From contig CM000153.2 in the NCBI GenBank assembly GCA_000004695.1, positions 4,608,001-4,672,000 on the forward strand: a DNA stretch of 64,000 nucleotides, written 5' to 3'. How positions within the stretch are numbered: position 1 is the stretch's first letter; every line of letters starts with the position of its first letter. Below are positions 1 through 64,000 of this stretch, piece after piece. The stretch is from Dictyostelium discoideum (Eukaryota). The notes under the pieces were generated by a model that was given only the letters and a program-made list of their open reading frames with translations, made no database searches and was not told where the DNA came from. Made by a program: the position numbers and the translations under genes.

Positions 1-1511
<1,511 letters not shown>

Positions 1512-1675
1512 AAAATAGTTTTTAACAAAAAATAAAGAAAATGTATGAAATAAGAAAACATACATACATACATACATATATACAAACAATAAAGTTTTAT
1601 TTTTTTAATATAATATAAATATATATATATATATGTGTTTTTTAATTAATTAATTGTTTATTTTTTATTTATTAT

Positions 1676-2629
1676 TTAATTAAAATAATAAATTTGTTCA
1701 AAATCTGGTACAGTTGATTCAGAATATTGTGGAGTATAATTATAAATTAAGGTTGAAGCTTCAACTGATGGATCAGAGAAAGAGTGAAGTGATTTTCTAC
1801 ATTCATTAACGAAAAAGTTTGAAGTGTATTGATTGGCCATGATTGAGTCGAATGAATGATTCATTACTTCTTGATCCCACCATTCGAAAATTGGTTTCTC
1901 TGGATGCCATTGAGTACCATAGATTGGATAGTTCTTTGCCTCGATGGTAGAGATAAAGGTATTACCATCACGATCTACATTGGTTGATAAAACATCAAAG
2001 AAAGTATTGATTGATGATGTTTGTTGATAGGTTTGTGGTGATAAACCAAATTGATGATTATTCATTGTAATTGGTTCGCTTGCTAATGATTGCATAATGC
2101 TTGATGATGCCAATGAGAATAATCTACTACCGGCTGCTAATGATGTGAAGTTTAATGGTACAGTGTAGTTTTCTGAATTGTAGGATGAGAGTAAATTGAA
2201 ATTGTCTGCTGATAATAATGCCAACTCTTGGAATCCCATGCATGTTCCCCATAATGGGAAATAGTCACCATTGTTGTTAAACTCTACTACTTGAGACCAA
2301 ATCGATTGGATGGTGTCAGTGTAAACGGTTTGATTGTTGAAATCTACACCACCACCTGGGAAGAATACACCATTGATTGATCCCATTAATTCTGTTAAAC
2401 TCTTAATATCGATATCGTATAAAATTGGTACAACTCTTGCTCCTGCACTTTCAATATATTTGACATAACTGGCTGCAATATATTGACTTCCAAATGTAGT
2501 CATATCACCATCAGTTGGTTGTGTTAATATACCAATAATTGGTCTATTATTGATTTTAGTTTGTCCATTTACTTTTACAATACCAACCATTAAAATGATT
2601 GAAATTATTACTACAATTAATTTATTCAT
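1676..2629 (-). CDS. Gamma-glutamyl hydrolase (folylpolyglutamate hydrolase, peptidase C26) with an N-terminal signal peptide.
   Basis: A 317-aa ORF with an N-terminal hydrophobic signal ([22 protein letters not shown]). The catalytic Cys motif [10 protein letters not shown] and His motif GTQWHPEKP are typical of GGH, and the GVFFPGGG block is present. Confidence 0.85.
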
Positions 2630-3231
2630 CCTTTTTATTTTTTTTTTTTTTTAATATGGATGATTTATTTAATGAAATAAAAAAAAAATGAAAAAAAAAA
2701 AATGAAATAATACGATAAATTTTTAAAAAATAAAAAAAAAAAAATAAAAAAAAAATTAAAATTAAATTTTTTTTAAAAAAATTAAAAACAATTGTCTTAA
2801 ACCTCGTGGGAAATTTTAAAATAAAATCAAAAAAAAATATCTAAAAACCCCCAGGAATTATTTGAAATAAAAAAAAATGAAATACGGAGTTCATATTATC
2901 ATTCGTGTATTTTTTTCTATTTTATTTTTTAATTAAAATGATTAAATTATTAAAAAAAAGTGTCGAGCTTTAAAATTTAAACTCGGCAAAGATCTTTATT
3001 CTTCAAAAAAATTAATGACCTCATTGTGTGAAATTTTTTTATTTTTTTTTTTTTTTTTTTTTTTTTATTTTTATTTTTTATTTTTTTTTATTTTTTTTTA
3101 TTTTTATTTTTATTTTTGTGTGGTTCACATAAACCATAATATTATAATAATTATTGTTTAATTTTAATATTTATTAATTTTTTTAATTTTTTAATTTTTT
3201 TTTTAATATATTTCTTATTACATAATTAAAA

Positions 3232-5485
3232 ATGAACGGAGATGAATCAAACCTCCATAATAATGATATAATTGATGAAGGTAAATTCAAAATATATAAA
3301 CAAGGAAACAAAACATATTGGTATAAAATTGATATTTATCAAAGTTTATTATCTTGGTATGAAAGTGAGTATAAAAAATTTTTTTTTTTTTTTCCTCCTC
3401 TCTTTAAAATTTTATTATAAATAAATTAATTAATTAATTAATTAATTAATTTTCAATCAAATTACTTACTAATTTTAATTTTAATTTTTTAATTTTTTAA
3501 TTTTTTTATTTTTATTTTTTTTTTTTATTATATAATAGAAAGAGATGACGAATCAGCAACATCATTTTTAATGGTTCATCAAATTACATCAATTGAACCA
3601 TGTACAAGTCCAAATAATGATAGTGATAAATATTTTGTAAAAGTTTTTTTAAATGAAAGGGAAAAAATTTCAAATGATGACAATGAAGAAATTGATGATG
3701 ATAAGATTTTATTTATTTTTAGTTATTCAAAAGAGAGAGATGCATTCATTGAATCATTGAAAAAATGTAAACAATTTAAAATTGAAATTAATAGTAAGAA
3801 TGTTACAAATATTAAACCAGCTTCACCAAAGGGTAAATCGTCATCATCACCATCATTATCAGCATCACTTTCACAAAAAAAGCCATCAACCGGTAGTGGT
3901 TTCATTGGTACCAATAGAAAATCTTTAACAAAACCCCAATCTTTCTCTCAAGTTAAAGCACCTTCAAGACCTGGTAGTCAAACTTTTTTAATGGGTTCAT
4001 TTAGACAAGTTGAAAATAATAATAATAATAATAATGATGATGATAATGATAATGATGAAATTGATGATCAACAAGAAGAAGAAGAAGAAATAGAGCAAGA
4101 AGAAGAGCAATTAGAAAAAGAAAATGAAAAAGAAAAAGAACAACAAGAAATTATTGAAAAACAAAAAGAAATTGAAAAACAAAAAGAAATTGAAAAAGAA
4201 AAAGTAAAACAAAAAGAACAAGAAAAAAAAAATGAAAAGGAAAGACAAGAAAAAGAAAAACTAGAAAAAATAAAAGAGAAAGAAAGAGAAAGAGAAAAAG
4301 AAAGAGATAAAGAAAGAGAGTTAGAAAAAGAAAGAGAAAGATTAAAAGAAAAAGAAAGAGAGAAATTAAAAGAAAAAGAAAAAGAGAAACAAAAACAAAA
4401 AGAAAACGAAAAGCAAAAAGAAAATGAAAAACAAAAAGAACAGGAAAAACAAAAAGAAATCGAGAAGCAAAAAGAACAAGAAAAACAAAAAGAACTTGAA
4501 AAGCAAAAAGAAAACGAAAAACAAAAAGAAATTGAAAAACAAAAAGAGCAAGAAAATGAAGATTCAATGAATATAATTCAAGACGAAATTAATGGAAAGA
4601 AAGAAGACGAACAACAACAACAGCAACAACAGCAACAGCAACAGCAACAACAAAAACAATCATTACCAATTAAACAAGTTAAATTTGAAACAATTGAGCA
4701 AGTTGAAAGTTTAAAAAATAGTTTACAAATTAGTTTTGATTCAAGCGAACAACCACAAACTAAATCAGAAACAACTGAAGGAGGAGAAACTACAACAACT
4801 TCAACAACCTCAACAACAAATTCTACAATTCAAAGTTTAAAAGTTGTAAATTATAGATCAACAGGTCGTTCAGAGGATGATGATAATAATATACCAGTTG
4901 AAAGTAAGAGTGCTATTACATTTAGAAAATCACCATCATTAAATTCAAGTGGTGGAGGTGGAAATAAAAGAGTTTTTAATAGTAAAGTTAATGGTAGTAT
5001 TAATAGTAGTGATGATGGTAATTCAAATCTATTTGGATATGGTGGCAGTTTAAATGGTAGTAATAATTCATTAACAACAACAACAACAACTACAACTTCA
5101 TCATCAACATCAACACCATCCTTAAATAATTATCCAAATAATATTAGATTATCAGGATCAGGTACAAAATTACCAATTGGTCAACAAGGTTTAAGCCAAG
5201 ATTCAAATGGTTATTATATTATTGGTAATAATACAAATCAATTAAGATCAATCATTGGTAGATCAGTTGCTGGTGATTCATCCTTTACTGGTATTATAGC
5301 TGGTAAATTTAAAATCGATTGGAGACCTACCCAACAAATTTGGCTTGTAAATTTAGAGAGTGGTGGTGGTAATAGTGGTAGTAATAATAGTAGTCCATTA
5401 TTATCTCATAGTAATAATAGTATTGATAGTTATGGTAGTGGTAATAGTAATAACAGTAATAACAATAACAATAATAATAATAGTA

Positions 5486-5579
<94 letters not shown>

Positions 5580-5869
5580 CAACAGTAACAATGAAATTGA
5601 AATTGGACCAGCGACACCATCAAAAGAAGAATTACTATTTAGATTGGAGAGAAAGAGAGAGAAAGCATTAGAAGAGAATGATACAATTTTAGCTAACTTA
5701 TTAAAACAAAGACAAATTGAATTGGAACAGTCACAAGAAGAAACTTTCATATTCAAAGGTGGTATTGTTTTAGCACATAGAAATGAAAAATGGGAATTAT
5801 TAGAAGCGCCAATACCAAAGAATTCTTCAAAAACACCTTATCATCAAGATAATAGACCAAATAATAATA

Positions 5870-5956
<87 letters not shown>

Positions 5957-7491
5957 TTCAACAATCACCATCAATTTCATCAATTAATATATCACAACAA
6001 CAATCACAAACATCACCTGTAATAATACCTCAATCAATGACATCATCTATTTTCGATGGTTTAACAAAAGTTTTTAATACTGTCAGTTCTGTAGTTGAAC
6101 CAAAATTAGACCAATTATTGGATTCATCTTTATTGGGTGGTAGTGGTGGTAATGGTAATAACAACAATAAACAACATGAACAATTACAAAAAGAGAAACA
6201 ACAAGAAAAACAAATTTTAACAAGTTTAGAAAAGATTGAACAACAACAGCAACAAATTAATAAGATACCAATTGAAGAATTAAAATTATCAAATAATCAA
6301 ATTCAAGAGATTTATATTAAACCTTTAAAGAAGTCAATATTTGATATTGCAAATTATTTCGGTCAAAATAGTAATCATACAAAATTGGAACAATATTCAT
6401 TGGGCGATGATGCTATCAATAAAAAGATTGCAATTTTAGTACGTGGTAGATTAGCAACTGCTATCGCAAATTTAGTATCACATGGTTTCATAGTTTCACC
6501 AACTAATATGGTTGGATCAATATTTAGAAATGTAATCAATGGTGCTACTGGTAGTGGTGGTGGTGGTAGTGGTGGTGGTAATAGTCTATCAAGCAGTTTA
6601 GGTAATATAGTTACAGGTAAACGTCATCTTTGGGAATTCATTGAAAATTATAAAAAAACAACACAACATGGTACAATCGCAGGTATAAGTTTGATTCAAA
6701 CCATTAATACAATCAATTCATTTGAAAATATTTCATCCGCTTGGAAAGATCCAAATATTAAATTTAGAACTTTAATTTGTGTTGGTTTAAATCAACATGT
6801 CCTTGATCAATGGTTTGCTTTACTTCAAACTGATACAAATGGTATCTCTCATTATTTCCATCCAAATGCTATCATTAATTCATTGGATCATTGGAGATTG
6901 TTTTGTCAATGTTTTGCTCCAATCTTAAATTTACCATTTAAATTATCTTTAGATTATGAATGTAAATTTATAAATTCTCCAATAATTAATAATGGTATTG
7001 CAAGAAATTCAAATTCTCCATCAATTAATTCTTCAGCATATGGAATAACAACAACACCAACAACAACAACAATAACAAATTCTTCACCATTTTTGTCATC
7101 AATTCCAACACCAAATGTTGGAAATATTAAAAGTCAATTGGCAAGTTTTTCAAATACATTAATAGATGGTACTTCAACTTTATTCACAGAGTTGTCTGAA
7201 AACACTAATAGTTTAACTCAATCAATTCATTCAAAATACTCAAATTTAACAAATTCAATGTTCCAATCTTCAAATGAAAATAATGATACCAGCATCAATA
7301 ATAACAGTAATAATGATAATAATAACGATAATTTATCATCAAGAAAAAGAGTAACTTTCTCTGAGGATGGTGAGATTCAACATGGCCATCAACAACAACA
7401 ACAACAACAAAATGGTAATATGCTTGAAAAAATCCAATCATCAATTAAACCACTTTCTCAAAAGATTGGTGAATATTTTGATGGCTATTAA
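3232..7491 (+). CDS. Two-exon gene (exon 1 3232-3364, intron 3365-3538, exon 2 3539-7491; about 1361 aa). It has an N-terminal PH-like domain split by the intron, a long KEKE/charged coiled-coil region, poly-Q/N/T tracts and a C-terminal RUN-like domain.
   Basis: Exon 1 (MNGDESNLHNNDIIDEGKFKIYKQGNKTYWYKIDIYQSLLSWYE) ends at a GTGAGT donor. An AT-rich 174-nt intron ends in ATAG. Splicing is in-frame (phase 1, codon aaa) into ...KRDDESATSFLMVHQ..., which continues a PH-like fold (FIFSYSKERDAFIESLKK). The C-terminal block KKIAILVRGRLATAIANLVSHGF...WFALLQ...HWRLFCQCF resembles a RUN domain, but that assignment is tentative. Confidence 0.6.
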
Positions 7492-7802
7492 GTAATAGAA
7501 AAATAATAAATTGTTACTTTTTTTTTTTTAAAATAAATATTTTTAATTTTGGTATCAAGCCAAAAACCATTCTATTTTTTTTTTTTGGGTGTTTACTTTC
7601 AACAAAAATATCTTGTTAATACTAATATTTTATTTATTTATAGTTATGTTTAAAACAAAACTACAATTTAAAATAATTATTAAATAATTAATAAGTATTA
7701 AATTGTTTAATTAATAGTTTATTTATTTAAATACTACTTTATTAATAACTTTATTAATTTTATTAAATTTTTTAAACTCATAAAAATAATTTTATTAAAC
7801 AC

Positions 7803-7925
<123 letters not shown>

Positions 7926-8197
7926 GTCCTTGACACAAACATTTTTTAATTTATATATTTTATTTAATTCACATAAACTTTTTTTTTTGTTTTTATGAAA
8001 TTTTTATTTATTATTTTCAAATTATCCGTTCATTTCATTTGATTTCATTTGATTTCATTTGATTTGATGAAATGAACAGATAACTTTAAAAAAATATTTT
8101 ATTTGAAAACACCATTATTATTCTTATATTCTTTATTAAATTCTCCAAGAAAAAAAAAAAAAAAAAAAAAAAATTAAATATGGTAAAATTAAAAAAT

Positions 8198-11100
8198 TTA
8201 TTTTTTAATTTTTAAAATTTGTTCTTTAATAATTAAATAAAGTTGAGATAATTGATCAGGATCTGTGATATGAATACAATGTTGAGATCTATAATCTACA
8301 GATTTAATTCTTTGAAGATGTTCAAAGTGTAATAGTAAACCGTCTGGAGTGATTTCACAAGATTTAATATTCTCAAAAGTTGAAGACCATCTGAATGAGT
8401 AGCTATTCTTTATTTGTTTAACAAGGAGAATACGAAGATTTGTTATTAAAGTGATATAATTCTTTACGCCACCATTATTGAAATGAATGATATAGGTATC
8501 GGAATTTTTGAATCTACCCTTGAAAGTTGTTTCCAAAATGTAGTGACCCTCTGATTGTTCGAAATTATATTCAACCAAAAGATTATCGGTACCAAAACAA
8601 CGTGGTGGTCTCATTCTAGTTGTGTCTTTAAAGAGATTAGTTGTATTTCTTATTCCTTCGGTGGTCATTGTAACCAAATCGAATACACCGACTACGGGTT
8701 TGACAGCAACACCAACCACACCCTGCGCCATACCTTTGGCGAAACCTTCAATACTACCTTTGATAGCACCTTCGATTGGTTTGGTTACAACGCCAGTGAC
8801 ACCATCGATTACACCTTTACCAAGACTTTTGAAACCATAGACCACACCTTCACCTAAATGTTTTGCTTTCTTTTGACGTGATCTTTGACGATTTCTAAGG
8901 TATTGATCATCGAATGATAATATTGCAACACCTTTACCAACGGTGTTTGATAGTTTCGATAGAGTATTAAATAAACCATAAACTGAATTTTTCACTAAAC
9001 TAATACTACCTTTTGCTAAACCTTTGCCAAAATCTTTTGGAGAAGTTATTAAACCTAATGCAGGTTCATAAAAGAAATCTTTTACACCAGTACCAATATG
9101 ATTGAATAAACCAACTGGGTTACCAATATTATCTGATGAACCTATCACCTTGTATAATTGATTCAATGATTGCATAGTATAATGTGATTTAATTCTACTT
9201 GCAAATAAACGTTCCGATAAGAATGGATGCTCCAATATCAATGCATTCAAACATAATGGTGTTCTATCTAAACCAAATGAAACACCAACAACTTCTAATA
9301 AAATACCAACGAAATCTGAATTTGAATGACCAACAAATCCATCTCTAACAAATGAAAATGATAATATAACTTTAATTGGATTTAATAATAATAATTTAAT
9401 ATAAATCATTGATTTCTTTTTCTTTTTCTTTGTTAAATTATTATTATTATTATTATTATTTGATGAAATTGCTGAATTTGAAGTTGGTAATAATAATGGA
9501 TCACTTGAAATTGGTTCAATATCATTTAAAAGTTGAATTTTTGATTTTTCATCATTTAATATAAATGGTGAATTAATTGGATTATTTTGAATTTCATTAT
9601 TTTGTTGTTGTGGTTGTTGTTGTTGTGGATTTTGTTGTAATTGTTGATTTTTTTTATGTTTTTTAAAGTTTTTATCTAATTGTTTAATTTTTGTAATTGT
9701 TTCAATGATTGATGCTAAAATACTATCATCCAACATTAAATTAACCTCTTGAATTAATAATGATAAAAGTTCAAAATATTTTAAACCTTTCTTTTCTTCA
9801 TTTTTAATAAAACTAAAATGTAAGAATGGTTTTGGATCTTGTTCTTCATTGTTACTATTATTTGTATGATAAAAGAGGACAGGATAATCAGTATTCATCA
9901 ATTGATTATCAATTTGCATATTGGTTACAATCAATTCAAATCTTGAGAAAATGTTTGATAATGAGAATGATAATGATATATCATTCAATGATAGATAAAT
10001 CAATTCTTTACTATTATGGTCAATTAAGGATACACCAATTCTTGGTAATGATAATTGTAAATCCAATTTACAATTTTCAACAGTTTGTGATAACTCTGAT
10101 GATGAATCATCCTTTGGTTGATCATAAGATAATACCAATACACGTGTTGGTCCATCAACTTTCATAAATGAATAAATTGTATTGGTACCTATTTTAATTG
10201 GTTTAAAATTTTTAATTTTCATAATATTACAATCTAATATTACACTTGATGAAGAGTATGATGATTCAAATGTTGAATGATTTTCAATATATTGATTATT
10301 ATTATTATTATTATCATTATTTATATCATTAGTTGAATTTGTTGTTGTTGTGGTTGTGGTGGTTGTTGTTGAAGAAATTTCAAGACGTAAAATTTTTGTA
10401 CCTAGTAATTCATCCCAAATATAATCAATTGATTGATATGGTGGTAAAATATCAATGATTGAAGTACCAATTTGATAGAATTTAATTGAACGTGGAATTT
10501 GATTTTCAATTCTAAATGGTGAATATTCTGTATCTTGATCATAGAAATGAATACTTGTATGAGTATCATTATCTTTAATATCGACTCTACCAAGATATGG
10601 TTTTGGAACTTCCATTAGGTTTAAGGATCTTTGTTTCACAGTTAACTCTGCTAAATCGTCAATTGTAAAACTACCACTCCAATCATAGTAATCATCATCA
10701 AATTTAATTTGAATTAATTTTTCACCATGTCTATTTGGCCAATGGAATGGTTTTGATTCACCTGGTTCAATTGATTCAATTCTATAGGATTGTCCAATTT
10801 GTCTATATAACATTCTTCTTGAACTTTTATTTATGAAAATATATTGGAAATTAATTGTTACCATCTTTGTACGTTGTAATTTATTTTTACCCATACTAAT
10901 TGATGCTCTAAAATTATATTCTCTATTATCACTATTTGATTTTAATTTACTTAAATTTATTGATGATGATGATGATGGTGGTGATAATGAGTTACTAGTA
11001 TTGTTATTACTATTTCCATTATTTATATTATCATTACTACTATTATTAAAAGTAGATGAATAAAATGGGTCTTGATGATGATTTGTAGAATTATTTGAAT

Positions 11101-14100
11101 TCGTATTTGAAAAACAATGAATTATACCATCAGTACCAACAGTTTCTAAAGAGAAAACATTTGACCAATCAGAATTTGGTACTTTAATATAGAGTAAGTC
11201 ACTACTATATAGAATCATTGTATCAATGGTACAATGATTATGTCTATGTTGTTGTTGTTGTTTTTTACTCTTTCTACCTTGTTCAATTTTTAAGGAATTC
11301 TTTGATTTTGCAATCATTTGTGGTATTTTAGATTCCTTATCAGCGAATAACATTGGAATGAAATTTGGTTTCTCAAAAATCATTGGTAAACCAGTTTTAT
11401 TAATGATCCAGTAGACAGAGTATAATGCTAATTTTCTTACACCTTCGACTTGATCTTCACGATTTGATATCATAATATTCAATGGTTTCAAAATTTTATT
11501 TGGATCTTCTAATTTAATTTTACTCTTTATAATTGGTTTGTTGCCATTGGAACCATTGTTTCTATCACAATCAACAATTAGATGTTTTTGATCAACGAAT
11601 CCTGGTATACCAGAGATCTTTACATAGAGTGAACTTCTTGGATCTTGTGTATAGAATGGCACTGATTGACATGATTCCAATGTACTAGATTCTAATGGTA
11701 TATCACCTTCATATAATGTTAATTCAATCTTGCATGGTAATAAATTTTCAATTACTAATGGTGATAAAATTTTAATAATATTTTGTGAATAAATATTATT
11801 AAATGAACTCATTGTTGAATTAATTGTTGTTCTTTTTGTTGTAGTAGAAGTTGTTGTTGTTGCTGGTGGTGGTGATGATGATGATGATGTTTGAGGTGAA
11901 GTTGGTAGTTTTGAAATTGTTGATCTTAATAATTTTGATTTATCATTTCTTAAATTAATTTCATTTGGTAATAAATTTGCTAAAGTTTGTTCTGTATTAA
12001 TTTCATCATTTACACTACTATTATCAGTTGAATTTATAACACATTTTTCATAATTACTATTTAATAAGATTAATTTAACATTATTATAAGTTGGTGGTGT
12101 TATATTATTATTATTACCATTACTATTATTATTATTTTTCATATGAATTTGAGGTGATTTTGGTATAATTTTTGGACAAGTTAAAATTTTATAAAGTGAA
12201 TGAATATCATTATCATCTAATGCAATTAAATCATTAAATGGATTTGAATGTTTAAATTCTTCACCAGAATCACCAATTGGCAAAATCGATAAATATTTAC
12301 CACTATTGATATATTGAAGTGGTACTGGTAATTCTTCATTTGGGAATAGAATCTTTTTAATTTCTTTTGGAGTATTATTGTTATTTGACGATAAACTACC
12401 ACCATTACTTGTATTAATTTGATTATTTATAAGTTTAACTTCTAAATTCATTGTTGTAGTATTCTTTAAAAGTACATTTGATCTAACTGTAATAACTTTA
12501 CTACCATCTTCATTCCAACCAACTTCAAATATTAATTTTTTACCACCAACTTGAATTAATCTATATCCAACTCTACCAATTGGTATTGGATTTGATGAAG
12601 ATGATGATGGTGAGGAAGAAGAAGATGGTGATGGTGATGATGAATTATAACCACTACTATTACTATTAACTACACTATTATTAACGAAATTTTTAACATT
12701 CTTATTATGATTTGATAATTTAATAGTAATATGAGGTCCTTGATCTAATGATTCATCTTTAAATCCACGGAAATCACGAGTTTTCTTTGCTGTTAATAAT
12801 GATTTTGAATTTTCAATTGAAATTGGTTGTTTTTGTTCATTCTCTAAAAAGAAGCTAGCATGGGTATATTGAGATGATGACGATGACGATGATGATGGTT
12901 GTGAAGATAATGTTGGTGATGTTGATGTAGAGGTTGATTTCTTTTTACCTTTTTGTTCTCCTGATAAAACTCTAACAGTATATTCTAAATTTACACCAGT
13001 TTTATTAATAATCCAATATGGGTGGAAAGAAGATGTTAATTTTCTAATTGAAATAGTTTGTAATAATGGTGAACTTCTGACAGTTGCTGGCAATGGTTGA
13101 ATTATTGGTCTTAATAATGTTGAGTTATTAAAAAGTTGTTGTTGTTGTTGTTGTTGTTTTAATTGTTGTTGTGATAATAATGGAGATGTATTAAAACCTA
13201 ATCTATTACTTGTTAAATTTGGTGATGTAACTAATGTTGAAACTGAACCTAATGGATTTTGACTTAAACTACCTGATCTAATTCTATTTGTACTTGAAAT
13301 TGGTAAAATAATATCAGGTGATAATCCACCGCCATTATTATTATTACTATTATTATAACCACTACCATTTGGATTATTACTAGTACTAACAGCTAAATTT
13401 AAAGAATCAATAGTTGATGATCTTATTAATGGACTACTACTATTTGATTTTTTAAATCCACCACTACCACCACCACCAACTAAATTTGTTGATATAGTTG
13501 GTGGTGAGAAAACTCTTGTTGGTTGTTGAGTTGATGACAGGGATGGTGATGATGATAATTGAAAAGTTGAGAATTCAGGTTTAGTTTTAAATAAACCCAT
13601 TATAATTGGTAAAGTTGTAGATAAATCATATTGAATACTATGATAAGTTGATAAAAGTGAATGAGCGAAACCATAACTTGCATTAATATTCAAGAATTGA
13701 TTTGAAGATAATTGAATTGAAGTTGCAGGTTTATTTGGACTATTTTGATTATTTAATTTTATCATTTGTAATTGTATATCCCAATTTTCAATCAATGGTT
13801 CAAATGCCATCTTATTGATATTGAAATAGTCCATTACAATCTTTGAATCCACGGTAACTTTAATCTCATCACCAATCGTACCTTGAATTAATAAATCCAA
13901 TCTATAGAAACTTAAATCAATCAATGGTAAATTTTGATCCATATAATCATTAACCAATGTTAATCCAAATTGTGGTGAATTAAATTTAACTGTTAAAACA
14001 TTATTTATCATTTTTTCATTTTTTAATTTCTTTTGAGTTAAAGTAGTTGTAGTTGTCGTTGATTTCTTTGAAGATTTTGATAATTTTGGAAATTCTTTTT

Positions 14101-15179
14101 TTAATTGGCCAATGATTAAAGCAATTAATAAAATATCATGATAGGAAAGGAATAAATTAAATTGATCAATATTTGCGTTTACATCAATTAAAAGATTTGA
14201 TTTTTCAATTGATGGACAAGTTGATTTAATCAATAATAAATTACAACCAAAATCAAATGTAACTGGATCAATTAAAGAGGCAGCACGTGAACTTGAAACA
14301 TTTGCAATTGAATGTCTAAATGAAAACATTTGAAAGTTTTTAATCGATCCACCAATAATTCTACTTGAGCCATTCATTGTTTCATCAAATGATGCATCAA
14401 TTGACATTTTAACAATTACTAAATTACTAACTTCTGAATTTGGATTCTCTACTAATAATATCTTCAATTTTTTAATATTTGTTTTTAAACTTATAATTTT
14501 CTTTTTCTTTGTTGATATACTATCTTTTTCTTCTTCCTCCTGGTTATTATTATTATTACTATTTGTATTATTATAATTATTATTGTTATTATTATTATTA
14601 TTATTTGTTTTACTAAATAATTGTTTAATTTCTAATTTAACTTTTGAATAAGGTTCTAAAAAGAAACCAACCATCATGAAAACTATAGTTGGTGAAATGT
14701 GAAGACGTGGTTTTTCAATTTTAACATCTAATGTTAATTTGTTTAATTGTTTATCGATATCAATAGAAGCTGTTATTAATGGTTCTTCTTGGTTGCTGCT
14801 GTTATTAAAACTACCACTAATGTTAATATTTGTTAAAGAATCTTTTAGTGGACCTTGGAATGTTGTAATATTTTTACTACAAAATAAATCAATAAACTTT
14901 GAACCACTATCAACTCTTGAATCTGATAATCTAATTGATCTAAGGAAACATTTAATTGATGTTGATTTATTACCAATGGAAATTATATTTGCACCTAAAT
15001 CATTTATTTGTAAAGTTGCTAATTGATCTCTAACTTTATCCATACCATGATTTAATAACATTAAAAATCTTAATTCTGATAATTGTACTGTTATTTCTGT
15101 TTTTATATCAATTTCTTTACCATTTTCATCAATTAAAATTTGTTTTTTCTTTTTCTTTGAACTATTATTAATAATATTT

Positions 15180-15255
<76 letters not shown>

Positions 15256-15976
15256 AATTCTTTTTTAATAATAAAATTGGTTCTAAAGAATTTTTATAAC
15301 AATTCATATAATTAATTAAAATATTTAATAATAATTGATAACCTTGGTGACTAATATTAAAACTAACAGATTTACAATGAATATTAACTTTTTGAATTGG
15401 TAATGGAGCATTATTATTATTATAATGATTAGATGTTGAACAAATCTTTGAATATGATTGAAAATCATCTACTATATCAATATTAACAACCAAACTAACA
15501 TCTTCTAATAGATGACATTTATTTCTATATGAATCATCACCACAACCATCTGGTAGATTTTGGTTAAACTCTTCGAAACTACTACCAACATAACTCGATG
15601 ATTGAAATATTTCAACGAATAGATTTGATAATTGAATTTCCATACTTTCATAATTTAAATCTATACCTTTAATAGTTTTAAAGTAAAATAAATTCTCAAT
15701 ATGAATTTTACCTAAATCAATTAAAATCGCATCATCCTCATTTAACATTAAAACGATTTGTGGACTTTCAACATTTATAACTAATTTAACTTTAATTGAT
15801 TTCTTTTCTTGTTGCTGTTCTTTTTTTGATGATTTGGATGATGATGATTTGGATGATGATGATTTGGATGTAGGTGATTTATTACTATTATCATTAATTA
15901 ATGGCATTACAATTGAATTTTGTTTTTTCAATCGTCTATTACTTCCAATTGAGATAGTTGGTATTTTTGCTGTCGA

Positions 15977-16033
<57 letters not shown>

Positions 16034-19000
16034 AGTTGATATAGATGTGTTATCTAAAGAAGATGTTGATAATGATAATGGTGTCATATCACTAATAATT
16101 GATGAATTTGATAAACTATTGATTTCATTATTATTTGGTGTTGATGTAGCTGTTTTATTCTTTTTAAATTCTAAAACTTTTTGAATTACAGGTGTAGCAA
16201 ATTCAAGAATTGATGAAATGAAATTCAATGAAACTGTAATTTGAAATTGTCTAAGAGTTAAATTTAATTCTGAATCGAATGGATGAATATTTTCTTTTGA
16301 TTGAATTGGCATACGTTTAAATAAACTATTCCCACTACCATTACTAGTATTATTATTATTATTACTATTATTACTATTATTATTATCATTATTATTATCA
16401 TTATTATTATTTGATAATGTTGAAAAATTAACTTCTAAAGTATTTATAACAGAATTATCTTTTAATGATAAAATCTGTTCATATTGATTTGGATCTTGAA
16501 TAATTTTATCAATTGGAATTGTAAAAGATAATTGATGTAATTGATTAAAGAATAAATAGATTTTACCAATTGATATTATACTTTGTTTATAACCATCAAA
16601 CCCAATATCAGATTTAAATTTAGTATCTTTAATATAAAATAATGAACCAATCTCTTCAATATAGAATCTAACTGAATCAATTTTTAAATTTAATTTCAAT
16701 TTCATTCTACCATTACTACCACCATAATTCAATTTATTAATTGGTGCTTCTTCTATTGGTAATATCTCCTCCACTTGATTAATTTGTTGATTTGGTAATT
16801 TATTTACTAATCTATTTAAATTTGAATTTGATTGTTGTTGTTGTTGTTGTTGCTGTTGTTGCTGTTGTTGTTGAGAAGATGGAATAAACTTTTTAAATGG
16901 TGAAGTTGTTGATTTTCTTAGTGGTGACATTAATGATAATTTTGGTGATGGTGGCTTACTATTTATAGATTTTTGTAGTTCTTCATCTTGTTGTTGTTCT
17001 TGTTCTTGTTGTTGTTCTTGTTTAATTTTTAAATTTAAAAATTCAGATTTAGTTGAATTAATAATAAGCATTAAATTTGAAACTCTATCCATTAAGAACA
17101 TGATATCATTTTGATTAATTTTAAAAACCACATCACATAAATTAACATCCAATACTAATCTTGGTGGTGGTAATACACCAATACCATTTTGATTATCTTT
17201 CCAAACTAGAATACTTGTCATTTCAACATTTAATCTTAAATTATTTAAAACTAAATTCTCTTTAAATCTATTATTGTTGAATTGAATAGTTTTTAAATTT
17301 ACATTTGATAAATTAAAATGAAATAATGATAAAGTTTGATTTGAAATGAATTCATTATTAATTTTTAATAAACCTAAATCAATAATAAATTGATTCCTAG
17401 ATAATTGATTCTCTGGTATAATTAAAAGTGGTGCTTCCATTCTTGCATTAATTTTAATACCTTTTTTCTTTTTATATTTTTCCATATTACTACCATCATT
17501 AATAGTAGTTGTTGTAGTTAATTCTTTATTAGTTTTCTTTTGCTGTTTAATTAAACCAGGTATAAATTGGAATAAATCTAAAATGAAATCTTTTAAAACA
17601 TTTAAAAAGTTTGGTAAAAGTGAAATTTGAAATCTATTTATATCAGCATCTAATAATACTAATGGCAATGCAATTTTACTAATACGTTCATATTTAAAAG
17701 TTAAAAGTAAATTTGAATCATCATAATTTGATAAAACTTTGTTATATAAATTGGTATTGAAATCATTTACAAGGTCATATAATTCAAATCCGTCTACAAA
17801 GAAATCTAAAATTAATCTGTTTGGTAATTTAGTGATTTCAAGATCAACTTCTTTCATATCGAATCTACTAATTATTTCTTCTTTATATTGTTGATTGTTT
17901 TGTTGAGTAGCCACAGTATTTGTTGTAGTATTAATTAATTTTGGTAACATTAATATTGATTTTATACCTTTAACAGAAATATAAATTAAAACTTTATTCA
18001 CAGTGAATCTCGATGGTGGTCTTCTCATTCTTTGTTCTTCTAATTGACGTTGAACTGATTGAGTTACCTTTCTATTCACAACGACAATCATTTGAATGAT
18101 TTCAATTATATTACCAGTAATTTGCGGTATTAAATTACAATAAGATGTTGATAAATTAATTTTAATATCTGATAATTTTTCATATGTTGGTACAAGTTGT
18201 TTATTATGAAAAATTGTACCATAAATAATTGGTTTCTTTTCTTGTTCTTCTTCTTCTTGTTCATCATCTTCAGTATTACCTTCGTTTTGTTCATTTTCTT
18301 CTTTTCTCTTATTTTTAAAATATTTTGGAGATTTAAATTTATTAAAATTTGAAGAGATGACAATATCATCATCAGTATATGATGGATGACCATTTGTACC
18401 TCCTCTTTGATTTTCATTTGTACATTTATAAATATTACAATCATTGAATGCATAATCACCAATTACAGTTGTATCTCTTTGATTACTTTTCTCAACTTTT
18501 AAATTACTAACCAATTGATCCGATTTAATATGAAGTATTGGTTCTACATCAATAGTTGATAAATTAAATAAATTTGTAACAATTATATTTATATCATCAA
18601 ATACAACATGACTTGAAAATACAATTTCACGTTTTCTTATAATTTCATTTTCTTTTCCTATTCCTATTCCTGTTGATTCTGTTAAATTATTAACCATTGT
18701 AGATAAATTTGAATTTGATGTTGATAGCCATTGTCTTTTAGATTTTGATGGTGAATCTGTATTATTATTATTACTACTATTACCATTTTCAATATCTATA
18801 TGATTATTTTGTAAAGTTGATGGTTTATTATTTAAAGAATTAAAAGTTGGTGAAGTTGTTGAATTTGATCTAATTTTAAATTGAAATGATGAAATGAAAG
18901 CTTCTTCAACTCTTTGAATTTCAGACATTAATTGAAATACGAATAAACGAATTTGATAAAATGAAAATGGTGAGAAATAAAATCTAACAAATGGAAAATT

Positions 19001-22000
19001 AACATTCATTATAACTTTTGGATTTTCATAATCTGGTTGATCAGATTTTCTCTTTTTCATATGTACAATTAATGAAGTTTCAAATAGTATTTTATCCATT
19101 TCAGTACGTTGATTACAATAAGTTTCAATTTTATTATCCTCTTTAAATGATGGATGATGTTTTCCAAACTTCAATGTTGTTGTTGAACCAGTAAGTGTTG
19201 GTGGTTTAGTTAAAATTGATTTAATATTCATTGTTGAAATTTGAAAATTTTGATATTCAACATTTGATGATGATGATGGTATTGGTAAACTTGGTGAGAA
19301 ATTACCATCATTAACACCAATTGGTGAAGATGGTAACATTTCTAATGAAATTTTACCAAGATCTAAAATTGCAACTGTATTCTCTGAAAATGAAATACCT
19401 TGTTGTTTCTTTGGTTTATTTGTTGTTGATGTTTCTTCAGTTGGTTTTGGAGGTGGTGGTTGTGATGACGATGATGATGATGATGATTGATTATTATAAT
19501 TTTCAGCAGATGAAATTGGTATGATTACAGTTGGTGATTGAGCTATAATTGATAAAGTTACTTTATTTCTTGAGAGTGGCCTTTTTTTACCAGAACTAAA
19601 ACCTGATAAATCTATAGTATGATTTGGTGTGATTAATTGTAAATACCTTAAAATTGCTGCACTATTTAAAACGAAAAACATTGGTTTAACATCAATTAAA
19701 ATTGTAATATTCTTTGGTGTTGATTGAGGTTTCTTTTTACTACCACTACCATTACCATTGGTTGTAATAATTGTTTGTAATGGTGATGTTGTACCACTAC
19801 CACCTCCACCAACACCAACACCAACACCACTACTACTATCTAAAATTGGACTCATTTTCATTTGAAATGATAACCAATTTTCAGAGATTGTTGAAGATGA
19901 AATCATATCGGGGAATTGTTCATTTTGAACCCAAAGACCTGATAATTTAATTGATTTAATTAAAGAATCTAAATTCATTACATCTGCTTTCTTATATAAT
20001 GAAAATGATATATTACTAATATCACCATAAATTAATGTTGCTTGCTTATTTAATTCTTTCTCTGGTTCATCACTTAATAATTTAACATGAATAGTTTTGA
20101 TTTGAAAATTCATTATTAATTCTTTTTCAATTCTCTTTGGTTGTATAGGTTTAGAAATTAACATTGGTGATAATGAATTATTTGATGGTGATGTCGCTAA
20201 TATATTTGGTGACGATGATGAATTATTATTACTATTATTGGTGGTGGTTGAATTTGATGTTGGTGATACATAACCAATTGTATCATAAAATTGTTGTTTT
20301 AATAACTCTTTTGAAGGTTTTTCTAATGATTGTAATGAATCTGATGAATCGGATTTCGTTATTAATTGTTGTGGTTCAACTTCAAATTCTATACCTTTAA
20401 TTTTATTCTTTTTAGAGTCTTTTGATTTACTCTTTCCTTTTTCTTCTTTTTTCTTTTTCTTTTCCTCTAATTTTAATTTTTCTTTTTCTTTTTTCTTTTC
20501 TTTTTCTTTTTCCTTTTCTTTATCCTTCTCTTTCTCTTTATTTTTATCTTTAGTTGGTGTATTATTACTACTATTACTACTACCAATGCTACTGCTACTA
20601 CTATTAATATCATCTTTTTTATCATCTTTTTTATCATCTTTTTTATTAAGTTTTATAGTTGCATTCTTTTTTAAAATACTTTCAAATGCACTTTTATTAT
20701 TTTGAGTTTTTTCTTCCTAAAATTATTTAAAGGAATTAGTATACAGATAAAATGAATAAATTTTAAGTTTTAAAAAAATATATATATTAAATAAGTAAAT
20801 ATTTACCTTAATATCATTTACAAATTCACTAATATTTTCTAAAATACTTAAAAGTGAAGAATATTGCTGTGGTTCTAAACATAATCCAATTTCTTCAATG
20901 ATTGATTCAATTTCAATTTTATTTATACTTTGAATTGAACCTGCTGATTGATGTAACTTTAAGCAAAGATTCGCTGATAGTGGATCTAAAAACATATGAT
21001 GAGATAGGGTATTTTTACTAGTTGGTATAGAATCTCTTAATGCTTGACATAAATCTTTAGTTGGTAAATTTTTCATTGGTTCTTGATCATGATTTATGTA
21101 AATTGATAAATCTGATAATTTAGCTAATTTATTTAAAATTGATGACGATGATGATGATGATGTAGTATTGTTGTTGTTGTTGTTGTTGTTGTTATTGCTT
21201 GAAGTTGTTGAAGTTGGCATAGTGTCAATAAAAATTGGGTTCCAAGATTCGTCAGTTGATTGTACAAATAATTTATCTAAACATAATCCAATTGCTATAT
21301 TTCTATTATTTTTACGTTCTTCAATTCTAATATGCACTTTTTCAATAACAACTTGTAAATTATTTATAATTTTCGTTATTAATTTCTCTTTAAATCCATC
21401 TTTTTTCTTTTTACCATTTACTTCAACATTTAGTTCATTTAATGATTCTTCATCGAATTCTATATCGTTTTGACTATCTATATTATTATTATTTTTATTT
21501 TTATCGTTACTATTATTAATGCCATTATTATTGGTTGTAGTATTGGTACTTTTTAAATCACCATTACTATTTTCTTTTTTCGGTTTTTTTTTATCTAATT
21601 TTAAAAATTTTAAAAATTTCTCTGATGATGAGTCATATAATTGTGAAGCAGTTGATGTTGTATTTGATGATGACGATGATGAATCATTATTATTATTATT
21701 ATTATTATTACTACTACTATTGTCATCATCTGAATGATAAGATGAATCATCATCACTACTTGAATAATTTGATGAAACATTTGTTGATGATGATGATGCT
21801 AAAATATAAATATCTTGAAGATGAACTACGACTGATTCTGATTTTAATGATGTCCATGGTACTTTTATTGTTAATTTACCAACTATACCTCTATCAATTG
21901 ATAGAGGTAAATCAAAGGCTTTGAATGCTTCAGGTTTAACTTCTATGTTTTTCAATACTACATTTCCATTTAATACACCAATCTTTAATTGTTTTTTACC

Positions 22001-22066
22001 AACTTCTTGTAAAAATGATCCTAAAAATCTATCAATCACTTCTGCTACTACACTTTCAAATACCAT
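8198..22066 (-). CDS. VPS13-family bridge-like lipid transfer protein (chorein N-terminus to C-terminal ATG2_C/PH-like region). Two exons: 22066-20807 and 20716-8198, total about 4592 aa.
   Basis: The N-terminal exon begins MVFESVVAEVIDRFLGSFLQEVGKKQLKIGVLNGNVVLKNIEVKPEAFKAFDLPLSIDRGIVGKLTIKVPW, the canonical VPS13 chorein_N start. The C-terminal region includes the VPS13 adaptor-binding repeat (SYRIESIEPGESKPFHWPNRHGEKLIQIKF), the amphipathic ATG2_C-like region (GILLEVVGVSFGLDRTPL...FYEPALGL...) and a terminal PH-like domain. The ORF-track ORFs 20723-22066(-) and 8198-20164(-) join across a 90-nt GTAAAT...TTTTAG intron in phase 0. Exon 2 upstream of the first ATG is open and encodes EEKTQNNKSAFESILKK.... 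Confidence 0.85.
20717..20806 (-). other. Intron of the VPS13-family gene (90 nt, GTAAAT...TTTTAG on the minus strand).
   Basis: The donor immediately follows ...VNDIK. The intron contains TAA/TAG stops and is very AT-rich. The acceptor AG sits at 20718-20717. The frame is preserved and the chorein domain continues. Confidence 0.7.
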
Positions 22067-22600
22067 TTTTTTTTTTTACCTTTTTTTACCTTTTTTTTCT
22101 TTTTTTTTTTTTTTTTTTTTTTTTCGTTTTTTCTTTTTTTTTTTAATTTTTAATTTGTAAAAATAAAATAAATAAATAAATAAATAAATAAATAAATTAT
22201 ATTTGCTTAACCTTTTTTTAAAAAAATAAAAAAAAAAAATATATATATTTTTACAATTATTACTATACAAAAATATTATTACAAAATTTATATGTTTTAC
22301 TTTTTTTAAATAAATATTTTATTTTATTTTTATTTTATATCTTATTAAATTAGATAAATATATTCATTCATCTATGAAAATATTGATAGATATAATTATC
22401 CTTTTGACAACACACAACAAACACTGGTTTTAAATTGAAACTTTTTTTATTTTTTTTTTCATTTTTTTTTTTTTTTTTTTTTTTTATTTTTAAAAATTTT
22501 TTTTTTTTTTTTTTTTTTTTTATTAATTGCTGACGCAAAATTACGCAATAAAATTTTTTTCGGGATGTAAAAACATTCTCCAGTATTGAATAATCCGATT

Positions 22601-22634
<34 letters not shown>

Positions 22635-23059
22635 TTTGAATTTAGTTGTTAATTTTTTAAAAAAGGTAAGAGTTTTTTAAGGTTGGGATTAGTAATTAAT
22701 TTGGAAAATTGAATTTTGTAAAGATCTTTTTTTTTTTTTTAATAATAATAATAATAAATCAAAATCCATATTACCCTGGTAATGAAAGAATTAAAAAATT
22801 ATTAGGATCAAGAAATGTTGAACAAATATACAAATAGAAAATATTTTTAAATTTTAAAAAACCTGATTTATTTCTTTATTTTTTGGATATTTACCCACAA
22901 TCGGATTGATCAATTTTCAATATTTTCAAAAAAATAAAAAAAAAATAAAAAATTTAAAAATAGAATAAAAAATATTAAAAACAGATAAAATTTTTTAAAT
23001 TAAATATACATAAATTAATTTTTATTAATTGTTGACACTAAAATTAGTTTTGTTGGATT

Positions 23060-23095
<36 letters not shown>

Positions 23096-23119
23096 TAATA
23101 GATAATACAGATATGGACT

Positions 23120-24211
23120 CTATTCACAATAAATATTTGTATAATATAAAGTTTTAGAAGAAGATGACGATAATAAAAATATAGATGGCTTGACTGTGAT
23201 TGATTCTGATTTAAAATAAGCACCATTTCCACCACTTCTGTAAAATAGATTTCCATTAAAATGACCACGACCACTTGAAACAATACCAGTACCAATACTA
23301 CCAGTATTGCCACTATCACCATCATCACCACTAGTTACACCGGTACTACCACTACCACCAGTACCTGTACCACCAGTATCAATACCACCAGTATTCATAG
23401 AAGAACTACCAGAACTACCACCTTCATCACCACCATCACCACCAGAACTACTATGACCACCAGTTGAAACTACTGAACTACCAATACCTGGATTACCAGT
23501 TGAAACTACAGAACCTGAACTTCCGCCATTAGTTGATGGAAATTCTTCAGATGAACTATTAAAGAATGGTAAAGTTTCTAAACATACTAAACTTTTTGCA
23601 ATTGGTGGAAAACATGAACCGTCACTTCCTGGTGGACAAAATTGGGTGAATGGTAAACCAGTCTTTTCATCACAGAAGAATGTTATTAAATTGGCTCTAC
23701 TTCCATAGGCAATTTGGGTATCGTTCATAATATATTGAGCTAATAATACTTGATCATCATCACAACTTTCACTCATGAATGTTGTGACGTACGAGTTGGA
23801 TTGGAATGATGGTTGATCGGATTTCATGACCAAATAATATAATGGTTGCGATGAAATTGGGTTTAAGTATAAATTGAATGTGAAATCTGCTGGTATGCAA
23901 TCACCGATTTCAGCTTGTTGCGATGGTTGTTCAATTGGTACCAAACAATCAATTGCTCCTTGAACATCATAAAAATTTTTCCAAACTACCATATCTCCTA
24001 TAACTTGAACGATATGACTAGTTGCATTATCCAATGTAAAACATGTATCAATAACAATTGCATATCCAACACCTTCACTACTTACATCACCTGAACATTG
24101 GTCACTACTATATGGTATGAAATTTATATATTCATATCCATTTATAAAATTTATTAATAATAATAATAATAATTTACTAAAAACTATTGATTTAATAAAA
24201 TTTAATTTCAT
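23120..24211 (-). CDS. Secreted protein with an N-terminal signal peptide, a Cys-containing domain and a C-terminal Gly/Ser/Thr-rich low-complexity region. The 3' exon structure is uncertain.
   Basis: A 363-aa ORF with signal-like MKLNFIKSIVFSKLLLLLLINFING. It has multiple Cys in the first 200 aa, then GSSGS/GTGTGG repeats. I recognise no family. Confidence 0.45.
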   Translation of the reverse strand: MKLNFIKSIVFSKLLLLLLINFINGYEYINFIPYSSDQCSGDVSSEGVGYAIVIDTCFTLDNATSHIVQVIGDMVVWKNFYDVQGAIDCLVPIEQPSQQAEIGDCIPADFTFNLYLNPISSQPLYYLVMKSDQPSFQSNSYVTTFMSESCDDDQVLLAQYIMNDTQIAYGSRANLITFFCDEKTGLPFTQFCPPGSDGSCFPPIAKSLVCLETLPFFNSSSEEFPSTNGGSSGSVVSTGNPGIGSSVVSTGGHSSSGGDGGDEGGSSGSSSMNTGGIDTGGTGTGGSGSTGVTSGDDGDSGNTGSIGTGIVSSGRGHFNGNLFYRSGGNGAYFKSESITVKPSIFLLSSSSSKTLYYTNIYCE

Positions 24212-24253
24212 TTAAATAAAGAAATAAAAAATATTTTTAATTATAATTCAATG

Positions 24254-24290
<37 letters not shown>

Positions 24291-24308
24291 CACAATGGTG
24301 TGAAAAAG

Positions 24309-24339
<31 letters not shown>

Positions 24340-24634
24340 AAAAAAAAAATCTCATGAATATGAGTTGTCAATTAAAAAAAAAAAAAACTAAAGATTTTTT
24401 GTGTAACTCAAAAAAATAATTATTTTTTTGATTTTTTATTTTTTTTTTTTTTTTTTTCTACTAAATTATTTTTTTTTTTTATTAAAATGAGTTTAAAAAA
24501 ATCGTTTCAATAAGTTCGGAAATAAAAAATAAAAATTATTTTATTTTTTATTTAATTTTTTATATTTTTTTTTTATTTATTTTTTAATACCCAGAAATGT
24601 AAAAAGCGCGGGATAATTTTTTTTATAAAACCCC

Positions 24635-24665
<31 letters not shown>

Positions 24666-24776
24666 TTATGTTTTTAATTTATAAAATTTGAAGATTATTA
24701 CTTTTTTTTTTTTATGACAATTTAATTTATCTATTCATTAATCATATAAGAATAAATAAATAAATTAAATAAAAAA

Positions 24777-26262
24777 ATGGATTTTACAATACCAATGACT
24801 AAAGAAGATAATACACCAACATCTGATTCTTCTTTATTAATTTCAAATCCTTCAAATAAAAATAATAATGATGATAATAATCACGAAACCAATGATCATC
24901 AACAGTACCATCACCACCATCATCACCATAATAATAATAATAATAAAAAGAAACCACCATTAGAAGAACCACTATCATCGACTAGGATTGAATCAACTAT
25001 TGAATATCCTCCATCAACTATTTTTGATAATAATAGTAATTTAAATAGTAATATAATTAATAGCGCATTTAGTAGTAGTACAGCATCAACTGTTAGTGGC
25101 GGTAAAAGTGACCTATCAGGTACAATCGATTCAACATTAGATATTACTACTAATAATAATAATAATAAAAGTATTAATAATGAAGAAGATGATGATGAAT
25201 CCACATTACCAGAGCAACAACAACAACCACCACCACAACAAAAAAAAGATTCACCAACTAAACAACAACAACATCATTTGGATGACGCTAACAATGTTCT
25301 TACATTGATTCCAAATTTAATAACACCAAAGAAAATTGTAAAAAATATTTCAAATAAATTAATTGAACCAAATTTATCAGATGAAGAAAATGATAGTGAA
25401 AATGAAATTGAAAACAAAGAAAAAGATCAAACAAATGGTGATAACGATAATGATAAAACACTTGATGACATTCAAGTTGAAGTACCAGAGGATTTGCTAA
25501 AAGAAAAACAACAACATCCCCTCCAAAAAGAAACAATAAAAAAAGATCAAACAAATGTTGATAATGACAATGATAAAACACTTGATGACATTAAAGTTGA
25601 AGAAACTGAGGATTTGCTAAAAGAAAAACAACAACAACAACAACAACACGCCCACCAAAAAGAAACAATAAAGAAAGATCAAAAAGATAATAATAAAGAA
25701 GAAGAAGAAAAAGAAGAGGAATTTATAATACAAAAGAAATCTGCTAGTGGCAATTCGAATTTCTATTCATATCATGAGTTAAACAATAGTAAAAGAAAAC
25801 AACCTGATAATACTAATAATGAAATTATTGAAAATAATGAAAATGATTCAGTAATAGATTCTGATTTTATTCAATCAAAGAAAATAAAACTCTCAACAAC
25901 TGATTCAACCGCCGCCACCAACACCAATACCACCACCACTACCACTACCACCACTACAACCGCAACAAAAATACCAAAAATACCAAAACAAACTAAAAAG
26001 ACTGGTGCAGGATCAACTAAGAAAATGTTAGGAGGCACTAAAAAAATTGAAGAGGAAATTAAAGGTCCATTGGATTTAGCTCAAAGACAATCACAAGATG
26101 AAAATGAAAATATTTTACCACCAAAACCAACAAATCGTAAAATATTAATAAATAATAACAACGATAATGTAGACGATAATCAAACTGAAAAATCAACGAA
26201 AAAATTAAAAAAATTAATTGAACCAGAATTCAATGATAGCGAAAATGAAACAACAAATAATA

Positions 26263-26313
<51 letters not shown>

Positions 26314-27500
26314 GTGATAATGATAATAATGATAATAATATTGATAGCGATGAAAGTAGTGAAATAGAAAATGAAAATGTTAAAAAGATTCAAAAAAAAA
26401 AATTAAAAGATAGAAAAAAAGAAAAAGTTATTCAACAAGCACCTGAAGAAATTATTGAACCAGATCATAATACAAGTGTTGAAATTGAATATATAAGCGC
26501 AAATGAAGATGATGGAAAAAAGACAAAACCAAAGAAATCAAAAACAACAAAATCAAAAACAAAAAAATCAAAAACAATCAAACCAAAAATTATTGAAAAT
26601 CAAGATGATGATGATGATGATGATGATGAATCTACAGATTTAGAACAAGATGATTCAAAACATGTAAATAAAAATGATAGTGATTATGAAGAAGAAGAGG
26701 AGGAAGAAAAAGTTAAAATTAAAAAAAATAAAAATAAAAATGATAGTGATTATGAAGAAGAAGAGCGAGAAGAAGAAGAAGAAGAAGAAGAAAAAGTTAA
26801 AATTAAAAAAAATCAAAAATCAAAAACCAAGAAAAATAAATTAAAAAAGAGTGAATTATTTAAAGGTTTCAATTTTATAGTTACAGGTATTCAAGAATCT
26901 GATGAAATTAGTGAAATGATAAGTAATGGTGGTGGTAAAATTCATTCATTGGCACAATTCTTTTCATTGGGTGGTAGTGCAAAATTGAAAAGATTTTGTA
27001 TTGCTGGTGATAGTCCAACTACAACTATCAAGTATATTAGATCAGTTATTGAGGGTGTACCATGTTTGAATTATGAATGGATAGTTGATTCAATTAAACA
27101 GGCGGAAATATTGGAGACCGATGATTACCTATTACCAATTGGCTACTCTGTATTAAGTAATAAGCCAATTGAATTTAACCAACAATTCAATTGTTGTGGA
27201 ATTTTCAATGATTTTCGTATTGAACTATTCACAACCAATAAAAAATCAACATTCAAAGACGATTGGTCTGTAATCTTAAAGAAATGTGGTGCTATCATAG
27301 TTCAACGTATGTTAAGTACAAGTTGTGGTAAAATTGATGCAATCTTAATCGAAGGTACTATGGGCTCTTATTTACTTCAACAAGTTTCCACAAATTTAAA
27401 TATTCCAATTTTATCAATCTTTTGGGTAATTCAATCAATACTTCATCAAAGAAAATTACCATTTGATGCTCATCCATCATTTTTAGTTAATTCAAATTAA
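24777..27500 (+). CDS. Tandem-BRCT domain protein with a long acidic/Asn-rich low-complexity N-terminal region and internal tandem sequence duplications.
   Basis: The C-terminal ELFKGFNFIVTGIQ...GGKIHS...KRFCIAGD...VPCLNYEWIVDSIKQAEILETDDYLLP fits the BRCT signature. A second BRCT-like block follows (FRIELFTT...AIIVQ...IDAILIEG...ILSIFWVIQSIL). His-run, poly-N and poly-E/D tracts are present. Confidence 0.6.
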
Positions 27501-27712
27501 TAATTTTAAAAAGAAATAAATAAAAAAAAAAAAAAAAGTATAAATAATTAATAATTAATAATTATTATTATTATTGTTATTTCTTTCTTTTTTTTTTTTT
27601 AAAACATTTTTATTTTTTTATTTTTTTTTGTTATACTTTTATTTTTTACTTTTTTTTTTTTTTTTTTTTATTATTATTAAATATTATTTGATTTTTTATT
27701 TTTTTTATTTAT

Positions 27713-28207
27713 TTATTTATCAACAACATCTCTTGTACCTAAAGCACTAAGGAAACCGATAGTAGCACCAACAACACCACCTAATGAACTTCTAACGATA
27801 CCTTTTGGTGCACTATAGAGTAAACCAACAGTAAAACCAGCAATGGTTGAACAAATGGTACCCTCTTCATGAATATCGTATGCACTGTATATTAAACGTT
27901 TAATCATACCAAATGTGAAAACAGTACTGGCTGTTGTATTGGCACCTCTTGATGTGATTGGGCCAGCAGTTGAAAGAATTGTATTGATTTTAGCTTTGAA
28001 ATTTTGTTTAGGTTTAACTTTTAATATACCTTGAAAAATACCAGCTATACCTGCTGAAAGACCTGCTCCTAAATATGAAACACCTGTAAATAATAACATA
28101 TTACTCTCTCTTTCATATTCATTTAATGTTGTAAATTCAACTCCTCTTGGTCTTTCTGCTGTAAATTGTCCATCTTCACTAATTGTTAAATCTTCTCTAT
28201 GTGACAT
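27713..28207 (-). CDS. Tim17/Tim22/Tim23-family mitochondrial inner-membrane preprotein translocase subunit. Tim23-like: hydrophilic N-terminus plus a 4-TM core.
   Basis: A 164-aa ORF with a hydrophilic 50-aa N-terminal segment followed by the Gly-zipper TM region characteristic of the Tim17 family (GAGLSAGIAGIFQGI..., GPITSRGANT..., GFTVGLLYSAPKG..., GGVVGATIGFLSALG). Confidence 0.6.
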   Translation of the reverse strand: MSHREDLTISEDGQFTAERPRGVEFTTLNEYERESNMLLFTGVSYLGAGLSAGIAGIFQGILKVKPKQNFKAKINTILSTAGPITSRGANTTASTVFTFGMIKRLIYSAYDIHEEGTICSTIAGFTVGLLYSAPKGIVRSSLGGVVGATIGFLSALGTRDVVDK

Positions 28208-29482
28208 TTTTCTATATATTCTATATTCTATATTTGTATATGTTTATGTTTTTATATGTTTGTATGTTTGTATGTGTATTGATATTTATTTTTTAATTTG
28301 AATTAATTCGATTTTTCTTTTTTTTTTTTTTTTTTTCAAATCTGGTGTTGATAAATAAATATGTATTTTTGGAGAAATTTTTTATAAAAATTTATAAATT
28401 TTATTTTATTTTATATAGTATATAGTATATAGTATAGTTTATTATAGTTATTATTTAATTAAAAATAATATTTAATTTAGGAAAATGAATTAATCAAGTA
28501 TAGTTGATGAATGTAACCAATTATATTGAAATGAAAAAAAAAAAAAAAATATTTTTAAAATTTTATTTTTTTTTTTTTTTTTTTTTTCGTTTTTTTTGAT
28601 AATGACCAAAATATTCGCATTCATATTTTATTTTTTTTTTAATTTTATTTTTTATTTTTATTTTTTTCATTTTTCTTTGATATTCAGAATGTTGGAGGGA
28701 ATCTTATTTTAATATTAATATATATTTTTTTCATATTGTTTATTATTTTTTCCTTTTTTTTTATATTTTTTATTTTTATTTTTATTTCCAATTTTTTTTG
28801 ACCAGTTTTTGTTTTTTGAGTGGTTTGATTTGTTTTGATTGGTTTTGGTTGGTTTTGATTGGTTTTGATTGGTTTTTTTTTTTTTTTTTTTATTAATATT
28901 GATAAATCAGTGTTTATCCATTAAAGGAAACTTTAAGATAAGAATTGGTTATAATTTAAATTTAAATTATCAAATAATTAATTTTAAAATAAAGTGTTAT
29001 TATTATTTTATTTTAAAACTAAATAAATCAAACAAATAAATCAAATAATAAAGTTGTAACTGAATAGATGAATTGGTGAGATGAATTTTATTACGTCGAG
29101 TTGGCCGGTGTAAAGATACTAGTTGTAGTAGTTCCTATTCGAATGTCTGCAATTATTGCTCTTCCTTCTATGAATATTGGTGTGAGATTTGTTGTGATTT
29201 AGGATACCTATTCCGTTTCCTCTATTTTTCACGCTAAACATGTACTCGTATTTCCCAATCCTTGATAGGTCCGTTGACTTTGTTTATCACGATTAGGTGT
29301 AATTGCAATCGAATTTATTATTGATTTGCAAGGATCTCATTATGGGAATCTTTTTTAAATTTTTTTTTTTTTTTTTTTTTAATATTGGATTAACAAGATT
29401 GATATATGTCCATCTGTGTTAATACGAGTTTTATTTAATATTTATTTAAAGGCTTATCATTTAAGCTGAAGGGTTATTTTAA

Positions 29483-31599
29483 TCATATGAATTGATCAAA
29501 AGATATAATATTTGGGAGAGATGATTCTGGAATACAATAGTAATTAGCTGTTGTTTTTCTTAGCTTGATCGTTGAAGTGAGAAGGATCTTAGGATCTTTG
29601 AAGTTATTATGGTCTTTTGCTGATAAGTTTTTCAGATCTTTTGCTTTTTTGATGTATTCTAGAGTGGCCAATTTGTGCCATTTCTTTAGAAGGGAGCTGT
29701 ATGATAGTGATTCATCTGTTAAAGGATCTTCACTGTATATTTGATTGCAAATCCAAATCCAAATGTTGTGGAGGATAAGGGCCATTAGGTTTCTATATGC
29801 GAATGATCTGGTTAGATCATAGTCTATTGCTTTATAGTTCCATTCAAAGTATTCTTTGTGGAATCTGTGGTTGGCGTAATCTGCATTCACTTCTTGATCT
29901 TTTTTGGCTGTCGGTGATAATTTTGGAGTTATTCTATTAATGAAATTGTTATTTTGCCTAATTCTTGTATGGTGCCAGTTTTTACCTTTGCCTGTGGTAA
30001 TATAGATGAAATTTTTGAGTTTATTTATTTTTATGAATTGTTTTGTTTTCTTGCATGAGAAGAACAGGTGACCGTATGGGTCTTTGCTCATATCTTCTTT
30101 GCAGAGTGGGCATTGTTTGTTGTGAAGGTAGTTTATTGGAAGGCATCTGGCATGGAATCTAAACATTGTGTCTCTTGTTTTAGGGTCTTTTATCTTCAGT
30201 ATGTTGTTGAAGAGTTGATTATAGCTGTAGCCTCTTAAGTTTAGAGATGATTGGAATTCCGTTTTAGGGATGGTTGGATTTTGGTCTTGAATTGTGGTAT
30301 ACCATTCTGCCAGTGAAAGTGGTTGTCCATTTTCGTTTTTTATGGATGTGAGATTATTGTTGAAGATTGCTTTTTTTATTCTTATTTTGTTCCATTCATC
30401 TAAGTTTTCTTTTAGGTATCTGGATGTGAATTTGTTTTTTTGGATCTGATATTCCCAGCTTTTGTGATGAGATGAGTTTGTTTGTTTGGTTTCTAGTGCT
30501 AGGATGAACTGGTTTATGATCCAAAGTTTCTGCGCCAGTTGTCTCAATTCTATATTCCAAATGTTCCAGCCCCCTACTTTTAGTGGGTATCTTGCTCTTT
30601 TGGTTCTCATTAAATTAATAACTTGAAATCCACTAGCATTTTTGTTGTTTGGTGCCGATAAAAACCATTCGACTAATTTATTGATTTGGTTTAATTCCTC
30701 TTCCTTAAAGTTCTCTACATATGAATAGTAGGTTAATTTAGAGAGTGCGAATGCTTTGAGGATGTTGGTTTTGGTTTTGATTGTTGAGTCAGTGGTTTTC
30801 CATAGTACTAAGGATGATCTTATTGTGTTTAATATTTCTGGTATTTTTCTTGTTATCCCTTTGCCTGTGAAGAAGTATCCCAAGTATCTTTCTGGATTTG
30901 TAGATATTGGTATTCTTTGGTTGGTATTGTCTGGGTTGCCTATAAGAATTGATGAAGATTTGTCGATGTTTAGTTTTGAGGAAGTGGCTTTGCAAAATGA
31001 ATTGAAGTGTTGTAGTACTAATTCAAGTTGTTGAGAGTCTGGGACCATTGAAGCCGAGTCGTCTGCAAAGCTTTGGAATTTCTCTCTGTGGTCGCTGTTG
31101 TTTAGAGGAAGGCCAGTAATTCGGTCATCTTGTAAAATTTTTCTAGCTAAAGCCTCTATTACAAGGACGAACAGGGTGGGTGATAGTGGATCTCCTTGTT
31201 TGACTCCTCTTTTGATCTCAAAGGGTATAGTAGTTCTACCATTAATTTCAATTCTTGCTTCAGATTTGGTGAGTAGATTCATTATCAGGTTGATTATATT
31301 GGTTGGAATGTTGATGTGTTGTAGTGATCTGAGTATTGAACCGTGTGAAATCGAGTCAAAAGCTTTTTCGAAATCATATAGTGTAATTATTCCGTTAATT
31401 CTTTTATCATTACAATAGTTGATTAATTCGTTCATTGATATGATATTATCTATAATGAATCTGCCTGGTACGAAACCTTTTTGATTGTGGTTGATCACTT
31501 TCGTTAGTATTGGGATTATTCTATTGTTTATTAGTTTTGAGTGGATTTTATATATACAGTTAGCCAGTGTAATTGGTCTTCTGTTTTTGATTAGTTCGG
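29483..31599 (-). CDS. Retrotransposon ORF2-like reverse transcriptase, 3' portion up to the gap, including the C-terminal Zn-binding motif.
   Basis: See the mobile element above. The ORF track's 792-aa ORF reads through the Ns. Confidence 0.65.
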
Positions 31600-31699
31600 N
31601 NNNNNNNNNNNNNNNNNNNNNNNNNNNNNNNNNNNNNNNNNNNNNNNNNNNNNNNNNNNNNNNNNNNNNNNNNNNNNNNNNNNNNNNNNNNNNNNNNNN
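31600..31699. other. Assembly gap of exactly 100 N.
   Basis: A run of 100 n characters. Confidence 0.99.
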
Positions 31700-33267
31700 T
31701 CTAAGTTTTCTTTTAGGTATCTGGATGTGAATTTGTTTTTTTGGATCTGATATTCCCAGCTTTTGTGATGAGATGAGTTTGTTTGTTTGGTTTCTAGTGC
31801 TAGGATGAACTGGTTTATGATCCAAAGTTTCTGCGCCAGTTGTCTCAATTCTATATTCCAAATGTTCCAGCCCCCTACTTTTAGTGGGTATCTTGCTCTT
31901 TTGGTTCTCATTAAATTAATAACTTGAAATCCACTAGCATTTTTGTTGTTTGGTGCCGATAAAAACCATTCGACTAATTTATTGATTTGGTTTAATTCCT
32001 CTTCCTTAAAGTTCTCTACATATGAATAGTAGGTTAATTTAGAGAGTGCGAATGCTTTGAGGATGTTGGTTTTGGTTTTGATTGTTGAGTCAGTGGTTTT
32101 CCATAGTACTAAGGATGATCTTATTGTGTTTAATATTTCTGGTATTTTTCTTGTTATCCCTTTGCCTGTGAAGAAGTATCCCAAGTATCTTTCTGGATTT
32201 GTAGATATTGGTATTCTTTGGTTGGTATTGTCTGGGTTGCCTATAAGAATTGATGAAGATTTGTCGATGTTTAGTTTTGAGGAAGTGGCTTTGCAAAATG
32301 AATTGAAGTGTTGTAGTACTAATTCAAGTTGTTGAGAGTCTGGGACCATTGAAGCCGAGTCGTCTGCAAAGCTTTGGAATTTCTCTCTGTGGTCGCTGTT
32401 GTTTAGAGGAAGGCCAGTAATTCGGTCATCTTGTAAAATTTTTCTAGCTAAAGCCTCTATTACAAGGACGAACAGGGTGGGTGATAGTGGATCTCCTTGT
32501 TTGACTCCTCTTTTGATCTCAAAGGGTATAGTAGTTCTACCATTAATTTCAATTCTTGCTTCAGATTTGGTGAGTAGATTCATTATCAGGTTGATTATAT
32601 TGGTTGGAATGTTGATGTGTTGTAGTGATCTGAGTATTGAACCGTGTGAAATCGAGTCAAAAGCTTTTTCGAAATCATATAGTGTAATTATTCCGTTAAT
32701 TCTTTTATCATTACAATAGTTGATTAATTCGTTCATTGATATGATATTATCTATAATGAATCTGCCTGGTACGAAACCTTTTTGATTGTGGTTGATCACT
32801 TTCGTTAGTATTGGGATTATTCTATTGTTTATTAGTTTTGAGTGGATTTTATATATACAGTTAGCCAGTGTAATTGGTCTTCTGTTTTTGATTAGTTCGG
32901 GGTCTCCCTTTTTAGGTATCGTGATAATGAGGCCTTCTTTGTAATTTTTGCTAATTAGATGAGGATTTCTTAGAGTGTCGTTGAATGCTGAGGCCAGTAT
33001 TGGAGCTAGTTTTTCTTTGTGTGTTATGTAGAATAAGTTTGGAATTCCATCTGGGCCTGGAGATTTGTGTGGGTTCAATTGTTTTATTACTTCTAGGATC
33101 TCTTGTGTTGTGAATTCATTTTCAAGGTTGTCCCATGTTGAGTCCCTGGTCACTGTCCAATTTTCCAACATTTCATAATACTGAATGAACCACGATCTTA
33201 AGTCACACGGATTTAACCAGACTTTCCTACCCTTGCTTTGGATGAAAATTATTTTCTTTAACGACAT
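31700..33267 (-). CDS. Retrotransposon ORF2-like reverse transcriptase, 5' portion. RT domains 0-7 begin almost at the ORF start.
   Basis: A 558-aa ORF. Positions 31700-32900 are near-identical to 30398-31599. Confidence 0.65.
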
Positions 33268-33694
33268 AAGGCGTAGTTTAAATTTATGTTATCCAATTCA
33301 AAAAAAAATAAGGCGTAGTAATGAATTATAATTCATGAAAAACCATTTTTATCTATTTTAATTCAAAATCACTTTTTTTAAATTTAATTTTTTAATCATG
33401 ATTAAATGGTAATGTTCTGTTACTGAATGTCAAAATTTTATAACCAAAAAATCAAAAGAAAAAAATTAAAAAAATTGATCACTTCTTTTATTATAAATTT
33501 TATTAATATATTCTTTTTTTTTTTTTTTACAAATTTGGAGAGATATTTATATATTTTTTTAATATAAAATAATTATTAAAATAAATCATATAATAATTTT
33601 TTTTTTTTTTTTTTGAAATGTTTTTTTTGAAATTTTCTTTTTTTTTTTTTTTTTTAATAAATTATTTTTATTTTTTAAAACACAATGGTAAAAG

Positions 33695-34347
33695 ATGAAT
33701 GAAGAAAATGAATTAAAAACAAATACAACTACAACTAATACTACAACAACTAGTTCATTTTTACAATTTTTACCAACCTCTGGTTCATTTTCTAAATATA
33801 ATGTGAAAAAACCAGTATGTATTCAAATTGTTAATTTCAAATTGTTTAAATGTATTTGAAATTAATTTTTTTTTCTTTTTTTTTTTTTTAGGCATCAACC
33901 CAAACTATACCCAAATATATTGCATCTCATAATACAAACCCACCAAGTAAGTTAAATAAATAATAATACTTAAACATAAATATCACATATGTAGACTATC
34001 ATACTAATGATTATCTTTTTTTTTTTTTCATTTTAAAATTAGATGATGAATTTGTAAAAAATGAGGAAAATAATATATTAATTAGATCATTAACTAAAAA
34101 TTCTGTCAATAAAAGGTATATATATATATATATATATATAATAAAAGAAAAACAAAATCGTTTAAAACTAACTCTTATAAATTATTATTTTTATTATTTT
34201 CAATAGGATTAATGAACAAATTCCAAATGCAAATAGGCAACAAAAAAAGATAGATAGCAATTATAATGATGATAGTGATGGTGATAATGATGATCAACAA
34301 GTTTATTCTTCAGAAATAGATGATTTTAGTCCAAATAAAAGGTCAAG

Positions 34348-34354
<7 letters not shown>
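33695..34354 (+). CDS. Small 4-exon gene (exons 33695-33814, 33892-33946, 34043-34115, 34207-34354) encoding a roughly 131-aa hydrophilic Asn/Thr/Asp-rich protein of unknown function.
   Basis: Three canonical introns: GTATGT...TTTAG (77 nt), GTAAGT...AATTAG (96 nt) and GTATAT...CAATAG (91 nt). All have consistent phases (0,1,2) and give an uninterrupted frame: MNEENELKTNTTTTNTTTTSSFLQFLPTSGSFSKYNVKKP|ASTQTIPKYIASHNTNPP|NDEFVKNEENNILIRSLTKNSVNK|RINEQIPNANRQQKKIDSNYNDDSDGDNDDQQVYSSEIDDFSPNKRSRS*. The exons are GC-richer than the introns. Every exon is under 60 codons, so the gene is absent from the ORF track. Confidence 0.4.
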
Positions 34355-34399
<45 letters not shown>

Positions 34400-34560
34400 C
34401 CAGGAAAGTTATTTAAAAAATCAAAACTATATTTATCATTTGTTTGATGTATATGAATTTTTTTTTTTTTTTTTTTAAAAAAATTTATATCTTTCTATTT
34501 TTAGAAAAGAATTATACTGAAAACATATTTCATATTTTCGTGCATAAACAACAAAATGAA

Positions 34561-34598
<38 letters not shown>

Positions 34599-34678
34599 TT
34601 GCATTTTTAATTTTTTTTTTTTAATTTTTTTTTTTTCTTATGTTAACATAATCAAAAAGACGATAAATAAATAAAAAA

Positions 34679-36379
34679 ATGTTTCGAATAATTAAAAATG
34701 TTAATAAATTATTAATAAATAATAATAATAGTTATTATAATAATAATAGTAGAAATTTACAAATTAAAAATTATTTTGCATCATCTAAAAAGGAAATAGG
34801 TGAAATTATTGAAAAAAGGATGGATAGAGGAAAAATAAAAGAAAGGAAAAAAACCAAATTTGTAAGTCAAGCATATAGAAGTATAATAGAAAGAAGAGAA
34901 GAAGAGGTTGTTATTATTGATAAAATAAGGATGGATACAGGAGAAATAAAAGAAAGTCAGACAAATTATACAAGTGTTCCAGAAAGAGGAGAAACAGAGG
35001 ATATTGCTAATGATGAAAAAAAGTCAAATTCACCCAAATCATTACATATTACAGATTTAATAGAATTTTGTAATACACATAATCAAGAGATTGAACAAAA
35101 TTTAAAAGATAAATCAAAGAAACCAATGGCATTATGTTTTGCATACAATGGCTCCAAATATTATGGATCATCGTATTCTTTTGATATCAGATTTCCAGCA
35201 ATTGAAAACCTAATAGAGAAATCCTTAATTAGAAATGGTCATATAGCATTGGAGAATATTGGTAATTTAAAAAGAATAAAGTTAAGTAGAAGTAGTAGAA
35301 CTGATAAAGGTGTTCATTCAGTATCGACTGTTATTTCAGCATTTCTATTAATTGACAAAGAAACAGAGAGACTTGCCCAATTTGGCACGCCACCACAATA
35401 TTTCATTGATAATATTAATCGTTATTTACCATCTGATATAAGATTAATTTCAGCGACAAAACCAAGTCGTACATTTAGAGCAAGACCAGCATCCAAAAGT
35501 AGAGTTTATAATTATTTAGTACCAATGGATCATTTAAAAGATATTTCAATCGATCGAATGAATAGCATACTTTCAAATTTCATTGGTACTTCTTCTTTCC
35601 ATAATTACACTTATCAACGTTTTACTTATCTTGATAGTAATACATTAAAGAAATTATCAAAAATTAATGATACTCAAGATGAGAATGAAAATAATGACGA
35701 TGAGGAGGATGAGGAGGAGGATGATGAAGAAGATGGTAATGATAATACAAAAATTGATATTGAAAAAGAAGTTGAAGAATTAGAGAAATTAGAAAATAAA
35801 AAAAATATAGAAATAGATAGATTGGCTGAAAGTGAATTATTTAGAAAGAATCCAGTAAATGTTAGAACAATTATGAATTTTTATGTTGAAAAAGAAACTG
35901 TACTATTTGAAGGTAAACAATGGTATAGATTCGTTGTAGTTGGTGATTCATTTTTAATGTATCAAATTAGAAAAATGATGGGTTTCTTCCTTTCAGTTGT
36001 TAAAGGTTATCAAAATGAGATAGGACTCCAATTATCTTTGAAATCACCATTTTCAATCTGTTCTCCAATTTCACCTCCTTTTCCTTTATTTTTATATGAT
36101 GTTAATTTTCCAAGGGAAAAAATTTTACTCCCAGTATCCAGACAAATACAAAATGAATTTTTAAATTCTAAATTAATGCCACATCTCCACAAAATAGAAA
36201 ATGAAACTAATCAATTCTCTGAATTTTTTAATCAATTATCAACTTTTAATTTCCGTTTAGATGATATTGATCAATTAATAATATTAAATAAAGAATTTCA
36301 TGAAAAAATTGAACTAAAAAAAGCAGAAAGAGAAAAAAGAATAGAAGATTATAATAATAATTATAATAATAATAATAAT

Positions 36380-36456
<77 letters not shown>

Positions 36457-36526
36457 TAATAATTATAATTATAATAATAATTATAATAATATTTATAATA
36501 ATTATAATAATTATAAGCGTAAATAA
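34679..36526 (+). CDS. tRNA pseudouridine synthase, TruA/Pus1-Pus3 family, with N- and C-terminal low-complexity extensions.
   Basis: A 615-aa ORF containing the TruA-family catalytic motif SRTDKGVHS (RTDxGVH with the catalytic Asp). The block PMALCFAYNGSKYYGS is typical of the TruA N-terminal domain. An (AAT)n poly-N tail is present. Confidence 0.8.
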
Positions 36527-36642
36527 ATAAATAAATAAATAAATGAAAAAATAAAAAAAGAAAGAAGGAATGTACATTTTTTATTTTATTTTATTATATT
36601 TTATTTTATTTTATTTTATTTTATTTTATTTTATTTTATTAT

Positions 36643-36987
36643 CTAATTTGAAGTAAATGTAATTAAAATTAAAAATGATGGATATATTATAAATGGAAGT
36701 AAAGCTGCAATTGAGTATCTTCTAATATGTTTATTTGGTTCTTGAATATACATTATTGAATAAATTAATGGGAAATATAATAATAATCCAATGAAAAAGA
36801 ATAATCTTGCATAATAATAATGTTTACATTTTATTTTATCTTGTCTAAAATCAATATAATTATTTTGTTTTTCTTGTTGATCTTGTGTGTATTTTTTTTC
36901 TTTATTTTTGAAATTAATATTATTATTTTCTTCTAATAAACTTTCACTATCATTTAAAATATAATTTTTATTATTTTGAAAAACCAT
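36643..36987 (-). CDS. Small 2-TM membrane protein, paralogous to the ORF at 37438-37722 and divergently oriented to it. A possible PIG-P-like fold is speculative.
   Basis: A 114-aa ORF. The shared architecture with its neighbour is a hydrophilic N-terminus, then TM1 (RLFFFIGLLLYFPLIY), a short loop with EPNKH, then RRYSIAALLPFIIY as TM2. The matching segment in the neighbour is KRYAIGSLFWLIFSII. Confidence 0.3.
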   Translation of the reverse strand: MVFQNNKNYILNDSESLLEENNNINFKNKEKKYTQDQQEKQNNYIDFRQDKIKCKHYYYARLFFFIGLLLYFPLIYSIMYIQEPNKHIRRYSIAALLPFIIYPSFLILITFTSN

Positions 36988-37437
36988 TTTTATTTTTATT
37001 TTAATTATTACTTTAAAATGGTTATGTAAATTTTTAATTTTCTTTTTTTTCTTTTTATTTTCTCTTTTCTTTTATTTTTTTTTTTTTTTATTTTTTTTTT
37101 TTATTTTTATTTTCATTTTCATTAAAAATATTAATGAAATAACAAACCCATTGCATATTCATATATGGTTTCATTTTTTAAAAATTATTTTGAGTAATTT
37201 ATTGATTAGGTTTTAAAAATTATGTGTGGTATGAAAAATAATAATTAAAAAATCTAAACAACCACACCCACAACACATTATCATTTTTAAAAAATTTTTA
37301 AAATGTAAAAATGGTTTTTTTTTTTTGTTTAAAGAAAAAAAAAAAAAAAAAAATACTAAAATTAAAAATAAAAGGCATAGTTTAAGAAACTTTTAAACTA
37401 ATAAACAAATATATAATTTTATACTTAAAATAAATAA

Positions 37438-37722
37438 ATGACATTTGAAGAAATAGATTTAAAAGAAAATATAGATAAACATGTATTTGTTAAAACATGT
37501 CAATGTGGTATTAATTCATTCGATAATTCAGAATCAAAAAGATCAAAAATAATATTTATAATTGGTCACGTTTTTATTTTTATGCATTTATTTAATTTAC
37601 CAAAACTTTGGTCAAATAATGAAACTTCAAAAAGATATGCAATAGGTTCTTTATTTTGGTTAATTTTTTCAATTATAGTAATTTCTTATTCATTTTTATT
37701 TATTAAATTTAAAATGGTTTAA
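37438..37722 (+). CDS. Small 2-TM membrane protein, paralog of the 36643-36987 ORF.
   Basis: A 94-aa ORF with TM1 IIFIIGHVFIFMHLF, loop NLPKLWSNNETS, then KRYAIGSLFWLIFSIIVISYSFLF. The pair is divergently arranged around a shared AT-rich promoter region. Confidence 0.3.
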   Translation: MTFEEIDLKENIDKHVFVKTCQCGINSFDNSESKRSKIIFIIGHVFIFMHLFNLPKLWSNNETSKRYAIGSLFWLIFSIIVISYSFLFIKFKMV

Positions 37723-38320
37723 AACATTTTTAAATTAAATGTATAAAATTATCAAACTTTTAAAAAAAAATAAAAATAAAAATAAAAATAAAAATAAAAA
37801 TAAAAAATAAAAATAATAATTGTAATAACAAATAAAATTTTAATAATAAATCAAAATAATGTAAATCATCCTATTTTTTTTTTTTTTTTTTTTTTTCATT
37901 ATTATTTTTTTTATTTATATTTTATTTTTATTATTTTCATTATTATTATTTGAATATTTGTTAAAATTATTTCAACACACCAAACAATGTATAAAAACAA
38001 TAAATTACCCCCAAATAATTAATTTTATTAAGAATATTGAGGTGTGGTGTTTTTGTTTTATTCAATGAATTTCCTTTTTTTTATGACAGGTAGTGTGATA
38101 CTACAAGTTTGAAGAGCAAAATTATAAAAAAGATAAATATTTTGAATTTTATATTCAAATAAAATTCGAATATTTTAAATAATAATAATTTTTAATTTAT
38201 TTTTTATACATATAAAATAAATTTTTTTTTTTTTTTTATTTCTTTATTTAATTTTTTTTTTTTTTGATAGGATTTGATAATTAATTATAATACAAATCAA
38301 TTTTTTAAAAAAATTATATT

Positions 38321-39014
38321 ATGAAACTTTTAAATAGTCTTGTTTTATTAGCAGCTCTTTGTGCTATTACTGCAAATGGAAAAATTGTTGAAGGTAATTT
38401 TTCCTTTTTTTTTTTCTTTAAAAATTGGATTTTACCAATGTTAACATTTTCTTTATTAATTTTTAAAAACAATAGATACACCAGATCCATCAACAGTTTA
38501 TAATTTGTTTCAATTAAGTTCATCAGATGGAGGATGTGACCCAGCTGGTACCCATTCACCAGATGCCAATGTTAATGTATCAGTTGATAAATGTAGAAAT
38601 GTTTGTAACAAAAATATAAAGATCTCAAAGGGAACCTCAACAAATCAATTCACATTCCAAACTTATAATGATAATTCATGTAGTCAAGCCACATCAGATC
38701 AAGCATTATCATTCACATGTTCAGACAATGTTAAGAAACAATTAGGAACAAGTATTTATAGTGTCATTTGTAGTACTGGTAGTGATTCCACAAATCCAAC
38801 AAGTACTCCATCCACCACTCCATCTGCTACCCCAACTGTCACTCCATCCACCACTCCAACTGTTACCCCAACTGTCACTCCATCCACCACTCCAACTGTT
38901 GCCCCAACTGTTCCTCCAACTACTCCTCCATCCACAACAACTGGATCTGGTTCTACCGTGGTTGCATCATTTGGTTTAATTGTTTCTATTTTATTGGCTT
39001 CATTAGCTCTTTAA
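38321..39014 (+). CDS. Secreted GPI-anchor-type small cysteine-containing protein with a Thr/Pro-rich stalk (ponticulin-like). Two exons: 38321-38393 and 38476-39014, about 203 aa.
   Basis: Exon 1 encodes the signal peptide MKLLNSLVLLAALCAITANGKIVE and ends at a GTAATT donor. An 82-nt intron ends in CAATAG. Phase 1 is preserved into DTPDPSTVYNLFQLSSSDGGCDP.... Then comes a Cys-containing domain, (TPTVTPS)n mucin-like repeats and a C-terminal hydrophobic tail SFGLIVSILLASLAL. Confidence 0.5.
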
Positions 39015-39354
39015 AATGATTTATTTGATTTTATTTTAACATTACTTTTTGTATCACCATAATTTTTTAAAAAATAAAAATAAAAAAAAACTTAACACGA
39101 AAAAAATAAATTATATTTTTTTTATATATTTTATTAGAAATTCCAAAAAAAAAAAAAAAATTATTATGGGTTATTTTAAATATAATTATTAATTATTTTA
39201 TTTTATTTTAGAAATGCACATAATTAAAAAAAAAAAAAAAAATATCTTCTTGATTTTTTAAAAAATTCCTTGGGTTAATTATTTTAAATATTATTATTAT
39301 TTTTATTTTATTTTTTTTTTTTTGATATTTTTAATACAGATTACTTTATTTTTT

Positions 39355-39397
<43 letters not shown>

Positions 39398-39467
39398 ATA
39401 TATTTATAGATTTTTTTTTTTTTTTTTTTTATTATTATTAATTAAAAAAAATCAAATTTAATAAGAA

Positions 39468-40340
39468 ATGAATAAAAAAGTAATTATTTTAACAGGTGGT
39501 ACAGATGGTATTGGAAGAAATTCATTAAATTATTTAATAAATGAAGATAATTTAAAATTAATTTTACCAATTAGAAATTTAGAAAAAGGTGAAAAGGTAA
39601 TTCAAGAATTAAAATTAATAAATTCAAATATTGATATTACAACTATGGAAATGGATTTATCATCATTTGAATCAATTAAATCATTTGTTAATGAATTTAA
39701 TAAATTGGGTTTACCATTACACACATTGGTAAATAATGCTGGTATTATGTCACCAATTTATAAAAAAACAGTTAATGGATTTGAGTCAACATTTGGTACA
39801 AATTATTTGGGTACATTTTTATTAACAAATTTACTTTTACCAAATTTAAAAAAATCAAATACTGAATCTGATAAAGGTAATATCGTTATTGTCACTAGTA
39901 GAATGCATTATTACGTCTCAACATTGGATATTGATAATTTGGAAAATATTAATGAATCCAATTTTTCAAGTGGTAATGAATATAATAAATCAAAAGTTTG
40001 TGATTTATTATTTGCATTTGAATTAAATAATAGATTAAAATCTGATGGTTATGATAAAATAATCAATGTTAATTCAATTCATCCTGGTTTTCAAATTACA
40101 TCATTGTCAAAAGATCATGGTTGGTTTTCAAATTATATAGTTTTACCAATTTTAACTTTTTTCTTGGGTAATAATATTAATGATATGGGTAAAGCCTTAG
40201 CTGAAATATCATTAAATAAATCAAATGTAAATGGTAAATACTTTCAATTAACTACTGAATCTCAACCTTCAAAATTAGTTACAAATAATGAAATTTCAAA
40301 ATCATTATGGGAAAAAACAATAAAATTACTTGAATTATAA
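39468..40340 (+). CDS. Short-chain dehydrogenase/reductase (SDR) family oxidoreductase.
   Basis: A 290-aa ORF with the N-terminal dinucleotide-binding motif ILTGGTDGIGRNS (TGxxxGIG), NNAG (LVNNAGIM), and the catalytic S...YNKSK (YxxxK) tetrad. Confidence 0.8.
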   Translation: MNKKVIILTGGTDGIGRNSLNYLINEDNLKLILPIRNLEKGEKVIQELKLINSNIDITTMEMDLSSFESIKSFVNEFNKLGLPLHTLVNNAGIMSPIYKKTVNGFESTFGTNYLGTFLLTNLLLPNLKKSNTESDKGNIVIVTSRMHYYVSTLDIDNLENINESNFSSGNEYNKSKVCDLLFAFELNNRLKSDGYDKIINVNSIHPGFQITSLSKDHGWFSNYIVLPILTFFLGNNINDMGKALAEISLNKSNVNGKYFQLTTESQPSKLVTNNEISKSLWEKTIKLLEL

Positions 40341-40422
40341 TTTAAAAATAAAATATTAATTATAAACAAACAATAAAAAATACTTTTATTATAACAAATA
40401 TAAATAATCCAAATAGTAATTT

Positions 40423-40455
<33 letters not shown>

Positions 40456-40883
40456 TTTTTTTCTTATACATTAACATTTAAATGTCAAACTATTATTTAT
40501 TGAATTAAAATGATATCATATTATTAATATAAGTAAACTTTTAGAATTTTAAAATTTATTATTTTTTTTTATTTTTTTTTTTTTATTTTTTTCCATATGT
40601 TTTTTTTTTTTTTTTTAAATAAAACATAGATAAATTAAAATAAAAAAAATAATATTTAAAAAAAAAAAACAGAATAAATTTAATTGATAAAGGAAAAAAA
40701 AATTGGATATATTTACCACTTTCTTTTTTTTTTCAAGATTATTGAATTATAAATCGAGGTATGGGGTGAACTTAGTAATTTTTTTAGTTTTTATTTTTTA
40801 TTTTTTATTTTTTTTTTTTTTTGGGTTTAAAAAATCTATAAATAATTTTTATTTTTTATTTTTTTTTTTTAACATTCTTATAT

Positions 40884-40918
<35 letters not shown>

Positions 40919-40920
40919 TT

Positions 40921-40950
<30 letters not shown>

Positions 40951-40951
<1 letters not shown>

Positions 40952-41433
40952 TGAAATTACTATTTGGATTATTTATATTTGTTATAATTTTCTCAGCAAT
41001 TAATTCTCAAAATATTGTTCAAAGTCCATTTAATTATTTTGAAATTTCAAATGCGTTTTGTGGAAATGTAATTACAACATATCAAATAAATGCAGAAAAT
41101 AATGGTTGTCTTAGATCATGTGAAGATACCAATGTATCAGCCAATTTTGTTAGAATAGTTCAAACAACAACCAATAATAATACTTTTACTGCCACAGAGT
41201 ATACTGATTCCACTTGTACAAATTTACCAGCTACCAATGGTCAAACATTTACATTCACATGTCAATATGATAATAATCAAGTTACACTTGATAATGGTCA
41301 AAGAGTAATATGTTATGATTTAAATACAAAAGCTCCAATTCCAAAGAATGTTAATGATAGTTCAGCATCAAGTAGATTAATTATTAGTTGTTCAATTTTA
41401 TTCCTTGGTTTCATTATTGCTTTATTATTATAA
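40951..41433 (+). CDS. Small secreted cysteine-containing protein with a signal peptide and C-terminal hydrophobic GPI-type tail (ponticulin-like family member).
   Basis: A 160-aa ORF: MKLLFGLFIFVIIFSAINSQ signal, 8 Cys, N-glycosylation sites, and a C-terminal SSRLIISCSILFLGFIIALLL. The architecture matches the gene at 38321. Confidence 0.45.
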
Positions 41434-41528
41434 GATAATAATTTTTTTTTTTAAAAAAAAAAAAAAATAATAAAAAAAAAAAGTTTTAAATTAATTATTT
41501 TAAAATAATATTATAAAATATATTTTAT

Positions 41529-43430
41529 TTATTTCTTCTTTTTATTTCCACTACTAACACCTGAAGAAGGTACAGCTTGAGCATGTTTAGTTTCTTTTAT
41601 ATGTTGGAATAATTTATTTCTACTTGGAAATTCACCTTTGCAAACATTACAAAATAATGATTCACCACTACCACCAGTTTGACCTTGTTGTTGTTGTTGT
41701 TGTTGTTTTTTCTCTTCTTTCTTTTCTCTTTTTTCTTTTGCTTTACCTTTACTCTTTGTTGTTGTTGTAGCTGATGTTGTTGTGGTCGTTGTAGTTGTTG
41801 TGGTATTTTTTTTATTATCTTTTTTATTATCTTTTTTAACTTTTTTATCTCCATCCTCTTCCTCATCTTCTTCTTCATCCTCATCATCATAATCATCATC
41901 CTCACGGTCTTCATTATTACTATCTTGTTCACTCTCATTTTCATCATCTTGAATTTTATTTTCTTTTTCTTCTTTTTCTCTTTGTTCTTTTAAATTTTTC
42001 TTTTTTTCTTTTGTTAAAACAAAATTCTTTAACATTGAAGTTACTAATAAATCATCTTCATCTTCAGAATTTAAATTATCATCATCATCATCATCATCAT
42101 CATTTGATAAATTTTTATTTTCTTTTAAATCTTCTTCTTCTTCTTCCTCTTCTTCAGATTCTATAAACTTTTGAGGTTTTGATTTCTTTTTATTTTTATT
42201 TACTAAACCAAAAACAAATTCATCACTCTTTTCATTAAACATTTGTGAATTTATAACTTTTTTTGATTTCTTTTTAGCTTTTTTAGATTTCTTTGATTTT
42301 TTATTTTTATTATTATCTTCATCATCTTCATCTTCATCCTCATTACTATCATTTCCATTGGTATTATTATTATTACTACTATTATTATTACTATTATTAT
42401 TACTATTATTATCTTCAGGTAATAATTCATCATCTAATGAAACAGCTTTTCTAATTCTAGCTAATTCTTGTTTATGTTTATTTGAATTTTGATGATTTTC
42501 TAATTGACCTTCAGATTTAAAAGCTTTATCACAAATTATACAAAAATTTGAATTATTTGAATTATCTTGATAAAGATTATCATCATCATCTTTATAGAGA
42601 CCTTGTTGTTTGGCAAGTTGATATTCTCTTTGTTTCTCTTCTTTGAATTTTTTAATTTGTTTTTGTCTTTCTTCTTCATCTAATTGTTTTTGAATTTCAG
42701 CTTCTCTTTGTTTTCTTTCAGTTTCTTCTAAACATTTCTTTTGATATTCTGTTATTCTCTTATCATGATTATAGATGAATGATGCTAAATGTCTAACCCT
42801 TTCGTTGTAGGCTGATCTTGCTTTCGATCTTTCCTTTTGATTCTCTTTCTCCATTAAACGTTTGATTTGTCTATTTGGTGCATCTGATAAATGGTAGAGA
42901 TCAGATGATGTGAATTTCTTTTTTGTTACAAAATCTTTCCAAAAACTGTAAAATTTTAAAACCTCTGCAATCGGTGTTGTTGAATCACCAAATTTTGGTG
43001 GATGGTGGTGATATTCGTTGATGGTTTCTTCACCTTCTTCGATTTTGTCAATGATTTCAAAAATTCTTGAATAAATTTTAAAGAAACCAGTTTCATCATT
43101 ATCATTGAATGATGTGAAAATCGATGTATTGAAATATGGCCATAAATTAATTTCATCATCATCGTCATCACCATCACCTGAACCACCTCTACCACCACGT
43201 AAAATCGCTTCCCTATGATCATCATACCATTTTCTTTCATTTGGATCTGATAATACTGTATAAGCATTATTAATCTCTTTAAATTTCTCTTCTGCAATTG
43301 ATAATTGATGTTGATTCTTATCTGGATGCCACATTAATGCTAATTTTCTATAAGATATTTTAATTTCATCTTGTTTTGCTGATTTTTCAATACCTAATAC
43401 TTCATAATAACATCTTAATTTTGTATTCAT
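41529..43430 (-). CDS. DnaJ homolog subfamily C member 21 / Jjj1-like J-protein. N-terminal J domain plus two C2H2 (U1-type) zinc fingers and charged low-complexity linkers.
   Basis: A 633-aa ORF. The J domain is [33 protein letters not shown] with an HPD motif. The C2H2 fingers are [25 protein letters not shown] and [26 protein letters not shown]. Acidic and KK-rich tracts are typical of DNAJC21. Confidence 0.8.
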
Positions 43431-43708
43431 TTTTTTTTTTTTTTTTTTTTTTTTATAAATCTAAAATTATTATAGATTTATAGATATGAATATGATATTT
43501 TACAAAAATTGTAAAATAAATAAATTTAAAAAAAAATAAATAAATAAAAAAAAAAAAAAAAAAATTAAAAAATGAAAAAAAAAAAAAAAGTAAAAAATTC
43601 AAAAAAATTCGTTTTAGATATTATTTTCATTTTTTTTATCTTTTTTATTTCTCAATAAAAATAAAATAAAATAAAAAAACTAAACAGTGTGTGATTTTAT
43701 TTTATTTT

Positions 43709-43746
<38 letters not shown>

Positions 43747-43767
43747 GTAATAATATAAAAATAGAAA

Positions 43768-44761
43768 ATGGAATTAATTGAAGAGATTATTAATTTAGAT
43801 GAAGCAATTCAAGGTGAAACTAGAACAGAAATTATTTATACAAAATCACAAACACCATCAAATATAAAAATAATTGTAATTGCAGGTAATCCAGGTATTG
43901 AAAGTTTTTACCAAGAATTTGTAAAAGTTTTAAATTTATCATTTAATTCAAAATATGATATATATGGTGGTAAGTTGTATACAAAAATTTTATTTTATTA
44001 TTATTATTATTATTAATATTTTTATTAATATTTTTATTTATTTTTTAGTTGGACATATCGGACATTGTGGTAAAATTGAAAATAAAACATTTTCAGTTGA
44101 AGAACAAATTAAACATAAAGAATTATTTTTAGAATATTTATTAAAGAATAAGTATGGTGATAAGGATAGAAAAGATATAAAATTTATATTAATTGGTCAT
44201 TCAGTTGGAAGTTATATAAGTTTAAAAGTTGTGTCAAGGTTTAGTGAAAAGTTTGAATTCTTATCAGTGGTTAATCTATTCCCAACTTTTAAAAACCTTT
44301 ATGACGGCTTATCACCATTCATTAAAATGGTAGTCATGCGAGAATCTACACGTAATGGTTTATCAACATTCTTGCATTACATCCCATCCATTGTAGTTTC
44401 CAACGTATTGAAATGGATACTACCGTCGGACGAATCCCGAATAGCGGTCCAAAGTAAGATAAACTATTACTCAGCTTTGAATATCCTCTATATGGCATAC
44501 ACCGAAACTGAAGACATCAAAGAAATCGATGACGAATGTCACTCGGTTTTTAATTCACGTTTAAATCAATTACTTTTCATTTATGGTCAAACTGATAGTT
44601 ATACACCAAAATCATTCTATGATGAAATGAAACAGTTGTATCCAGCTGGAAATATCGAATATTCATCCTCTTATGTTCCACATGCTTTTGTATTACATCA
44701 TTCTCAAGAAGTTGCTTTAAGAGTTTCTGAATGGTTATCTTTAAACATTTTAAAAAATTAA
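43768..44761 (+). CDS. Lipid droplet-associated hydrolase (LDAH/C2orf43, DUF2305) alpha/beta-hydrolase. Two exons: 43768-43969 and 44049-44761, about 304 aa.
   Basis: Exon 1 ends ...NSKYDIYG at a GTAAGT donor. A 79-nt intron ends in TTTTAG. Phase 1 is preserved into VGHIGHCGKIEN.... Family-diagnostic blocks: IKIIVIAGNPGIESFY (IPGNPG motif), the GHSVGSY nucleophile elbow, LFPTFKNL and HAFVLHH. Confidence 0.8.
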
Positions 44762-45099
44762 TTTTAAAATAAAAATAAAAATGAAAAAAAAAAAAACAGA
44801 TCAAAATTAAAAAAATAAAAATAAAAATAAAAAATTAAATTTTATTTTTTATTTTTTTTTTTTATTTTTATTTTTTTTTTTTTTAATAATTTAATTTTCT
44901 TTTAAAATTTTTTTCTCAATTTATTTTTTGTTTTTTTTTTTTTTTTTTAAATTATCAAGTTTTCAATTTTTTAATTTATTTTTCTATAATATTTCTCTTT
45001 GTATAATACAATTTATATCTTTTTTTAATTGTATTATATTACTATTGTAAAAAAAAAAAAAAAAAAATAAAACAACAGAAATAAAACAAAAGAAATAAA

Positions 45100-47469
45100 A
45101 TGGATCAGTTGGCAGAATTAAGAAAACAAAGACATTTGGAATATTTACAAAAAAAAGAGAAAGAAGATGCAGAAAGATTAGAGCTTGAAAGAATTCAAAT
45201 AGAAAATGCTGAAGCTTTAAGATTATTAAATCCAAATAATGAAAATCTTGAAGATGAAATTACTGCAACCACCACCACCACTACCACCACTACCACAATG
45301 ACAAATAATGATATAGAATTTAATGAAGAAGAAGAAGAAGAAGAAAATGAAGAAGAAGAGGTAGAAGAGGAAGAGGTAGAAGAAGAAGAAGAAGAAGAAA
45401 ATGATATAGAAGAAGAAGAACCAAATTTTAATGGTCCACCATTACCTCAACCACCTGTTTATCAACCAATTTTCAAACCCCATGCAACAAATCATCATTA
45501 TGGTCATTATAATAATAATAATCAACCATATTTCCCACCAGTATTTAATCCAAATCTATTTGGTGGAGGTGGTCATCATGGTCCAAATCATAATATATTC
45601 AATCATGGTGGAATTCATAATAATGCAGGACCAGGTTATTTATTAAACTCTGATAATAATAATAACAATAATAATTATAATAATCCATTTACATTATCAA
45701 ATAATAATAATAATAATAATAGTCCACCACAATCAACTGAACCAACAACAAAAGAAGAGAAAAGATCAGCATTTTTAAATTCAATTGAGAGTAGATATAA
45801 TAAATCACCAGAATTAGTATCAGTGAATAATGAAATTGATAAACAAAAACGAAAAATAATTCATAGAATACCAAAAGATTATTCAGTAAAGAAATTGGTT
45901 GATCTATGTTTAGCAAAGATGTCAATTGATTTAACATTATTTCAATCTCAATTAAAGTTAATGTCTGGTGAATTAATTCAAAGATTAATTGAATTGATGG
46001 TATCATCTAATCGTTTAACTAGAAAGAAAATGGACCAAATCGTTGCAAGTGGTGCTCGTATCTACTCATTGGACCTTAGTCATCAATTTGCAGTTGTAAA
46101 TAATGATTTCCTTTTAAATTGTTTCAAATACATGGCTGAATTATCAAATGTTTATTTTAGAAATTGTGAAAATCTAAATGATATTGGTTTACAAATTTTC
46201 CGTCAACCAAATTTTGAAAAAAATTTAAAAACTTTAGATTTAAGAGATAATCGTATTACTGATGTTGGTATTAGAAATTTAAAAGGTAAAAATATTTTTA
46301 ATTATTTTATATATTTTTATAAAAATAAAATAAATACTAATTTATTTATTTATTTATTTATTTTTTTATTTATTTATCTAAATAGGTTTATTAAATTTAG
46401 AAGAATTATATTTAGGATCAACAGGATGTACAGATATAGGTTTAGCATTATTATGTAATTTATTAAAATTAAAAACATTAGATGTATCAAAATGTAATAT
46501 CACAGATTCTTCAATGGATATTATTTGTAGATTTACAGAACTTAAATTCTTATATCTATCTGGTACTCAAGTAACTGATAAAGGTATAAATACAATTTCA
46601 AAGTTACCAAACTTAATTCAACTTTATGTTTCAAATTGTTTAAGAATTACAAATCAATCTTTATTCTTTTTAGCATGTAAATATATCTATATAAATTTAT
46701 TTTATTAATTATTGTTGGTTGGTTGTTTATTTTTATTTAAAACTTTAACAATATTAATAATCTATTTTTTATCATAGATTTAGGTAAAACATTAAAATTA
46801 TTAGACATTTTTCAAACAAAGATTGGATTAAATGGATTTATTCAATTAAGAATGTTTAAACAATTACAATTTTTAGTATTACCAGGTAGAGATTCGATTA
46901 ATGATGCAACAATTGGTCATTTAAATTCATTAAGTAATTTAAGAAAATTGGATTTATCAGATTATCGTAATATCTCTGATTTATCACCATTGACAAATTT
47001 ACAAAGTTTAACAGAATTGTTACTATCAAATACAAAGATTTCTGATAATTCAATTATAAATTCAATAAAGACAATGGATTCATTGGAAGTGTTATCATTA
47101 AATAAAACTGAAGTTACAACTGAAGGTGTCTCTCAATTAGTAAATTTAAATTTAACATCACTTTCATTATCATCAACTAAAATAGATGGAAAATCATTAT
47201 ATTATTTAGGTCAAATGAAATCATTACAAAAGTTGGATATCTCTTTTAATGACATCACAGATAATAGTATGGATTATTTGAAACCAATCGCCGATACTTT
47301 GTCTCATATTGATCTTAGAGGTACTGATACTTTTCGTTCTCTCCATATGTTTAATGAAAAAATTGTAAGACCCCCTGTAAAAAATATCATAAAATCACCA
47401 AATAATAATGAAGAAGATGGTGATAATAATGATGATGATGATGATGATGAAAATGAACCACTTTGGTAA
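45100..47469 (+). CDS. Leucine-rich-repeat protein (RNI-like/typical LRRs) with an N-terminal coiled-coil and an acidic/Thr/Asn low-complexity region. Three exons: 45100-46285, 46386-46676 and 46778-47469, about 722 aa.
   Basis: Intron 1 is GTAAAA...AATAG (100 nt, phase 1). Intron 2 is GTAAAT...ATCATAG (101 nt, phase 1). The spliced frame joins the ORF-track ORFs 45100-, 46514- and 46852- without stops, and the total length is divisible by 3. Repeated LxxLxLxxN/C motifs run across all exons (LKTLDLRDNRITD, LEELYLGSTGCTD, LKTLDVSKCNITD, LKFLYLSGTQVTD, LRKLDLSDYRNISD...). Confidence 0.6.
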
Positions 47470-47552
47470 TAATGAAATTAATAATAATAATAATAAACAC
47501 ATAATAATTTATAAAAATAATAATTAATAAAATAAAATATTTAAAATATATG

Positions 47553-48260
47553 TTATATTATTATTAACAATAATATTATTGTTAATAATAATAATAATAA
47601 ATTTAATTTATTAATTTTTTTAAAAAATAATGATGGCGGTGATGATATTGATGTTGATAAACTATTAAATTGAAAATGCCTAATTTCTTTTAAAATTATT
47701 GAATTTGATTTAAATGATTTTATATTTCTATTATCACATGCTTTACAATTTTCATTACATGATTTAAAATAAATTATATCACCCTCTTCTGAACAATAAT
47801 ATTTTTTATTACCTTCAAGACAAGTATTATTTGAAAATGATTCAACTGTTGTAACTTCTTTTGATAATTTTATAACATAATTACATAATCCATCCAATAG
47901 TATTGGGGAGGTTGTATTTGAAATATTTATAATTACTGATGAATTATCATCATATTTAATACACTTATTTAAGTCATAGAATATTATTGGATTGTAATTA
48001 TCGCAATGGGAATCTTGACTAATGAATATGTTGGGTGAGTATCCTAATCTTTCTATTTCACCTTTATTTATATCACCAACTTTCATATATAACCCATCCT
48101 TTTGACATGGTGTTATGGTTTTTATAAATGTTGCATTACCTTTACATTCGAAATTATTATTTTCATATACAAAAAATGAAATCTTATATCCATTTATTTT
48201 TATAACAAATATTAATAATAATAATATAATATTATATATAAAATTTATTTTAATCATCAT
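47553..48260 (-). CDS. Cys-rich type I membrane/secreted protein (signal peptide, 12+ Cys, C-terminal TM). A paralog of the gene at 62086-62910.
   Basis: A 235-aa ORF with N-terminal MMIKINFIYNIILLLLIFVIKING, a CKG...C...C pattern shared with the 62086 ORF, and a C-terminal LLLLLLTIILLLIII. Confidence 0.45.
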   Translation of the reverse strand: MMIKINFIYNIILLLLIFVIKINGYKISFFVYENNNFECKGNATFIKTITPCQKDGLYMKVGDINKGEIERLGYSPNIFISQDSHCDNYNPIIFYDLNKCIKYDDNSSVIINISNTTSPILLDGLCNYVIKLSKEVTTVESFSNNTCLEGNKKYYCSEEGDIIYFKSCNENCKACDNRNIKSFKSNSIILKEIRHFQFNSLSTSISSPPSLFFKKINKLNLLLLLLTIILLLIII

Positions 48261-49115
48261 TCATTAATTAAAAATTGACAATAAATAATTAATATTAAAA
48301 ATAAAAATAAAAATAAAAATAAAAACAAAAAATAAAAATAAAAATAAAAATAAAAATTATATTTGAAAAAAAAAATAAATAAATAAATTAAATAAATTAA
48401 ATAAATAAAAATAAAAAAAAAAAAAAAAAAAAAAAAGTGTATGTGTGTGTCTATTTTAAAAAATTATTTTTATCACTCTGTAAAAATATTTTTAATTCAT
48501 TCCAAAACTCATAATTAACAAAAGATAAAAAATTTAGATATGTATATAAAAATAAAATTTATTATTTAAATAATAGATTTCAATTTATTGGCAAAATAAC
48601 CTCTTTTTTTTTTATATTAAATAAAAAAAAAAAAAAAAAAAAGAGTATTTATATTAGGTTGTGATGGTAATAAATCAAAAAAACTTATTACTACATAAAA
48701 ATTATTAAATTTTATTTTTTAATTGAAAAATTGTTCTTTTTTTTTTTTTTTTTTATTTTTTATTTTTTTTTTTTTTTCCCCAATACTTAATTTAATCTAA
48801 ATTGGTGAATTTAAAAATAAAAATAAAAATTAAAAAAAATTAAAAAAAACACCTCACTCATTTTTTTGGGTGTGGAAATGAGATTTAATCTTATTATTTT
48901 TAATTTTTTTTTATTTAAAAAAATTAAATTTGGGAAAATAAAAAAAAATTAAGCACATTAATATTTTTTTTTTTTTTTTTTTTTATTCTTATTTTATTTT
49001 TATCCTTTTTGAACACTAAATTATTATTTTTTTTATATATATCAAACACACACTTCACACACAAACACAAACACCATTTTAAAACATAACATTTCTTTTT
49101 TCCTCTCACCACGCA

Positions 49116-49529
49116 ATGTTTTCTCCCAGGGATAGTTTCAATTTCTTTGATGACCCAACTTTTGGTATTAACCTCCAACCTCTCACAACGACGTATGTTG
49201 AAGTGGAAGATTTGGAAAATGATATCAAAAGATTATCAAGTCTGTTCTATGAAGAGACTGTTCATCTTAGTTATAAATTACCCAATTCTTTAAAGAAGTC
49301 TCGAAATTTCTTACAACCATACCTTAATATTAAACCTATTAAACATTCAAGACAAAACTATACACAATTAACAAACTATATAGACCAATCAAAAGACTTA
49401 GTTCAAGAGTGTAAGTCTTGTTTTAGTGATAATGTTGGTGTCAATGATATATTAAGGGATATACTGCGTGATATGGATAGGTTAAAGGTACATTATTGTT
49501 CAGATGGTGGTATATTTTCATCTTTATAG
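49116..49529 (+). CDS. A-family small protein, copy 1 (137 aa). Unrecognised, tandemly amplified family.
   Basis: MFSPRDSFNFFDDPTFGINLQPLTTTYVEVEDLENDIKR...HYCSDGGIFSSL. The ORF is maintained in 4 diverged copies with in-frame indels and clustered non-synonymous changes. Confidence 0.55.
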   Translation: MFSPRDSFNFFDDPTFGINLQPLTTTYVEVEDLENDIKRLSSLFYEETVHLSYKLPNSLKKSRNFLQPYLNIKPIKHSRQNYTQLTNYIDQSKDLVQECKSCFSDNVGVNDILRDILRDMDRLKVHYCSDGGIFSSL

Positions 49530-49852
49530 TTAATACTATAAAAATGGATTTATGCAATCATATTTTAATTTTTACTATTTATATATTCTTTATTTCATTC
49601 TTTTTTTTTTTTCTCTTTCTCTTTTATTTTTGTTTTTTTTCTTTTGTGTAACAAAAATACAAACTTCCAAAACTAAAAAAAAGTAAAAAAACAAAATCAA
49701 ACAAAATCAAACAAAATCAAACAAATAATTTAAAAATCAAATACAAAATCAAAAACAAAGGTAACAGAAAAAATGAAAAAAAAAACAAAATGAAATAAAA
49801 AATATATAAATAATAAAAAAAAAGTTTATCAAACAATACAAATTAAAAATAT

Positions 49853-49914
49853 CCTTCCTTCTAATCAACTTTCAATGTATGAATATACATTGAAGGTTGA
49901 TTAGAAGGGAGGAT
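49853..49914. repeat. Long perfect or near-perfect hairpin / inverted-repeat element (about 24-bp stem, 4-nt loop), with a second short hairpin just downstream. Copies recur in other units.
   Basis: ccttctaatcaactttcaatgtat gaat atacattgaaggttgattagaagg, with one G-T mismatch. It is followed by caatgtatcggatacatt (a 7-bp stem with a G bulge in the right arm). The same element sits at 52299-52360 and, diverged, at 59523-59580. Confidence 0.7.
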
Positions 49915-50467
49915 ATTCAAATCAAATCCCAATGTATCGGATACATTCCTTAGTTAGAATGAAGGGTTTTCTGTTTAGTTTAAAAGAAAAGTGAAATTCT
50001 GTTGCAATATCGATATCTGGTGTCTTAGAGTCAAACTATTTTCTCAATGGCATTCCAATCAATTTCCAAAATACATTCCAGTTTTTCAATCAAAGAAATT
50101 CTATAAATAAACCATTTTAATCCTCTTAAAAAATATTGTTTTGATTTTTTTTTTTTTTTTTTTGATTTTTTTTTTTTTTTAGTTAAATTACTCCTATTAT
50201 TTAAAAAATATTTTTTAACTTCCTTTTATCATTTTTAAAATAATAATTATACCAAAATGTATTTTTCATTTTATAATAGTGAAAATAAAAAATCATTATT
50301 GATGGAATATATTTTAAAAAATGAAAGGACAAAACTAATCCATTTTTTTTTTTTTTTTTTAAGAATATTGGTTTTTTTTTTTTTTTTTTAATCTTATTCA
50401 TAATAAATAGAATAAAATAATAAATACTAATATCTTTTTTTTTTAATTATATCTTTATATTTTTTAA

Positions 50468-50718
50468 AATTAAATGGTGAACTAATAACATTGCAAATCA
50501 AGGCAAATGCAAATAATGTATATGAAAGTGGTGATCAATGTGGTAATTCAACATTTACTTCATTTAATTACAATAATAATAATGTTAAAACATTTATTAC
50601 AATGTCACCTCATCCTGGTAATGTAGTTGAATTTTATAAATATTATACAAATTTTAAAATTAATGGAATTAATTTCAACAATTTCACAAAATGTAAATTA
50701 AATAAAAAAATTAAATAA
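50468..50718 (+). pseudogene. 5' fragment of the B-family (Asn-rich membrane glycoprotein) gene, unit 1.
   Basis: It encodes ...LNGELITLQIKANANNVYESGDQCGNSTFTSFNYNNNNVKTFITMSPHPGNVVEFYKYYTNFKINGINFNNFT, then breaks off into (AAAAT)n and an antisense fragment of the 47553 gene. Confidence 0.5.
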
Positions 50719-50749
50719 AATAATAATAATAATATAATAAAATAAAATT

Positions 50750-50822
50750 AAATAAAATAAAATAAAATAAAATAAAATAAAATAAAATAAAATAAAATAA
50801 AATAAAATAAAATAAAATAAAA
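50750..50822. repeat. (AAAAT)n microsatellite.
   Basis: Direct reading: aaataaaataaaat... about 14 copies. Confidence 0.9.
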
Positions 50823-51531
50823 TAATACAATTGTAACTTCTTTTGATAATTTTATAGCATAAATTAAAATTAAAATAATTCTTGAAAAAAAAAAAATTAA
50901 ATAAATATATAAATAAATAAATAAAAATAAAATTGAAAATAAAAAGTGTATCTGTGTCTATTATAAAAATTAATTTTATCAATCTGTAAAAATATTTTTA
51001 ATCAATTTTAAAACTCATAATTAACAACAGATAAAAAATTAAGATATGCATATATATAAAAAAAAAATTATTATTATTATTAAATAAAAGATAACAAATT
51101 AACCTTCTATTTATTACTATATAAAATTTTTTATTTTACATGAATAATTGGTTTTTTTTTTTTTTTTTTTTATTTTTTTTTTTTTTTGTTTAATATCAAG
51201 ATTGGTGAATTTAAAAATAAAAATAAAAATTTAAAAAAAATTAAAAAAAAACACCTCACTCATTTTTTTGGGTATGGAAATGAGATTTAATCTTATTATT
51301 TTTTTTAATTATTTTTTATTTTTATTTAAAAAAATTAAATTTGGGAAAAAAAAAAAAATTAAGCACCACATTAAGGGTTTTTTTTTTTTTTTTTTTTTAA
51401 TTCTTTTTTTATTTTTATCCTTTTTGAACACTAAATTAAATTAATTATTATTTTTATATATATATATATATATATCCAACACACACACCATTTTTAAAAA
51501 ATAACATTTCTTTTTTCCTCTCCACCACGCA

Positions 51532-51945
51532 ATGTTTTCTCCCAGGGATAGTTTCAATTTCTTTGATGACCCAACTTTTGGTATTAACCTCCAACCTCTC
51601 ACAACGACGTATGTTGAAGTGGAAGATTTGGAAAATGATATCAAAAGATTATCAAGTCTGTTCTATGAAGAGACTGTTCATCTTAGTTATAAATTACCCA
51701 ATTCTTTAAAGAAGTCTCGAAATTTCTTACAACCATACCTTAATATTAAACCTATTAAACATTCAAGACAAAACTATACACAATTAACAAACTCTATTGA
51801 CTATGCAAAAGTCTTTGTTCAAGAGTGTACGGCATGTTTTGATGATAATGTTGGTGTCAATAATTTATTAAGGGATATACTGCGTGGTATGGATAGTTTA
51901 AAGGTGCATTATTGTTCAGATGGTGGTATATTTTCATCTTTATAG
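51532..51945 (+). CDS. A-family small protein, copy 2 (137 aa).
   Basis: Near-identical to copy 1 through residue 85, then diverges (TNSIDYAKVFVQECTACFDDNVGVNNLLRDILRGMDSLKVHYCSDGGIFSSL). Confidence 0.55.
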   Translation: MFSPRDSFNFFDDPTFGINLQPLTTTYVEVEDLENDIKRLSSLFYEETVHLSYKLPNSLKKSRNFLQPYLNIKPIKHSRQNYTQLTNSIDYAKVFVQECTACFDDNVGVNNLLRDILRGMDSLKVHYCSDGGIFSSL

Positions 51946-52298
51946 TTAACACTATAAAAATGGATTTATGCAATCATATTTTAATTTTTACTATTTATAT
52001 ATTCTTTATTTCATTCTTTTTTTTTTTTTCTCTCTTTTATTTTTGTTTTTTTTTGTTTTTTTTTCTTTTGTATATAACAAAAATACAAACTTCCAAAACT
52101 AAAAAAAAGTAAAAAAACAAAATCAAACAAAATCAAACAAAATCAAACAAAATCAAACAAAAAATTTAAAAATCAAATACAAAATCAAAAACAAAGGTAA
52201 CAGAAAAATTGAAAAAAAAAAAAAAAAAAAAAAAAAAATGAAATAAAAATATATAAATAATAAAAAAAAGTTTATCAAACAAAACAAATTAAAAATAT

Positions 52299-52360
52299 CC
52301 TTCCTTCTAATCAACTTTCAATGTATGAATATACATTGAAGGTTGATTAGAAGGGAGGAT
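52299..52360. repeat. Hairpin element, unit-2 copy.
   Basis: Identical sequence to 49853-49914. Confidence 0.7.
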
Positions 52361-52592
52361 ATTCAAATCAAATCCCAATGTATCGGATACATTCCTTAGT
52401 TAGAATGAAGGGTTTTCTGTTTAGTTTAAAAGAAAAGTGAAATTCTGTTGCAATATCGATATCTGGTGTCTTAGAGTCAAACTATTTTCTCAATGGCATT
52501 CCAATCAATTTCCAAAATGCATTCTAGTTTTTCAATCAAAGAAATTCTATAAATAAACCATTTTAATCCTCTTAAAAAATATTGTTTTGATT

Positions 52593-52635
<43 letters not shown>

Positions 52636-52920
52636 TTCAATTACTCCTATTATTAAAAAAATATTTTTTAACTTCCTTTTATCAATTTTAAAATAATAAT
52701 TATACCAAAATGCATTTTTCATTTTATATAAGTGAAAATAAATAATCATTATTCATGGATTATATTTTAAAAAATGAAAGGACAAAACTAATCCATTTTT
52801 TTTTTTATTTTTTAAAATTTTGTTTTTTTTTTTTTCATCTTATTCATAATAAATAGAATAAAATAATAAATACTAATATCTTTTTTTTTTTTTTTTTTTA
52901 ATTTTAGCTTTAAATTTTTT

Positions 52921-53382
52921 AAAATTAAATGGTGAACTAATAACATTGCAAATCAATGCAAATGGAAATAATGTATATGAAAGTGGTGATCAATGTGGTA
53001 ATTCAACATTTACTTATAATTCAATAAATGCAATTTCTTATTTTGAAACAATTAAAGTATATAATCAAACCTCAAAAATTTAAATTTATCCACATTGAAA
53101 TTACTTTAGATGACTCTTTATAAAATTGGTAATCCATTAATACTTTTTCAAAATAAAATTGAAATTTCGCCTTTAAATCAAAAATCTAAAAATGTAATCA
53201 TTGATGATTCTTCAATTAATAACAATAATAATAATAATAATACTAAAACATTTATTACAATGTCACCTCCTCCTGGTAATGTAGTTGAATCTTATAAATC
53301 ATATACAATTTTTAAAATTAATGGAATTAATTTCAACAATTTAACATTTACAATTGTAACTTTTGATAATTTTATAGCATAA
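52921..53382 (+). pseudogene. 5' fragment of the B-family gene, unit 2, with internal stop(s).
   Basis: KLNGELITLQINANGNNVYESGDQCGNSTFTYNSINAISYFETIKVYNQTSKI* ... MTLYKIGNPLILFQNKIEISPLNQKSKNVIIDDSSINNNN...KTFITMSPPPGNVVESYKSYTIFKINGINFNNLTFTIVTFDNFIA*. Confidence 0.5.
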
Positions 53383-54032
53383 ATTAAAATAAAAATAATA
53401 TTTGAAAAAAAAAATTAAATAAATATATAAATAAATAAATAAAAATAAAAATAAAAATAAAAAAAAAAGTGTATGTGTGTCTATTTTAAAAAATTATTTT
53501 TATCGCTCTATAAAAATATTTTTAATTCATTCCAACTCATAATTAACAACAGATAAAAAATTAAGATATGTATATATATAAAAAAAAAAATTATTATTTT
53601 TATTTAAATAATAGATAACAAATTAACCTCATTTTTATTACTATATAACAGTAAAAAATAATATTAACACTTTTTTTTTAAAAAAAAAAAAAAAAAAAAA
53701 ATAATAAAAAAAAAAACTGATCACTTAATTTTAGGTGAAAAAAAAAAATAAAAAATAAAAAAAAATAAAAAAAAAATATATATTTTGTTAAGGAATTTAC
53801 AAACAACAAAAAAAATTAATTTTTTTTTTTTTTTCTATTTTTTTTTTTATTTTTTTTATTTTTTTTATATTCACCTAAAATTTTTTTTTTTTTCTCATTT
53901 TTTTTTTTTTTTTTTTTTTTTTATAACACTATAATTAAATTAATAATAATAAAATAATAAAATAATTTAATTGTTTTTTTATATATCAAAAACACATATA
54001 TAATATTTTAAAACTCAAACTTTTCTACTACA

Positions 54033-54341
54033 ATGTCTTCTCAAGAAGGTGACCTTCCCCCTCTCAGCGATTACCCAGATGCAACTAAAGTGGATGAATT
54101 ATGGTGTAAAATCATTGCCCAATCAACTACTCCCCTTGAAATAACCAATTTATTGAACCAGTTTTCCCATTTCTTAAAGCCATGCCAAGTTAACTCACTT
54201 TCAAAGAACCCACAAACGAAAAAATTACTAGAACATTTAGAAAAGTGTAGGGGCCCATGTAATAATGATAATACCAACAATTTATTAAGCGATATGATAC
54301 AGAATGTCCAAAATTTAATTATATTATTAATGATCCCATAA
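54033..54341 (+). CDS. Divergent small ORF occupying the A-gene slot of unit 3 (102 aa). A possible distant A-family member.
   Basis: The ORF MSSQEGDLPPLSDYPDATKVDELW... is followed by the same conserved downstream block (tatagttaactactataaatatggatttatgcaatcac) as the A genes. Its C-terminal NLLSDMIQNVQNL resembles the A-family NNLLRDILRDMDRL. Confidence 0.3.
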   Translation: MSSQEGDLPPLSDYPDATKVDELWCKIIAQSTTPLEITNLLNQFSHFLKPCQVNSLSKNPQTKKLLEHLEKCRGPCNNDNTNNLLSDMIQNVQNLIILLMIP

Positions 54342-54901
54342 AGCAATAATAATTATATCATGTAATGGTATATTTTCAACTTTATAGTTAACTACTATAA
54401 ATATGGATTTATGCAATCACTATAGTTTAATTTTTATTATTTAAATTTTATTTATATAATATTTATTTCATTCTTTTTTCTTTGTTAACAAAAATACAAA
54501 CATCCCACACAATACAAAATCAAAAACAAAGATAAAAGAAAAACAAAAAAAATGAAATAAATAATATATAAATAATAAAAAATTAAATAATAAAAGTCAA
54601 ACAAATTAAAAATATGCTTTGATACATTCGTTTGTTACAAGGAGGGATTTTCTGTTAAATTTCGTTGCAATATCTGGTACCTTAGAGTCAAACTATTTTC
54701 TTGGTGTCATTCTAGTCAATTACCTAAATGTTTCCTGTTTCAATCAAAGAAATTCTCTAAATAAATTTAAAAACCTTACAAAAACTTTTTTTTTTTTTTT
54801 TTTTTTTTTATTTTATTTTATTTTTTTTTTTAATTTTAATTATCCATAATAATCAATCAAAACATTAAAAAAAAAAAAATAAAAAAAAATAAAATGATAA
54901 C

Positions 54902-55198
54902 ATGTATATATATATTTTTTTAATTTTAACTTTTTATTTTTTAAAATTAAATGGTGAACTAATAACATTGCAAATCAATGCAAATGGAAATAATGTATAT
55001 AAAAGTGGTGATCAAAGTGGTAATTCAGCATTTAAATGTAATTCAATAAATGATGCAATTTCTTATTTTGAAACAATTAAAGTATATAATCAATCATTGA
55101 TGGCACCGATTAATAACAATAATAATACTATTAAAATATTTATAACAATATCACCTCTCCTCCTCTTGGTAATATGGTTGAATAAAAATAAAAAATAA
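54902..55198 (+). pseudogene. 5' fragment of the B-family gene, unit 3 (signal peptide plus first domain only).
   Basis: MYIYIFLILTFYFLKLNGELITLQINANGNNVYKSGDQSGNSAFKCNSINDAISYFETIKVYNQSLMAPINNNNNTIKIFITISP.... Confidence 0.45.
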
Positions 55199-55745
55199 AA
55201 AGTGGTTGTGTATCAATCTTAAAATTTTATTTTATCACTCTGTAAAAATATTTTTAATTCATTCCAAAAATCATAATTAACCACAGATAAAAAAAATATA
55301 TTGTTTAAATAATAGATATTTTATTACCAATTAACCTCACTTATTTTGCTATATAAAAAGTGTTGATTTATATTATTACTTTAAAAAAAAAAAATAATAA
55401 CATTGGGATTTAATTTTATTTTTTACTCCAAAAAATTATCATTATTTTTTTTTTTTTTTTTTTTATAATATTAAATTAAAAAAAATAAATAAAATTAAAA
55501 AAACATGTTCTCTTATTTTTTTGGGTTAAAATGAAAATGAGATTTAATTTAATTATTTTTTTTTTCCACTCCCAAAATTTTTTAATTTTTTTTTATTTTT
55601 TTCATTTTTAAATTTTTTTTTTTTAGACACCATTTTTTTTTTTTTTCATTCCTTTTTTTATTTTCATCCATTTTGCACTATAATTATTATAATTATTTTT
55701 AAACACACACACTATTTTAAACATTTCTTTCCTTTCTTCCACGCA

Positions 55746-56138
55746 ATGTTTTCTACCTGGAATTTCTTTGATGACCCTCCTGGTATTAACCTCGAACCTC
55801 TCACAGCGACCTACGTCGAAGTGGAAGGGATAGAGAATGATATCAAGAGAGGATCGAGTCAATTCTATGAAGATACTGTTCATCTTTGTTTTAAATTACC
55901 CAGGTTTTTAAAGAAATCTCGCAATTTCTTACAGCCGTACCTTGATATTAAACATTCGAGACTAAACTATACACAATTAACAAACTCTATAGACTATTCA
56001 AAAGTCTTTGTTGAAGAGTGTATAGCATGTTTTGGTGATAATGTTGGGGTCAATAATTTATTAAAGAATATTCTGCGTGATATGGATAGGCTAAAGGTAC
56101 ATTATTGTTCAGATGGTGGTATATTTTCATCTTTATAG
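55746..56138 (+). CDS. A-family small protein, copy 3 (130 aa, with in-frame deletions relative to copies 1 and 2).
   Basis: MFSTWNFFDDPPGINLEPLTATYVEVEGIENDIKR...HYCSDGGIFSSL. Confidence 0.55.
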   Translation: MFSTWNFFDDPPGINLEPLTATYVEVEGIENDIKRGSSQFYEDTVHLCFKLPRFLKKSRNFLQPYLDIKHSRLNYTQLTNSIDYSKVFVEECIACFGDNVGVNNLLKNILRDMDRLKVHYCSDGGIFSSL

Positions 56139-56228
56139 TTAAAACTATAAAAATGGGTTTATACAATCATAGTTTAATTTTTATTCTTTATTATTACTAT
56201 TTCATTCTCTTTTTTTTACTTTCACCTT

Positions 56229-56285
<57 letters not shown>

Positions 56286-56439
56286 TTACAAAATACAAAC
56301 ATCACACACAACAAAAAATAACAAAAAACCAAAACAAAATCAAACAAAATCAAACAAAATCAAATATGAAGGGTAAAAGAAAAAATGAAAAAAAAAAAAA
56401 ATAATCAAAAAAGTCAAACTATACAAATTAATAATATCC

Positions 56440-57560
56440 TTCCTTCTAACCAACCTTCATTGATATATCCGACGATAATACACCGAATGTTCAACAGAAG
56501 GAAGGAATTCAAATCTACCTCAATGTATCCTACGAGGATACATTGCGAGCTCCCAAGGATATTCAAATCTATCTCATTAGAATGAAGGATATTCAAATCT
56601 ACCCCAATGTATCCTATGAGGATACATTGCGAGCCCCCAAGGATATTCAAATCTATCTTCAATGAATCCGATGGATAATATTGGACACTCATTAGAATGA
56701 AGGATATTCAAATCAACCCCAATGTATCCTACGAGGATACATTGCGAGCCCCAAGGATATTCAAATCTATCTTCAAAGTATCCAATTGATAATACCTTGA
56801 AAACTAATTAGAATGAAGGATATTCGCCCCAATCTTCAATGTATCCGATAGGATACATTGAACCCTCTCAAGAAGGATATTCAATCTATCCTCAATGTAT
56901 CCAATTGATAATACCTTGAACACTCATTAGAATGAGGGATATTCAAATAAACCTTCGATGTATCCGATAGGATACATTGAACCCTCACCGAAATGATATT
57001 CAAATCTATCTTCAATATATCCAATGGATAATATATTGAACACTCAGTAGAAGGAAGGATATTCAAATCAACCTTCAATGTATCTGATACATTGAACCCT
57101 TATCAGAAGGATATTCAGTCTATATTCAATGTATCCGATGGATAATACATTGAACACTCAATAGAAGGAAGGATATTCATATCAACCGGTCAGATACATT
57201 GAACACTCATTAGAATGAAGGATATTCAAATCAATCTCCAATGTATGGGATAAATTCATCGGTTAGAAGGAAGGATATTTAATCAACCTTCAATGTATTC
57301 GATCGGATACATTTAACGCTCACTAGAAAGAAGGATATTCAAATCAATATCCAATGCATCCCATCGGCATACAGAACGCTCACTAGAGAAGGATATTCAA
57401 ATCAACCTCCAATGTATTGGATACATTCGTTGATTTGGGTCCTTCTCTAGTGAGCGTTCAATGTATGCCGATGGGATGCACTGAACGCTGATTAGAAGGA
57501 AGGATATTCAAATCAATGCCAATGTATGGAATACATTCATTGGTTAGAAGGAAGGATTTA
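56440..57560. repeat. Satellite-like array of about 20 tandem, hairpin-forming 52-63 bp units. There are two alternating subtypes, giving a higher-order repeat of about 115 bp, and a palindromic inversion centre near 57430. The array is derived from the single hairpin element of the other units.
   Basis: Units begin with ggatattcaaatc and contain the palindrome caatgtatcc...ggatacattg. The subtypes are ...ccccaatgtatcctacgaggatacattgcgagccccaa and ...tcttcaatgtatccaattgataataccttgaacactcattagaatgaa. Near 57372-57458 the arms acgctcactagagaagga / tccttctctagtgagcgt form a larger inverted repeat. GC content is markedly above local background. Confidence 0.8.
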
Positions 57561-57949
57561 AAAACAGAAAAAACTAAAAAAAGAAAAGTGAAATTCCATG
57601 TGCCTTGGAGTCAAACAATTTTCCCATTGAAATTCCAGTCAATTACCAAAATGCATTGCTGTTTCAATAAAGAAATTCTCTAAATAAATTTCAATACCAT
57701 TTTAATCCTCTTAATCAAAACAATAGTTTTTTTTTTTTTTTTAAATTAGTCCTTTTAGATTTTATTAAATAAAAAATATTTTTTTAACATCCATTTAATA
57801 ATAATAATTAAACCAAACGTATTTTTCATCATTAATAATAAAAAATGAAAAGACTATTTTTTTTTTTTATTATTATTCATATTAAATAGTATAAAATAAT
57901 AAATAATAATATCTTTTTTTTTTTAATTTTTAACTTTTTATTTTTTATA

Positions 57950-58400
57950 ATTAAATGGTGAACTAATAACATTGCAAATCAATGCAAATGGAAATAATAT
58001 GAAAGTGGTGACCAATGTGGTTATTCAACATTTACATGTAATTCAATAATTAATGCAATTTCTTATTTTAAAAAAATTAAAGTATATAATCAATCCTCAG
58101 AAATTTAAATTTATCAACCATTGAAATTACTTTTAGATGATTGTATATATAAAATTGGTAATCAATAATATTTTTTCAATATAATATTGAAATTTTGCCT
58201 TTAAATCAAAAATCTAAAAATGTAATCATTAATGATTCTTCAATTAATAACAATAATAATAGTATTAAAACATTTATTATAATATCACCTCCTGGTAATG
58301 TGGTTGAATCTTATACAATTTTTTAAACTAGTGGAAATAAATTCAACAATTTCACATTTACAATTGTAACTTCTTTAAATAATTTTTAACATAATTACAT
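57950..58400 (+). pseudogene. Degenerate 5' fragment of the B-family gene, unit 4, fused to an antisense fragment of the 47553 gene.
   Basis: attaaatggtgaactaataacattgcaaatcaatgcaaatggaaataat... with frameshifts. It ends in ataattacataatccatccaatagtattgg, the reverse complement of the 47553 CDS segment encoding GLCNYVIKLSKEVTTV. Confidence 0.4.
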
Positions 58401-58464
58401 AATCCATCCAATAGTATTGGTGGGGTTGTATTTGAAATATTTATTTTTTACATGTATAAAATTG

Positions 58465-58523
<59 letters not shown>

Positions 58524-58772
58524 CTAGTATGAATTTAAAATAAAAATTAAAAGCAATTAAATTAAAAAATCACTTCTCTCATTTTTTTAAGTTTTGTGTA
58601 AAATATCTCGAGATTTAATCTAATTATTTATTTTTTTTTTTTTTTTTTTTAATTTTTAAATTTTTTTTTTTTTTTTTTTCACCTTTAAATTTGATTTTTT
58701 TTTTTCATTCTCTTTGAATAAGACCTTACTGTTTTAATTTTAATATTTCTTTTTTTCCCATCCACCACGGCA

Positions 58773-59159
58773 ATGTTTTCTCCCGGGGATAGTTTCAATT
58801 TCTATGATGACCCAACTCTTGGTATTAACCTCCAACCTCTCACAACGACGTATGTTGAAGTGGAAGATATAGAGAATGATATCAAGAGAGTATCAAGTAT
58901 GTTCTATGAGGACACTGTTCTTCTTAGTTATAAATTACCCGAGCATTTAAAGAAATCACGTAATTTCTTACAGCCATACCTTGATATTAAACATTCAAAA
59001 TTAAACTATACACAACTAACAAACTCTATTGACTTTGCAAAAGTCTTTGTTAAAGAAGGTATAGCTTGTTTTGGTGATAATGTTGGTATCAATAATTTGT
59101 TAGAAGATATATTGCGTGATATGGATAGGTTAAAGGTATATTATATTGAAATAGTGTAG
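58773..59159 (+). CDS. A-family small protein, copy 4 (128 aa, altered C-terminus).
   Basis: MFSPGDSFNFYDDPTLGINLQPLTTTYVEVEDIENDIKR...DMDRLKVYYIEIV*. Confidence 0.5.
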   Translation: MFSPGDSFNFYDDPTLGINLQPLTTTYVEVEDIENDIKRVSSMFYEDTVLLSYKLPEHLKKSRNFLQPYLDIKHSKLNYTQLTNSIDFAKVFVKEGIACFGDNVGINNLLEDILRDMDRLKVYYIEIV

Positions 59160-59431
59160 CATATTTTCATTTTTATAGTTAACATTATAAAAATGGATTT
59201 ATGCAACAATATTTTAATTTTTATTATTATTTTAATTTTTATATTATTTATTTCATTCTTTTTTTTTCTTCTTTTTTTTCTTTATTTTTTTCTTTTTTTT
59301 GTTTGTACTTCCCACACAACAACAAAAAAAAAAAAAACAAAAACAAAAAAATAACAAAAGATAACCAAACAAAATCAAACAAAATCAAACAAAATCAAAT
59401 AAAATCAAAAACAAAGGTAATAGAAAAAATG

Positions 59432-59468
<37 letters not shown>

Positions 59469-59522
59469 AAATATATAATATATAAATAATAAAAAAAGTT
59501 TATCAAACAATATTAAAAATAT

Positions 59523-59580
59523 ACTTCCTTCTAATCAAACTTCAATGTTTGGATACATTGAAGGTTGATCAGAAGGAAGA
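59523..59580. repeat. Hairpin element, unit-5 copy (diverged).
   Basis: cttccttctaatcaaacttcaatgtttggatacattgaaggttgatcagaagg. Confidence 0.6.
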
Positions 59581-60006
59581 ATATTCAAATCCCAATGTAT
59601 CGGATACATTCCTTGGTTAGAATGAAGGGTTTTCTGTTTATTTTAAAGAAAAGCGAAATTCTGTGGCAATATCGACATCAGGTGCCTTAGAGTCAAACTA
59701 TTTTTTCAATAACATTCCAATCAATTTTCAAAATGCATTCCAGTTTTTCAATCAAGGAAATCCCCTAAAATAAATTTAAATACCATTTTAATACATAAAA
59801 ACTGTAACTTTTTTTTTTTTTTTTTTTTTTTTTAGTTCAATTACTCCTATTTTATTAAAAAATATTTTTTAACTTTCTTTTACCATACCAAATGTATTTT
59901 TCATTTTAAATGTAATGAAAATCATTATTTGAAGAATATATTTTAAAAAATGAAAGGACAAAACTTACCCAGATTTTTTTTTTTTGGATTTTCAAGAAAA
60001 AAAATA

Positions 60007-60037
<31 letters not shown>

Positions 60038-60475
60038 GAGTAAACTTTGTCTTTTTAAATTTTATTAAATAAAAAAATATTTTTTTAACATCTATTTAAA
60101 TAATAATTAAACCAAATTTATTTTTCATCATTAATAATAAAAAATAATTATTATTCAAACAATTTATTTTAAAATAAAATGGAAAGACGATTTTTTTTGA
60201 GGTTTTATAGAAAACCTTCATTTTCTTGAAACACACAATTTTATTTATTTTTATTTTTATATTTTTAAATTTTTTTTTTTTGGGTTTTAAAGAAAAACCA
60301 TCTTTTTCCCAATAACTACAATTTTATTTATTTTTATTTTTATTTTTTTTAATTTTTTTTTTGGATATTTTCTTAAAAACAGACCATTTTGATTTTATTT
60401 TCTATTTTTTTTTTTTTTTTTTTATTTTAATCATTCGATCGAAACATTAAAAAAAAAAAAAAAAAAAATTATAAA

Positions 60476-61993
60476 ATGATAAAATATATTTTTCCATTTT
60501 TTTTAATTTTAACTTTTTATTTTTTAAAATTAAATGGTGAACTAATAACATTGCAAATCAATGCAAATGGAAACAATGTATATAAAAGTGGTGATCAGTG
60601 TGGTAACTCAACATTTACATGTAATTCAATAAATGATGCAATTTCTTATTTTGAAACAATTAAAGTATACAATTAATCATCAGAAATTCAAATTTATCAA
60701 CCATTGAAATTACTTTTAGATGATGGTATTTATAAAATTGAAAATCAATTAATACTTTTTGAATATAATATTGAAATTTCACCTTTAAATCTAAACTCTA
60801 AAAATGTAACCATCGATGGTACCTCAATTTATAACAATAATAATAATAATATTAAAACATTTATTACAATATCACCTCCTACAGGTAATATAGTTGAATC
60901 CTATAAATCCCATAGCATTTTTAAAATTAATGGAATTAATTTCAATAATTTCACATTTACAATAATTTACATTTATAAAACTTATTTAAATGTAGTAGGA
61001 TCATTTGAAAATTGTAATTTTAATAATTTTAAAAGTGAATTTCCAATGTTTTACCTAATTAATAATAATAATAATAACATAATAAGTAATTTATATTATA
61101 ATATAAATTCATCATTTGCTTTAACGAATTGTTCAATGATCAGTAATTCAAATATAGGTTATAATTCATCTATAATTAATAGTAAAAAATTCAGTGTACT
61201 TATTTATCGATCAAAATTCCAATCAATTAATGAATGTAATAATTTTGGTTACTTTTATGATAGTTCTCGATTAACAATTTATAATAGTTCAATAAATAAT
61301 AATAATTGTAAAATAATTTTCAATATAAATAAAATTAATAAGTTAGATGTATTCAATACAAAATTTGAAAATAATAATGGAACAATATTCAATATTAAAT
61401 TTAATTCAAATGAAGGTTTAATTTCAATTAAAAATAGTAGCTTTATCAATAATTATGGTGGTAGTATTATTAATTTAGAATCAAATAATAATATTCCTTT
61501 TGAAAATTTAAAAAAAAATCCACAACTATTTAGAGACTCTACATTTTTTAATAATTCATTCAATGGAAATGGAAGTATAATTAATTCAATTGGTGCTTAT
61601 TTTATTGTTTCTGGTGAATTTGAAAATAATAAAGCATTAAATCACCAAGGTGATTTATTTTATTTACAAGATAGTTATTGTTTAATAGAAGATTCAAAAA
61701 TAAATCAAGTTAATAATTTACCAAGTGGTAAAGGTTCAATAATTTATTTACAAAAATCAGAATTAGAAATATCAAGTGGTAATTTCAAACTAGATGGTTC
61801 ACTTGTTTGTAATTCTTCAAAAATAAAACTTTTACGAAATACAATTGTTTTTAAACCTACTATTGACTGTCAAAATTGTACCTTTAATAACAATAATTAT
61901 TGTGAACTTAATTTTGGAATAAAAAATAAAATATCAATTCTTTTAAATTTAATAATATTATTACTATTATTATTATTATCACTATCAATATAA
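60476..61993 (+). CDS. Full-length B-family gene: an Asn-rich, heavily N-glycosylated type I membrane protein with beta-helix-like (PbH1-type) repeats and a C-terminal TM. The single reading frame is interrupted by one in-frame TAA at 60674-60676, so it is a possible recent pseudogene or a sequencing error.
   Basis: The ORF-track ORFs 60476-60676 and 60704-61993 are in the same frame (codon starts 2 mod 3), separated by one taa. The downstream part has no ATG for 112 codons. The product has a signal peptide MIKYIFPFFLILTFYFLKLNG, then repeats such as NSSFINNYGGSIINLESNNN and FENNKALNHQGDLFYLQDS, and a C-terminal [20 protein letters not shown]. Confidence 0.5.
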
Positions 61994-62085
61994 TTAATAA
62001 AATAAACAAGAAATAAAAAAAAAAATCACTTTTATTTTTAATTTTTAATTTTTAATTTTTATTTTTAATATTTAATTTTTAATTT

Positions 62086-62910
62086 TCAAAGTGATATTAA
62101 TAAAATTAATAATGATACAATTGTTGAAATAATATTAATATTTAAAAAAGAACTAGATGAATCAAAGTCATTTGATGATGATGATGATGATAATGAAGAT
62201 AATTGAGAATCAAAAGAAAATGAAGGAGTTGTATAATTTACAGTTTGATTGATTGGATTTGAATCAGTGAGGAAATTAAACATTTTTAAGGATTTGAAAT
62301 TATCACAATTTGTACTATTTGAAGGATATGTTTGTTTTAAAATACATGATTGCGGTTTACAATCACTTGTTAAACATTCATAAACATTAATTGTCATACC
62401 ATCTTTACCAATACATTCTCTCCTTTGATATCTAATTGTTGTACTATTATTACTATTATCATTTGAAGACGTTTCTAATTTTAATGGATCATTACCAAAA
62501 TTCATTTTAATACATGTATTATTTCTATAAGAATTTATGAAATAATTTTCACAATTAAAATAATTTACTTCATTACAATAGGTATCTATATTTCTTGGAT
62601 TAAACTCTGAATCGTTTATGATATATTGATATGATGTACCATCAGTGTTTAAATAACATTGTTTGGTTTGTACAAATTCTGTTATATCTCGTTCGATTGA
62701 ACATTGATCTTGATTATTAACTTTTGTGATTGCTAATTTACCACCTGCTCCTTTTTGAAAGTATGAATATCTTGAACAATTTGTACTACCAATTGTAAAT
62801 AATAATTCTCCTTTACATAATATATTACTATATTTAATTATATGTACTTCAAATCCAATTATTTTTTTAATTAAAAATATAATAAATATAATTTTTATTA
62901 TTAATTTCAT
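62086..62910 (-). CDS. Cys-rich type I membrane protein with a Ser-rich juxtamembrane region. A paralog of the gene at 47553-48260.
   Basis: A 274-aa ORF with signal MKLIIKIIFIIFLIKKIIG, a CKG....C...C pattern, and a C-terminal TM IISTIVSLLILLISL. Confidence 0.45.
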   Translation of the reverse strand: MKLIIKIIFIIFLIKKIIGFEVHIIKYSNILCKGELLFTIGSTNCSRYSYFQKGAGGKLAITKVNNQDQCSIERDITEFVQTKQCYLNTDGTSYQYIINDSEFNPRNIDTYCNEVNYFNCENYFINSYRNNTCIKMNFGNDPLKLETSSNDNSNNSTTIRYQRRECIGKDGMTINVYECLTSDCKPQSCILKQTYPSNSTNCDNFKSLKMFNFLTDSNPINQTVNYTTPSFSFDSQLSSLSSSSSSNDFDSSSSFLNINIISTIVSLLILLISL

Positions 62911-62954
62911 GTCTTTTTTTTTTTTGATTTAATTTAAATACATTTATTATTTGG

Positions 62955-62987
<33 letters not shown>

Positions 62988-63349
62988 AACACAAAACTGT
63001 ATAGAAAAAAAAAAAAATTTTAAAAATAAAATAAAATAAAAAATCTCAAACTACAATTAACACACATACATACACACAAACCCAACAAAATAAATAAAAA
63101 AAAATAAAAAAATAATTAAAAAAATAATTAAAAAAATAATAAAAAAAAAAAAATAATTAAAAAAAAAATTCAAATCATTTAATTAATTAAAAATAGATAG
63201 CAGAAAAAAAAAAAAAAAATAAAAATAAAAATAATAATAATAATAAAAATATCATTTTCACTCACTTTTTTTTATATATTTAAAACTTTATTTTTTATTT
63301 CCATTGCATTTCATTTAATTTTTTGGAACTATATTGAATTTGATGCTTT

Positions 63350-63393
<44 letters not shown>

Positions 63394-63664
63394 AAAAATA
63401 AAAATAAAAATAAAAATAAAAATAAAACAAAATTAAAAAAAAAAACCAAAATTAAAAATTTTTTTTTTTTTTCGCCCACATATAAGTTTCAATTTGAAAT
63501 TTAAAAGACACCAGTGTCTTCAAAAAAAAAGAGTTAATAGGTTTTTTTTTTTTTTTCAATCTTCTCTTTTATTTATTTTATTTATTTCATTTTTTTTTTT
63601 TTTTTTTTTCATTTTTTTTATAAATTATACATATTCAATTAAATAAGCGCATAAAAAAAAAAAA

Positions 63665-63834
63665 ATGACAATTCTAACCAAACCTCACCAATTACAAAAT
63701 TGTGAAAAATTCCATCCATGGGCAAAAACATGCACATCATCAGCATCACAAATTTGGTTTGCAGTATTCCTTGCAGGTTTAAAACTATACGCACCATTAT
63801 TTTTAGTTCCTGCATTAATATTTAAAAGAAAAAG
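63665..63834 (+). CDS. First exon of a TMEM135-like (peroxisomal membrane protein) gene. The rest lies beyond the window.
   Basis: MTILTKPHQLQNCEKFHPWAKTCTSSASQIWFAVFLAGLKLYAPLFLVPALIFKRK, followed by a GTAATA donor at 63835. The NC.....HPW...C.......W......L..Y.PL.L...L.KRK pattern matches my recollection of the TMEM135 N-terminus. A read-through stop occurs 1 codon after the donor. Confidence 0.4.
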
Positions 63835-63859
63835 GTAATAAATTTCATACAAACAACAA

Positions 63860-63958
63860 TAAACAAACAAACAAACAAACAAACAAACAAACAAACAAAC
63901 AAACAAACAAACAAACAAACAAACAAACAAACAAACAAACAAACAAACAAACAAACAA
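63860..63958. repeat. (CAAA)n microsatellite (about 25 copies), intronic or intergenic.
   Basis: Direct reading. It generates the spurious minus-strand ORF 63685-63954 (FVCL repeats). Confidence 0.9.
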
Positions 63959-64000
63959 AAAGATATTGAAAGAGAGAAACAATTGGAAATAATAATAATA

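Follow-up and report, generated by a model that had tools for sequence, protein, structure and literature searches.

A five-unit tandem array on Dictyostelium discoideum chromosome 4 very probably founded by one illegitimate duplication

Between DDB_G0286787 and DDB_G0286589 on chromosome 4 of D. discoideum lie five head-to-tail units, each with an A gene followed by a spacer and by a fragment from the 5' end of a second gene, B. We propose that this tandem segmental-duplication array very probably originated in one founding illegitimate duplication and that later unequal recombination brought it to five copies. The array occupies 48.3 to 61 kb of the window, by which we mean the entire 64-kb stretch of DNA analyzed here, and its units were mapped by gapped self-BLAST of 46 to 64 kb together with tblastn (Table 1).

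Layout of the Array and Its Genes

A multi-gene segment recurs in this region as colinear direct repeats, the arrangement of a tandem segmental duplication. For instance, 48271-51124 aligns with 50649-53648 (E = 0), 48707-50389 with 58435-60028, and 55442-56412 with 58494-59456. The five-fold tandem duplication claimed in an earlier note on this DNA is, therefore, borne out by the self-BLAST map. That note also placed the same blocks in every unit, which holds in general; the exception is unit 3, whose spacer has neither a hairpin nor a CAAAATCAAA tract and whose ORF is marginally A-like. Moreover, unit 3 is not an intermediate but an old, very diverged unit that represents the oldest lineage. 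Units 1 and 2, described as nearly identical, share 88% identity over aligned columns and are mosaic, with tracts that are 100% identical. Long homopolymers and microsatellites are present in the array region, and its sequence is extremely AT-rich.

Table 1. Features of the array and its borders, in window coordinates
Feature	Position	Strand	Remarks
Cys1 (DDB_G0286787)	47553-48260	-	left array border; donor of junction relic
Cys1 segment recurring at unit junctions	47849-47930		direct orientation; founding breakpoint at its left end (47849)
Unit 1	48261-50825	+	shared upstream blocks, A1, (CAAAATCAAA)n 49688-49725, hairpin 49848-49917, B'1
A1	49116-49529	+
B'1	about 50422-50692	+	internal deletion
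(AAATA)26 microsatellite	50695-50825		unit 1; inserted directly ahead of junction
Unit 2	50826-53354	+	opens with J1 and Cys1 relic; A2, hairpin 52294-52363, B'2
J1 relic, antisense Cys1	50829-50866		31-39 bp; start of unit 2
A2	51532-51945	+
B'2	52893-53354	+
Unit 3	53355-55180	+	opens with J2 and Cys1 relic; diverged A3, short ancestral-type spacer, B'3
J2 relic	53354-53386		start of unit 3
A3	54033-54341	+	highly diverged; ORF marginally A-like
B'3	54902-55180	+	retains CAA at the B5 TAA position
Unit 4	55181-58364	+	opens at J3; A4, palindrome-bearing satellite, B'4
A4	55746-56138	+
57-bp palindrome-bearing satellite	56496-57545		unit 4; about 18 copies
146-nt hairpin	57345-57490		unit 4, within satellite
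B'4	57884-58364	+
Unit 5	58365-60963	+	opens with J4 and longest Cys1 relic; A5, degraded hairpin 59518-59585, 5' B; end at 60963 is the position in intact B equivalent to the breakpoint
J4 relic, longest	58364-58444		82 bp, 94%; start of unit 5
A5	58773-59159	+
Full-length B (DDB_G0286791)	60476-61993	+	in-frame TAA 60674-60676
Cys2 (DDB_G0286589)	62086-62910	-	right array border; distant Cys1 paralog

Judged from its sequence, A is an orphan gene for a predicted helical protein, confined to the D. discoideum/D. citrinum/D. dimigraforme complex. When the A alignment was used as a profile against 1.84 billion representatives, two clusters only were returned, from D. citrinum and D. dimigraforme, and word-indexed homolog searches with A, B, and Cys1 found this locus only, in the D. 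discoideum complex. A Pfam scan of A, A3, B, Cys1, and Cys2 gave no match above threshold, the AF2 model of A is a generic helical bundle with no Foldseek match at E <= 0.001, and literature searches with the gene IDs had no match.

The last unit alone was said to keep an intact B. A full-length B is indeed found at that one place; nevertheless, its codon 67 is an in-frame TAA, which public models excise by a 99-nt GT-AG "intron" (60621-60719). With a predicted signal peptide, right-handed beta-helix, and C-terminal hydrophobic helix, B is predicted to be a surface beta-helix protein. Cys1, which has a signal peptide, a Cys-rich region, and a hydrophobic C-terminal tail, has orthologs in every strain and species compared. 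Paralogous Cys-rich genes do bracket the array at both borders, as previously described, although the paralogy of Cys1 and Cys2 is distant (27% identity over 130 aa, E 0.002). Against CfaA_B_C (PF11912), Cys2 scored 17.8 bits, below the gathering cut-off of 28.6, and Cys1 had no match.

Junctions between Units

Three of the four inter-unit junctions (50826, 53354, and 58364) share an identical join of B to antisense Cys1, ACAAT/TGTAAC, where the slash marks the breakpoint. The corresponding point in intact B reads ACAAT/AATTTAC, and intact Cys1 differs there too. The presence of the same illegitimate join at three of the four junctions argues for a single founding non-homologous tandem duplication. 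Alignment confirms that the junction fragments match the gene at 47553: Cys1 47849-47930 aligns plus/plus with 58364-58444 (94%, E 6e-29), and shorter relics lie at the starts of units 2 and 3. The minus strand of 47844-47891 encodes the peptide GLCNYVIKLSKEVTTV.

Reverse-complemented Cys-rich sequence had been thought to follow each B fragment, which is the case at J1, J2, and J4 but not at J3 (about 55180), where there is no Cys1 relic; a deletion there took away both the breakpoint and the relic. Also, the junctions draw on two genes only, B and Cys1, and not on three, as A is interior cargo. The second junction of the three-unit strains described below is J4 with a 22-bp microdeletion across the breakpoint. 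At J3 and at the junction of strain ACTFIY, the diagnostic breakpoint is no longer present, and we infer from position only that these two share the origin of the other junctions. The B fragments, like the Cys1 relics, are dead by-products.

Copy Number in Other Strains and Species

A comparison of unit number across strains and relatives, as read from assemblies, yielded 5, 3, 3, 2, and 1 for members of the D. discoideum group and a single unit for the outgroups. Two divergent D. discoideum strains, ACTFIR and ACTFIW, have three units each, colinear with units 1, 4, and 5 (U1, U4, and U5). Of the D. cf. discoideum strains, ACTFIY has two units, both degenerate, and ACTFIZ (L004) has one, arranged Cys1(-) A(+) B(+) Cys2(-), with a very diverged A ortholog. 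Both D. citrinum assemblies (L007 and L009) display that same single arrangement, and D. dimigraforme has each gene once, with A relocated. The ancestral order postulated in the earlier note, Cys-rich(-), A(+), B(+), Cys-rich(-), is thus found in the two D. citrinum assemblies and in ACTFIZ. Separately, the idea that the locus is hypervariable relative to its flanks was rejected: ACTFIT, a reference-type assembly 99.3% identical to the window, is about 89-90% identical to ACTFIR and ACTFIW in the flanks and 82-85% identical in the array.

In the A tree, D. citrinum splits off before any of the D. discoideum copies. A4 groups with FIR2 and FIW2 (100%), A5 with FIR3 and FIW3 (96%), and A1 with A2 (94%), whereas the clade of A1, A2, FIR1, and FIW1 is weakly supported, probably due to conversion. 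Synonymous divergence (dS) is lowest between A1 and A2 (0.037), intermediate between A1 and its orthologs (0.086), and highest among paralogs (0.25-0.46). Copies 1 and 2 had been called very recent; they are sisters limited to the reference-strain lineage (window/ACTFIT), though mosaic ones. A3 has diverged further from the remaining A copies than has the D. dimigraforme ortholog. If the duplication postdates the D. citrinum split, such divergence is hard to explain, short of very rapid evolution of A3 or its introgression.

The extreme divergence of A3 could also be accommodated if a multi-unit array were ancestral to the whole D. discoideum/D. citrinum/D. dimigraforme complex and the single-unit loci were secondary collapses via unequal crossing-over. 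Shrinkage of an array to a single unit by unequal recombination need leave no scar, and the presence of two degenerate units in ACTFIY and one in ACTFIZ would suit such a history. Nevertheless, we consider it very unlikely. Four single-unit loci in three taxa (ACTFIZ, both D. citrinum assemblies, and D. dimigraforme) would each require a separate collapse, none of them contains a B fragment or Cys1 relic, and A1, A2, A4, and A5 are monophyletic relative to the A genes of D. citrinum and D. dimigraforme.

Spacer Hairpins and Satellite

The spacers carry a tract, (CAAAATCAAA)n, that was first read with a six-nucleotide period; its true period is 10 (AAACAAAATC). They also carry hairpins, whose stems measure 33 bp in units 1 and 2 and about 65 bp in unit 4. 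Folding energies were -48 kcal/mol for the 70-nt hairpin and -91 kcal/mol for the 146-nt hairpin (z = -12.5 and -15.4, respectively), and no shuffle folded as well. Neither U3 nor any outgroup locus has the hairpin or the satellite, and neither the rest of the 64-kb window nor the outgroup loci hold another copy of the hairpin sequence. That sequence is derivable from ancestral spacer DNA that persists in U3 and ACTFIY, which group together in the spacer-block tree, basal to the other units.

These spacer inverted repeats superficially resemble MITE-like ends, and Dictyostelium genomes are transposon-rich, so one might suppose that every unit was made separately, by mobile elements or by recurrent independent illegitimate duplications. 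We regard this as extremely improbable, since one breakpoint recurs at three junctions, as expected from inter-unit recombination but hardly from independent events, and the hairpin is both confined to this locus among the loci searched and derivable from the U3/ACTFIY spacer. Moreover, a tRNA scan of the window found no tRNA gene, and Pfam searches of A1, A3, and B, of which the first is paralogous to the other A copies, found no transposase, reverse-transcriptase, or integrase. In short, none of these marks of a transposable element was found, whether domains in the ORFs scanned, tRNA targets in the window, or copies outside the array in the window and related loci.

A different and unlikely prospect is that the array both gave rise to and amplified a palindromic, lineage-specific 57-bp satellite whose long hairpins would be transcribed and diced to small RNAs. 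These candidate hairpins are intergenic and very stable, as are the miRNA hairpin loci of D. discoideum (Liao et al. 2018, PMC6161686; NAR 2024, PMC11014262), but their stems are far longer and more perfect than those of typical miRNA precursors. The arm sequences had no match in the supplementary files of those two papers or in a full-text literature search, and Rfam on 46-64 kb gave only generic hairpin matches below threshold, to plant precursor models and far short of gathering scores. Between the unit-1 hairpins of the window and ACTFIR, four of four stem substitutions keep + strand pairing via G-U (p about 0.06, not significant). Strand asymmetry of the hairpin was considered as a sign of a + strand RNA and rejected, as it is inconsistent across copies.

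Age and Proposed History of the Array

AT-rich sequence with long homopolymers and microsatellites is hard to assemble, yet over-expansion of one or a few units in the reference is scarcely credible, because an independent chromosome-level assembly of the same lineage (GCA_054883475.1) retains the same five units with differences at homopolymers only, pairs of units are 12-35% divergent, which means that the assembly has not collapsed or expanded a single sequence, and two more strains have orthologous three-unit arrays. At least three units predate the divergence of strains that are about 10% apart in flanking DNA, which indicates that the array is natural and old.

We propose that the single founding duplication took place in an ancestor with one Cys1(-), A(+), B(+), and Cys2(-), the state displayed by the outgroups. 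One illegitimate tandem duplication of about 3-3.5 kb, from mid-Cys1 to about 0.5 kb into B, would have joined B ...TTTACAAT to antisense Cys1 TGTAACTTC..., with the microhomology of 0-1 nt seen at the junction, presumably by end-joining or a template switch. The spacer of one daughter would then have gained a local inverted and tandem duplication, producing the hairpin and the 57-bp repeat. The orthology trees show that this hairpin-bearing unit multiplied by unequal homologous recombination, giving rise to the lineages of U1, U4, and U5 ahead of the divergence of the D. discoideum strains sampled. Later, the reference-strain lineage (window/ACTFIT) may have gained U2, the sister of U1, while the old unit U3 was most likely lost in ACTFIR and ACTFIW. 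Gene conversion could account for the 100%-identical inter-unit tracts, and at least three different deletions appear to have removed the truncated 5' part of Cys1 from the junctions.

Repeated unequal crossing-over, as originally suggested, would therefore describe the later steps but not the founding event, which was a non-homologous join. Nor is "actively expanding" an apt description of the locus, given that the array both gains and loses units. The mechanism is textbook, ordinary copy-number evolution, and its net outcome is the multiplication of a small orphan gene, A, into four conserved predicted ORFs and one very diverged ORF.

Relation to Known Systems

The closest parallels are tandem gene arrays whose copy number varies by unequal (non-allelic homologous) recombination, such as the yeast CUP1 array (PMC12637435). 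Tandemly clustered gene families of D. discoideum, reportedly described in the 2005 genome paper, are another example. Such arrays likewise have head-to-tail units of a few kb, a shared junction, strain differences in copy number, and patchy homogenization. The array described here differs in that its founding illegitimate junction is still legible, sister species keep the single-copy ancestral state, and the cargo is an orphan gene, A. In the same organism, laboratory stocks carry large segmental duplications of 15 kb or more (Bloomfield et al. 2008, PMC2643946). Duplication is a common form of variation in D. discoideum, although those duplications are laboratory-born, whereas the units described here measure 2-3 kb.

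Implications

These findings leave current understanding unchallenged. Their value lies in an unusually readable natural record of the birth of a tandem array, in which a founding junction, a single-copy ancestral state, and intermediate copy numbers can all be seen.

The array also explains several public gene models and corrects them. DDB_G0286585 joins A1 to a dead B fragment over an "intron" of about 1 kb, and DDB_G0286587, along with several models in the new assembly, runs exons through the hairpin. DDB_G0286791 depends on a putative 99-nt intron to bypass a stop codon.

If the hairpins were in fact diced, D. discoideum sensu stricto would have gained, through growth of the array, a new RNA locus with a regulatory or silencing role, and the small RNAs might target the A genes or the array itself. 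Finally, the dosage of a fast-evolving orphan family, A, differs 1- to 5-fold among isolates, which could affect strain-specific phenotypes.

A five-unit array between two Cys-rich genes

Exact protein look-ups place the window (GC content, ~22%) on D. discoideum chromosome 4. A gapped self-comparison of 46-64 kb, in conjunction with a tblastn map, revealed five head-to-tail units between Cys1 and Cys2, the Cys-rich genes that form the left and right borders. Every unit contains common upstream blocks, an A-type ORF (A1 to A5), a spacer, and a 5' fragment of gene B, truncated in B'1 to B'4. Chance similarity is excluded for the units because inter-unit E-values reach down to 0. Successive A ORFs start 2416, 2501, 1713, and 3027 bp apart, which comes close to the unit sizes in the earlier note. 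Cys1 and Cys2 are distant paralogs (27% identity; E 0.002).

Features of the array and its borders (window positions)
Feature	Position	Strand	Remarks
Cys1	47553-48260	-	DDB_G0286787, hypothetical protein
A1	49116-49529	+	first exon of DDB_G0286585, hypothetical protein
Hairpin, unit 1	49848-49917		A-B spacer
B'1 fragment	~50422-50692
A2	51532-51945	+	DDB_G0286587, hypothetical protein
Hairpin, unit 2	52294-52363		A-B spacer
B'2 fragment	~52893-53354
A3 ORF	54033-54341
B'3 fragment	~54902-55180
A4 ORF	55746-56138
57-58 bp repeat, unit 4	56496-57545		~18 copies, short palindrome in each
146-nt hairpin inside unit 4 satellite	57345-57490		-91 kcal/mol
B'4 fragment	~57884-58364
A5 ORF	58773-59159
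Hairpin, unit 5 (degraded copy)	59518-59585		A-B spacer
B, full-length	60476-61993	+	DDB_G0286791, hypothetical protein
Cys2	62086-62910	-	DDB_G0286589, hypothetical protein

A literature search found no papers on the array genes. Among the public gene models, DDB_G0286585 (200 aa) connects A1 with the dead fragment B'1 by a splice spanning ~1 kb (49116-50718), and the terminal exon of DDB_G0286587 (156 aa) and of ACTFIT_005327 runs through the spacer hairpin (51532-52360); these chimeric models are probably prediction artefacts. Also, an "ORF" of FVCL repeats at 63685-63954 on the minus strand reads through a (GTTT/GTTTGT)-type microsatellite and is almost certainly not a gene.

A common junction

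Intact B at 60963 reads TTCACATTTACAAT followed by AATTTACATT, while Cys1 at 47849, read on the plus strand, has TTCAACTGT followed by TGTAACTTCTTTTG. At three inter-unit junctions (50826, 53354, and 58364), ACATTTACAAT is followed by TGTAACTT, which is B fused to antisense Cys1 with microhomology of at most 1 base. The Cys1 relic at J4, the junction between units 4 and 5, is 82 bp long (58364-58444) and 94% identical to 47849-47930 (E 6e-29); those at J1 and J2 measure 31-39 bp. Past the relic, homology restarts at differing points between Cys1 and A, namely, ~48340 for J1 and J2 and ~48710 for J4. At J3 (~55180), the B' end, breakpoint, and relic have all been deleted. One common illegitimate breakpoint with three differing downstream deletions marks a single founding duplication, the junction of which would have been copied through recombination between units and then eroded independently. 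For the deleted junctions, J3 and that of the ACTFIY assembly, we infer an origin in common with the other junctions from position only. An (AAATA)26 microsatellite (50695-50825) has grown within the end of B'1, directly 5' of the conserved junction at J1.

The aligned columns of units 1 and 2 show 88% identity, and stretches without any mismatch (the first ~260 bp of A; the hairpin) adjoin diverged ones, a patchwork that is best explained by gene conversion.

Variation among strains and species

Orthologous loci from eight other assemblies were retrieved via exact-protein look-ups. D. discoideum GCA_054883475.1 (ACTFIT) has the same five units. Its differences from the window (48413-48416, 52594-52600, 56231-56254, 58466-58477, and 59432-59440) are all in homopolymer length or in G/T calls beside homopolymers, which suggests noise of the sequencing technology, not real variants. 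Since ACTFIT was assembled independently from the same lineage, the worry about an over-expanded assembly is removed. Two further D. discoideum assemblies, ACTFIR and ACTFIW, whose flanking DNA is ~10% diverged from the window, carry three units colinear with units 1, 4, and 5; their second junction is J4 with the same relic and a 22-bp microdeletion across the breakpoint.

Of the D. cf. discoideum strains, ACTFIZ has a single unit, in which B (529 aa) is intact and A (105 aa) very diverged. ACTFIY has two degenerate units (locus L005, reverse-complement 7224-10000), in the order Cys1, degenerate B', a junction with its breakpoint deleted, frameshifted A-like sequence, a unit-3-like spacer, and B without its 5' part; here, the whole A/B module is decaying. 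The first ACTFIY unit has lost A and the spacer.

Both D. citrinum assemblies have the single, ancestral-type arrangement that had been predicted from the window, and at one locus (L009), Cys1, A (130 aa), B (504 aa), and Cys2 are all intact. In D. dimigraforme (ACTA71), each gene is single-copy, and A lies between B and Cys2 (5796-6197 on the plus strand of locus L008), in reverse orientation compared with the D. citrinum and D. discoideum order; the relocation or inversion affected the small A gene itself.

History of the array

In a neighbour-joining tree built from the A coding sequences, every D. discoideum copy branches off later than D. citrinum and D. dimigraforme; A4 groups with FIR2 and FIW2 (100%) and A5 with FIR3 and FIW3 (96%), these being ACTFIR and ACTFIW copies, while A1 groups with A2 (94%). 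Synonymous distances agree with this tree (A1-A2, 0.037; orthologs between strains, 0.09-0.24; paralogs, 0.25-0.46). A second tree, built from the spacer block that follows the hairpin, recovers the same orthology and joins unit 3 to ACTFIY, basal to every hairpin-bearing unit. From these lines of evidence, with event ages based on short, conversion-prone sequences, we infer that at least three units predate the split of the sampled D. discoideum strains, that unit 3 is the oldest lineage, and that unit 2 arose from unit 1 by duplication in the reference-strain lineage (window/ACTFIT) only. ACTFIR and ACTFIW probably lost unit 3 via unequal recombination, and the array would appear both to gain and to lose units.

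Gene A

A encodes a protein of 128-137 aa without a signal peptide. From D. dimigraforme to D. discoideum, its open frame and the motifs KKSRNFLQPYL and NLLxDILRDMDRL are kept; dN/dS is ~0.3-0.6 (~1 for the unit-1 lineage). When 1.84 billion representative proteins were searched with an A profile, the only relatives came from D. citrinum and D. dimigraforme. The AF2 model of A has three long helices, predicted with modest confidence (pLDDT 64), and the predicted structure has no match among solved structures. The kept motifs and frame, restricted relatives, and lack of a structural match together identify A as a genuine orphan gene that evolves fast.

The match of A3 (102 aa) to the A profile is confined to the C-terminal motif (E 0.0075, two-sequence search), and its flanks are still 66-73% identical to other units. 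The divergence of A3 from the other A copies far exceeds that of the D. dimigraforme ortholog; only FLKP and NNLLSDM are left of the motifs, while the flanks remain alignable. A3 may have evolved very fast, be an old paralog, or have been introgressed.

An in-frame stop in gene B

Codon 67 of B, the only full-length copy, is an in-frame TAA (60674-60676) in both the window and ACTFIT; its counterpart is CAA in B'3 and encodes Gln in ACTFIW. AX4 and ACTFIT gene models drop the stop via a 99-nt (33-codon) GT-AG "intron" (60621-60719), a stretch that is ordinary coding sequence in other strains. In the window/ACTFIT lineage, B is therefore either a pseudogene or a case of intronization.

Spacer hairpins and satellite

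The spacer hairpins are very stable; that of units 1 and 2 (70 nt, 33 base pairs, all paired on the plus strand) folds at -48.4 kcal/mol (z = -12.5). Hairpin and satellite elements, which only D. discoideum sensu stricto units carry, also occur in orthologous units of ACTFIR and ACTFIW; unit 3, both D. cf. discoideum strains, D. citrinum, D. dimigraforme, and the remainder of the window lack them. Unit 3 and ACTFIY keep the unduplicated seed sequence, so the hairpin was born locally, out of spacer DNA that underwent inverted and tandem duplication. Rfam gave only generic, sub-threshold matches, the arms are absent from searchable published D. discoideum miRNA lists, and folding strand asymmetry is inconsistent among copies. 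The hairpins and 57-bp satellite are candidate small-RNA sources.

Concluding remarks

The array would have begun with one illegitimate duplication and then been shaped by non-allelic homologous recombination, and this mechanism is that of a textbook tandem array. Yeast CUP1 is likewise a copy-variable tandem array. In contrast to the large duplications of D. discoideum laboratory stocks (PMC2643946), the array described here is small, natural, and old, and it is a further case of a known tandem-array mechanism.

Follow-up and report, generated by a model that had tools for sequence, protein, structure and literature searches.

A probable family of small, lineage-restricted coding genes with a structured 3' end in Dictyostelium discoideum

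The hssA/2C/7E family is a taxonomically restricted family of small, Gly/Ser-rich dictyostelid proteins whose genes are tandemly amplified. Short stem-loops at or just after stop codons are likewise known, as in the 3' stem-loop of histone mRNAs and the readthrough-stimulating hairpins of viruses. The genes described here, termed family A, resemble hssA/2C/7E in encoding small proteins with no homologues beyond a narrow clade, in their tandem arrangement, and in their fast evolution. Unlike hssA/2C/7E, family A proteins are helical and acidic and their genes have a conserved structured 3' end; no sequence relationship between the two families was detected. In these respects, family A is ordinary for a gene family confined to one lineage; what is unusual is its structured 3' end.

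The DNA analyzed ("the window") is a 64-kb stretch in which family A forms a tandem array, located on chromosome 4 of an AX4-like D. discoideum. An ORF listing and tblastn recovered, at exactly the coordinates given in the first-pass annotation, four forward-strand ORFs of 137, 137, 130, and 128 codons: A1 (49116-49529) and A2 (51532-51945), both of a type that we call a; A3 (55746-56138, b-type); and A4 (58773-59159, c-type), whose tail is frameshifted and truncated past ...RLKV. The divergent fifth ORF reported from the same slot of unit 3 is also present, as an intact 102-codon frame on the same strand (A5, 54033-54341). tblastn found no additional copy elsewhere within the window. A1 to A4 are 74-91% identical pairwise at the protein level; an example peptide from a family A protein is SRNFLQPYLNIK. 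The proposal that their length differences are all in frame holds throughout the 125-codon core, where the gap runs are 9, 3, 9, and 9 nt. The block said to be missing from A3, PRDSF, is actually PRD (three codons), and A3 also lacks one further codon and KPI (three codons). A4 lacks KPI; its C-terminus does differ from the others, but what had been called a new C-terminus is a tail free of frame constraint inside a conserved stem-loop, as detailed below. A1 and A2 differ over the core by 14 non-synonymous and three synonymous changes. Codons 87-120 of A1 form a sharply divergent tract, in which 100 nt carry 15 substitutions, most of them non-synonymous, within units that are otherwise near-identical.

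A5 retains four anchor motifs in the same frame as the rest of family A, and shuffled versions of it were stop-free in only 16 of 20,000 trials. Its protein sequence matches family A only weakly, by hhalign (E = 0.0047 over 35 columns) as by hmmsearch (E = 0.005), and its homology is accepted because of its position, the DNA alignment, and a shared stem-loop. A5 was not present at the loci of the two other D. discoideum strains examined.

All database relatives of family A are hypothetical proteins from D. discoideum, D. citrinum, and D. dimigraforme, and the entries derive from genome annotation only; on the sequences searched, the family is known only from D. discoideum and these two close relatives. 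The AX4 entries are DDB_G0286585 (Q54LL5), whose residues 1-137 are identical to A1, and DDB_G0286587 (Q54LL4), whose main exon is identical to A2; the collection searched held no AX4 protein entry for A3, A4, or A5. Other strains are represented by ACTFIT, ACTFIW, and ACTFIR entries, and the orthologues by ACTFIU_003154 (D. citrinum) and ACTA71_012292 (D. dimigraforme). We found no name, domain, or literature on any of these entries, and a literature search by gene identifiers, UniProt identifiers, and hairpin sequences returned no published mention of the family A genes. These public models represent the same genes or their orthologues; unlike the ORFs described here, they are chimeric or inconsistent with one another, having acquired extra exons from a fragment of the neighboring gene B or from a hairpin. 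Thus, DDB_G0286587 (156 amino acids) adds an MNNW exon upstream and a hairpin exon downstream, DDB_G0286585 (200 amino acids) is fused to a gene B fragment, and the ACTFIT and ACTFIR models run to 271 or 150 and to 180 amino acids, respectively. If such models were right, the ORFs would be exons of larger spliced genes, and the AAG/GTA that follows RLK does resemble a 5' splice site. The models, however, contradict one another, their extra exons are not conserved, and the acceptor AG used in the AX4 model is missing from b- and c-type copies. The hairpin and gene B-fragment "exons" are, moreover, absent from D. citrinum and D. dimigraforme, and the positions of the ATG and TAG are conserved. 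We therefore regard spliced genes as very improbable and, for lack of conservation, reject the MNNW and hairpin exons of the AX4 model.

D. citrinum and D. dimigraforme each have one family A gene at the syntenic position, where its ORF (130-133 codons) stands alone and adjoins gene B. The ORF has been retained over the three species with a protein identity of 47-57%. In the window, the sole full-length copy of gene B (60470-61993, + strand) has a first exon encoding a signal peptide, a short intron of ~55 nt, and a second exon with a 429-codon ORF; it is the conserved neighbor of A in all three species, and the tandem array ends with it. A truncated copy of its 5' part lies in unit 1 (50422-50688, + strand), and other pieces occur at 52922-53358, 54917-55090, and 57954-58368. 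The ancestral state is probably a single A copy beside this gene for a secreted or surface protein. In D. discoideum, a segment of 2-4 kb comprising A, its structured 3' flank, and a 5' piece of B was then probably duplicated in tandem to give types a, b, and c, with the window/AX4 lineage gaining a second a-copy and keeping the very divergent A5. The copies observed are consistent with such a history: D. discoideum has three paralogue types, the window strain has an extra a-copy plus A5, and copy number differs between strains. Synonymous divergence of A orthologues between strains is ~0.1, like that of neighboring genes (0.04-0.14), and the copies are therefore ordinary residents of the locus.

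Repeated sequence with hairpins or inverted repeats beside each copy, together with copy-number variation among strains, could also suggest a transposon or other mobile repeat whose copies make up the tandem units, an origin that the first-pass annotation had named as one that would refute its reading. We consider this scarcely credible. Transposase, reverse transcriptase, and integrase domains are all lacking, copies occur strictly in tandem at a single locus, and the ORF and hairpin unit occur nowhere else in the window. The single syntenic copy in each of two other species argues against mobility as well, and the truncated pieces of host gene B carried by the units are the signature of segmental duplication.

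Evolutionary analysis used the 12 intact copies found, ten from three D. discoideum assemblies and one each from D. citrinum and D. dimigraforme. Between paralogue types, raw divergence is 0.12-0.13 at codon positions 1 and 2 and 0.18 at both position 3 and the alignable 3' flank, and NG86 pairwise dN/dS is about 0.3. NG86 synonymous divergence exceeded that of the 3' flank, which may reflect method bias or constraint on, or homogenization of, the flank; a maximum-likelihood codon model (GY94/F3x4) was therefore purpose-written. Gapped-alignment identity in the AT-rich flanks could not serve as a neutral yardstick, since sequence of low complexity gives 77-87% in any case. The model gave ω = 0.37 for the 12 sequences and rejected ω = 1 (2ΔlnL = 48.2, p = 4e-12), so that the dN/dS check proposed in the first-pass annotation comes out significantly below 1. 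Values by branch class were 0.34 between species, 0.29 on paralogue stems, and 0.47 within types, and a three-class branch model was no improvement over a single ω. Under M1a, 59% of sites are constrained at ω 0.13 and ~41% are near-neutral; overall, the constraint on family A proteins is only moderate. Indel patterns and frame retention point the same way as ω: four of four core indels are multiples of three, compared to 25 of 90 runs in the flanks, and the ORFs are intact in 12 of 12 copies, whereas 3000 simulations of neutral evolution along the family tree never left all 12 open. Together with the A5 shuffles, this places the open frames well outside chance expectation. The earlier argument that a frame preserved despite divergence denotes real coding genes is thus borne out by ω, the in-frame core indels, and the simulations. 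Judged from sequence evolution, family A probably consists of genuine single-exon coding genes that are fast-evolving, lineage-restricted, and tandemly arrayed, and that specify soluble acidic proteins of ~130 residues under purifying selection.

Such a family could be real and yet be driven mainly by diversifying selection, with the locus the site of an arms race or of social conflict. Pairwise comparisons within the a-type give dN/dS of 0.6-1.2, the mostly non-synonymous A1 tract is conspicuous, copy number varies between strains, and gene B is also fast-evolving (ω 0.64-0.97). M2a places 3% of sites at ω of about 4.7 (sites 5 and 91), but its gain over M1a is not significant (2ΔlnL = 5.3, p = 0.07). 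Nor does the three-class branch model outdo one ω, and gene conversion would explain the A1 tract equally well. Diversifying selection as the main force is accordingly unlikely. The clustering of substitutions that had been noted is there; it is better read as ~41% near-neutral sites plus the one divergent tract in A1, with positive selection not demonstrated.

The proteins are mildly acidic (pI 4.7-6.4), and Kyte-Doolittle 19-residue windows contain no hydrophobic segment of transmembrane or signal-peptide strength (maximum mean 1.41), in agreement with the original description. That description had also failed to assign the family to anything known, and our searches came to the same result: Pfam-A and PDB sequence searches gave no match above threshold, and no specific fold was matched (best Foldseek E = 0.76). 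AlphaFold2 returned an all-helical model of moderate confidence from a shallow alignment (pLDDT 68, pTM 0.63). The predicted fold has a disordered acidic N-terminal region of ~25 residues and, after it, a bundle of helices at about 27-54, 82-102, and 107-129. Its nearest likenesses are generic up-down helical bundles (designed four-helix proteins, pectin methylesterase inhibitor, talin VBS/R, and BT_0352-like proteins) with 3-13% identity to A; because the best matches are designed proteins, the likeness is to a fold class and not to a family. Among the constrained sites are those of a segment between helices that does not vary, KKSRNFL.P.L..IKH, and of the last helix, at the C-terminus, NLLK.IL.DMD.L. 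The A protein might be a small protein-interaction module acting via this conserved loop and last helix, and A copy number might set its dosage.

A conserved 46-nt stem-loop spans the stop codon of A1 (49510-49555), A2 (51926-51971; -15.1 kcal/mol, z = -6.2), and A3 (56119-56164). It also lies at the 3' end of A4 (59159-59204; -18.6 kcal/mol, z = -8.0) and is retained past the stop codon of A5 (54368-54414), where it is non-coding; all five are on the + strand. It is present in every family A copy in all three species and, within the 146 kb searched, is restricted to A 3' ends. RNAalifold predicts 18 pairs, with z-scores of -2.2 to -8.0 across copies. Stems are kept and loops vary, 96.8% of stem-loop cells being paired versus 32-55% in slid controls. 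Covariation is minimal: one pair is changed on both sides, a count that 111 of 500 shuffles reach, so that the element might instead be a palindrome at the DNA level. No family in Rfam matched it in a scan of 44-64 kb. Like the histone and viral elements, it is a short conserved hairpin at the very end of a coding region whose stem is kept while the loop varies; unlike them, it has its UAG inside the stem, would add only three residues upon readthrough, and is private to the family. It may act in cis on 3'-end formation, stability, or the termination of translation.

The stem-loop also accounts for the behavior of the C-terminal tail. Conservation runs through the tail and ~25 nt into the 3' UTR, and because the stem-loop spans the stop codon, the nucleotides after RLKV are conserved even where the frame is lost. 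A mini-intron of 42-44 nt (AAG/GTA...TTTATAG/), giving ...RLK-L[TIK]L* in every copy, was initially attractive because the c-type frame breaks after RLKV. It was rejected because D. dimigraforme keeps ...NGGISSSL* in frame, because the stem-loop explains the stretch, and because 42 nt is shorter than the intron of gene B. The D. dimigraforme tail supports ...DGGIFSSL* as the ancestral protein end.

Further structure lies downstream. A perfect 33-bp hairpin sits ~320 nt 3' of A1 (49848-49917), with equivalents in unit 2 (52294-52363) and, imperfectly, in unit 5 (59518-59585). Unit 4 has a 1.1-kb array (56430-57560) in which the same hairpin-bearing unit, ~58 nt long, is repeated in tandem and within which lies a near-perfect 132-nt hairpin (57352-57483; -90.8 kcal/mol). 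The 3' flank, with its long foldback, is highly structured: 451 nt of it fold at -111 kcal/mol (z = -15) in D. discoideum, and the z-score is -19 for D. citrinum. The intergenic DNA of the window has many long AT-rich inverted repeats, so that the D. discoideum foldback is unexceptional by itself. In D. dimigraforme, the ORF is present but neither the long foldback nor the perfect hairpin is. In the Rfam scan of 44-64 kb, the perfect hairpins matched plant MIR models below threshold (43-51 bits against gathering scores of 74-100), which places them outside the curated miRNA-precursor families, and a literature search with their sequences found no match.

These structures raise the possibility that the ORFs are untranslated and that the locus is a structured non-coding or small-RNA precursor, comprising the stem-loop, the T-arm/A-arm foldback, and the 33-bp hairpin, whose frames were kept by recent duplication, gene conversion, and RNA-level constraint. 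The strength of the 3'-flank structure in both species fits this idea, the best-conserved stretch of the locus is the stem-loop and not the ORF, and divergence at codon positions 1 and 2 falls only about 30% short of that in the 3' flank. It is nonetheless very unlikely. Substitutions are frame-specific, core indels are in frame next to flanks full of out-of-frame ones, and neutral evolution in the simulations loses ORFs that three species have kept. D. dimigraforme, moreover, has the ORF without the perfect hairpin and long foldback.

With family A taken as coding, its 3' hairpins could still matter. The mRNA hairpins might be processed, e.g., by Dicer-like nucleases, controlling termination or stability, or might alternatively yield small RNAs that dose-compensate the tandem paralogues. 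It is an outside chance that A and its structured 3' end make up one regulatory module, whose components would be the family-private stem-loop, the long foldback, and the perfect hairpin grown into the 1.1-kb array behind the b-type copy, or that A and B co-evolve as an intracellular/surface pair at a social or recognition locus that is polymorphic in copy number.

Family A overturns nothing in current understanding. It turns inconsistent AX4 "hypothetical protein" models into one defined single-exon, clade-restricted family under measurable selection, with a copy-number history that can be traced from one to three to five. This definition is useful for re-annotation. The stop-codon stem-loop and the array of hairpins are concrete candidates, open to testing, for regulation at the 3' end or through small RNAs, and the locus illustrates how young genes evolve, and vary in copy number, in social amoebae.

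Family A comprises four small-protein ORFs, A1 (49116-49529), A2 (51532-51945), A3 (55746-56138) and A4 (58773-59159), with a fifth, divergent ORF, A5 (54033-54341, 102 aa), in the same slot of unit 3; an ORF listing confirmed all five at the positions and lengths first described. The four copies share 74-91% identity by tblastn, which found no further copy in the 64-kb window, where GC is 15-33%. The tandem units start at spacings of about 2.4, 2.5, 1.7 and 3.0 kb, and run from the A gene through a structured 3' flank and a hairpin element to a truncated 5' piece of the secreted-protein gene B (50422-50688, 52922-53358, 54917-55090 and 57954-58368). The sole complete B, whose signal peptide contains LKLNGELITLQINANG, follows the last unit at 60470-61993 and had no Pfam match at full length. 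Between strains, B has an omega of about 0.64-0.97 and evolves far faster than most of its neighbours. A 235-aa, Cys-rich, secreted-type neighbour (47553-48260, minus strand), for which Pfam gave only spurious weak hints, has dN = 0 and dS = 0.10-0.13 between strains; it is very strongly constrained, beside the fast-evolving A and B.

Family A had been described as unassignable to anything known, and so it remains: Pfam gave no hit above threshold, and database relatives are all hypothetical proteins. One small set emerged alike from a search against 5.8 billion proteins, from HMMER run in full over 1.84 billion cluster representatives and from a profile search: proteins of four D. discoideum assemblies plus a single protein each from D. 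citrinum (P0010, 130 aa) and D. dimigraforme (P0011, 133 aa). The 137-aa A1 exactly matches a protein in D. discoideum GCA_054883475.1 (chromosome record CM142510.1). Residues 1-137 of AX4 DDB_G0286585 have the same sequence as A1, and the main exon of AX4 DDB_G0286587 is identical to A2. These identities mark the region as AX4-like chromosome 4. The loci of two other D. discoideum strains, L002 and L003, each carry three A copies, and the gene neighbourhood is shared (LRR gene, 235-aa secreted-type gene, A array, B, cfa-like gene). D. citrinum and D. dimigraforme each have one copy there, adjoining B, that of D. dimigraforme being inverted and on B's other flank. By orthology, the ten copies in D. 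discoideum sort into types a (A1, A2, L2_a, L3_a), b (A3, L2_b, L3_b) and c (A4, L2_c, L3_c). We infer that one ancestral copy gave rise to three D. discoideum paralogues, followed by an extra a-type duplication in the window/AX4 lineage. Against window positions 41220-64000, housekeeping neighbours in L002 and L003 show dS of about 0.04-0.14, and the three assemblies, all labelled D. discoideum, differ by ~3% mismatches and many indels over 9 kb. Such divergence seems large for conspecific strains.

Nei-Gojobori (NG86) dN/dS over a 125-codon core came to about 0.3 in comparisons across types and to 0.6-1.2 among a-type copies. Because NG86 synonymous divergence exceeded 3'-flank divergence, an excess that may reflect method bias, or flank constraint or homogenisation, we implemented a GY94/F3x4 maximum likelihood model on a fixed tree. 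Omega was 0.37 both for ten sequences (2dlnL = 26.8) and for twelve, including the two other species (2dlnL = 48.2 against omega = 1, p = 4e-12). Branch classes did not differ significantly (interspecies 0.34, paralogue stems 0.29, within-type 0.47). Under M1a, 59% of sites had omega = 0.13 and 41% had omega = 1; a further class under positive selection, with sites 5 and 91 as candidates, did not improve the fit significantly (p = 0.07). Four indel runs fall within the core (9, 3, 9 and 9 nt), all multiples of three, as the first-pass annotation had noted of the length differences; among 90 runs in the flanks, just 25 have such a length. In neutral simulations along the ML tree all 12 ORFs stayed open in 0 of 3000 runs, with a mean of 11.6 tips gaining a stop. 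Synonymous divergence between orthologous A copies of different strains is about 0.1, equal to that of neighbouring genes (0.04-0.14), and their dN is much greater than that of most neighbours. From these sequence comparisons we conclude that family A most probably consists of real, fast-evolving coding genes, as proposed; omega, the in-frame core indels and the simulations all support this. The proteins are acidic with no hydrophobic segment of signal-peptide or TM grade, also in line with the earlier description.

The A1 and A2 units differ by 0-3 mismatches per 100 nt over most of the A gene and hairpin region, reaching ~12 per 100 nt in low-complexity stretches. An exceptional A1 tract at 49374-49473 (codons ~87-120) carries 15 substitutions in 100 nt, mostly non-synonymous (A1 vs A2 over the core: 14 non-synonymous, 3 synonymous), and two A1-specific residues ('DL' in ..DLV..) are the same as in D. 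citrinum. Either an adaptive burst or gene conversion by a donor copy since lost could have produced the tract.

A5 matched only itself in the database search and is missing from L002 and L003. Its protein is weakly similar to family A, its DNA can be aligned with A genes along its full length, and the four anchor motifs DLPPLSD, KVDEL, FSHFLKP and NNLLSDM share their reading frame with the corresponding A motifs. A chance ORF of its length and composition arose in 16 of 20000 shuffles. The family stem-loop sits 3' of A5, and a 24-nt insertion shared with the D. citrinum orthologue suggests that A5 is an old paralogue.

Public models of these genes are multi-exon (156, 200, 271, 150 and 180 aa). 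A single-exon reading is preferred because the acceptor they use is missing from b- and c-type copies, and because D. citrinum and D. dimigraforme lack the 'exons' drawn from hairpins or B fragments. Every D. discoideum copy keeps the ATG (MFS...) and a C-rich leader; in the other species the conservation is approximate. Chimeric models include AX4 DDB_G0286585 and DDB_G0286587 and source-record (L001) genes 12418-14261, 17548-18301 and 19612-20398; they comprise A fused to a B pseudogene fragment, A with a hairpin-derived exon, and a 'gene' within the repeat array. A3, A4 and A5 apparently have no AX4 protein entry.

Beyond ...RLKV the reading frame is not kept. The c-type has gained 2 nt and A4 has lost a further 1 nt, which accounts for the altered C-terminus remarked on in copy 4; D. 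citrinum has a 24-nt insertion with a stop. No stretch of the locus is better conserved at the nucleotide level than this tail, and the conservation continues for about 45 nt beyond the stop codon. RNAalifold predicted an 18-pair stem-loop enclosing the UAG, 46 nt long, at 49510-49555, 51926-51971, 54368-54414, 56119-56164 and 59159-59204 in the window, ~10412-10458 in the D. citrinum locus (L005) and ~10383-10429 in the D. dimigraforme locus (L004); every family-A copy has it, and it is conserved in three species. Paired cells (sequence by pair) made up 96.8%, vs 32-55% with partners slid. Stems are retained across loop variants TAAT, TAAC, TAAA, TGAA, ATTG, ATTA and TAACT, and one stem pair occurs as U-A, U-G and C-G, covariation that is not statistically significant. 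Single-sequence z-scores were -4.2 to -8.0 in D. discoideum, -4.0 in D. citrinum and -2.2 in D. dimigraforme. A covariance model recovered the stem-loop at 13 of 13 A 3' ends, which are its training sequences, including that behind A5, and nowhere else in 146 kb. Given the weak covariation support, the stem-loop may work either as RNA or as DNA. A 42-44-nt mini-intron was rejected, as the D. dimigraforme protein retains in-frame ...NGGISSSL.

Farther downstream, ~320 nt from A1, A2 and A4, lie perfect or near-perfect 33-bp hairpins (49848-49917, 52294-52363 and 59518-59585). A 146-nt stretch around that of unit 1 folds at -55.8 kcal/mol; matches to plant MIR models were sub-threshold only, and neither the D. 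citrinum nor the D. dimigraforme locus has these hairpins. Behind the b-type copy is a 1.1-kb tandem array (56430-57560) of a ~58-nt hairpin unit containing CAATGTATCC-GAT-GGATACATTG, within which 57352-57483 forms a 132-nt near-perfect hairpin (-90.8 kcal/mol, z = -15). The array occurs in all three D. discoideum strains (L002 ~10735-12160; L003 ~7600-8830). A 115-aa 'gene' annotated in the source record overlaps it. Between stem-loop and perfect hairpin, a long inverted repeat with T-rich and A-rich arms, centred on CAAAATCAAA repeats, occupies 49569-49819, 51985-52266, 54425-54602 and 56214-56418. Its D. citrinum equivalent (L005 10466-10800) has 123-nt arms with 86% complementarity, and a 406-nt fold there has z = -19. 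The significance of the D. discoideum repeats is uncertain because weaker AT-rich ones are common elsewhere in the window.

A transposon origin of the ORF, raised at the outset as an alternative, was rejected: TE domains were not found, ORF and hairpin unit are confined within the window to this locus, the synteny holds across species, and the units carry truncated pieces of a host gene. Both the original observation and its interpretation are upheld. Family A is a gene family confined to one lineage and amplified in tandem, ordinary in kind and already in databases as mis-modelled hypothetical proteins; within the locus, only its structured 3' end merits experimental follow-up.

Follow-up and report, generated by a model that had tools for sequence, protein, structure and literature searches.

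What is a long, near-perfect hairpin that stands between the copies of a small gene on Dictyostelium discoideum chromosome 4, and why does it occur there more than once? The hairpin lies in a stretch of 64,000 nucleotides (the window, to which positions refer unless another assembly is named). An earlier note on this DNA had described it as a 24-bp-stem element, present once per repeat unit, progenitor of a satellite array and resembling MITE termini or structured-RNA genes. The inverted repeat itself was readily recovered: the 24-nt arm at 49857-49880 has its complement at 49885-49908, with 1 mismatch. The pairing described for the stem holds, whereas its length does not, as the stem extends over 33 bp (49848-49917) and forms a 70-nt palindrome that is well above chance. 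The arm has 6 matches in the window versus 0 expected (100 shuffles), and the matches form three inverted pairs; its recurrence was found as described, with pairs at 52303/52331 and, diverged, at 59527/59553. All pairs of the copy 1 stem form on the + strand, two of them as G.U, and these two become A.C on the - strand. The 64 kb contain 98 close inverted repeats and, among the matches listed, this hairpin is the only long one that is not made of an A-run opposite a T-run. Structure prediction gave a strong fold both for RNA (-56 kcal/mol for a 151-nt context, z = -9.6) and for DNA (-29 kcal/mol for an 80-nt stretch around the hairpin, z = -12.3). The second hairpin reported directly downstream (49930-49947) is present as well, effectively with 7 bp and a 3-nt loop and not with the 8-bp stem and 1-nt loop as written. 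The 55-nt monomer that contains it has a z of only -0.6, with 53 of 200 shuffles folding equally well. The features of the locus are listed in Table 1.

Table 1. Positions of the hairpin copies, related repeats and neighbouring features in the window.
Feature	Position	Strand	Description
137-aa orphan gene (DDB_G0286587 family)	49116-49529	+	More copies at 51532-51945, 55746-56138 and 58773-59159
T-rich run ending in G	49620-49647	+	Similar to the published start motif of pri-miRNAs (hypothetical); hairpin follows ~200 nt downstream
Complex-sequence island	49823-50110		28.5% GC in an 11-15% GC spacer; contains both monomers and the conserved block
Hairpin copy 1 (monomer 1)	49848-49917		33-nt arms, loop GAAT (4 nt)
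Monomer 2	49912-49966		GATATTCAAATC..CAATGTATC-G-GATACATT..TTAGAATGAAGG; weak 7-bp second hairpin inside, 49931-49947
Conserved block	49993-50032		GAAATTCTGTTGCAATATCGATATCTGGTGTCTTAGAGTC; kept even in unit X
Hairpin copy 2	52294-52363		Identical to copy 1; sits in unit 2
Unit X junction	54610-54629		AAATATGCTTT/GATACATTC at 54620/54621; 82 bp missing
Decayed head copy of the hairpin	56433-56506		Start of the unit 3 array; DNA fold only -11 kcal/mol
Satellite array	56433-57560		~19 monomers of 49-63 bp; 119-bp higher-order period; 36% GC
126-nt palindrome	57355-57480		Inverted monomer pair at the array 3' end; -93 kcal/mol, z = -15
Hairpin copy of unit 4	59518-59585		Three internal mismatches, widened loop

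The hairpin recurs because the whole gene-plus-spacer unit has been duplicated in tandem. Each repeat unit is 2.4-3 kb long and consists of a gene of the DDB_G0286587 family, a spacer and a fragment of DDB_G0286791. On the + strand, the order is small orphan gene, T-rich tract, (CAAAATCAAA)n, A-rich tract, 290-bp island, T-runs and 5' fragment of DDB_G0286791. Alignment of the units places the hairpin between the (CAAAATCAAA)n tract and the GAAATTCTG...GAGTC block (the conserved block in Table 1), as had been described. The window contains four such units (genes at 49116, 51532, 55746 and 58773) and a fifth that we refer to as unit X; units 1 and 2 are 96-100% identical and represent a recent duplicate. 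We compared these units with the equivalent locus in two other D. discoideum assemblies (L001 and L002), so that three assemblies were covered in all. Seven units from the three assemblies align continuously over gene and spacer on both sides of the hairpin, for more than 1.3 kb, and such long homologous flanks on both sides of the copies identify a tandem segmental duplication. The alignments show that the unit was duplicated in tandem, three times before the three assemblies split and again in the AX4-like lineage. The number of units differs, with four plus unit X in the window (49116-60475) and three each in L001 (10001-17281) and L002 (4825-11668). The hairpin is not strictly present once per repeat unit: among the five units of the window, unit 3 has a decayed head copy followed by the array, and unit X is without the hairpin. 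A single copy per unit is moreover what segmental duplication is expected to produce and therefore holds no information on mobility. In the last unit of L001 and L002, ~35 bp upstream of the hairpin (AAAAAAGTTTATCAAAYAATACAAATTAAAAATA) are tandemly doubled (L001 ~16100-16170, L002 ~10690-10760), and the conserved block has a 22-bp deletion.

The genes of the locus are known from other D. discoideum annotations. The ORF at 49116-49529 is 100% identical to ACTFIT_005332 (D. discoideum, GCA_054883475.1, CM142510.1, near 846 kb), the ORF at 51532-51945 is 100% identical to AX4 DDB_G0286587 over 126 residues, and the ORF at 60704-61993 is 100% identical to AX4 DDB_G0286791. These identities mark the window as chromosome 4 of an AX4-like D. 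discoideum. Homologues of the orphan gene were found in D. discoideum only, and paralogues of DDB_G0286791, which might have carried the upstream island, were absent from the protein collection searched. Substitutions in the orphan gene are spread equally over codon positions 1, 2 and 3, both between paralogues and between assemblies. Its frames are open in all ten copies seen despite this equal change, which suggests relaxed or diversifying selection. The tandem array of units is bracketed by two genes in the same orientation (47553-48260 and 62086-62910, both on the - strand) with hydrophobic N- and C-termini; a 274-aa product of this pair has a sub-threshold match to the counting-factor-associated CfaA_B_C family. 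Two further repeats lie downstream of the units: an 83-bp tandem duplication (60191-60362; 2.1 copies, 85% matches) upstream of the intact DDB_G0286791, and an (ACAA)28 microsatellite (63849-63959) that reads as a repeated FVCL peptide in a mechanical ORF on the - strand.

Unit 3 contains a satellite array, and the description of the hairpin as the progenitor of this array stands as far as homology is concerned. Repeat family D18 unites the monomer 2 region of units 1, 2 and 4 with the array monomers, and a BLAST search with the hairpin as query matched throughout the array. The hairpin, the second hairpin and the array monomers have one layout in common (GATATTC..AATCAA..CAATGTATC-loop-GATACATTG..TTAGAAGGAAG). 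When the sequence is cut at each GATATTC, a single monomer plan appears: GATATTC-AAATC-AAC-(C/T)TCAATGTATC, loop, GATACATTGAA...TTAGAAGGAAG. Monomer 1 corresponds to the hairpin, its left half having become the exact complement of its right half, and monomer 2 corresponds to the second hairpin. The unit 3 array is bracketed by the decayed monomer 1 and by monomer 2 (~57503). The direction from seed to array is what we infer from the two-monomer state, which is found in two paralogue types and in three assemblies. The same monomers span 1263 bp head to tail in the window, 1597 bp in L001 and 1390 bp in L002. Tandem Repeats Finder gave periods of 57-58 and 119 bp for the window, versus 49, 118-120 and 197 bp for L001 and L002. 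As the spans and higher-order periods differ among the three assemblies, the array is a variable-number tandem repeat. With its head-to-tail monomers in the range of 10-100 bp, its variable length and the homology between hairpin and monomers, it belongs to the minisatellites. The inverted monomer pair close to its 3' end is common to all three assemblies (L001 14023-14116; L002 8646-8739), and the palindrome that it forms is a stronger hairpin than the one first flagged.

Unit X has a spacer that is homologous to those of the other units and retains the conserved block. Its gene slot is occupied by an unrelated 102-aa ORF (54033-54341), for which the L001 and L002 loci have no counterpart. 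The 82 bp missing from this spacer comprise most of the hairpin and the left half of monomer 2. The left end of the missing segment falls within the left arm and its right end within monomer 2, and since these ends have neither inverted repeats nor a duplication, there is no transposon footprint. Compared with unit 1, which like unit 4 has the hairpin, the spacer of unit X shows 83-89% identity and that of unit 4 shows 81-97% in the same stretches, so that unit X is no more distant from unit 1 than unit 4 is. Unit X would therefore more likely have lost the hairpin than represent an ancestral empty site. The DDB_G0286791 fragment of unit X (unit at 54033-55745) is 96% identical to the first exon of the intact gene, which suggests that this unit is of mosaic or recombinant origin.

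We compared the divergence of the hairpin with that of the neighbouring gene. Hairpin identity is 88-90% between paralogue types (85-89% for the gene) and 93-96% between assemblies (92% for the gene), and the stem diverges at the rate of codon third positions. This baseline is a weak one: few sequences were compared, units are likely to undergo gene conversion with one another, and diversifying selection may act on the yardstick gene. Between the three D. discoideum assemblies, flanking genes show a difference of 1-9%, which looks large for a single species; given that difference, the divergence of the hairpin is ordinary. In a comparison of ten hairpin copies (seven distinct sequences), 0 of the 33 stem pairs had changed on both sides, 4 had changed to G.U only and 13 varied only by breaking, and the covariation score of the stem equalled that of shuffles. 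In unit-1-type copies the better fold is that of the + strand, in unit-3/4-type copies that of the - strand (by a small margin in the unit 4 copy), with no consistent bias. We thus see no sign that pairing, or one strand in particular, has been selected for. One observation counts against a neutral reading: in unit-1-type stems, all four independent transitions lead to G.U on the + strand (p ~0.06).

Two further observations, on the composition and layout of the island, also count against a neutral reading. The window has ~22% GC, and raised GC in the D. discoideum genome is often a mark of functional or foreign sequence. The island has about twice as much GC as the DNA around it and as the usual intergenic DNA of D. 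discoideum (on average 13.8% GC; PMC11014262). Like the island, the array with its 36% GC is surrounded by spacer of 11-15% GC. Furthermore, the T-rich run ending in G upstream of the hairpin and the AATAAA with which the island ends (50106) make a layout that is compatible with a + strand transcript of ~480 nt. Equivalent islands are found at 52269-52556 and about 59500-59770. Conservation between units resumes exactly at AAAAAAG/TTTATC (49822/49823), and a AAAGGTAACAG motif (49757-49767) is conserved within the otherwise unalignable A-rich tract; together, these look like the splice sites of a ~65-nt intron in the hypothetical + strand transcript. No homologues of the island were found, and the origin of its complex sequence stays odd. 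Six-frame translations of island and array, searched as a pseudo-protein, gave no match at E <= 10, in a search too insensitive to return the known overlaps of 26 aa. A coding role of the island was considered and rejected, as no frame is conserved, the unit 3 copies of L001 and L002 have the 22-bp deletion and unit 4 has frame-shifting indels.

These results bear on five explanations of the hairpin. The one that we favour, and consider somewhat more probable than all others together, is that of a neutral, unstable palindromic minisatellite seed that was carried along by tandem segmental duplication. A MITE or foldback transposon that inserted once, before the units were duplicated, would explain the long inverted arms and the presence or absence of 82 bp in the other units versus unit X, and D. 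discoideum has a precedent in thug-S, a repetitive DNA transposon that is a source of miRNAs. We nevertheless hold such an insertion to be highly improbable. The 82-bp segment is not a discrete insert bounded by terminal inverted repeats or by a target-site duplication, its ends lying inside the left arm and monomer 2, and only 4 nt separate the arms. No target-site duplication was seen at the hairpin either, where the flanks are ..AATTAAA and CAAATCAA.. and the sole symmetry is that of the palindrome itself. The resemblance to MITE termini does not extend to the genomic context, as all copies share homologous flanks inside one segmental duplication: there are none at non-homologous places in the 64 kb, and every copy in the L001 and L002 loci is likewise in duplicated context. 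Metagenome contigs gave 0 matches to the two-arm pattern and 6 single chance matches to the monomer pattern, none with the palindrome, and the published miRNA lists searched had no match to the hairpin sequence. A role as cis-regulatory DNA, with palindrome and monomers as sites of a dimeric transcription factor for DDB_G0286791 or the upstream orphan gene and the array as an amplified site cluster, strikes us as very unlikely. The island does lie ~600-950 bp upstream of the DDB_G0286791 start codon, directly ahead of a T-run of the kind common in Dictyostelium promoters; its GC content exceeds that of the neighbouring DNA, and each arm of the hairpin has spaced TTGA/TCAA motifs; the TTGA motifs presumably resemble STAT sites. 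However, most units have only truncated DDB_G0286791 fragments, unit X has the block without the hairpin, and divergence is at the neutral level. Least credible of all is that the hairpin belongs to a terminal coding exon of DDB_G0286587, as the AX4 reference model has it. In that model, a predicted ~340-nt intron leads into hairpin copy 2, and the last 26 residues of the protein, which ends in VYQTKQIKNILPSNQLSMYEYTLKVD, are the translation of 52270-52350 through the hairpin (also 49824-49904); the gene models of the two other assemblies splice into the island as well. Against this, most copies have an unspliced C-terminus in common (GGIFSSL or GGIFPSL), the predicted donor GTATAT reads GCATAT in unit-4-type copies, the three models differ in donors or acceptors, and loop indels shift the frame in the unit 3 copies of L001 and L002. 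The C-terminus of DDB_G0286587 in the AX4 reference is thus probably false and an annotation artefact.

The remaining explanation is that of a young hairpin-RNA or miRNA-like precursor. A Pol II transcript of the + strand would run from the end of the T-run (~49647) to a point beyond the AATAAA, its 33-bp stem would be cut by DrnB or DrnA into ~21-nt RNAs, and the array and the 126-nt palindrome would be further sources of dsRNA. We regard this as unlikely, with evidence of several kinds on both sides. On the + strand, units 1 and 2 and unit 1 of L002 have a fully paired stem, and the hairpin falls within the limits used to recognise D. discoideum miRNA hairpins (< -0.2 kcal/mol/nt, >= 60% duplex pairing), as an 80-nt stretch spanning it folds at -48.4 kcal/mol with 33/33 positions paired. 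At -0.6 to -0.7 kcal/mol/nt, its energy is inside the range tabulated for these hairpins. The published pri-miRNA start motif in D. discoideum is a T-rich run ending in G, and with such a run upstream and the transcript size predicted here, the locus resembles pri-mir-1176 and pri-mir-7098. Most miRNAs of D. discoideum lie between genes, and a single one is shared with D. firmibasis. Rfam searches (E <= 1) matched only generic miRNA-precursor models, on both strands and below the gathering threshold, the best match to the hairpin being MIR6288 (42.9 bits versus a threshold of 74). On the other side, neither the arms nor their central 9-mers nor the core of the short hairpin turned up in Liao 2018, Meier 2016 or Edelbroek 2024 (miRNA tables and supplements); the last of these covers the 2012 miRNA set indirectly, and ddi-miR-1176-5p, taken as a positive control, was found in its supplement. 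The locus is ~0.85 Mb from one end of chromosome 4, and none of the chromosome-4 miRNA loci listed there (0.74, 1.30, 1.71 and 2.38 Mb) is near it. The start motif occurs 96 times in the 64-kb window, the 70-nt hairpin is shorter than the reported miRNA loci of 101-180 nt, and no complementary target was found elsewhere in the window. The hairpin is decayed or deleted in other units, and its stem has 0 compensatory changes and no consistent strand bias. A structured-RNA gene, to which the earlier note had likened the element, is therefore not supported, given the lack of compensatory pairs, the sub-threshold Rfam matches and its absence from the D. discoideum miRNA lists searched. A tRNA scan of the sequence found none. 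A Class I RNA or other DUSE-driven ncRNA was considered and rejected, as there was no Rfam match and no [AT]CCCA[CT]AA upstream by eye. Full-text literature searches for the arm sequences, DDB_G0286587 and Dictyostelium palindromic tandem repeats returned nothing relevant.

Returning to the palindromic minisatellite seed, the hairpin would be the first of two adjacent monomers of a locus-specific, hairpin-forming minisatellite of ~57 bp. These monomers lie in the GC-richer spacer island between the DDB_G0286587-family orphan gene and the 5' end of DDB_G0286791 on chromosome 4. The palindrome and its relatives were, we infer, made and remodelled at the DNA level, for which template switching or inverted duplication, slippage across hairpin-forming repeats and unequal exchange are likely routes. 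Such remodelling would explain the seed of two monomers and, in one unit, its growth to ~19 monomers with a length that varies among strains, as well as the 126-nt inverted-pair palindrome and the loss of 82 bp with the hairpin in unit X. Most likely, the hairpin has no role that depends on its sequence.

As it stands, the locus is of small import: it illustrates how a palindromic seed, segmental duplication and slippage may give rise to hairpins and a strain-variable satellite in an AT-rich genome, and the array could be used as a length marker for strain typing. A bolder reading, distinctly unlikely on present evidence, is that a hairpin-RNA gene (proto-miRNA or endo-siRNA) is being born here from a palindromic minisatellite, with the + strand transcript diced. 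If this were true, the stages of such a birth would lie side by side, from the 33-bp seed, a decaying copy and the 19-monomer expansion to the 126-nt super-palindrome and a deletion. Transcription and dicing of the locus would then offer a rare view of the birth of a small-RNA gene in Amoebozoa, where almost all miRNAs are species-specific.

Several known systems resemble this locus in part. The inverted-duplication proto-miRNA and hpRNA loci of plants and animals likewise have a long, near-perfect hairpin that stems from a recent local inverted duplication; unlike these, the arms described here match no gene in the window, which leaves no evident target. With MITEs and thug-S, the hairpin has in common that it is short and non-coding with inverted arms that fold back. 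It differs from them in having neither a target-site duplication nor an internal region, in not being dispersed within the window, the L001 and L002 loci or the metagenome contigs, and in that segmental duplication explains its copies. The miRNA precursors of D. discoideum (ddi-mir-1176, -1177, -1178 to -1186, -7097 and others; Liao 2018, Meier 2016, Edelbroek 2024) are similarly intergenic and lineage-specific, with a strong hairpin, a similar energy per nucleotide and an upstream T-rich run ending in G, the last a motif that is frequent in the window. Unlike these, the present hairpin is 70 nt long (reported loci, 101-180 nt) with an essentially perfect stem, is in no list searched, and belongs to a decaying multi-copy family within one locus. 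Palindromic minisatellites or VNTRs likewise have head-to-tail monomers of ~50-60 bp that are each an imperfect palindrome, a higher-order period, a strain-variable length, local inversion and deletion, and neutral drift. Compared with these, the present locus keeps a two-monomer seed in paralogues beside the expanded array, and one of its monomers is an unusually long, near-perfect palindrome of 33 bp.

Follow-up and report, generated by a model that had tools for sequence, protein, structure and literature searches.

What kind of element is the GC-rich run of repeated hairpins that lies inside a tandem gene cluster on chromosome 4 of Dictyostelium discoideum, how did it arise, and do its hairpins serve a purpose? 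Within the 64-kb stretch of DNA analysed here (the window), the array spans 56433-57557 on the plus strand, about 1.1 kb, and comprises some 20 head-to-tail units of about 49-65 nt. We consider it, with a probability of roughly 0.6, to be a non-coding hairpin minisatellite (VNTR) that was locally expanded from an inverted-repeat module, is partly stable and is possibly transcribed. It has the attributes of a VNTR, namely tandem units of the 10-100-bp class, a copy number that varies between strains at one locus, and no coding content.

The array is far beyond chance. With at most one mismatch allowed, the motif AGGATATTCAAATC is found at 16 places in the window, of which 13 lie inside the array (0.09 expected), and CAATGTATC-N0-8-GATACATTG occurs five times where 0 are expected. 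TRF reports periods of 114 and 119 at 5.3 copies (scores 733 and 668), as well as periods of 54-58 and 84. Cuts at AGGATATT yield 17 anchored units of 30-111 nt, to which one inverted unit and, at the left edge, two degenerate ones are added for the count of about 20. An A subtype (52-57 nt) alternates with a B subtype (61-63 nt), forming a higher-order repeat of 114-119 nt. The GC content of the array is 0.36, compared with 0.15 and 0.12 in its flanks and 0.23 in the whole window. These measurements bear out a preliminary description of the locus, which had claimed about 20 head-to-tail units, two alternating subtypes with a higher-order repeat of about 115 bp, and a composition richer in GC than the surroundings.

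The units are not uniform. Their palindrome arms and the AGGATATTCAAATC motif are conserved at 80-95% among units, and their loops and tails at 35-70%. The motif is the best conserved part (at least 90% per column) and recurs every 49-65 nt in all three strains compared. The palindrome caatgtatcc/ggatacattg, previously assigned to every unit, occurs in its exact form in only four or five of them; most others carry variants, and three or four (56556, 57170, 57219, 57332) have lost the palindrome. Most unit stems measure only 10-12 bp. When the whole array is folded as RNA, z is -17 on the plus strand and -12 on the minus strand relative to dinucleotide shuffles.

Sequence in inverted orientation is found at the ends of the array, in the following elements.

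57353-57480, no strand assigned: terminal long palindrome, 128 nt and near-perfect, formed by a direct unit and an inverted one and centred on 57419

56433-56470, plus strand: left-edge inverted element AATATCCTTCCTTCTAACCAACC..., a homologue of the progenitor hairpin's 5' arm that is complementary to unit junctions

57540-57557, plus strand: right-edge element TTGGTTAGAAGGAAGGAT, which repeats 56436-56453 perfectly in inverted orientation

The orientation flip noticed earlier near 57372-57458 is real, and its extent has to be corrected to the full 128-nt palindrome. The stem is about 60-70 bp long, with a dG of -90.8 kcal/mol on the plus strand and -95.2 kcal/mol on the minus strand (z about -15), and is conserved in the other strains (dG -83.6 in L002 and -102.8 in L003). 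Besides this palindrome, only the 18-38-nt left-edge element is complementary to the unit junctions, perfectly over 18-19 nt to 57261-57279 and 57540-57557 and at 74-94% to many others. The inversion is local; taken as a whole, the array is a direct repeat and cannot fold into the single large cruciform that had been proposed.

In AX4 both arms of the palindrome read TGCATCCCATCGG in their distal part, in L003 both read AAATCAGTCCCC(C)ATCGG, and L002 is mixed. The two arms appear to exchange sequence by arm-to-arm conversion. Selection for an RNA stem could also be invoked for this co-variation, but its multi-nucleotide character is better explained by conversion. Large genomic palindromes, such as those of sex chromosomes, undergo gene conversion between their arms. 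As in those palindromes, both arms here share a strain-specific multi-nucleotide variant, as conversion predicts, although each arm is only about 60 bp long rather than kilobases to megabases.

The cluster that contains the array is specific to the species, and each of its units runs from gene A through a non-coding segment into the 5' part of gene B. There are five such units, A1, A2, A' (the diverged fifth), A3 and A4, and the expanded array stands beside A3. A Pfam scan of the A1, A' and B proteins found no domain, and no homologues of gene A or gene B were found outside D. discoideum. The gene next to the array and the corresponding modules of the other cluster units are as follows.

55746-56138, plus strand: gene A3, 130 aa, an orphan of the DDB_G0286587 family, directly upstream of the array

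49848-49965, plus strand: A1 progenitor module, a 33-bp hairpin (49848-49917) and one direct unit

52294-52411, plus strand: A2 progenitor module, identical to that of A1, with its hairpin at 52294-52363

54621-54654, plus strand: half unit of A', the diverged fifth cluster unit, with no hairpin

59519-59628, plus strand: A4 progenitor module, with a more degraded hairpin at 59519-59584 (dG -41/-46 kcal/mol)

In A1, A2 and A4, the progenitor has two parts, a hairpin of about 30-33 bp and, after it, one further direct unit of about 55 nt; the A1 hairpin has a dG of -53.5 kcal/mol and a z of -8.5. The statement that the other four cluster units each carry one progenitor hairpin therefore holds for these three and fails for A', which has only the half unit. 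The module is single in three paralogous units and has no other copy in the window, which agrees with a local expansion as originally suggested. Beyond the cluster positions, no copy of the unit was found in the roughly 125 kb searched (the 64 kb of the window and three 20-kb loci).

The preliminary description had named collapse of the array as an assembly artefact as a refuting result, and this test fails. The independent assembly GCA_054883475.1, from a near-identical, AX4-like strain, is 99.5% identical over 18.3 kb, differs only by homopolymer lengths and a few SNPs, and shows zero differences over window positions 56255-58464. It thus reproduces the array exactly, and two further strains carry it at the same cluster position. 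The array spans 1125 bp in AX4, 1466 bp in GCA_054859355.1 and 1259 bp in GCA_054859385.1. Since its copy number differs between strains, it is a hot spot of slippage or unequal exchange, and the earlier idea of a slippage hot spot gains support. Two parts of the array can be told apart.

56936-57389, plus strand: stable part, with units that can be matched by position to orthologues in L002 and L003

56496-56935, plus strand: dynamic part, in which strains differ by duplicated blocks of two or three units

Judged by these alignments, the right two thirds of the array are stable and the left third gains and loses blocks. Orthologous units of the stable part are mostly 89-100% identical between strains, as against 71-87% to the nearest unit of the same array; the last one, at 57332, matches at only 81% between strains. 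The dynamic part of L002 contains a 191-nt trimer three times and poly-C tracts of up to 21 nt. All three strains share, in the stem of one unit, a double change from G:C to A:T.

Is the array transcribed? Plus-strand non-coding transcription across it, strand included, is suggested by signals read from the sequence only. These lie on both sides of the array.

56118-56168, plus strand: conserved element GGTATATTTTCATCTTTATAGTTAA..CTATAAAAATGG.., just past the stop codon of gene A3, with a TATAAAAA box and an 8-bp inverted repeat

56227-56284, plus strand: T58 homopolymer followed by a G (56285), seen with TRF and in the composition profile and resembling a transcription start site

56285-56432, plus strand: A/C-rich leader with a (AAACAAAATC)3.3 microsatellite and no conserved ORF

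57575-57690, plus strand: conserved non-coding block ending in AATAAA (57683-57688), with a T-run (57726-57741) after it

At the T58 homopolymer, whose length varies between assemblies, the AT skew flips from -0.89 to +0.75. Dictyostelium pri-miRNAs begin at a G after up to 26 T-rich nt, and the two mapped start sites, those of pri-mir-1176 and pri-mir-1177, are found at distances of 281 and 116 nt upstream of the 5p arm (Liao 2018, PMC6161686). The array has an exon-like GC content, and three automatic gene models run gene A into the module. On the other side, the AATAAA and the T-run form a putative 3' end of a plus-strand transcript. The block that they close was aligned in 10 copies from three strains, with 95-98% identity between strains and the AATAAA present in every copy; indels of 17, 22 and 8 nt mark it as non-coding. 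A small minus-strand ORF in this block (LRGLKWFIYRISLIEKLECILEIDWNAIEKIV) was rejected because paralogues carry 8- and 22-nt indels inside it.

The element at 56118-56168 is found in all five cluster units (49509, 51925, 54367, 56118) and is 88% identical between A1 and A', against only 36-60% for the coding parts of these two units. It may serve as core promoter for a downstream non-coding unit or, as in the AX4 model of the paralogue, represent the 5' end of an intron. Between A1 and A', conservation is higher in the non-coding elements that surround the module than in the A coding sequence, so the whole segment may be functional. The array would lie inside a plus-strand Pol II transcript that ends at the conserved AATAAA. 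This transcript would be either an independent non-coding RNA from the T58/G site or a 3' exon or UTR of gene A3, and an array within it would be expressed as a multi-hairpin RNA.

Several other explanations have to be weighed against a non-coding minisatellite. A protein-coding repeat, or an assembly artefact, is hardly credible. The minus strand of the array does contain ORFs; they measure 65-92 aa in AX4 and reach 87 aa in L002, in which 57 + 63 = 120 nt holds the frame, and the annotation of one strain calls a 115-aa gene there. Units of 49, 52, 53, 58, 61 and 62 nt break the frame, and because unit lengths are mostly not multiples of three the array is non-coding; a protein search with the 87-aa ORF returned no homologue at E <= 10. 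The minus-strand ORFs at 56414-56692 and 56881-57078 are thus generated by the repeat, as the preliminary description had held, and with the independent assembly and the strain comparison these results refute both coding and artefact. Two annotation errors can be flagged as well: the 115-aa gene, and the terminal "exon" of DDB_G0286587, since what AX4 annotates as the last coding exon of this gene is the 5' part of the A2 module, a hairpin arm. A MITE-like origin, in which a non-autonomous DNA transposon with terminal inverted repeats was inserted and then expanded internally, had also been put forward and is very improbable. The perfect 18-nt inverted termini (56436-56453 and 57540-57557) and the inverted-repeat structure of the progenitor module would suit it, but the termini arise because the unit junction is complementary to a single 5' arm. 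Moreover, every copy sits at the same homologous position of the duplicated cluster unit, the flanks show no convincing target-site duplication, and neither the 64-kb window nor the three 20-kb loci hold a further copy. Among Dictyostelium elements, thug-S is a DNA transposon with an intron (Meier 2016, PMC4894637) and a source of multicopy miRNAs (Meier 2016, PMC4894637; Liao 2018). The array resembles MITEs and thug-S in its terminal inverted repeats, its hairpin potential and its want of coding capacity, and differs in showing no evidence of mobility or dispersal; from thug-S it is set apart by that element's description. Decidedly unlikely, too, is a cis-regulatory or architectural array in which AGGATATTCAAATC, or the TTGA-rich TTGAAGGTTGATTTGAAT on the minus strand, is a candidate protein-binding site whose roughly 20 repeats tune neighbouring expression or chromatin. 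The strong conservation of AGGATATTCAAATC and its regular spacing in all three strains would be in its favour, as would the gene B copy at 57915, about 350 nt downstream of the array. This copy looks like a truncated fragment, with a 5' match of only 183 nt (57915-58097) and no ORF of at least 50 aa, known binding sites went unmatched in any test run, and conservation of a motif within tandem repeats is expected from common descent alone. Full-text literature searches matched the unit sequences only in two papers, both unrelated, and gave no match with gene IDs and assembly accessions, and a metagenome scan for GGATATTCAAATC-N4-9-CAATGTAT gave four single matches in unrelated contigs, which we take as chance.

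The remaining alternative gives the hairpins a role in RNA interference. DrnA or DrnB would dice a plus-strand transcript both in the terminal stem of 60-70 bp and in the unit hairpins of 10-33 bp, and the small RNAs would act in cis or on the A-family modules; we regard this as unlikely. The hairpins look like good Dicer substrates. The high-confidence miRNA criteria of Kozomara & Griffiths-Jones 2014, in the form given by Table S1 of Liao 2018, ask for a folding energy under -0.2 kcal/mol/nt and a duplex in which 60% or more is paired; the hairpin at 49848-49917 has -53.5 kcal/mol over about 70 nt with 33/33 pairs, and the palindrome at 57353-57480 has -91 kcal/mol. The 33-bp hairpin reaches -0.76 kcal/mol/nt and the terminal palindrome -91 to -103 kcal/mol (three strains); the near-perfect hairpins of mir-1184 and mir-1185 have -0.72 and -0.73 (Liao 2018, PMC6161686). 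The T-run and G about 150-200 nt upstream of the hairpin, comparable to those of pri-mir-1176 and pri-mir-1177, the two imperfections of the A1 hairpin, both G.U on the plus strand, and the array 21-mers complementary with one or two mismatches to the A1, A2 and A4 modules, and not to A coding sequence or B, also fit dicing. Against it, the hairpins are absent from the published D. discoideum miRNA lists searched: k-mers covering the arms have no match among the miRNAs of Liao 2018 Table S1, in the supplements of Edelbroek 2024, where a positive control shows miRNA sequences to be present, or in the small subset formed by the text supplements of Meier 2016. At the gathering threshold, Rfam has zero matches in the whole window; a permissive search yields only sub-threshold matches to unrelated miRNA hairpin models on both strands (42.9 against 74 bits and 51.3 against 100 bits), and ARAGORN finds no tRNA. 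Compensatory covariation was not found: the six copies of the 33-bp hairpin are 94% paired and have 0 double changes, and their covariation score equals that of the shuffled control, so there is no sign of RNA-level selection on this hairpin. In addition, several units have no hairpin, A' retains the flanking elements and not the hairpin, and the module is known from D. discoideum only. Quite unlikely is the more specific proposal of an endogenous hairpin-RNA gene, a Pol II non-coding RNA with its own T-run/G promoter and AATAAA, whose roughly 20 hairpins and 60-70-bp stem would be diced into siRNAs that hit A-family transcripts in trans, with copy number tuning the dose.

A non-coding minisatellite expanded from the progenitor module remains the preferred reading, and its history may be pictured as follows. 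A unit of about 55 nt would have been amplified head to tail in one cluster unit, the likely causes being slipped-strand mispairing and unequal exchange, both favoured by the palindromic cores. The A/B dimer (about 115-120 nt) would have formed first and then been amplified itself, and a single template-switch or inversion event could have produced the terminal 128-nt palindrome. The expansion is older than the split of the sampled strains. At present, the right two thirds are stable, with mutually diverged units, the left third still changes by blocks, and the arms of the terminal palindrome appear to convert each other. A dedicated function of the expansion itself is unproven and is more likely absent than present. 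The conservation of the arms and the motif, together with the retained G:C to A:T stem change, hints that the hairpins or a binding motif are under some constraint, and it fits a purely neutral array less well.

Like minisatellites in general, the array has head-to-tail units of tens of base pairs, a dimeric higher-order repeat, no coding content, copy-number change concentrated at one end, and self-complementary units that favour slippage. Unlike them, it has an identifiable single-copy inverted-repeat progenitor in paralogous cluster units and ends in a long palindrome with co-evolving arms, and it is rich in GC and complex, whereas the other repeats of the genome are mostly simple and A/T-rich. 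The Drosophila hpRNA hp-CG4068 reportedly consists of about 20 tandem hairpin repeats that yield endo-siRNAs. The array shares with it some 20 tandem hairpin units associated with a protein-coding gene, and with animal hpRNA loci more generally a long inverted repeat that, if transcribed, Dicer would accept as a substrate. D. discoideum miRNA genes (mir-1184, mir-1185, pri-mir-1176/1177; PMC6161686) are similar in being intergenic, in having a near-perfect hairpin of comparable energy per nucleotide, and in having a T-rich run and G 100-300 nt upstream and a polyadenylation signal downstream. The array differs from these genes in being multi-copy and tandem, with mostly 10-12-bp stems and outside the searched catalogues, and from hp-CG4068 in that its complements are found only in paralogous modules.

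The locus provides a case of a small inverted repeat seeding a complex minisatellite, one that shows the progenitor as well as the expanded array and three allelic states. If the array were transcribed and diced, tandem hpRNA would be a new class of small-RNA source in the RNAi repertoire of Dictyostelium, and the strains would offer a natural allelic series for dose effects. If the hairpin-RNA gene were true, it would parallel, by convergence and in an amoebozoan, the tandem hpRNA loci of Drosophila.

The array at 56433-57557, on D. discoideum chromosome 4, is real: a hairpin minisatellite that is non-coding and varies between strains. It lies in a species-specific cluster of orphan genes and formed when an inverted-repeat module there was amplified locally. 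TRF reports it as a tandem array with a period of 114/119 in 5.3 copies (score 733/668), plus periods of 54-58 and 84. When the sequence is cut at AGGATATT, 17 anchored units result; with one inverted unit and the two degenerate ones that lie at the left edge, there are about 20 in all. A-type units of 52-57 nt (...CAATGTATCC-loop-GGATACATTG-AACCCTC...) alternate with B-type units of 61-63 nt (...TTCAATGTATCCAATGGATAATACATTGAACACTCATTAGAATGA). Allowing up to one mismatch, the window contains 16 occurrences of the 14-mer AGGATATTCAAATC (0.09 expected); the spaced palindrome is found five times (0 expected). These counts and the TRF result bear out the preliminary description of a satellite-like tandem array of hairpin units. 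GC content is 0.36 in the array, 0.15 and 0.12 in its flanks and 0.23 in the window.

Based on RNA folding, many units form 10-12-bp stems (-14 to -18 kcal/mol in A type, weaker in B type), and some have lost the palindrome. The fold of the whole array is far more stable than those of dinucleotide shuffles (z = -17 for the plus and -12 for the minus strand), as these local hairpins would lead one to expect. The orientation flip reported previously is real and corresponds to a 128-nt palindrome (57353-57480; -91/-95 kcal/mol, z about -15). Apart from this terminal palindrome and a left-edge element complementary to unit junctions (56433-56470), the array is a direct repeat throughout; thus the single whole-array cruciform also proposed is impossible.

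Chromosome CM142510.1 of GCA_054883475.1 (L001), reached through A3, the gene A copy upstream of the array, matches window 45732-64000 with 99.5% identity in the alignment, differing from AX4 only in homopolymer lengths and a few SNPs. There are no differences between 56255 and 58464, so a separately assembled, near-identical strain has exactly the same array. Since the array is also present in two further strains, L002 (GCA_054859355.1) and L003 (GCA_054859385.1), the assembly artefact once considered can be dismissed. Long homopolymers (T58, T54, A30+; 56227-56284, 58465-58518, 52590-52635, 59432-59465 and others) differ between AX4 and GCA_054883475.1, the latter being shorter in every case; this is either real instability or sequencing-platform compression.

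In L002 and L003 the array follows the middle one of three gene A copies, and it spans 1466 and 1259 bp, respectively, compared with 1125 bp in AX4. Beginning at AX4 56936 and moving right, most units pair by position with an orthologue in L002/L003 at 89-100% identity (81% for the last, at 57332), whereas identity to the most similar unit of the same array is only 71-87%. Thus, the expansion predates the strain split and the right part has been stable. In the left third, strain differences are duplicated blocks; L002 has a 61+65+65-nt trimer in three copies, as well as poly-C tracts that reach 21 nt. Those at L002 11115-11136 and 11313-11327 (21 and 15 nt) lie within A-type units where AX4 has C5, and are unusual for a 77% A+T genome.

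Between 48.9 and 62 kb, five units (A1, A2, A', A3 and A4, named after their gene A copies) form a tandem cluster, and in each of them gene A is followed by a non-coding segment and then the 5' part of gene B. The features of this cluster are as follows.

Features of the cluster (window positions unless stated)
48900-62000 (L002 7900-16800; L003 4800-13200): A/B orphan-gene cluster
49116-49529: gene A ORF (A1 copy); protein matches in D. discoideum only
49509-49561, 51925-51977, 54367-54420, 56118-56168: conserved element of ~50 nt after the gene A stop, containing TATAAAAA
56227-56284: T-rich run (T58) with G at its end
56332-56364, 49688-49726, 52118-52160, 59367-59400: (AAACAAAATC)n microsatellite in the A-rich leader, conserved upstream of every module or array
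49848-49917: A1 hairpin; 33-bp perfect stem, -53.5 kcal/mol, z -8.5
52294-52363: A2 hairpin, identical to that of A1 in sequence, stem, energy and z
59519-59584: A4 hairpin, more degraded than those of A1 and A2
54033: A', the fifth, diverged unit; half a repeat unit only, without the hairpin
57683-57688: conserved AATAAA ending a block of ~115-130 nt after the module or array, followed by another T-run
50491-50718, 53110-53382, 54902-55198, 57915-58097: apparent truncated 5' gene B fragments (75-98 codons) after A1, A2, A' and A3

A single module, a hairpin followed by one direct unit, occupies the homologous position in three other cluster units. In its hairpin, the 3' half of the unit supplies the 3' arm and an inverted copy of the unit junction the 5' arm, and it is with this 5' arm that the array begins on the left. 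No transposon is therefore needed to account for the perfect 18-nt inverted termini of the array (56436-56453 and 57540-57557), and this structure, together with the matching cluster positions, identifies the array as a local amplification. Local expansion of a one-copy progenitor, as first proposed, therefore stands, although three rather than four other units carry the module, A' having only the half unit. The ~55-nt unit would have been amplified locally, first to an A/B dimer, which would then have been amplified into the dimer array.

The terminal palindrome occurs in all three strains (plus strand: AX4 -91, L002 -84, L003 -103 kcal/mol). In AX4 both of its arms have the distal sequence ...TGCATCCCATCGG and in L003 both have AAATCAGTCCCC(C)ATCGG, while L002 is mixed (left arm L003-type, right arm AX4-type). 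Because both arms carry an identical multi-nucleotide replacement, arm-to-arm conversion or template switching of DNA most simply accounts for the changes; alternatively, selection for a long RNA stem could have kept the arms matched.

The array is non-coding. Unit lengths in AX4 (30, 54, 61, 53, 63, 57, 62, 57, 63, 52, 62, 49, 53, 60 and 58 nt), and similar ones in the other strains, break every reading frame. Minus-strand ORFs of 65-92 aa are confined to places where 57+63 = 120 nt keeps the frame by chance, and a search of 5.8 billion proteins with one of 87 aa found no match at a cut-off as loose as E <= 10; they are repeat-generated, as had been suggested. The GCA_054883475.1 annotation places a 115-aa intron-containing gene wholly within the array (window ~56696-57449, plus strand; L001 10928-11681). 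This call is almost certainly spurious, since its frame is repeat-made and it has no homologues.

After each gene A stop, the order is the TATAAAAA element, a T-rich run and G, an A/C-rich leader, the module or array, the AATAAA block and a T-run. The post-stop element (consensus GGTATATTTTCA.CTTTATAGTTAA..CTATAAA.ATGG.TTTAT.CAATC; inverted repeat TTTATAGT/ACTATAAA) may act as a promoter, mark the 5' end of an intron or be another kind of signal. The AATAAA block is non-coding, since its paralogous copies differ by indels of 17, 22 and 8 nt; it is 95-98% identical between strains. A1 and A' share 82-88% identity over the TATA element, leader and block (post-stop element 88%), compared with only 36-60% over gene A coding sequence. 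Dictyostelium pri-miRNAs start at a G after up to 26 T-rich nt (Liao et al. 2018, PMC6161686, section 2.8), and for the two mapped starts the distance to the downstream 5p arm is 116 and 281 nt (Liao et al. 2018, PMC6161686). The array locus is similar, with ~150-200 nt separating the T-run and G from the hairpin downstream. Another possibility is that this AT-rich stretch is an intron of gene A, given that the AX4 model of DDB_G0286587 (the paralogue at 51532) ends in a 26-codon exon (VYQTKQIKNILPSNQLSMYEYTLKVD, then stop; 52271-52351) that is the translated 33-bp hairpin, and two strain annotations also run gene A paralogues into the module. However, these extensions use different frames and lack conservation; most likely they are artefacts of annotation. 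Under either reading, plus-strand transcription through the array is probable from the sequence.

It is unlikely that the locus is a small-RNA source or tandem hairpin-RNA gene. Its stem energy per nt equals that of the accepted near-perfect Dictyostelium miRNA hairpins mir-1184 and mir-1185, the promoter-like motif is consistent with such a role, the A1 hairpin's two imperfections are G.U pairs on the plus strand, and array 21-mers are complementary (1-2 mismatches) to paralogous modules only. Against this, arm k-mers are absent from searchable published miRNA tables and supplements (a positive control was found), Rfam gives nothing at gathering level and below it only generic hairpin matches on both strands, six homologous hairpins contain no compensatory changes, and several units and A' lack the hairpin. 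Conservation among AX4 units is highest in AGGATATTC and the palindrome arms and lowest in loops and tails, and a double change from G:C to A:T in one stem persists in all strains, a weak hint of possible constraint. A metagenome scan returned chance matches only, and literature searches on the array sequence, gene IDs and assemblies found nothing relevant. The multicopy DNA transposon thug-S, which has an intron, yields miRNAs (Meier 2016, PMC4894637; Liao 2018, PMC6161686).

The gene A and B families have no Pfam domain, and protein searches detect no homologues beyond D. discoideum. The sole full-length gene B copy is the last (60476-61993); its ORF (60704-61993) is 100% identical to DDB_G0286791. 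The copies after A1, A2, A' and A3 appear to be 5' fragments, the fourth without an ORF of 50 aa or more, so the duplication unit ends inside gene B. AX4 has four gene A copies plus the diverged A', and L002 and L003 have three each; gene B proteins are only 70-84% identical between strains. Beside the cluster, a secreted-looking 274-aa protein (62086-62910, minus strand) matches the Pfam entry for counting factor-associated protein A/B/C weakly and below threshold (E 0.0035, 17.8 bits; cut-off 28.6). The array is an instance of an already known class, VNTR or hairpin satellite, and the A/B cluster is a fast-evolving, species-restricted locus.
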